DNA of 27,783 nt, from positions 1 through 27,783 of the IMG/VR virus record IMGVR_UViG_3300044984_002326. One strand, written 5' to 3'. The translations under genes were made by a program, and so were the position numbers. The notes beneath the pieces were generated by a model. That model made no database searches and had not been told where the DNA came from. It saw only the letters and a program-made list of their open reading frames with translations. Shown here piece by piece: positions 1-27,783 of the stretch. Origin of the DNA: a virus. Its lineage: Duplodnaviria > Caudoviricetes. The stretch's first letter is position 1; every line of letters begins with the position of its first letter.

Positions 1-1
1 T

Positions 2-2299
2 TGCGATAAGTTTACGGGTATCTTGATTGATTGAAGCTAAACCTGCAATATCGCGGATTCCTTGATACACCCACACAGCAGAACTTGTTGTCGCGTCCGT
101 GCAAACATAGACTGTGCCGTCATCAAGAATACGGCGTGATCCTATGATGTATCCTTTGGCAGCATCATCGGTGGTAGTTGGAACTGCCGTGAAGCCGAAC
201 ATCTCAGTGCGAATGGTGAAGCCGTCTTGACCCATCACATAGAGTCTTCCTGCTTCCCACTTGAACTCATAGTCAAGGGAGCAGACCATAGCGATACCAC
301 CTGCGCCACCGTTGCCAGCGTCAGTTAGTCCTTCTCTGAGTCGTGAACCATTAGCAAAATTGATGTCCGCACCTGCGTCCATTGTACCCCCAGCAAGAGG
401 CAAAGCACCAATATCAGCAGGAGTGAGCGGGTCGCTTCCGCCGATTGCGTGAGTCGGCGCGTGAAGAGCCAGTGCCTGTGTCGTGCCGAACAGTAGCTGG
501 TGATTGTCAGCGAAACCAGTAGTTCCAGTTCCGCCAGAATCTACAAGGGTGACGGGAAACGTAAAGTAGGCATTTGCGGTTCCACCGTCGGTCAAAGTCG
601 GTGTTCCAGAAACAGACCATAGCTGGAAATTCTGAGAATCGTCACGATCTTGCAAGAACAGTTGCTGTCCTTCTTGAATGAAGCCTAAGAAAAATTCAAT
701 GTCGTCATTGTCTTGATCCTTGTGTGATACGTTAATGCTGGTCGCGTCAACCTGAGTCGCATTGTCCCAAATGAGTCTCCCCGAAGTAGGATTACCAGTA
801 ATTATTCCCGTTTCAGCCCTGTAATGCCAAGTAGTGACTGAAGAATTTCCATTGTATCCACGTCTCCAAACGGCGGCGTCCTCGGTAGCGTCCGTGCAAA
901 TGTAGATTGTGCCGTCAACGGTTTCCCAACGAGTTCCGGGGACAAAACCTTGGGTTATGTCATCTGTTGAAGCTGGGTTGATTTCGTCGATTGCAAGAAT
1001 CCTCAAAATCTGACCGCTGTTGACTTGCCGCAGGATCATTCTGCCAGCAACCCACTGCCAGCGGTAGCCAACAGAGCATTCAATCTCCAACCCTTGTTCT
1101 CCTGCTTCTCGGATTGCTGAGCCATTATCCCAGCCGATTGTTGCATTGTCATCCATTGTGCCGCCAGCAAGGGGAAGGAAGTCACCCCCACCTTGCAGAG
1201 CCGCGAAAGAAGTCTGAACCCAAAGATCATAGGCGGGGGAACCAATCAAGGGCTCAAATAATTCCCAGTCTGCTCCGTATGGTGGATAGCCGGGATTGCC
1301 GGGATTGCTGATTTTAATGTAAAGTAAATCTTCATATAGAACAACGGAACCAACCGCATACGTGCCATCGCCGTTGTTGTATTCTCCGCGATAATCGACC
1401 GCGACTGGTTGCAAGGAAGTGTCAGCAAGATCTCCTTGCGCGGCAGTAGCAAAGGCTTCTACGTCTTCGGCAGCCGCAGTTCCTAGAATTGGCAAGTTGT
1501 TAAGGTCATCGTAATCACCGCTGGTAGCTACTTCAGCAAGATCTTCGGGCTGTACCGCGCTATCAGCCAAGTCTCCTTGCGCTGAGGTCGCGTAGTCGGT
1601 CGAATCTGTAAAGGCCGCACTGCCGAGTTCGTCTGCCGTTAGGGTTGTCTTTATCCAGACTGCCGCTCCGTTTGTCGCATTGACGCAGAGGTAGGCTTCC
1701 TGTCCAACTGAGTCATACCATTTAGATCCTCGGCTATACCCTTCCGTTACGTCGTCATTTATTGTCGGAGCTGCTACGGCCGTGAAATTGTCAATGGGTA
1801 TGCCTATGTTCTCTTTTGCTTGGGTTTTTTGAGGATCGGTAAGCGTTTGTTCTTCATCATAGCGCACATTTCCGCTGATAGGGTAGGCCGGAGGATTGGT
1901 CGTGTAGATCGGAATGACTGTTTCATCGTCCCTAGTAACGGCCTGCTCCAGTTTTAATTTGCCTACTTGGACGTGCCTACGCTCCCCGGTATCTGCATTT
2001 TGAGCAAGAATTCCCCAATAATATGATCCTGGGTCAATACCAACAACAACGGGATCGGCCTCGGCGTCACCGCGAGTATCAATCGGAACAATTGATACCA
2101 ATGCGTCGTTAAACGCGTTCAAGATTCCAGCGCCAGTTATTTTCTGGATCAACGCGTCTTCGTCGGAATCAGTGTCAGGATCAGCTTTTAAAGTAAAAGT
2201 CAGCAACCATTCATCTGTGGCTCGAAACGGCCGCCCCTCCCATATAAGCGGGATCCGATAAGTCTTGTTGTCTCCAATTTTTTGAGTAAGGGGTATCAT
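2..2299 (-). CDS. Tail fibre / receptor-binding protein, 3' partial (>=766 aa, runs off left edge); BppU-like N-terminal Ig-type domain followed by repeated fibre modules
   Basis: Not in the ORF track because it has no stop in the window. Manual translation from ATG at 2299 (MIPLTQKIGDNKTYRIPL...) stays open to position 2 (...NQDTRKLIA). N-terminus has the pattern GD..YRI..WLLTFTLK..ALIQK..VSIVPIDT..PGSYYWGI..VGKLKL..VTR. Also contains VRYDEEQTLTDPQKTQAKENIG, AQGDLAD(S/T)xxQP x2, LPLAGGTMD x2, HAPTHAIGGSDPLTPADIGA, and P..DD...G...G...Y.C..AT...AVW x3, all typical of phage fibre proteins. Confidence 0.8.
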   Translation of the reverse strand, partial: MIPLTQKIGDNKTYRIPLIWEGRPFRATDEWLLTFTLKADPDTDSDEDALIQKITGAGILNAFNDALVSIVPIDTRGDAEADPVVVGIDPGSYYWGILAQNADTGERRHVQVGKLKLEQAVTRDDETVIPIYTTNPPAYPISGNVRYDEEQTLTDPQKTQAKENIGIPIDNFTAVAAPTINDDVTEGYSRGSKWYDSVGQEAYLCVNATNGAAVWIKTTLTADELGSAAFTDSTDYATSAQGDLADSAVQPEDLAEVATSGDYDDLNNLPILGTAAAEDVEAFATAAQGDLADTSLQPVAVDYRGEYNNGDGTYAVGSVVLYEDLLYIKISNPGNPGYPPYGADWELFEPLIGSPAYDLWVQTSFAALQGGGDFLPLAGGTMDDNATIGWDNGSAIREAGEQGLEIECSVGYRWQWVAGRMILRQVNSGQILRILAIDEINPASTDDITQGFVPGTRWETVDGTIYICTDATEDAAVWRRGYNGNSSVTTWHYRAETGIITGNPTSGRLIWDNATQVDATSINVSHKDQDNDDIEFFLGFIQEGQQLFLQDRDDSQNFQLWSVSGTPTLTDGGTANAYFTFPVTLVDSGGTGTTGFADNHQLLFGTTQALALHAPTHAIGGSDPLTPADIGALPLAGGTMDAGADINFANGSRLREGLTDAGNGGAGGIAMVCSLDYEFKWEAGRLYVMGQDGFTIRTEMFGFTAVPTTTDDAAKGYIIGSRRILDDGTVYVCTDATTSSAVWVYQGIRDIAGLASINQDTRKLIA
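71..1768 (-). repeat. Internal protein-level repeats in the tail fibre: ~105-110-aa duplicated module (71-403 and 866-1177) whose C-terminal ~37-aa part has a third copy (1655-1768)
   Basis: Copies: PTINDDVTEGYSRGSKW...YLCVNATNGAAVW; PASTDDITQGFVPGTRW...YICTDATEDAAVW; PTTTDDAAKGYIIGSRR...YVCTDATTSSAVW. The two longer copies both begin LPLAGGTMD and contain W(V/E)AGR. Confidence 0.85.
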
Positions 2300-2304
2300 G
2301 GTAA

Positions 2305-2793
2305 TTAGCAGGTTGATCCCGGTAAAGTTGGGATAATGTCTTTAATCTTAACCGCGAATTGAATCTGCATGGCAATGTTCGCTCTTGCTGTGCTAGTTTT
2401 TTCGCTTCCACTGGTTTCAGCCAGGTCGCGGGTCGTCACTGATGTGCTGTTGTTTGTGCCTGTTTTAGTAGAATCTCGATTAGATGTTCCCGTTTTGCTG
2501 CTAGTATTAGCAACGGTTCCATTCCCGGTTTTGGTCGCGGTAGTATTGCGCGTTCCAGTTCCAGTTTTTGACCCAGTAGTGTTACGCGTTCCGGTTCCAG
2601 TTTTTGTTCCGGTGGAAGTGCGTGTTCCCGTTCCGGTTTTTGTTCCGGTAGAATTGCTTGTACGATTCCCGGTTTTTGTTCCGGTAGAATTGCTTGTACG
2701 GGTGCCATTACGCGTCGTAGTACCAAAGCGATTACTGGAAGTAATATCGCTTTTGTTATATTCATTCGCGCTATCTGTATTTTGAGTCGGCAT
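2305..2793 (-). CDS. Thr/Gly-rich basic 12-aa-repeat protein (162 aa), probable virion component
   Basis: ORF track; collinear and tightly packed with its neighbours. Repeat consensus TGTKTGTGTRxx with Lys at residues 40, 52, 64, 76, 88, 100. Short hydrophobic C-terminus IAMQIQFAVKIKDIIP. Confidence 0.75.
   Translation of the reverse strand: MPTQNTDSANEYNKSDITSSNRFGTTTRNGTRTSNSTGTKTGNRTSNSTGTKTGTGTRTSTGTKTGTGTRNTTGSKTGTGTRNTTATKTGNGTVANTSSKTGTSNRDSTKTGTNNSTSVTTRDLAETSGSEKTSTARANIAMQIQFAVKIKDIIPTLPGSTC
2458..2721 (-). repeat. Degenerate 36-nt tandem repeat encoding TGTKTG(T/N)xxxxx
   Basis: Recurring ccggtttttgttccggt-like units about every 36 nt on the plus strand. Confidence 0.85.
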
Positions 2794-2796
2794 TAT

Positions 2797-3378
2797 TTAA
2801 GATTGGGTTGATTCACTTTGCCCGCTACCGTTATATACGGTAGTAGTTCCTCCAACTGATGTATCATTTGTTGTTCCACTGTCGGTATCGGTATTTGTTC
2901 CGGTTTCCGTTGTAGTGTCGGTGTCCGTGGAATTTCCAGTTTCAGTAGTGGTGTCAGTATCAGTGGTAGTTCCGGTTTCCGTCGTGGTATCAGTATCAGT
3001 GGTAGTTCCGGTTTCCGTCGTGGTATCAGTGTCCGTATTTGTTCCGGTTTCCGTCGTGGTGTCGGTGTCCGTAGAATTTTGATTTGAAACGCTAGAATCT
3101 GTATCAATACCAATTTCAACACCTGTATCAACACTTGTGCCATTGGTGATAGTTGTAGTTGAACCACTTTGGCCACCTGTGTTTGTCCCAATATCAACAG
3201 AATCATACGCAAGCAATTCAGGTTGCCATGATTTGACGACAATAACCGAAAATTGAATGACTTCCGGCATTTCAACAAGTGTTCCGGCTATCCGTGCTTG
3301 TGCAAGGCCTGTGCGCACTTGCAAAACCGTTTCTTCAATGAAAGCGGGCAAATTTGCGATTGGGACGACGTTTTCCAT
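2797..3378 (-). CDS. Thr/Asp/Glu-rich acidic 12-aa-repeat protein (193 aa), probable virion component
   Basis: ORF track. N-terminal ~55 aa look folded (LPAFIEETVLQVRTGLAQA...EVIQFSVIVV), followed by about 5 copies of TDTDTTTETG(T/N)(N/T/S). No Lys/Arg after residue 49. Confidence 0.8.
   Translation of the reverse strand: MENVVPIANLPAFIEETVLQVRTGLAQARIAGTLVEMPEVIQFSVIVVKSWQPELLAYDSVDIGTNTGGQSGSTTTITNGTSVDTGVEIGIDTDSSVSNQNSTDTDTTTETGTNTDTDTTTETGTTTDTDTTTETGTTTDTDTTTETGNSTDTDTTTETGTNTDTDSGTTNDTSVGGTTTVYNGSGQSESTQS
2881..3072 (-). repeat. 36-nt tandem repeat (~5 copies) encoding TDTDTTTETGTx
   Basis: gtatcagtggtagttccggtttccgtcgtggtatca-like unit with a 36-nt period. Confidence 0.9.
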
Positions 3379-3381
3379 GTT

Positions 3382-4269
3382 TTAGTAGCCTTTTGGTGTG
3401 CCGACTCGGTTTGCCGGGGTTGAAAGTGTTTTAGGGGAAAGAATCGAGTATTCTGTCATTGCTGCTTTTTGTTCTGAACGGGCTTCGGCTTTCTCTTCTT
3501 GATTTGCCCACATTGAGGATTTGGTAAGGTGCCCGCGCGCGATCGGAATGAGATACGCTTCAATGTGCTCATCTCGCAGCGCCACCTCGGATTCATTATC
3601 GAGAAGATCCAGGAAGGTTACACGCAAAGGCGCTTTGGTTGCGTCGGCCTGGATGCGGTAAGCGACATCAGGAAGGGTGTTGAGACGGATGATCGACGGC
3701 ACCGGGGGATTTTGATTCTCGGCCTTGGCTTCCGGCCACCAACGATCCGGGCGGCCTATGCGCTTCTGTGGTGCTTGGTTGCGGCCGTAGTCCAGGCTTC
3801 CAATTGTCTTGCTGAAATCCTGGGTCACTCTGGTCCGGGTATCGATAATGTGAAGATCGCTGACAATTTCTTCGATTGTCGAAGGCACAAGGATGGCGTC
3901 TCCGTAAATAATGGCGCTCACCGTGCCTGTGGCACCAATGTAGGGGTGAAGCAGGGAGTTGGTTCCGTTGATCTGATTATCAACCGCGTCTCCGTCGATC
4001 CGGATTGTGCGGTAGAAATCACTTTCAGGAAAATTATACCCGGTGATCTCGGTGGATCCTTGAGTCACTCCCAGAGAAACGGTTTGCGGTGCCGGGGAAG
4101 AAAAAGAGGCAATTACTTGCTTGGAGTGCGGAGGCGCAAGGCTGTGGAGCTTTTGCCCGGCAAAATTGATAGCATCGACCAATTCAAGCCGAGTATCGGC
4201 AGTGAGATCGGCAAGAGACTTCTCTTTCAAATCTCGCATCAAACGTGAGGCTAAGGCGATCGTTTTCAT
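3382..4269 (-). CDS. Phage head-tail adaptor / neck ring-like protein (295 aa)
   Basis: N-terminal helices (ELVDAINFAGQKL), GRPDRWW, IRLNTLPDVAYRIQ, and EHIEAYLIPIARG follow the layout of podovirus adaptor proteins. TAATG overlap with the upstream gene. Confidence 0.55.
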   Translation of the reverse strand: MKTIALASRLMRDLKEKSLADLTADTRLELVDAINFAGQKLHSLAPPHSKQVIASFSSPAPQTVSLGVTQGSTEITGYNFPESDFYRTIRIDGDAVDNQINGTNSLLHPYIGATGTVSAIIYGDAILVPSTIEEIVSDLHIIDTRTRVTQDFSKTIGSLDYGRNQAPQKRIGRPDRWWPEAKAENQNPPVPSIIRLNTLPDVAYRIQADATKAPLRVTFLDLLDNESEVALRDEHIEAYLIPIARGHLTKSSMWANQEEKAEARSEQKAAMTEYSILSPKTLSTPANRVGTPKGY

Positions 4270-5057
4270 TATTTAGGTGCAACCGCCTCCTTCCGGTCGT
4301 TCATGTTGTCACCGGATAAACCGGGGAGGGGATCAGCTAAGCCGATCTGGCGCGCGACATCCAAGTATTCCATCATTAGGGATTTCTGTTGAGCTTCTCC
4401 TCCTGCAAAAAGCCAGAAACAAGAGGCGTAATATCTCACGGCCGGGAGAAGCAGGCTTTCAACGTATTTGTGAGGAATCGGCACAACCGTTCTGGCCGTG
4501 TAATCTTCCCAGGTGTAACGGGGCGCTTCATTCACGACTTCGAGAAGGATAACCGTTGCCTCGGTGGGTGCCGGAGTAATATGGATCGAGCATGACGCAG
4601 GATCGTTTTCAGAAGTGGCTTCGCGGTCAATGTAATAAGCAACCGGGCGATCCGGGGTTTCTCCATCCAGAAAAAGATCAGAAAATTGCTCTAACTCCGA
4701 CAAACTCCCGATCGGAGCCAATGTCTTGAGGTTTGACGCAAGCCTGGCATGGCCTGTGACGTTTTGCACGTTTCCGGGAAGGTTGATTTTTCCCTGGTTG
4801 GCTGGGAAGGTCAGCTCCAGCTTCGAACTCGTCCAATAGCTTCTTTCTTTGGCGCGGTTCCAAATCACCTGCATGGCGCGGTTCAAATCATTAAGCGCGC
4901 GCTTGCGGTAATGGATTGCCACGTTACAAGGGCTTTCCATCGCCCACATGAGGAAGACATCCAAAAGAATGTCCTGAACTGTTAGCGCGTAATTCACCCC
5001 GGCGAGCCTGGGAGAAAAGCTCACGTTACACGGGAAATTTACGGAAGGAAGTGTCAT
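4269..5057 (-). CDS. Phage head-tail adaptor / neck ring-like protein (~262 aa; start moved from 5090 to ATG 5057)
   Basis: ALNDLNRAMQVIW...LELTFPANQGKINLP...PDRPVAYYI...IHITPAP...VPIPHKYVESLLLPAVRYYA is an adaptor-type pattern. ATG at 5057 forms an ATGA overlap with the stop of the 133-aa gene. Confidence 0.6.
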   Translation of the reverse strand: MTLPSVNFPCNVSFSPRLAGVNYALTVQDILLDVFLMWAMESPCNVAIHYRKRALNDLNRAMQVIWNRAKERSYWTSSKLELTFPANQGKINLPGNVQNVTGHARLASNLKTLAPIGSLSELEQFSDLFLDGETPDRPVAYYIDREATSENDPASCSIHITPAPTEATVILLEVVNEAPRYTWEDYTARTVVPIPHKYVESLLLPAVRYYASCFWLFAGGEAQQKSLMMEYLDVARQIGLADPLPGLSGDNMNDRKEAVAPK

Positions 5058-5455
5058 TGCATGGAGAAAGACAACGATCCGGCTGGCCATGAGGGAGTGT
5101 CCCCGGCTGCGATCGTGACTTGTTGGCTAAGGTTTGCTGAAAAAAGGAGGTTGCCGCCTGAAGAAGCGTCAAAGATCCCAACTGCTCGAACGGCACCCCA
5201 GGAGGCGGAGGGCTGCGGAAATGCGATTTCCTGCCCGTTGGATTTCACTCCATTGACCGCCGCTGGGAAGTTGGTGTTATTGTTTGTCACCTCCACTCGC
5301 TCATAATCGTTTCCGGTTACTTCATCTCCGCTCCCATCGTCTCCGATAGCAGTAGTGAAAAGGCCGACGAACACCGAGGCCGGGCGAGTGTAGTCGCCTC
5401 CGCCCAGGATGTGATCCAGGATTTCGTTTTCAAGATAATCGGAAAGTGCGCTCAT
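5054..5455 (-). CDS. Small beta-rich virion protein (widespread family often annotated 'tail fiber protein'), 133 aa
   Basis: Recognisable pattern MSALSDYLENEILDH...VGLFT...EV.G..Y.RV.V...N...I.FP..S.SWG.V..VGIFDA.SGGNLL. Confidence 0.7.
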   Translation of the reverse strand: MSALSDYLENEILDHILGGGDYTRPASVFVGLFTTAIGDDGSGDEVTGNDYERVEVTNNNTNFPAAVNGVKSNGQEIAFPQPSASWGAVRAVGIFDASSGGNLLFSANLSQQVTIAAGDTPSWPAGSLSFSMQ

Positions 5456-5462
5456 GGTGGTA

Positions 5463-6029
5463 TTAAACTAAGGGTTCTGCTGCGGGTGACTCTCCAGCGG
5501 AAGCGATAAAGGCCAACGCTTTTTCGCGGAGCTCTCCCTCGCCTTTGACCATCTTCAACTTGCCTTCAAAAAGGCGGCCGACGATCCGGCCTTCGTGGTA
5601 GATGTCGTCACCGTCTTGGAAAAAACCGTAATTAAAATCTTTTGTGACTAAATTGGAATCTTCGGAGGTAGATTTGATTTCTTCGGAGGTGGGCTCCGAA
5701 TCTTCGGAGGTGGGCTCCGAATCTTCGGAGGTGCTTTTTTCCACTGTTTTTTTGGCAAGCGCTTTACCGAGTTGTTTACGCTCGTAGGCGTCGGGCTCTC
5801 CCGTGTTTGGGGAAGCGTTTGCTTCGATCATGGCCAAGGGCCGGAAATTGTAACCGCTCGTGCGATAGTTGGGGTCAAAGATCGTTTCGCAAGCCGCGTT
5901 GAACTCGTGAACGTCCATGATCTTGCCCTGGTAGATGTATTTCCCAAGCTGCTCGTTGTAGGGGAAATCTGACATACGCGGGAATTGGCCCTGGCGAAGT
6001 CGATTGCAGATATAAATGATAAATTTCAT
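5463..6029 (-). CDS. Hypothetical phage protein (188 aa) with a 7-aa acidic repeat
   Basis: ORF track; fills the gap between the capsid terminator and the next virion gene. Contains TSEDSEP-type repeats. Confidence 0.7.
   Translation of the reverse strand: MKFIIYICNRLRQGQFPRMSDFPYNEQLGKYIYQGKIMDVHEFNAACETIFDPNYRTSGYNFRPLAMIEANASPNTGEPDAYERKQLGKALAKKTVEKSTSEDSEPTSEDSEPTSEEIKSTSEDSNLVTKDFNYGFFQDGDDIYHEGRIVGRLFEGKLKMVKGEGELREKALAFIASAGESPAAEPLV
5656..5733 (-). repeat. 21-nt tandem repeat, 4 copies (TSEDSEP)
   Basis: tcttcggaggt recurs at 5659, 5680, 5701 and 5722. Confidence 0.9.
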
Positions 6030-6046
6030 AATGTGGCGTTTTCTTG

Positions 6047-6090
6047 AAAAAAAAGGGTAGCGGGGAAAGAACCGAAATTCTCTCCCCGCT
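6047..6090 (-). terminator. Rho-independent terminator after the major capsid gene
   Basis: Minus strand reads AGCGGGGAGAGAA-tttcgg-TTCTTTCCCCGCT-accc-TTTTTTTT, starting 13 nt after the capsid stop. Confidence 0.85.
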
Positions 6091-6103
6091 GGTTGGTGGT
6101 TAA

Positions 6104-7570
6104 TTAAGCCACGGTTGGGAACGAAATTCCCGGATAGCTGATAGCGTGGCGAACACGGACAACCGCAGGGTGACGGCCTTTACGGTCTTCACGGATGGTT
6201 TGACCAAATACGCTGGTGATGAAGCGATCCATAAGGAATCCGCCTTCATGCACTTGCTGGCTACGATGGCCACGGTGTTTGCCGTAACCGCGAAGCGCTG
6301 CACACTTGCCGAGCACAAGGGTATCACCAATCGGAACTCCTTTGGAGTTACAAGGAATGATGAGGGATCCTTCTGGGTGCGCGTCGGTGTGTTTTCCGCT
6401 CCATACTCCAGTGTTCCAAACGACATCACCAAGGGTAGTGACGCGAGCGCCGGAAGCGGCGGAGCCAAGGCGATTAACGATAGTGATTTTCTCACCGTCG
6501 TTGCCAGTAGTGTAGGAATACATACCGAATTTACCTGCATCGGCACCAGTGGTGTTGCAAATGAGGAAATAACGAGTTTCGGACGCTGGGCTGAATATGC
6601 CTGTATCGACAAACTCATAAGGACTACCCGCGAAATAGCGGAAGAAATCAGAGCTGTCGGCTTCGGCTGCGGTGCCGCCACCTTTAACGTCGATTGCCGT
6701 GGTGCCTGCGGTGATTGCAACACCGAGGAAAGCTTTCGGGTTAAGGAACGAGCCTTGTGGGCCAACTCCGTCGTGGTCAATTGGGTTGTAAGGAACAACC
6801 GTGTGGCCATCGATGGAAGGATAGCCACCTTTGAAGATGGTGTTTCCTTTGCCGCGAATGTCACCAGAAGCAAGAACCGTTTTGTAATCCGGATCAAGTT
6901 TAAGAGACAGAAGTGCAGCTTCGGTGGCGATAACGGATTGCGACCAGATCGGCTGACCGGATTGCTTGCCTGCGACGTTCGCAGGAAGGCCTCCCAGGGG
7001 CTTCATGGCTTGGCCAGCGGTAACAATCTCGTCCCATACAAGCGCATCAGCACTGGAAAGGGTATTGAGAGTCTTGCCGTTGGCAAACAACACGTTTTCG
7101 CTATTCAGTTTGAGCTGGAACATACCGAAAAGCTGTTCGGACTTGGTGCGGCCGAGCCATTTACCAAGCTCAATGTTGAACTTGGTTTTGATCTCGTTAC
7201 GCATACCCATAACTTCTTCCATGCGCTCGCTGTTACGAACAGCGTTACGAATGAAGTCAACGGTAAGCGTGAAGTCACCAACACGAACCGTCTCGAAGTC
7301 AGAAGGGCCTTCGAAGAGAGCTTCTCCGAATTTACCTTTGTTGTAGAATCCACTCATAGGAGTGAATACCATCGATTGGCCGCGTCCTTTAGCGGTGTCG
7401 GTTTTTGCCCAGATCGGGGCGCGATCCGTCGAACTTTCCATTTGTTGGAAGAAGTCTTCGGTTTGTTCGGCAATCAGGACGCCCTGATGCCAGAGCTTGC
7501 GAACGCTCGCGGGAGACATTGCAGCAAGTGAGGTGCCGGTATTCGGCGATGTGAAGTCAAATGAAGGCAT
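6104..7570 (-). CDS. Major capsid protein (DUF4043 / N4-gp56-like, HK97 fold) with a probable insertion domain, 488 aa
   Basis: VRKLW...PIWAKTDTAKGRGQSMVF...G..GEALFEG...FTLTVDFIRNAV...LGKWL...DPDYK...RGKGNTIFKG...IDG is the DUF4043-type pattern. It lies after the scaffold gene and is followed by a terminator. Confidence 0.85.
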   Translation of the reverse strand: MPSFDFTSPNTGTSLAAMSPASVRKLWHQGVLIAEQTEDFFQQMESSTDRAPIWAKTDTAKGRGQSMVFTPMSGFYNKGKFGEALFEGPSDFETVRVGDFTLTVDFIRNAVRNSERMEEVMGMRNEIKTKFNIELGKWLGRTKSEQLFGMFQLKLNSENVLFANGKTLNTLSSADALVWDEIVTAGQAMKPLGGLPANVAGKQSGQPIWSQSVIATEAALLSLKLDPDYKTVLASGDIRGKGNTIFKGGYPSIDGHTVVPYNPIDHDGVGPQGSFLNPKAFLGVAITAGTTAIDVKGGGTAAEADSSDFFRYFAGSPYEFVDTGIFSPASETRYFLICNTTGADAGKFGMYSYTTGNDGEKITIVNRLGSAASGARVTTLGDVVWNTGVWSGKHTDAHPEGSLIIPCNSKGVPIGDTLVLGKCAALRGYGKHRGHRSQQVHEGGFLMDRFITSVFGQTIREDRKGRHPAVVRVRHAISYPGISFPTVA

Positions 7571-7676
7571 GGTTTTAGGTGGTTTGTGGTTATTTTAAGG
7601 CTTAGAAAAAGGAATTACTTCCTTATGAGAGCCCCTAAATAAGCCGTTTCCACGACCTGCCAGGTGTCACAACCAA

Positions 7677-8759
7677 TCAGAGCGATGCAGCGAGGTCTTC
7701 GTAGGCCTCCAAAGAATCAATCCGACCCAATGTGTCTTCCAGCTTTGTAGTGGTAGAGCTATTAGGGGTAGTGCGGGCGTTTCCGCTCGCGGGTTGAATC
7801 AGACGGCCTTTCGATTGCACGGATTTATTTCTAGCGGGTTCGGCAGAAGGATTGCGCATAGGTATGCCCAAATCTCTTGCTGCTTGTTTCGCCAGGATAA
7901 AAGGTTTTTCGGGAGAATAATAAAGTGGATCGTCGAGTTGACGCATTTGCTCGTTGAGCTCAATGATGCGTTTTGTCATGGGACTTTCAGCTTTGGCTGC
8001 ATCCGGGTAAAACCGAACTGCTTTTGCTTCGTTGTCCTGGAACTGACGCTCAAATGATTCTTGTAGCTGCTGCTCACGGGCTGTTTCACGCTGCATTTCA
8101 ATCACTTGCATATTGCTGCGCTCGTCGCGCAACTGCTCTAAACGGTCGAAAAGGTCTGCTGCTTGTTCAAATTCAAGCGATACAGTGGCTTCCCGGTGCT
8201 GTTGTCGGAGCGATGCAATCTCGGCGTCGATGTCGGCCACACCTCGTTGCTGGGCGGTGTTTCCATCCTGCCACTGCTCGTTTTGCGCTTGGTCATTGAT
8301 TCCAAGGATTGATTTTGCTTTTGTGAGACATTCCTCAAGGCTCCAATCAGGGTGGCGCTTGCGGAGGGATAGTGCTTCAATCTCTACCTCGTCTTTCGCA
8401 CGAATACGAAATCGATCGGATTTGATTGTTGCGCCGTCGTCCTCTTCTTCGTCTTCAGATCCGTCGCGGGCTTCCGCCTCTGCTCCTTCTTCTGATTCCT
8501 CTTCGGGGTCTTGCTCTGTTGATTCTTCTTCTCCACTTAACTCCTGCTCAGATTCGCTTTCTTCACTTACGTCGGTAGAAGCGGAGTAATCCTGCTCTTC
8601 CTGGTCAAGTGCATCAATAAAGTCTGTGTATTTGTTAAGTTCTGCCGCCTCTTGATCGAGGTCATTTGAAGTATCCAATGGATCTTCAACCGTCTCTTGC
8701 TCCTGCTGCGAATCGGCTTCCGCCTGATGGTCGTTTTGCATATCAAGGAAACTCCGCAT
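7677..8759 (-). CDS. Capsid scaffolding protein (acidic, coiled-coil); true start may be ATG 8741
   Basis: Very acidic disordered N-terminus, helical Q/E/R-rich middle, flexible P/S/T tail ending in a short helix. Sits immediately upstream of the capsid gene. Confidence 0.7.
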   Translation of the reverse strand: MRSFLDMQNDHQAEADSQQEQETVEDPLDTSNDLDQEAAELNKYTDFIDALDQEEQDYSASTDVSEESESEQELSGEEESTEQDPEEESEEGAEAEARDGSEDEEEDDGATIKSDRFRIRAKDEVEIEALSLRKRHPDWSLEECLTKAKSILGINDQAQNEQWQDGNTAQQRGVADIDAEIASLRQQHREATVSLEFEQAADLFDRLEQLRDERSNMQVIEMQRETAREQQLQESFERQFQDNEAKAVRFYPDAAKAESPMTKRIIELNEQMRQLDDPLYYSPEKPFILAKQAARDLGIPMRNPSAEPARNKSVQSKGRLIQPASGNARTTPNSSTTTKLEDTLGRIDSLEAYEDLAASL

Positions 8760-8806
8760 TTCTTAATATCTTGTCAATCCGAAAGATTTTGGGTAAATGT
8801 TTTTTA
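8741..8806. promoter_or_regulatory. Putative divergent promoter region centred on TTGTCAA (8771-8777)
   Basis: Perfect TTGACA on the minus strand (8777-8772) overlapping TTGTCA on the plus strand (8771-8776), in the AT-rich gap between divergent genes. The -10 hexamers at 17-nt spacing are weak (GAGTTT; TAAATG). Confidence 0.45.
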
Positions 8807-9471
8807 TGAGCGAGCCGCAATCAGTATTTCCAATGGGAGGCGGCCTGGCTGGGCCAATGGGCGGGTCAGGAGGCGGTTTGCCGGAGGATATGATGTTCGC
8901 CCGTATGGCTCATCTTGAAATGTTTATTGGAAGCTTTGCCCCGCACCTAATCGATGCCAAGATCGATGGGATTACAAAAAGATTGCTAATTATGGCAATC
9001 AGACAAGCTGGGTCGGGAGAGTATTATGAAAAACATCCTTGGAAAGTAACTTACAACGCTCCAGACCCAGAAATAGAAGACCCCCCAAATGAATGGAGCT
9101 TCATAGGTGATACGGTTTATTTTTGTGGGCAAGGTGATGATATTTTGGTCGCGGATGGAACCGTAACGGGAGAGACTGGATACGTCTTGCTGAAAATAAC
9201 CAGAAGCGCCAGCGCAAGAGAAGGAACAGCCGCAGAAGTAATTTGGTCTGAAGACGTTTTAGAATCCGGTCAGAACTATCAATACAGAGTTTTAGCCAAA
9301 GTTATTGAAGGAACTCCAGCCACTGAAGAGACACCGGGAGAGCCGCCAACAATAATCCAATATCAGTTTGAGGAAATTCGATTGTTTGAAGAATTGGTTG
9401 TAATCAACGGTGATTTTGCTTTGCAGGTATATGAAATTAGCCACAGAAACAATTACGACCTACCACCATAA
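8797..9471 (+). CDS. Hypothetical acidic protein (224 aa; start may be ATG 8806), first gene of the inverted cassette
   Basis: ORF track; no comparable ORF on the minus strand. TAATG overlap with the next gene. HPWKV motif followed by beta-rich sequence. Confidence 0.75.
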   Translation: MFFMSEPQSVFPMGGGLAGPMGGSGGGLPEDMMFARMAHLEMFIGSFAPHLIDAKIDGITKRLLIMAIRQAGSGEYYEKHPWKVTYNAPDPEIEDPPNEWSFIGDTVYFCGQGDDILVADGTVTGETGYVLLKITRSASAREGTAAEVIWSEDVLESGQNYQYRVLAKVIEGTPATEETPGEPPTIIQYQFEEIRLFEELVVINGDFALQVYEISHRNNYDLPP

Positions 9472-10364
9472 TGGCTAACGGAGTATTTACTCGAAACAAA
9501 AGATTTGAATGGGTTGATGGTCAAGTTACTAACGGAACCCCCGACGAAGGATTTGTGGCTTGTGGCGATGGGACAGCATTTCCAATGGAGGTAACGCTAG
9601 ATCAAATAGCTGAAATTTTCTACAGGGTCAAAGATGCTTGGTTCACAGGAGGCAGCGCATCATGGGAGATTGATGTCTTTGGAACGCCATCGGCTTCAAT
9701 CTCAGCACCTACAAGTGCTCCAACAAACAGGACGCTAGAGATTGATGGAGTGACGTATCAAAAAAGAGGTTACACAATCCTTGACGCATACCCATACAAC
9801 GGCGCGACATACGATGCAGGTATCGGCAACTATTACAGCGATATTGCAGACAACGAGAACGGGATGTGGAAGGATGCGTGGAATGACCCAGATCACGTCG
9901 ATGCGTTTTCCTATGAACAAGATGACCCAAACAGCATCCAAGGAGGAGATCCTGAATGGTGGGGCGACACGGGACTTGGAGTCTATGCAAAAGTCTACCG
10001 AGGAAAGCGTGTGGCAGTCGTCAAAGCAGATCCGGCAGATGGTCTATATGCTCCAACTAATCAGTTCTTTCTAGAGATCGAGATGTATTGGTTCGATTAT
10101 GGCATCGTTCCGTTTGGAGGCAGCACCAACATTTATAACTCTCAGGGCGGAGCCGGTGATTTTAGCTCTCGGGCAGTCTTGATTTCAAACTACATCTTGA
10201 GACTCGCAACGGGAGATGCAACTTGTCCGGTCTACTTCGATGCGCTTGGATCGATTAATGAGACAGGCACCGATTTCATCCATGAACCGCAGGTCTGGTG
10301 GCCATATGCCAAGGACAATCCAGCCGTGCCTGTTTGGGATACTGACAACGGCGCAAAGCTCTAG
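9471..10364 (+). CDS. Hypothetical acidic, Trp/Tyr/Asp/Gly-rich protein (297 aa), possibly virion-surface
   Basis: ORF track; translationally coupled to the upstream gene. Aromatic-rich, beta-type composition. Confidence 0.8.
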   Translation: MANGVFTRNKRFEWVDGQVTNGTPDEGFVACGDGTAFPMEVTLDQIAEIFYRVKDAWFTGGSASWEIDVFGTPSASISAPTSAPTNRTLEIDGVTYQKRGYTILDAYPYNGATYDAGIGNYYSDIADNENGMWKDAWNDPDHVDAFSYEQDDPNSIQGGDPEWWGDTGLGVYAKVYRGKRVAVVKADPADGLYAPTNQFFLEIEMYWFDYGIVPFGGSTNIYNSQGGAGDFSSRAVLISNYILRLATGDATCPVYFDALGSINETGTDFIHEPQVWWPYAKDNPAVPVWDTDNGAKL

Positions 10365-10444
10365 TTTGACTAACCGTTTATGATTTTTCTCGCCAAATTA
10401 CGACTTACTCAGTAATTTGCGGTCGTAACAACCAATAAAAAATT

Positions 10445-10765
10445 ATGGCATTTGACCCAATCCCTACCGCACTATTCCCAGGCTGGACTGAAGATGGAAC
10501 CGATATTACGCTTCCTATCGCGGATCTTCCTGAATTGACGGCCGCTGAAGCTGACGCAGCAACCGGAGACTCCCGGAAAATCATTTACGCTTTCTTGGAG
10601 CAATTTTACGCTTGGTATAACGGCCTTGCAATTGCCGATCGCCCCTCTCGGATCACAATTAGTCGCGGAACCAACGTGGAAACTTCGCCGGGACTATTTA
10701 CCCGCAGTTACACGTTTCAAGTTGTTACTGAATCTGGCGCTCCGCTTGATGTGGCTGACGAGTAA
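10445..10765 (+). CDS. Hypothetical phage protein (106 aa)
   Basis: ORF track; A-rich leader (aacaaccaataaaaaattATG) resembling the capsid gene leader; protein-like composition. Confidence 0.75.
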   Translation: MAFDPIPTALFPGWTEDGTDITLPIADLPELTAAEADAATGDSRKIIYAFLEQFYAWYNGLAIADRPSRITISRGTNVETSPGLFTRSYTFQVVTESGAPLDVADE

Positions 10766-10772
10766 AATCGGC

Positions 10773-11096
10773 TTACAACCCGTATTCTGTTCCGTCGCCA
10801 GGAAATCTTCCTGATGCGGCTAATACGTTGCATTGCGCGTTACGATGATCAACTGGCCATCTGAGAACTTCCAAAATGCCTAAACGGTGATTTCTTTTGG
10901 CTTCGCGCTCTTTTTCAATCAATGCGTCATTGTGAAGTATTTCGTCGGCCAGTAAATCAGCTCGTTCTTGAAAGTATTGCATAAACTCCTGAAATTCAGG
11001 TGAGCGCATGAGCTGATCAATACTGCTTACCGCTTCTGCGGCTCTTTTTAATACCTCGTCGGATTGTTTTTGTTGTGCGGGTCGTATTGTGTTCAT
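10773..11096 (-). CDS. Small helical protein downstream of portal (Bbp19-like position and pattern), 107 aa
   Basis: ATGA overlap with the portal stop. IDQLMRSPEFQEFM...RLGILEVLRWP pattern of small genes found between portal and scaffold. Confidence 0.6.
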   Translation of the reverse strand: MNTIRPAQQKQSDEVLKRAAEAVSSIDQLMRSPEFQEFMQYFQERADLLADEILHNDALIEKEREAKRNHRLGILEVLRWPVDHRNAQCNVLAASGRFPGDGTEYGL

Positions 11097-13288
11097 AAAT
11101 TAGGAGCTCCTTGCCGGGGCTTAGGCTTGGCGGCCTGTGCTACTTGCGTCGCGTTTGGCATACCTGCTGGCGGTGCCTGGATAACGGTCGGCTGGATGAT
11201 TTCATCCACGGCGGAAACTTGCAAGGCTTTGAGCATATCCTGGAAGAGCTTTTGGGTGCGCTCTTGGATCTCCGGTGCCATCGCATAAAAACGCTCCACC
11301 AACTCCACGGCTCTTACCGAGCTTTCGAGGATCTGCTCGCCACGGTAGCGAGTGAGTAGGATCCTGGTATCGATTTCCATGTCGGCGATCTCGCCCGGAT
11401 CAATTTGAAGCATTTCCTCGGCACCTTCTCCGCCTTCGCCTTCTTCGAAGTAGCGATAAACCTCCATCTTGTCCAAGTTGGCGAAAAGAAGTCGAACCAT
11501 CTTTTGAAGGGTGCCCGAGACGCCTGGTTCCAAGTGGCCGAGATACAAGCTGAAAAGCTCCTGGCCGCTTTTCTCGATGTTCCTGATGCCAGTGGCAAGT
11601 TTCTGTGAATCCATACCCACGGCCTGGCCGTCGTTGGCGTTGTTTACTCCGGATTCCGTTACCATGAGCTGAAGGAAGAACTCGGTGAGCTCCTTGATAT
11701 TGTCCTTCGTGTTGTTTTCCAGATAAACCGACTCCAAACAATCTTTGGCTGACTTGCCAGGAAGCGGGGTGTAGGTGCCTCCCCAATTCAGCGCCAGGCC
11801 GGAGTTGGCTCGGCCTTCCAAAGTGTTGTGAGGGTTCCAGAAATCCACGCGGGCTGCGCGCGATTGGGCAAAGTTCCAGCGGTTGACCAGTAGATCGACA
11901 ATCTGCTGGGAGGATTCGAACATCTCCATTGTGCCGATACCATACCAACGGCCGGGAACTTCGTTGACTCGTGTTACCGAAAACGGCCGCAAACCGTCAG
12001 GAGTGACGTTGGCAACGTAATCATAGAAAATCGGGGTGCGGGTCTTGCGATCGACAATCAGCATGATGTCTTCAAGCAGGCCGTCGCCGTCGGCGTCGTA
12101 GCGGAGGTGAAATTCTGCGATCTTTGCCAGCGGTGCGGTGCGGTCGCCACGGTTGAAAGCGCTGCCGCTTCCCATGTTGCTGTCGGCCGTGTTCTGGCCG
12201 CTTTCGGGCTCCGGGGTGGAATGAGCAAGCTCGCTGATCAGGTTGATCGCTTTTTGCACGTCGCCATAGTGCTGCATCGCTGTTGCAGATTGTTCGGTTT
12301 GTTTTCTCCATTGGTCCGCCAAATCCATTACGGCCTGGTCGTAGAGGTGCACAACGCAATCGGCGGTCTGCACATCTTCCGCGTCGAGTGGGCAAAGGAA
12401 GTCGAGATAATGGATCGTTTTTGCTTCTGGTCCTTTGTATTGGGTGATGCGGCGGGTAATCGGTTTTTCTTGCCAGATCATGTTTTGCGGCTGCGGAGTC
12501 TGTCCGTCTCGCTTCAATACCATTACATTTCCCATCATTTGCTCTCCGGTCATTGGATCTTGAATCACTTGCTGGATCCACAAGTCGGTTTCGAGAATGA
12601 AATCACCATCAAGGCCAAGAATGTCGGCCCCGGCCTCGTCCACAAGCACGGTAGCTGTGGTTTTGTAGTATTGCTCCCGGTTTGCCCAGGTGGTTTTCAC
12701 TACCGCTTCCCCAAGCGTGAAAGCGCGCTCAATAGCCTGCTCTTGTGATCTTTTGAGCTTGGCTTGATCCATTTTCCAACGGGTGTATCTGTCTGCTTTG
12801 TCGGCCCTGATCCGGTCGGCGGCTCCTACCGGGTAAATACTAAACCAAGGATCGGTGCCAAAGAAGTAATTGACGGCACGGGCAACCATTTGACGGGCAA
12901 TTTTGCGGGCAATCGGCACAACAAGGTTGGATTCGGCGAAAATGCCTCCCAGGATGTAGGCACGGTGCTCCACGTTGTTTTGTGAAACCAAATCGTAGAG
13001 CCTGCGCTTTCCTAAGAAGGTGCGCTCGGTTGGAACTCCGCCTTCAGGATCGCGATATTCTCCAGTTGCGGCCGTATCGTTCATCCACCAGTCTCCGGCT
13101 CCGGCTATATCCCGGCCAAGCTCGCTTTCAAGCTGCTGAAGTCGATCAAAAGCATGATTGATCAATTCCGCCTCCTGGGTGCGGTTTAAGACGTAATTGG
13201 TAGGGAATGGCATCAACGGTGATTCCCCATCGTCCTCCAGTGGAATATGCTGTGCCTGTGCTGAGATTCTGTCGAGTTGGTCGTCCAT
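11093..13288 (-). CDS. Portal protein (podovirus/P22-like), 731 aa
   Basis: Size and position, plus AFTLGEAVVKTTW, IHYLDFLCPLDA and RPFSVTRVNEVPGRWYGIGTMEMFESSQQIVD segments typical of podoviral portals, and a Q/P-rich C-terminal tail. Confidence 0.85.
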   Translation of the reverse strand: MDDQLDRISAQAQHIPLEDDGESPLMPFPTNYVLNRTQEAELINHAFDRLQQLESELGRDIAGAGDWWMNDTAATGEYRDPEGGVPTERTFLGKRRLYDLVSQNNVEHRAYILGGIFAESNLVVPIARKIARQMVARAVNYFFGTDPWFSIYPVGAADRIRADKADRYTRWKMDQAKLKRSQEQAIERAFTLGEAVVKTTWANREQYYKTTATVLVDEAGADILGLDGDFILETDLWIQQVIQDPMTGEQMMGNVMVLKRDGQTPQPQNMIWQEKPITRRITQYKGPEAKTIHYLDFLCPLDAEDVQTADCVVHLYDQAVMDLADQWRKQTEQSATAMQHYGDVQKAINLISELAHSTPEPESGQNTADSNMGSGSAFNRGDRTAPLAKIAEFHLRYDADGDGLLEDIMLIVDRKTRTPIFYDYVANVTPDGLRPFSVTRVNEVPGRWYGIGTMEMFESSQQIVDLLVNRWNFAQSRAARVDFWNPHNTLEGRANSGLALNWGGTYTPLPGKSAKDCLESVYLENNTKDNIKELTEFFLQLMVTESGVNNANDGQAVGMDSQKLATGIRNIEKSGQELFSLYLGHLEPGVSGTLQKMVRLLFANLDKMEVYRYFEEGEGGEGAEEMLQIDPGEIADMEIDTRILLTRYRGEQILESSVRAVELVERFYAMAPEIQERTQKLFQDMLKALQVSAVDEIIQPTVIQAPPAGMPNATQVAQAAKPKPRQGAPNL

Positions 13289-13300
13289 TACTGTATTTTC

Positions 13301-15250
13301 TTATTTGAGGTTTCTCCAGGCTTCCTGCATCACAAGAACACGTTTGGCTATTTCGCGAGAATCAGAAACAATTTCTCTGAAGCGTTTAATATCCATTTCG
13401 GTTGGGTTGTCGATGTTGAAAGGCGTTCTTTTTACTTGTGATTTAATTCTATCTCCAGCCACTTTTACAAATTTGGAGTATTGATCGGCGCTCATTGTCA
13501 CTGATTTTTCTTTTGTGATAGGATCGGTGTAAGTTTTTCCAGCGCTAGATGGTGCCACTAGGTCTGCGTTTGGATTCTGGCGAATCCAGTTGTAGAGCAT
13601 CTTGTCGGTTTTTTCTGACGCGCCATAAACGGTGGTGTCGGTAGGATCAAAAATCCGGCCTAAAGCGGTCTTACCTGGCTTTTCCTGATCCTGGCCGTAA
13701 AGATTTACTTTTGCGGGAAGCCCGGTGATTTCTCCGGATGGGAAGGTTGCAGCAATCAGCATATCCTTGAACTCGGTCGGTCTTTCGCGGAAAAGCGGAT
13801 CGGATTCGCGGAGAGCTTGCTTCACAAAGTTTGGCATGATCACCGAAAGGCGATCGGCCGCAAACTTATCGATAGCGCCTTCACCGCTGAGAATCTCCAG
13901 CATATCGGCGGCTCCGCGCAGCGAAGTTTTTTCGTTGATCTGGGAAGTGAGGCCGGAAAGTGCCTTGCCAACCATTTCCCCGGTGCCAATCTTGCCAGAA
14001 GTGCGAAGTTTTACCGCTTTGAGGGTGTCAACCGTGCCTCCCATCATTGTGGCGAATGGCTCGATACGGCCGTAACTAACCGAAAGCCGTTTTCCGCCAG
14101 GCATCTTGATGGAGATCGTGTAGGGACCTAAGCCCATGCGGTAGCCAAGCTCGCGCTCACCTTTTTTTGTGTCCTTGTAAGGCCGGGATCCGGTGATAAG
14201 GATGGTTTTCTCCAAGTCGTCGTCGTCTCCCTCTCCGAGAGCTGCCAGCACGGCCAGGAGCACAACACCTTGCATTTGTTTGGAGGCGTATTCGATCAGG
14301 CGCTCTTTGCCTCCGTCGGCATTAAGAGTGAACTTGCCGTTTTTTACGCGGAGATTGGAACCGATCAGAATCGACATATCGAGAATACTGAGCGGATTGA
14401 CGGTGCGCTCGATGCCTTGCTGCATGATGTTAAACGGAACACGGATGAACGGGATGAAGAGCATCCGAGTTAGCGTTTTCAGTGTCGCCGTTGTGCTATT
14501 TTCAAGCTCAACCGGAGTAAGCGCTTTCTGGATTTTTCCAAGGCTGAAACCTACGAAATCCATTGCGGTTCTCACTGGAACCACGTTTTCGCTCTTTTTC
14601 TTCGATTGCTGCACGGTGGATGGTTGGCCGGGAAGCGGAGCGTTGAAAGATCCTTTCAGGGCTCGATCGGCTGCCATTTGCCAGGAAATGCTTCCGGGGG
14701 TATTTACTTCCAGTTGCAGGAAGCGCGCAAACTCTTCGGTGCCCGGTGTCATTCCTTTTTTCTTGGCCATCCGGAAAGCCATAGCGCCAACCTCGGCCGA
14801 GGCCCGGAGGGTGTTGAGGAAGTCGTCAGTTGCCATCAGGATGCGCGACGGGGTGCGAATAATCCTGCCTTTCACTCCGGCAATGCTGCCAGGTCGATAG
14901 CTGGATCCTGCTTCTGCAATCCGTTGGAAATCCGGTGGACGGTTCAAGATGTCTTCTTCGAAGAATGGAATCTCGGTATTCCAGGTCGAAATAGCGTTTG
15001 ACCAGGCGCGCGCCCAACCTGGACGAAGTGCTTTCATTAGGTATTGGTATTCCCCAAGGCTTGCGTTGTCCTTGTTGCCGATCACTGAGTTAAGCATTGT
15101 CTCGAATCCTCGATCTACAACGGCCTGGTAGGTGCTGTTGACGATGCCAGTGGCGTTGACGATCATCGTCTGGAGGCCGGAAAGAATCGACGAATAGTAG
15201 TATTCCTGAACCTTTTCGATGGCGCTCGCGTTAATGGCGGCGATGGTGCG
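13301..15250 (-). other. C-terminal helical region resembling phage internal virion / DNA-ejection proteins
   Basis: SILSGLQTMIVN, RILMATDDFL, LFIPFIRVPFNI, PYTISI...SYGRIEPFATMMG patterns recalled from large podoviral internal proteins. Boundaries approximate. Confidence 0.5.
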
Positions 15251-18200
15251 GGCGATGATTGCGACGTGGCGGCGGTCGTTGATGTCGAAACGGTAGTTGG
15301 CGGCCTTCATCTTGCCTTGTGCCATCTCCAGGGCGTCGGTCTTGTATTTGGCCAAGATCACGTTCATTTCTTCGATGAGCTTATCGCCTTTGACCCGATC
15401 CTTGCCTGTGAGGGATTCCACGGTTCCGGTGATACCGGTAAGCAAGCGGAGCTCAACAACCCGTTCCATGAGGTCGGTGCGCTCGGTGGTGGTAAAAGCG
15501 TAATCCTCCAACCCTTCGCTGAACTCTGGGCGGTTCCAATCAACCTCATAGGCCTTTTTGGGTTCCAGGGTCTTTGGTTTGCGCTTGGTAGGGTTTTGCT
15601 TCTTCCATTCGCGGATCGCTGCTTTGCGGCCGCGCTCGGTGGCGGCTTCCGCGTCAAGGATTCGCGCCTGTTCGGCCGTCGCGCCCAGCGATTGAGCGAT
15701 ACGGGCGAAATTCGGCACGGGCTTGGCCAGGTGGGCTCTAATCAACTTGTTGAGCTCGTCCTCTTTGCCTGCTGTCTTCCAAGCGAGGGTGTCTGACTGG
15801 CTGATTGCAAGGCGATCGATCCAGCGTTGCGCGATCCGGTTGGCTCCGGCCTCCAGTGAATCCTCATCGTCTTCGATCTTCTTCGGCACTTTCTTGGCGG
15901 TCGGGATCCCTGACTTCTTCTGAAGCGATTGTGGAATACCGAATCCAACTGAAATGATACGATCAATCTCGGCTTGGACCTGCTCCGGAGTAAGTCCACT
16001 TAGGGCTGCTGACTCAAGCGCTCCCTTCATCTGGTCTTTCATGTCCTCCAGGGTCATGCCCGCCTCAACCTTGGCGCGGATCTTCTCTTCGAGCTTTTTG
16101 TAAAGGTCTGCCCGGATCTTTTCGATCTTGGCATCCGGAAGGCCTGTTTTGCGTCGGATCGCGTCGAAACCGTTACCTTGCTGCATGAGCTTCACGGCCA
16201 GGCGGCTCGCGTTGTCCATCTTGTCGGTGATGTTCCGGATGATCCGGTTCTGACTCAGTGAAAGGAAAGCTTCGCCGTTTAATACCTCGTCGATAGTCAC
16301 TCCCATCTTGGCGAGCTCTTTCTCGATGCGTTTGATCTGATCCACGGTTTGCTTCTCGATCTCCTGCTCTTTGGCTGCCTGCTGCTCTTTGGTGCCGCTG
16401 CCAAAGCGCTCTTCGATGTTCCTCATGTCCTTTTCAGGAAGAGTGGTGATCAGGTTCACAAGCTGCTCTCTGTGGCGCTGCTCTGGCTTTTTGAGGGTGT
16501 CCACCCCGGCTGCCATCACTCGCGCGATGTTGGCGCGGGCGGAGCGGTAGGCGTTGCGGAGGATTGCAACCTTGGCGAGTTTGGCTGGATCTCCCCCGGC
16601 CTGCTTGGCACGGCGCTCCATGATGATGCGAATTGCTACCACGAGCTCCGGATTGAGCTGTTGGGCGTCAAACTCAACTCCACCTGCGTCGGCGGCTTTG
16701 TCGGCCTGCAATGCGGCGGCCAGCCATGTTCTGACAACTTTATCTTCGTCTTCATTAGCAAGTTTTTCCCCGGCTTTGTTCCATTGTGCCCAGGTTTCTC
16801 GGTTGGCGTAAAGTTTGCGGATCTCGTCTTCCTCGTCGAACAAATCACGAGTTTCCTCGCTCATGCCTGGGTTAGCCAGATCTGGACGGCCAACAACTTT
16901 GCCTTCTTCCTTGAACGCAGCTTGCTGCTTGCGGATCTCTTCACGCTCTTCCAGGGTTCCCATTTCGCCGAGATCGTCTTCCAGCGGGGCGTTGTAAAGC
17001 GCCTGGCCTGCTCCTACGGCCTTGCGAAGCTCTGGAGTAATGGTGATTTTCCAGAAGTCTCGAACTGTTGGATCGTTCTTCTCAAGCCAATCCTCGGCCG
17101 CTCTGATTGACTCAAAATCGGCAATTCCTTCCAAAGTGACACGATGGCGAATAATAACCTCTTGTTTTGAGTCCACGTCGGCTCCAATGTCTTCCGCGTC
17201 GAGAATATACATTCCCTCGGAAGCTTCGGAAAGTTTAGCTTTCTCGACCTTGGCTCCCCACTGTTTGACATACTTGCCGATTTCCTTCGGAAGCATGGTG
17301 TCATAGAAGCCTTTCATTCCTTTCCCTCCTATATTAAGCCCTTCCCCACTCAATTCCCCAGATTCACGGCTTAGTATTAGATCAGCTACATCTTTCCCTA
17401 TTACTTCATCCAAGCGGGAACCATCGGGGACAATTCCTGCTGCTGATTCCCCTGAATTATTGATAACTGTTCCGTCAGGTTTAACGAAGAATGTGAACCC
17501 GTTTTGACCTATGGGTTCAATAAATACATCTCGATTTATGCTATTCTTGCTCGTTACCCAGTCAATAGACTTAATGTGGTTTGATAGGTTGTATCTATCG
17601 TTCTGCGTTTCTCCGGTCGTCCAGCCGATCCAATCCTTGCCGGATCTCACCGCGTCGCGCAAAGCGCGCTTGAACATCTGGAGCGGCCAGCTTGTGCGAA
17701 ATGGTGCGTCGGCGATTCCTTCCTCTCTTTTGTCATGGAAGACTTCGTTCAAATCGACATCGGATCCAACCGCGTCGCTTAATCTTTTCCACTGATCGCC
17801 TGTCGGGCGGGCTGCTGTGGATAATGGCTCTTCCAATAAATGATCAATGTCGGCACGGGCGGCTGCTTCGGTCATTCCTCCGGCGATAGCGGCCTTCAAG
17901 ACGTTTTCAGGAAAATCTCCCTTGTAACCCTTCTTCCGTCCCGCCTGGTGGCGATCGCTTTGGATCTCTTCGATAAAAAGGCCTTTTTCATCCCGATTCA
18001 CTTCTTTGATCTCCAGTGAATAAGTAGCGGGGTATTGCTTCATATCAGCTTCCGCTTCCCCAAGGGTAGCAAACACCGGACCTGTTCTTCCGCTCTTGGT
18101 ATTCCGGACAGTGTAACCTTTGCCGGGAAGCGAGCGCTCGTTAAGCCTCATGTGGGCGACGTAGTTCGGGACGTCAGGAAAATGCGTAGATCTATAATCT

Positions 18201-21200
18201 ATGCTGCCTTGCTCTATTGGAGCGTATTCAGTCATTTCAATGGCTCGCTCAAGCGTGGCACCTTCCGATACAACGCCTCCTTCTGGGTCCTGAACGTACC
18301 AGTTGTTGCCGTATTGCTCAAAAGTGAAGCCTGCATCTTCCAAAAGCTGCTTTTGCGACTTCTGGCTGCCTCCTGGCATTGCCAGCACAACCTCGCGGTA
18401 GTTTTCTCCGCCGGGAAGCTGGTATTGGGCGTATTTGGTAGCGTCATTCACTCCAAGCTCTTGCTCATCTCCTGTGAGCTCTTGTATTTCATCGAACAAT
18501 GGCTGGAGGTCTTCAGGTAGATCATCGTAAGTAATGTCTTCATCCTCTTCGACGTTAAATATGATGTATTCTCCGTATTCTTCTTGAAGTTCATATCCTC
18601 TAGCTTCGATTTGCGCTGTGAGCTCGGCTATTCTGGCTTGGTTTTCAGAGCGTCCCATTGTGACTTCTTTGAATTTCACTGATCCCTCAGTGGCAAGCCA
18701 GTTAAGCACGTCGTCCTTGGAAACCTTTTCTTTGCCTTGCAACCAGGGAATAAGTCCGCTCCACTTGATTTCGTCAGCCTTGGCTCCGGCTTTGGCAATC
18801 TGAAGCACCTGCATAGGCGTTGCCGTTTTCGGCATTTTTTCGGTAATCGTGCGCGATAGCTGGGAATAGAATTCCGGCATCTCGTCGGACAGATCGGCAT
18901 TTTCCAGTCTTTTTCCAAAAAGCTCTTCGTTTATTGCTTTGATCATCTGGAAAGCTTCTTCTCGCCTTTGCTCAATAACAATTTGATCGTTCGCTCTAGC
19001 CTCTTCAGCATCTTTTTTTGTTTCAAAATAATTTGGACGCAATACATAAGTTTCAGGATCGCTGATGAGCACGGTGAAATAGATTTTGCCTAAATGCTTG
19101 GCCAGTTCCACCGGGTTGGCTTCGATGGGCAAATCGTAGAGATCGGCCGTTTCCAGGCCGCCATCTTCGCGCTTGGTAAATCCGTAAGGAATCAACGTGG
19201 ATTGAGTTTGGCTCATTGCCTCTTCCTCCATATCGGTCAGCTTCTTGCGAACCTCTTTAATTTTGTTCACTAGGTTTTCACGTCCAGATCCAGACCTTAG
19301 TTTTTTATCGAGCCCTTCGAGTTTTTTGCTCTGAACTGCGTGAAGTTTGTCGTATTCCTTGTAGTCCAATCCTGGGCGTCTTTTGAGTTCTTCCAGCTCT
19401 TCCTCCGCTTCCCTGATCTGATCTTTAATCATCTCTTGGCGCGGAGTTAGGAGTTGCCCCTCAAACTGCTCGTCAAAGCGAGTAAGCGCTTTCTCCAGGC
19501 CTTCGAGCTGGCGACGGAGTTTGATCCGCTGCGGTGAGCCTTTCGAGCCCTGGCGCGCGTCCTGGATGAATCCAGCGAGGTCGTATTGTGACTCTTCGAC
19601 TTCTTTTTCCTCTGGCTTGGTTTCAGTGGTTTCAGCGAGATAGGCCTTGTAGGCTTCTCCTGCTGATTCTCCTTCGCCGAGAATATCTCCATCTGAGTTG
19701 TATATCCGCCATTTGCCAACATCGCGGAAAAGGCCGGAAATAAACCATCCATCACCGCTCGCCGAGGTATCATCCGGGCTCGCAAGGAAAAACTCGCCTC
19801 CAAGAACTCCGCGAATCTCTTCCTCGGTAAGCTCCTTGCTGTCAGGTGGTGCTTCAAATGGATGATCTTCAAAGAGCCTATTCCCGGCTTCATCCATAAC
19901 CTTCCTGTAATCGACCGGGACTAATCCGCCGTTTTCACTTTCCAGTAATATCCAGTAGCCTGTTTTGTCCCAGCGGTGTGCCTCGACGTCGCGGGCTTCC
20001 CCATCGACATAAACTAAGGATCCAGCCGGAGCTCCATTACGGAGCCATGATGGTGCCGGGAACGGTGATTGTGATAATTCGGTGAGGATCTGCAAAAGCG
20101 CCTTTTTCTTGGAATCCAATTCCGGCTGGCGGGTAAATTCTTTTCCAAGCATTTCCTCAAGCGAGGCGATCGACTTGGCGAAATCGCCGAATCTCTCTTG
20201 CCTGTTTGAGACGTTCCTCATCAGGCCGCGCATGGATCCTTCCAACGATCCGAGGCTTTGAGCTCCAAGTGTCATTTCGTGCCTGGCTCCATTTGGGAGA
20301 GCTATCTCAATTCTCCATTGGATCGGCTGATTGCTTCCAGAATCCCATTTGAGGCGAAGGGTGATGTTGTCGCCATATTTTCCAAGGATCTTGCCGTCAT
20401 CCTTACTGGTTGGGATAGGTTGATTGGCGATTGCCTCTTCCGCTTTTTTCCGCTCGGTATAGGTCTTGCCAAGGAATTGAAATTCAAAATCTTTGGTGAA
20501 GGTGCCTTTGATTACATCAATGACTTTTTCAAAGAACTCAAGCTGGTCCTTTTCATACTTTTCATCTTTCTTGAGATCGCGGATCGATTCCCGTGCTTTT
20601 TCGATGGATCGGAAATGGGTGTCGCGCTTCCGTTCAAGTTTATTGACATCTGCCGCGAGCTTGGCCCGGAGCAAAAGGCGAGGATCCCCGGCCGCTGCCG
20701 AGAAAGATTGCTCGAAGTCAGCGACGCTCGATCCTCCTTCGTTCATGTCGGCACCGTCCCCGGCGAGAACGCGGAGATTGTTTTGCCCCTCCGTATTGAG
20801 AAGCATTTGAGTGAATCGGTAGATGAATCGCACCTTGTTCAAAAGGACCTGCCAGCGGCGGCCGTCGTGTGATCCTTCCGCGAAATAGCGGTATTCATTC
20901 ACGGTGTTCCATCTGTTGCCTTGTCTCCAGCCGCGTCCGTTGCGCTGTTCAAGAGCGCCAGGCGTCCAGGGGGCGTCAAGATGGTGCATTGCGCGGAGGT
21001 TGCGCTGGGCATTGACTCCGGTTCCCATTGTTTCGGTGCCGCCGATCATAAAGCGCACTTTCCCCTGATTTGCGAGGGAGGCAATATCCGCCTTGGTCAA
21101 CTTAGCCGAAATCTTCAAAACCTTGCGGAGAGGGTCATTTGGGCGCAAAGCGATAGGATCGAGCGACATATTTCCGAGAATGGCGATTTCCTCCGGTGCT

Positions 21201-24200
21201 ACTCCCTGGGCCATCAGTTTTTCAACAATGTCACGCGCAAGGTTGAACTTCGGCCTTCTGACTTTGCGACGGCGGGCTTTGCCTTCATCGTCGTAAGTGG
21301 GCATCCCGAATTCATCTCGAATAATTTCATCGTTATCGGTGTAATCGTTCAATCCTCGCTCCATGAAGATCATTTGAGTGGATTCCGGGTGCTCATTGTA
21401 ATGAGTCATCGCGTTACCAAGCATCATGTTGATCTTGCTCCCTGCGTAATCTGGGGCTGTTGGATCAACGAGACGATAATCGAGCGCCGAGGCCGTTCCT
21501 TGGCCTTCCATTGTGATAGGAGTCGGCCTGCCCATTTTCATGGCCAACATTTTGCCTTTTCCGTCCATCGCCTGATATTCGACGTATTGCTGGCGGATCT
21601 GCTCCTTATGGGCGAGCTGCTCAGGGCTCATGTCGGAAATCACCGTTTTAACGGCCTTGAAAGGTCTTCCAACCGGATTTTCGGTCATGCCTTCAGTTGA
21701 TTCCCGGTCTTTGAACTCCGGCATATCCTTGGCGAGAACTACATCGAAATACCTGCCAGCCATCCGAGCCAGTTCTGGCACGTTGACAAAGGATAGTAGT
21801 CGAGTGACAGGCTCATGGGTGCCTCCGGTGGTGAGCTCAACATCGGAAACCGCAGCTGCGAAGGAATTGAACCAGTCGTCAAAGTTGTCGATTCCGCTAT
21901 CGCTCATTTCCTCATCCATCACAAAGCGCATCATGTTGTAGGCTTCGTTCAGGTTGTTGGTAAGCGGCGTCCCGGTGAAGAGATACACACCTTTTCCTCC
22001 GTTTTGGCCTTTAACGTAGTCGGTAATGGCTCCCATTTGCCAACCGATACCGCTTTCCACTTTGTTCAGGCCTTTGATTACCTTCCTGGTAGCAAGGTTG
22101 ATTTTTTTGAAAATGTGCGCTTCATCGACGATGATATTGTCGATCCCAAGATCTTCGAAAAGGATTGCACCTTCGGCCTGCGCTTTCGCTGCCTTATCGG
22201 CAATGCGCTTTCTGATGGCGATACGTTGTTTCACCAATTCTTTTGCGGTGGAAGAGTCCTTAACATATTTCAACGCCATGCCGACGGATTTCATGTCGTC
22301 AAGATCCAGCTCTTGATTGTAGCCAATATCTTCAAGCTCCTGGGCAATTTCGTTTTCAAGTGCCACGATCTGCTTGTCAGCAATCTGCATCAATGTTTTT
22401 TCAGATAACGTGAATCGCTCAATCAAAGAGTGTGGCACGATCACGGCATCCCATTCATCCAAAGCGATTTGCCTCAATGCTGAATCCCGGTTTTCAGGGC
22501 TTAGATTGTCCACATAAAGGAACTTCCCGTTGGGGTATGCCATTTGAAATTCTTCATAGACAGCCTGGGAGTTTGCGTTGTGAGCAAAAATGAGTGTTTT
22601 ACGGAATTTCCCAAGCCTCCGGCCTTCGACGGCGAGCCCGGCCATAGTGAAGGTTTTACCCGTGCCGACCTCGTGAGCGCCAACACCTTTCCCATCCATG
22701 ATGAATCTCCATACCGCATCTTTCTGATGCTTGCGGAAATCGAACTCGGAATTACCCATTTTCAATGCCAGGCCTTCAAGGCGAAGATGATCCCCGTTAC
22801 GTTTCGGGGTGACTTCTGAGTTCATTACCTCGTTGTAGTCATTGGAAAGCCTACCGGTGCGGGCTGGGTCGGCCCATAGCCACTCGGCTAATTCCTCGCG
22901 GATCGTGTCAACTTTGCCGTTGGCGATCTTGGTCGCTTCGTCGTTCAAGGTGACTCGGCCATCGTCGTCTTTTGGATTCCAGACTTTTACCTGCGTGTTG
23001 TTCATCGCAGCTTGGAAAATTTTAGCGAAAGGAAGCTGGGCGACTCCGTATTTCTCCTTGGCGTTAGTTCCCCGGCCTAAGCCGTCATTATTGACTTTGA
23101 AATTCCAGCCTGAAGAGGCCTTGGTTAAAGTAAAGTTTTTCTCGGCCATTTCTGGATCAGCTCCAAGCAAGTGAGAGACATATCCGAGATAATCCTCTTT
23201 CGAGATCCATGAAGCTCCCATTTGAACTTCAATCTCGAAATAGGCGACATCGGCAGGCTGGATATTCTCCAGGGCTGCGATATTCCGATCCATGTCGAAT
23301 CCCTGCTCTTTGGCGTCAATGGCTTCGCGTAGTTTTCTCCTGACGTTGCCGCCAAGATACTCTTCACCTGTCTCCCAGGTGCCTGCCGGAGTTTTGTAGA
23401 TTTGATTCAGATCAAGAAGGCGATCGACGACTTCCTGCTCGGTGCTTTCGGAGATCTCCGCGATCCTGGCTATGTCGAGGCTTATGCTTTCGTTCCGCTG
23501 GATCGCGTACGCATCTTGGATATTTCCTCGAACATCGACAACCGCACGGCGCATGATGTCTTTCAGGAGAATGTCGCGGGGAACGGTTTTTCCGTTTTCT
23601 TTCCGCTCCAGGTTAAGGAGGGTGAGCGCCATCGGATCGTTGGCCTTTTCAAATGCCTTAATCATCGTGGAATCCTTAATGCTCCCGTGTTTTTTGACGA
23701 AAGCATTGAAGGTGGCGAGAGCTTCCGATCTGCGCGAATTGGTATCTGGATAGTCTTCCCGTTGCGAAGTGAGCAATTCTTTGACCTGTTTCCGGAGATC
23801 CAGAAGTGCCGAAAGCTGATCGCTGCGCTTTTTCGTCTCGGCCTCGCTCTTCACTTCCCACTTGAATACTTCGGAAAGGGGTTGCAACTGCTCTCCCCGG
23901 ACGATGTAGAAACCTTTCGGGTTGGCGGTGCTGCCGTCTTCATAGACCACACTGTTTTGCGGTTCTCCGTTCTCACGGTTAAAGAACTCCTTGCGATCGG
24001 GGCGCTGCTGGCCTTCCGTGTAGATCCCGGCTGGGAGTTTGTCGGTGATGGATCCAAGCAGGGTTTCGTAGTTGTCCGGCCTTTCTACGGTCATTCCAGC
24101 TCTACCAAAGGTAGTGCCGTGTCCGTATTTCATTTCGCCGAGTATATGGGTTGGATTGTCTCTCCAATAGACGTTGGCATTGAATTGTTTGTCTTTTTCG

Positions 24201-27200
24201 CCGATTCGTTCGCTTTCGATCCATTCCTCATTGCCTGCCTCGGAAAGCTGCTCGGTGCGCTTCTGGAGGATGATTACGTCGGTAACGACGGAGGTGCCCG
24301 CGTAGCCTTTAAATGCTCCAGACGGGAATCGGAACGCGCCAACGAGTTTTGCTCGCTTCGCCATCTGGCGGCGGGCTACCTGGCCTTTTTTGTCCATCGT
24401 TCCCGACGAAGTAATTCCGACAACCAGGCCGCCTGGGCGAACCTGATCGAGAGCTTTCACGAAGAAATAATCGTGGAGTGAGAGTTTTAGGTGATTGTAT
24501 CGGGTGTCGCTTGGTCCTTCCTTGTGGAAAGGCCAGTTGCCGATAATCAGATCGTAGAAATTGTCTGCGGTGGCGCTCTTCTCGTAGCCCATGATCCGAA
24601 TGTTCGCATCTGGATAAAGCATTTTCGCCATTCCTCCTACCACGCTATCAAGCTCGATCCCGGTGAGAGAGCTCTTCGAGCGGAGCACGTCCGGCATAAG
24701 GCCAAAGAAATTGCCAATGCCCATCGATGGCTCCAGCGTCCGGCCGCCCTTGAATCCAAGGTGCTGAACAATGTCCCACAACGCTTTGACGTGCGGAGGA
24801 TCCGTGTAATGAGCGTTGATGATCGAATCTCGGATGCTTTCCCATCCTGCTTGGCCAAGGTGCTCGCGGAGCCATTCGCTTTCCTTTGTCCACTCGTCCT
24901 TTGGATTGGGGCGATCCCATGAGCCTTGGAAGAGCTCCTGGCCGAAACTTCCCCAGCCTATGTAAGCGGCCATCGCGTCAAGCTCTTCCGGTGTCGGTTC
25001 ACGACCTTCGGAAAATACCCGGTCGAAAGTTTCAAGAGCTTTCTGATTTCGCGCGAAACGGTCTTTCGGACCCTTTGCTCCAATAATCTTCTCCGGATCG
25101 GTTAAACGGTAGCCAGGTCTTCCTGAGTAGGCAGGCTGTTGATTTCCAGCCACTCCAGTTCCGTTTCCGGTGTTGCTGGCACCAGTTCCAGCATTGCTTG
25201 ATTCAGGGCCGCTCCCGCTTCCCTCCCCTGGTCCACTTGCTGATGAGTCAGATCGATTACCTGGTCGTGGAGATCTTCCGCCCACGCTTCCAGTATTTTT
25301 GCCTCCTCCAGAAGCCTTGCCATTGTTGGGGCTCCGTTTTTGATCGCCTGGGCTATCGAGATCGCTGCCGGGCTTGGAATCCACGGATCCTTTAGATCCT
25401 GGTTCCAGTTGTTCACCAGTTTCCTGATCTTCACTACCAAGATTGGATTGATTCGTCTCATCACTGTTACTGTCTTCTAGTTGTTGCTGATTGTCAAGTT
25501 TCGCGGCGTCGATCTCCGCATACACGTCGAGCCACTTCACATCGCTTTGCAGGGACGGATTGGCCATCACGAACCCACCCCACACCGCTTTGGAATAAAC
25601 GCGGAGCTTCGGTGAGATCCTGTCGAGAGAAGCGGCCAGGCCTTCTGGCGTCGTGACTCCCTCGGAGATCAAGATTTGAGCGGCACCAATGAGTTGCCCC
25701 ATTTTCGCTACCGGGATCGGCTGCTGGTAAAACTCGTCGGTAAGTTCTGCTGTTTCCAGTCCATCGACCAGATCGGTGAACATATTTTTGAGAGCGCTTT
25801 CTCCCTCGGAAAGAGCTGGCTTCGCTGCGGGTGCGGGCGCTGGTTTAGCTTGGGGCGCTGCTTCCGAGGCCGGAACGTATGGTTTTAAAATCGGCTCAAC
25901 ATAATTGCGAGGCGAGATTTGCTGTTCAGCGTCTTCCTTGGCGCGCTCCCACATCGACCAATCATCCGGGAATACTGTTTTTTCAAAATACTCCAAGTCG
26001 GCGGTGGCCTTCGCTACTACGGTCGGCCAATCCTTTGCTTTAATCGCTTTGTTGAGTGCGCGTTTGCGTTTTGCATATTCGGCCTGGGAAAAATCGGCGA
26101 TGGGGGCCGGAGCGGGCGCTGGAGCCGGGGCTGAGGCTCCCTCGGCCGTTTCCACGGAAGGCATCTGCTTGACGGTTTCCAGGATCTCCATAACCGGAGC
26201 TTCGAGGATGATTACTTTGATCGGCGTGTCTGGATCGGTTTCGAGAGCTGCAAGCCACTGGTGATGGCCGTCAATAACCCGGCCATTGGCGGAAACAAGG
26301 ATTGCGCGATTGCCTCCTTCGTAGGATTTGGCTTTTTCAACCTTCTCGCGTGAGTATTCCGCCTGGGTTGGGGAAAGCTGCGAGGGGCGCATCATCACGT
26401 CGGCCTCGTAGTTAATTCCACGGGCTTTGAGGAACTGCACCATTGCGGAGCGGTCCTCGGCTTTGATCTGTGGCATCTCGGCGCGCGGGATTCCAAGCGA
26501 TTGAAACTCTTCGGGGAAATTCTCCCATTCTGGGGTTTCTGGTGATTTGCTGCTAGTTTCCTGTGGTTTAGCAGAAACGGGTTTCGGCTGCTCCACGATC
26601 TCGGAAGGATCAACCAGGACGTTCTTGCCGTTCACTTCGACGATGATCTTGCCGTTCTTCTCCGATTGGATACGGAATGTACCGGTGATGGTTTCACCAT
26701 TACGAACGAAAGTGACTTGCGTTGGCTGCTTTGGCTCTTGTGGCTCCGTTGGGGCGCTTTCCTCGGCTGCTTGCGATTCTGCAAAATTACGCCCACCTAC
26801 ATAATCGTTCTGCAAATCGATCCATTCCTCTTCAGTAAATGGCTTGCCGAATAAACCTTCTAAGTCTTGCCGTGATGGCATTTCGTTAGTTGTGGTTCCC
26901 CTTGGTCCTTTTGGCGAAAAGTCGGAAAGACTAGAGATTTCTCCAGCGCCAAGATTGTAAAGATCATCTGCTATTTCTTTGAATGTCCATCGTGAAGCAT
27001 CGGCCTGGGGCGCTGATTTCGGCGCTGGCGCTGCTTTCGCGGGCTTGTTGGCCTTGTCGTATTCCTTGAGTTGCGCGGTGATCGCGTCGATCTCCACCTG
27101 GAGCTCCGGGGATAGGCCGCTGGCCACAAGCTCTTTGAGCGCTTTCAGGGCTGCGCGAAGGTGATCAACCGTTTCCTGGCGAAGATTTGCCCAAAACTTG

Positions 27201-27783
27201 GCGATCTCGGTCGGGGATCCGGTGGCCGTCTTTTGCTGGATGATGCGGAGGCCTTCGAAAGCCTTTTCCCAAGGCTCATACCTGGCAAGTTTGGCACCGT
27301 AAATATCGATAACCATCTGATCCTTGCCTGATGCGACAAACTCATTTTGCCAGATTTTGCCGTAATGCTCATTGCGCCATGTAACATAGTCGCCGGGGCT
27401 GCCCTTGCTTTTCCAGATTGCCTGGGCTGCGCGGTGTTGAGCGGCGTGGCGAACTTCCTCGTCGATCGACTTGGAAATCCAAACGCTTGTTTCCTCTTCG
27501 CTCATGTTCCGCTTTGCGGCGGCGGCCTTGAGTTGGTCGATGTTGATTACAATCGTGCCATCTTCGTGAGCGGCCGTCTTCTTATTCGGGTCGTTGGTAA
27601 TCTTGAGGCCGTCTCCAAGCATCTTCTTCGCTTTGGCGAGTGCTTTCTTGATTCTAACTTCAGGGCGATCGGTTGAGGTTGGTGCACCAGTGTTGGTCGG
27701 TGCATTTGCACCAGGCTGCACTTCTGCACCTAAATTGATTTCGGCGGTTTCCGGTGTTACATCGAGCACACTGTCAACTTTCT
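13301..27783 (-). CDS. Giant multidomain 'polyvalent' virion/ejection protein with DarB-like methyltransferase-helicase, 5' partial (>4,822 aa)
   Basis: The frame stays open upstream of the GTG at 27769 to the window edge (K-V-D-S-V-L...), so the real start is probably outside. Domain motifs are listed as separate features. Confidence 0.9.
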   Translation of the reverse strand, partial: KVDSVLDVTPETAEINLGAEVQPGANAPTNTGAPTSTDRPEVRIKKALAKAKKMLGDGLKITNDPNKKTAAHEDGTIVINIDQLKAAAAKRNMSEEETSVWISKSIDEEVRHAAQHRAAQAIWKSKGSPGDYVTWRNEHYGKIWQNEFVASGKDQMVIDIYGAKLARYEPWEKAFEGLRIIQQKTATGSPTEIAKFWANLRQETVDHLRAALKALKELVASGLSPELQVEIDAITAQLKEYDKANKPAKAAPAPKSAPQADASRWTFKEIADDLYNLGAGEISSLSDFSPKGPRGTTTNEMPSRQDLEGLFGKPFTEEEWIDLQNDYVGGRNFAESQAAEESAPTEPQEPKQPTQVTFVRNGETITGTFRIQSEKNGKIIVEVNGKNVLVDPSEIVEQPKPVSAKPQETSSKSPETPEWENFPEEFQSLGIPRAEMPQIKAEDRSAMVQFLKARGINYEADVMMRPSQLSPTQAEYSREKVEKAKSYEGGNRAILVSANGRVIDGHHQWLAALETDPDTPIKVIILEAPVMEILETVKQMPSVETAEGASAPAPAPAPAPIADFSQAEYAKRKRALNKAIKAKDWPTVVAKATADLEYFEKTVFPDDWSMWERAKEDAEQQISPRNYVEPILKPYVPASEAAPQAKPAPAPAAKPALSEGESALKNMFTDLVDGLETAELTDEFYQQPIPVAKMGQLIGAAQILISEGVTTPEGLAASLDRISPKLRVYSKAVWGGFVMANPSLQSDVKWLDVYAEIDAAKLDNQQQLEDSNSDETNQSNLGSEDQETGEQLEPGSKGSVDSKPGSDLDSPGDQKRSPNNGKASGGGKNTGSVGGRSPRPGNRSDSSASGPGEGSGSGPESSNAGTGASNTGNGTGVAGNQQPAYSGRPGYRLTDPEKIIGAKGPKDRFARNQKALETFDRVFSEGREPTPEELDAMAAYIGWGSFGQELFQGSWDRPNPKDEWTKESEWLREHLGQAGWESIRDSIINAHYTDPPHVKALWDIVQHLGFKGGRTLEPSMGIGNFFGLMPDVLRSKSSLTGIELDSVVGGMAKMLYPDANIRIMGYEKSATADNFYDLIIGNWPFHKEGPSDTRYNHLKLSLHDYFFVKALDQVRPGGLVVGITSSGTMDKKGQVARRQMAKRAKLVGAFRFPSGAFKGYAGTSVVTDVIILQKRTEQLSEAGNEEWIESERIGEKDKQFNANVYWRDNPTHILGEMKYGHGTTFGRAGMTVERPDNYETLLGSITDKLPAGIYTEGQQRPDRKEFFNRENGEPQNSVVYEDGSTANPKGFYIVRGEQLQPLSEVFKWEVKSEAETKKRSDQLSALLDLRKQVKELLTSQREDYPDTNSRRSEALATFNAFVKKHGSIKDSTMIKAFEKANDPMALTLLNLERKENGKTVPRDILLKDIMRRAVVDVRGNIQDAYAIQRNESISLDIARIAEISESTEQEVVDRLLDLNQIYKTPAGTWETGEEYLGGNVRRKLREAIDAKEQGFDMDRNIAALENIQPADVAYFEIEVQMGASWISKEDYLGYVSHLLGADPEMAEKNFTLTKASSGWNFKVNNDGLGRGTNAKEKYGVAQLPFAKIFQAAMNNTQVKVWNPKDDDGRVTLNDEATKIANGKVDTIREELAEWLWADPARTGRLSNDYNEVMNSEVTPKRNGDHLRLEGLALKMGNSEFDFRKHQKDAVWRFIMDGKGVGAHEVGTGKTFTMAGLAVEGRRLGKFRKTLIFAHNANSQAVYEEFQMAYPNGKFLYVDNLSPENRDSALRQIALDEWDAVIVPHSLIERFTLSEKTLMQIADKQIVALENEIAQELEDIGYNQELDLDDMKSVGMALKYVKDSSTAKELVKQRIAIRKRIADKAAKAQAEGAILFEDLGIDNIIVDEAHIFKKINLATRKVIKGLNKVESGIGWQMGAITDYVKGQNGGKGVYLFTGTPLTNNLNEAYNMMRFVMDEEMSDSGIDNFDDWFNSFAAAVSDVELTTGGTHEPVTRLLSFVNVPELARMAGRYFDVVLAKDMPEFKDRESTEGMTENPVGRPFKAVKTVISDMSPEQLAHKEQIRQQYVEYQAMDGKGKMLAMKMGRPTPITMEGQGTASALDYRLVDPTAPDYAGSKINMMLGNAMTHYNEHPESTQMIFMERGLNDYTDNDEIIRDEFGMPTYDDEGKARRRKVRRPKFNLARDIVEKLMAQGVAPEEIAILGNMSLDPIALRPNDPLRKVLKISAKLTKADIASLANQGKVRFMIGGTETMGTGVNAQRNLRAMHHLDAPWTPGALEQRNGRGWRQGNRWNTVNEYRYFAEGSHDGRRWQVLLNKVRFIYRFTQMLLNTEGQNNLRVLAGDGADMNEGGSSVADFEQSFSAAAGDPRLLLRAKLAADVNKLERKRDTHFRSIEKARESIRDLKKDEKYEKDQLEFFEKVIDVIKGTFTKDFEFQFLGKTYTERKKAEEAIANQPIPTSKDDGKILGKYGDNITLRLKWDSGSNQPIQWRIEIALPNGARHEMTLGAQSLGSLEGSMRGLMRNVSNRQERFGDFAKSIASLEEMLGKEFTRQPELDSKKKALLQILTELSQSPFPAPSWLRNGAPAGSLVYVDGEARDVEAHRWDKTGYWILLESENGGLVPVDYRKVMDEAGNRLFEDHPFEAPPDSKELTEEEIRGVLGGEFFLASPDDTSASGDGWFISGLFRDVGKWRIYNSDGDILGEGESAGEAYKAYLAETTETKPEEKEVEESQYDLAGFIQDARQGSKGSPQRIKLRRQLEGLEKALTRFDEQFEGQLLTPRQEMIKDQIREAEEELEELKRRPGLDYKEYDKLHAVQSKKLEGLDKKLRSGSGRENLVNKIKEVRKKLTDMEEEAMSQTQSTLIPYGFTKREDGGLETADLYDLPIEANPVELAKHLGKIYFTVLISDPETYVLRPNYFETKKDAEEARANDQIVIEQRREEAFQMIKAINEELFGKRLENADLSDEMPEFYSQLSRTITEKMPKTATPMQVLQIAKAGAKADEIKWSGLIPWLQGKEKVSKDDVLNWLATEGSVKFKEVTMGRSENQARIAELTAQIEARGYELQEEYGEYIIFNVEEDEDITYDDLPEDLQPLFDEIQELTGDEQELGVNDATKYAQYQLPGGENYREVVLAMPGGSQKSQKQLLEDAGFTFEQYGNNWYVQDPEGGVVSEGATLERAIEMTEYAPIEQGSIDYRSTHFPDVPNYVAHMRLNERSLPGKGYTVRNTKSGRTGPVFATLGEAEADMKQYPATYSLEIKEVNRDEKGLFIEEIQSDRHQAGRKKGYKGDFPENVLKAAIAGGMTEAAARADIDHLLEEPLSTAARPTGDQWKRLSDAVGSDVDLNEVFHDKREEGIADAPFRTSWPLQMFKRALRDAVRSGKDWIGWTTGETQNDRYNLSNHIKSIDWVTSKNSINRDVFIEPIGQNGFTFFVKPDGTVINNSGESAAGIVPDGSRLDEVIGKDVADLILSRESGELSGEGLNIGGKGMKGFYDTMLPKEIGKYVKQWGAKVEKAKLSEASEGMYILDAEDIGADVDSKQEVIIRHRVTLEGIADFESIRAAEDWLEKNDPTVRDFWKITITPELRKAVGAGQALYNAPLEDDLGEMGTLEEREEIRKQQAAFKEEGKVVGRPDLANPGMSEETRDLFDEEDEIRKLYANRETWAQWNKAGEKLANEDEDKVVRTWLAAALQADKAADAGGVEFDAQQLNPELVVAIRIIMERRAKQAGGDPAKLAKVAILRNAYRSARANIARVMAAGVDTLKKPEQRHREQLVNLITTLPEKDMRNIEERFGSGTKEQQAAKEQEIEKQTVDQIKRIEKELAKMGVTIDEVLNGEAFLSLSQNRIIRNITDKMDNASRLAVKLMQQGNGFDAIRRKTGLPDAKIEKIRADLYKKLEEKIRAKVEAGMTLEDMKDQMKGALESAALSGLTPEQVQAEIDRIISVGFGIPQSLQKKSGIPTAKKVPKKIEDDEDSLEAGANRIAQRWIDRLAISQSDTLAWKTAGKEDELNKLIRAHLAKPVPNFARIAQSLGATAEQARILDAEAATERGRKAAIREWKKQNPTKRKPKTLEPKKAYEVDWNRPEFSEGLEDYAFTTTERTDLMERVVELRLLTGITGTVESLTGKDRVKGDKLIEEMNVILAKYKTDALEMAQGKMKAANYRFDINDRRHVAIIARTIAAINASAIEKVQEYYYSSILSGLQTMIVNATGIVNSTYQAVVDRGFETMLNSVIGNKDNASLGEYQYLMKALRPGWARAWSNAISTWNTEIPFFEEDILNRPPDFQRIAEAGSSYRPGSIAGVKGRIIRTPSRILMATDDFLNTLRASAEVGAMAFRMAKKKGMTPGTEEFARFLQLEVNTPGSISWQMAADRALKGSFNAPLPGQPSTVQQSKKKSENVVPVRTAMDFVGFSLGKIQKALTPVELENSTTATLKTLTRMLFIPFIRVPFNIMQQGIERTVNPLSILDMSILIGSNLRVKNGKFTLNADGGKERLIEYASKQMQGVVLLAVLAALGEGDDDDLEKTILITGSRPYKDTKKGERELGYRMGLGPYTISIKMPGGKRLSVSYGRIEPFATMMGGTVDTLKAVKLRTSGKIGTGEMVGKALSGLTSQINEKTSLRGAADMLEILSGEGAIDKFAADRLSVIMPNFVKQALRESDPLFRERPTEFKDMLIAATFPSGEITGLPAKVNLYGQDQEKPGKTALGRIFDPTDTTVYGASEKTDKMLYNWIRQNPNADLVAPSSAGKTYTDPITKEKSVTMSADQYSKFVKVAGDRIKSQVKRTPFNIDNPTEMDIKRFREIVSDSREIAKRVLVMQEAWRNLK
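17000..18880 (-). other. Unassigned conserved-looking domain with EEIQSD motif (possibly GNAT-derived)
   Basis: Blocks FYSQL, EIKWSGL, YQLPGGENYREVVL, HFPDVPNYVAHMR, LFIEEIQSDRHQ, APFRTSW, KRALRDAVRSGKDWIGW, GMKGFYD. Confidence 0.5.
20600..23500 (-). other. SNF2-type superfamily 2 helicase domain (DarB-like)
   Basis: Walker A AHEVGTGKT (~22652-22678), DEAH (22115-22126), motif III FTGTP, motif V MGTGVNAQ, motif VI EQRNGRGWRQGN (~20915-20950). Confidence 0.9.
24050..25100 (-). other. N6-adenine DNA methyltransferase domain (DarB-like)
   Basis: YIGWG, NAHYT, SAM-binding LEPSMGIGNF (~24707-24736), GIELD, motif IV IIGNWPF (NWPF at 24527-24538), HDYFF.K.LD..RPGG, TMDK. Confidence 0.9.
26170..26500 (-). 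other. ParB/sulfiredoxin-like domain
   Basis: LSPTQ...AILVSANGRVIDGHHQWLAA (DGHHQW at 26255-26272), preceded by GIPRAEMPQI. Confidence 0.75.

Follow-up and report, generated by a model that had tools for sequence, protein, structure and literature searches.

The window analysed here, a 27,783-nt stretch of viral DNA (IMG/VR record IMGVR_UViG_3300044984_002326), is part of a podophage. Its structural genes include two adjacent genes, here called A and B, which lie between an adaptor (ring) gene and a probable fibre gene. The features are given below in coordinate order.

2..2299, minus strand: probable tail fibre or spike gene that follows B directly and is truncated where the window ends (judged from position and variability among relatives)
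2305..2793, minus strand: gene B, 162 aa, putative returning basic beta-strand and conserved hydrophobic tail
2308..2382, minus strand: B tail, residues 138-162, with the motif ANIAxxIxF...P...C
2383..2793, minus strand: B shaft, residues 1-137, with a Thr/Asn face and a Lys/Arg/Gly face; 36-nt repeats at 2516-2693
2791..2799, minus strand: A/B junction, TAA-ATA-ATG, real (sequence and contigs of other runs), its frame not conserved in the family
2797..3378, minus strand: gene A, 193 aa, conserved head and putative outgoing acidic beta-strand (ORF call and family profile)
2800..3213, minus strand: A shaft, residues 56-193, with a Thr/Val/Ile face and an Asp/Glu/Gly face; 36-nt repeats at 2880-3074
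3214..3378, minus strand: A head, about residues 1-55, modelled as a short strand, a long helix (residues 7-30) and a strand ending at Trp51
3382..4269, minus strand: second adaptor (ring) protein of 295 aa with the adaptor fold of podophages (fold and structure search)
4269..5090, minus strand: first adaptor-like protein, 273 aa (motifs in common with the ring protein)
5054..5455, minus strand: GP4 gp80-like head fibre protein (PF23140, E 3e-41)
6104..7570, minus strand: major capsid protein (phrog_334, E 2e-8)
11093..13288, minus strand: portal, SU10-like (family searches)
13301..27769, minus strand: giant 4822-aa DarB-like methylase/helicase protein (family searches)

A matching gene block was found in Luteolibacter pohnpeiensis KCTC 22041 (L040), where the structural genes are apparently intact, and in 5 of 401 sampled genomes of that family, which makes Verrucomicrobia the probable hosts. 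When a Verrucomicrobiota sample was searched with the A head, 1 genome of 401 matched, the one already known. The stretch was present in 20 lake or freshwater runs from 20 studies; there was no RNA data set among the matches listed, and a scan for promoters and terminators gave results at chance level.

The second adaptor gene lies directly upstream of A in nearly all loci. The ring protein model (pLDDT 87.6) matched the adaptor rings of GP4, DEV, VP1, B2, N4 and crAss001, with E values of 1e-5 to 9e-4 for GP4, DEV, VP1 and N4 and a structural alignment to an adaptor of Z 11.9 (200 residues aligned, rmsd 4.8). Searches of cultured phage genomes with the protein, and of PDB sequences with its profile, gave no match. 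An initial annotation of this DNA had proposed that A and B encode a tube or needle protein, and the structure matches of their upstream neighbour support the tail context. The product of 4269..5090 is probably a paralogue of the ring protein, forming the first ring. In L040 (3457-5004, 515 aa) and L003 (4024-5004, 326 aa) the first ring protein has N-terminal repeat extensions, compared with 273 aa here; L003 and L053 carry two copies of the gp80-like gene.

The giant DarB-like protein, which is likely to be injected, has methylase and SNF2 helicase regions and about 2000 C-terminal residues without an assigned family; similar giant genes precede the portal gene in relatives. Between portal and scaffold, three plus-strand genes (8797-10765; 224, 297 and 106 aa) oppose the structural operon and may represent a variable cassette for a tail tip, a plug or a moron. 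In relatives the slot is occupied by different genes without an assigned family, of 384 aa in G1056 and of 186, 644, 354 and 145 aa in G1059. The 188-aa gene after the capsid gene contains a perfect 21-nt repeat (5680-5733, SEDSEPT-type), at a site where relatives have variable low-complexity linkers.

Composition and junction of genes A and B

Both genes lie on the minus strand and share a reading frame in the window, and the ORF calls and window sequence confirm that they are joined by TAA-ATA-ATG, as first described. Residue counts also bear out the opposite charge of the two shafts. The final Lys or Arg of A is residue 49, and residues 56-193 (138 aa) contain no Lys or Arg, 25 Asp or Glu and 54 Thr; residues 17-122 of B contain 16 Lys or Arg and a single acidic residue, D107. 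Each shaft has one charged/Gly face and one Thr/Val/Ile/Asn/Ser face, both faces being polar, with no membrane-spanning belt.

Tandem Repeats Finder located a 36-nt array in each gene, of 5.4 copies in A (2880-3074) and 4.9 copies in B (2516-2693). The 12-residue period reported in the initial annotation is present in both chains (z 7.5 for A and 9.5 for B, against shuffles), but it does not extend along the whole shaft. Because the arrays run to only about five copies per gene, strict 12-mers cover less than half of each strand, about 60-65 residues, and the remainder is non-repetitive with the two-residue alternation kept. A variant of A known from A alone (P0001, 181 aa) has one 12-mer fewer than the window protein.

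The A/B junction was spanned without any letter difference by one contig in each of four runs out of four, from four studies; these contigs break within the repeats, so repeat counts are not readable from them. The possibilities that the TAA is a sequencing error, or that it is read through to give one chain, were both raised at the outset. The identical junction in all four runs argues against an error and, as 26 of the 40 distinct pairs in the family have A and B in different frames (14 have them in frame), error and read-through are both excluded. In several loci B is preceded by a ribosome-binding-like AGGAG of its own.

Conservation, length and charge register of the pair

The A-head profile identified 199 clusters, counted as representatives at 50% identity. 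At all 66 retrieved loci with a complete A gene, a B-type ORF starts between -12 and +30 nt from the A stop codon and none of the pairs is fused; these loci include duplicates of one contig, with B complete in 62 and cut by the contig end in four. The B tail was found on none of 149 A representatives (from the best 150 of 199 listed; best E 0.67). The question of whether fused homologues exist, which the initial annotation had posed, is thus answered by separate but linked genes throughout. Distinct pairs numbered 40, and 42 with two later additions, many of them close relatives; L081, in which the anchor motif is absent, was omitted, and loci broken inside A were dropped. The window A and B gave nothing significant against Pfam and PHROG, and whole A had no useful match in the Atlas.

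The pair was not found in G002, a relative with two rings whose genome is 64% complete, or in G004, L055, L056 and L023. In L055, a 907-aa gene without a family match occupies the A/B slot; a search for this gene in five A/B records, run without a positive control, did not find it, and A/B may conceivably stand in for a nozzle. L039 has another start after the ring gene, its contig ending 130 nt further on. In G003, a diverged pair has been relocated away from the tail genes (L124 16977-18560, minus strand), with 18-residue repeats in both chains (identified by eye) and a length difference of 12. The A gene of this pair has no ATG start, and the pair adjoins a glycosyltransferase-like gene and a Cys-rich protein.

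Shaft length was taken as the residues after the conserved Pro anchor of A and before the conserved Phe anchor of B. Across the 42 distinct pairs, which span 62-236 residues, the strand lengths of A and B correlate with r=0.987. Within clades the values are 0.984 (20 pairs), 0.999 (16) and 0.956 (6), with median differences of 8, 17.5 and 13. Outlying differences of -20, -2, 16, 26 and 37, compared with clade medians of 8-18, all occur in repeat-rich genes; the first three belong to three near-identical phages and differ in steps of an 18-residue unit. The outliers, and likewise the shorter A of P0001, may reflect assembly collapse, which is plausible for the repeat-rich genes, or real tolerance of mismatch.

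Where both chains carry strong repeats (14 pairs), every period is even, and the two periods are equal in 11 (12/12, 18/18, 10/10, 6/6 and 4/4) and multiples in three, so that co-variation of A and B, proposed earlier as a check, holds for both length and period. Most family members are non-repetitive. Among A representatives, even lags exceed odd lags in 109 of 141; of the 17 strong periods, all but four are even (13), and the odd ones belong to distant members.

We observed an antiparallel charge register in the 12 non-repetitive pairs. When A was compared with reversed B, opposite charges peaked at offset 8 (z 5.8), a peak reached by none of 400 face-preserving shuffles, and the parallel control gave 2.3; offsets 6, 12 and 10 were the runners-up, leaving a second register ambiguous in this set. 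Own-genome partners scored 70 and permuted partners 2.3 (0 of 5000 permutations), at offsets 8 and 10 picked from the same data. In the window, if residue i of A faces residue j of B at i+j=192 or 194, 13 of the 17 basic residues of B stand opposite an acid and like charges never clash; this also places the last residue of A opposite the first residue of B. Both registers agree with the hairpin turn predicted beforehand at fused residues 192-194. The net shaft charge is negative in 37 of 40 pairs.

In one clade there are three such genes: A and B are followed by a small ORF and then by a paralogue of A, A2, with a C-terminal FDxxTGxWG...C cap. The length of A2 minus that of B is 30-33 in 15 of 15 trios. 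Opposite charges of A2 and B peak at offsets 10 and 8 (z 7.1 and 6.2), and those of A and B in this clade at 10. The Cys-containing A2 cap may form a tip. The three-gene version is found at L059 4306-6822 and in L060-L079; its small ORF is a coiled coil, its B is more than half Ser, and spanin-like and lysis genes lie directly after it.

A clade of close relatives (L085-L093, region ~4989-6600) illustrates what stays constant. In L085 and L087, A is (ENRN)n and B is (TSTG)n, and in L088 and L093 the arrangement is reversed. The total length difference is 41 in four of five despite the exchange, and there is no significant charge peak (139 of 400 shuffles, three pairs). As the repeats are exchanged and the length difference is kept, the invariant is matched length together with a bulky/small or acid/base complement. 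The electrostatic zipping suggested in the initial annotation fits the 31 of 40 pairs in which A is acidic and B basic, but the ENRN/TSTG exchange makes it one solution and not the rule.

We consider an antiparallel pairing of A with B, in a sheet or barrel of alternating strands, very probable. A prediction of the A+B complex with alignments scored 0.05, with the partner fold uncertain, and counts neither for nor against this pairing. The length lock, the even periods and the charge register support the original view of the two chains as outgoing and returning antiparallel strands. The further claim that strand (repeat) length sets the length of the assembly, with the ends flush at the gene junction, is supported by the co-variation and the register. 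The A/B pair is real and conserved and, on sequence evidence, would build a beta-assembly of matched strand lengths that belongs to the tail module in these podophages of Verrucomicrobia.

A proposed two-chain tail tube and its alternatives

We hypothesize that A and B together form a single long beta-hairpin, each chain supplying one half. The A strand would leave the small helix-strand head and the B strand would return to it, where the hydrophobic B tail would complete the head sheet beside A residues 41-51, a route to which the co-variation strongly points. Two registers two residues apart suggest that each B strand is flanked by A on both sides, and the ABAB alternation would then close into a barrel with a shear equal to its strand number. 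The heads would dock under the second adaptor ring. As the adaptors are dodecameric, 12 A and 12 B chains may be expected, giving 24 strands, a backbone diameter of ~43 Å and a rise of 2.7 Å per residue. The barrel would be a non-contractile tail tube and DNA conduit. Its charged/Gly face, net negative, probably lines the lumen, with the Thr/Val/Ile/Asn/Ser face on the other side; the interiors of tail tubes are described as negatively charged (PMC9022992). Strand length would set tube length, at ~32-40 nm here by calibration on Andhra (10.1101/2022.07.21.500982) and roughly 13-60 nm across the family.

On balance, we favour the identification of this barrel as the tail tube of the virion, if by a modest degree. 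The role is supported by the portal, the capsid, the gp80-like fibre, the adaptor fold upstream and the fibres downstream. The relatives listed above in which the pair was not found, and its relocation in G003, raise doubt about an essential tube, and A/B may be accessory if the unassigned genes between portal and scaffold encode a nozzle.

The pairing evidence, both length lock and register, would also fit a narrow needle, spike or plug (for example of 3+3 or 6+6 strands) that closes off the tail or probes the surface of the host and through which no DNA passes. The high Gly/Ser content of the charged face suits a crowded core, and absence or relocation in some relatives is expected of an accessory part. 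However, the long Arg and Glu side chains that the ENRN repeats place on the Gly face would be too big for a six-strand core of ~11 Å backbone diameter. In addition, the complete genome G1056 shows no further gene for a tube or nozzle beyond the rings, and none of nozzle size between rings and fibres. We regard a needle as unlikely.

It is similarly unlikely that the two proteins travel inside the virion, or loosely attached to it, and form a barrel only at infection, as a tunnel through capsule or periplasm for DNA and the DarB-like protein, its length tracking envelope thickness. The fourfold length variation, the 4822-aa probable injected protein and the resemblance of the A head to Pepco, whose barrel acts on membranes and has an amphipathic helix at its base, are consistent with such a tunnel. 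The A/B shaft, however, is polar on both faces with no belt to span a membrane, and the genes sit between adaptor and fibres and not beside the giant gene.

The main charge peak, at offset 8, by itself requires a single A-B interface, as would be found in a heterodimer forming a two-stranded ribbon or flexible fibre, such as a side appendage or ruler, with no closed barrel. In the window and in A2:B, however, a pair of registers separated by two residues implies that a strand has neighbours along both of its edges, and the length-locked third gene requires a higher-order assembly, which makes a ribbon less likely again.

Finally, the TxT arrays of the window and the 14 in-frame junctions would suit low-complexity or solenoid (ice-binding, TxT) proteins acting independently of each other, or a single gene that is read through or interrupted by an error, but this is highly improbable given the Ser, Asn and Glu/Arg versions of the Thr arrays, the genome-specific complementarity of A and B, the junction evidence and the AGGAG before B. 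TxT beta-solenoid ice-binding proteins have regular TxT rows with turn residues in one chain. Such a solenoid was rejected as a candidate for A/B, in which the Thr face becomes Ser or Asn in other members and periods of 4-18 track the partner gene; the ice-binding idea of the initial annotation explains nothing extra, and Thr rows are not conserved across the family.

Relation to known tail tubes and defence pores

The multi-ring podophage tails of GP4 and crAss end in a nozzle or muzzle. The phages carrying the two-chain pair resemble them in having two adaptor-type rings and a gp80-like fibre, but have no nozzle or muzzle gene after the rings. The DEV adaptor shares its fold with the ring protein upstream of A, and in DEV the dodecameric tube gp75, 330 Å long with a 36 Å lumen, is attached directly to the adaptor (PMC11445570), indicating that a dodecameric tube can sit directly on this fold. 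DEV gp75 is a single 321-aa protein, likened by its authors to the portal barrel (PMC11445570), and has no sequence match to A/B. The split nozzle reported for phage A1002 is another case of split tail genes, different from A/B (PMC13730344).

The closest parallel in design is with the lower-collar tubes of picoviruses. In phi29 gp11, the P68 lower collar and Andhra gp16, a beta-hairpin extends from a small helical head and its length sets that of the tube; according to the Andhra study, the 128-residue hairpin of gp16 gives a 150-Å, 32-Å-wide DNA barrel, 40 Å longer than that of P68 with 28 extra residues (10.1101/2022.07.21.500982). In A/B, too, a long antiparallel hairpin would set the length, here as read from sequence co-variation alone. 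In the picovirus tube a single chain makes the hairpin through a covalent turn, the portal clip is the docking site and a knob forms the end, whereas A/B has two chains (three in one clade) and low-complexity strands and belongs to a double adaptor-ring podophage of another lineage. No PHROG, Pfam or PDB sequence match connects A/B with lower-collar proteins. A/B would work like the picovirus lower-collar tube but, with two chains and no detectable homology, does not appear to be a member of that family.

To our knowledge, the beta-barrel tail tubes described so far are built of hairpins that are each a single chain with a fixed sequence. Our search of the literature, mostly outside subscription journals, found no account of the A/B pair or of a two-chain tail barrel, and as far as searched the length-matched design of two chains, or three in one clade, is undescribed. 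Across many phages, separate strand genes keep length, repeat period and charge register in step. A/B would thereby be a natural and testable ruler for tail length, and a ready template for long soluble beta-nanotubes of programmable length. The cultured host L. pohnpeiensis KCTC 22041 opens the pair to bench work.

The initial annotation had also pointed to a loose likeness to Trypco2, the domain of Pepco (PF19631), split between the A head and the B tail. Of the two parts, the A head alone keeps this likeness, and weakly. An Atlas search gave Trypco2 as a lead for the head (0.77). In HHalign, the head matched 20 Trypco2 domains with a probability of 70% (P 4e-5, score 27.5, 42 columns), above all 60 block-shuffled controls (maximum 16.3), a result for a chosen pair that is not significant at the scale of the whole of Pfam; against a six-sequence Trypco2 alignment the probability was 4%. 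None of 147 A representatives exceeded the PF19631 cut-off of 24.2 bits, one matching at 13.9 bits (E 0.068). The B tail scored 8.5 against the last Trypco2 strand, a short region for which 32 of 60 controls were higher. The A-head model (pLDDT 86.8 for residues 1-62) has a helix at 7-30 and then a strand; a fold search with this 62-residue model gave a best Z of 3.3 and BFVD E values above 4, and the A-head profile had no match among PDB sequences. A separate Verrucomicrobiota lipoprotein-like ORF with two tandem Trypco2 domains was seen at L095 1231-2016 (minus strand), with no protease evident next to it.

Pepco assembles into barrels of 9-11 subunits with a charged lumen (10.1101/2025.11.14.688446). 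The A head is like Pepco in that an amphipathic helix followed by the first strand aligns in register. Pepco is one chain of ~100 aa with a hydrophobic exterior and a linked protease, a protease-activated pore of bacterial defence. A/B, in contrast, has two chains, a hairpin five to ten times longer, two polar faces and no adjacent protease, its neighbours being the adaptor ring and fibres rather than a protease-sensor gene. It is possible that A/B is a distant relative of Trypco2/Pepco, and not a member; for Pepco ancestry we see the arguments as nearly balanced, leaning slightly against. The full combination, in which the DNA conduit of Verrucomicrobia podophages is a hetero-oligomeric barrel of 13-60 nm made from two or three co-evolving genes with a head homologous to the Pepco pore, is doubtful as a whole. 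Its interest lies in the evolutionary connection that may exist between the tails of phages and the defence pores of Pepco: if true, tube and pore share an ancestor.
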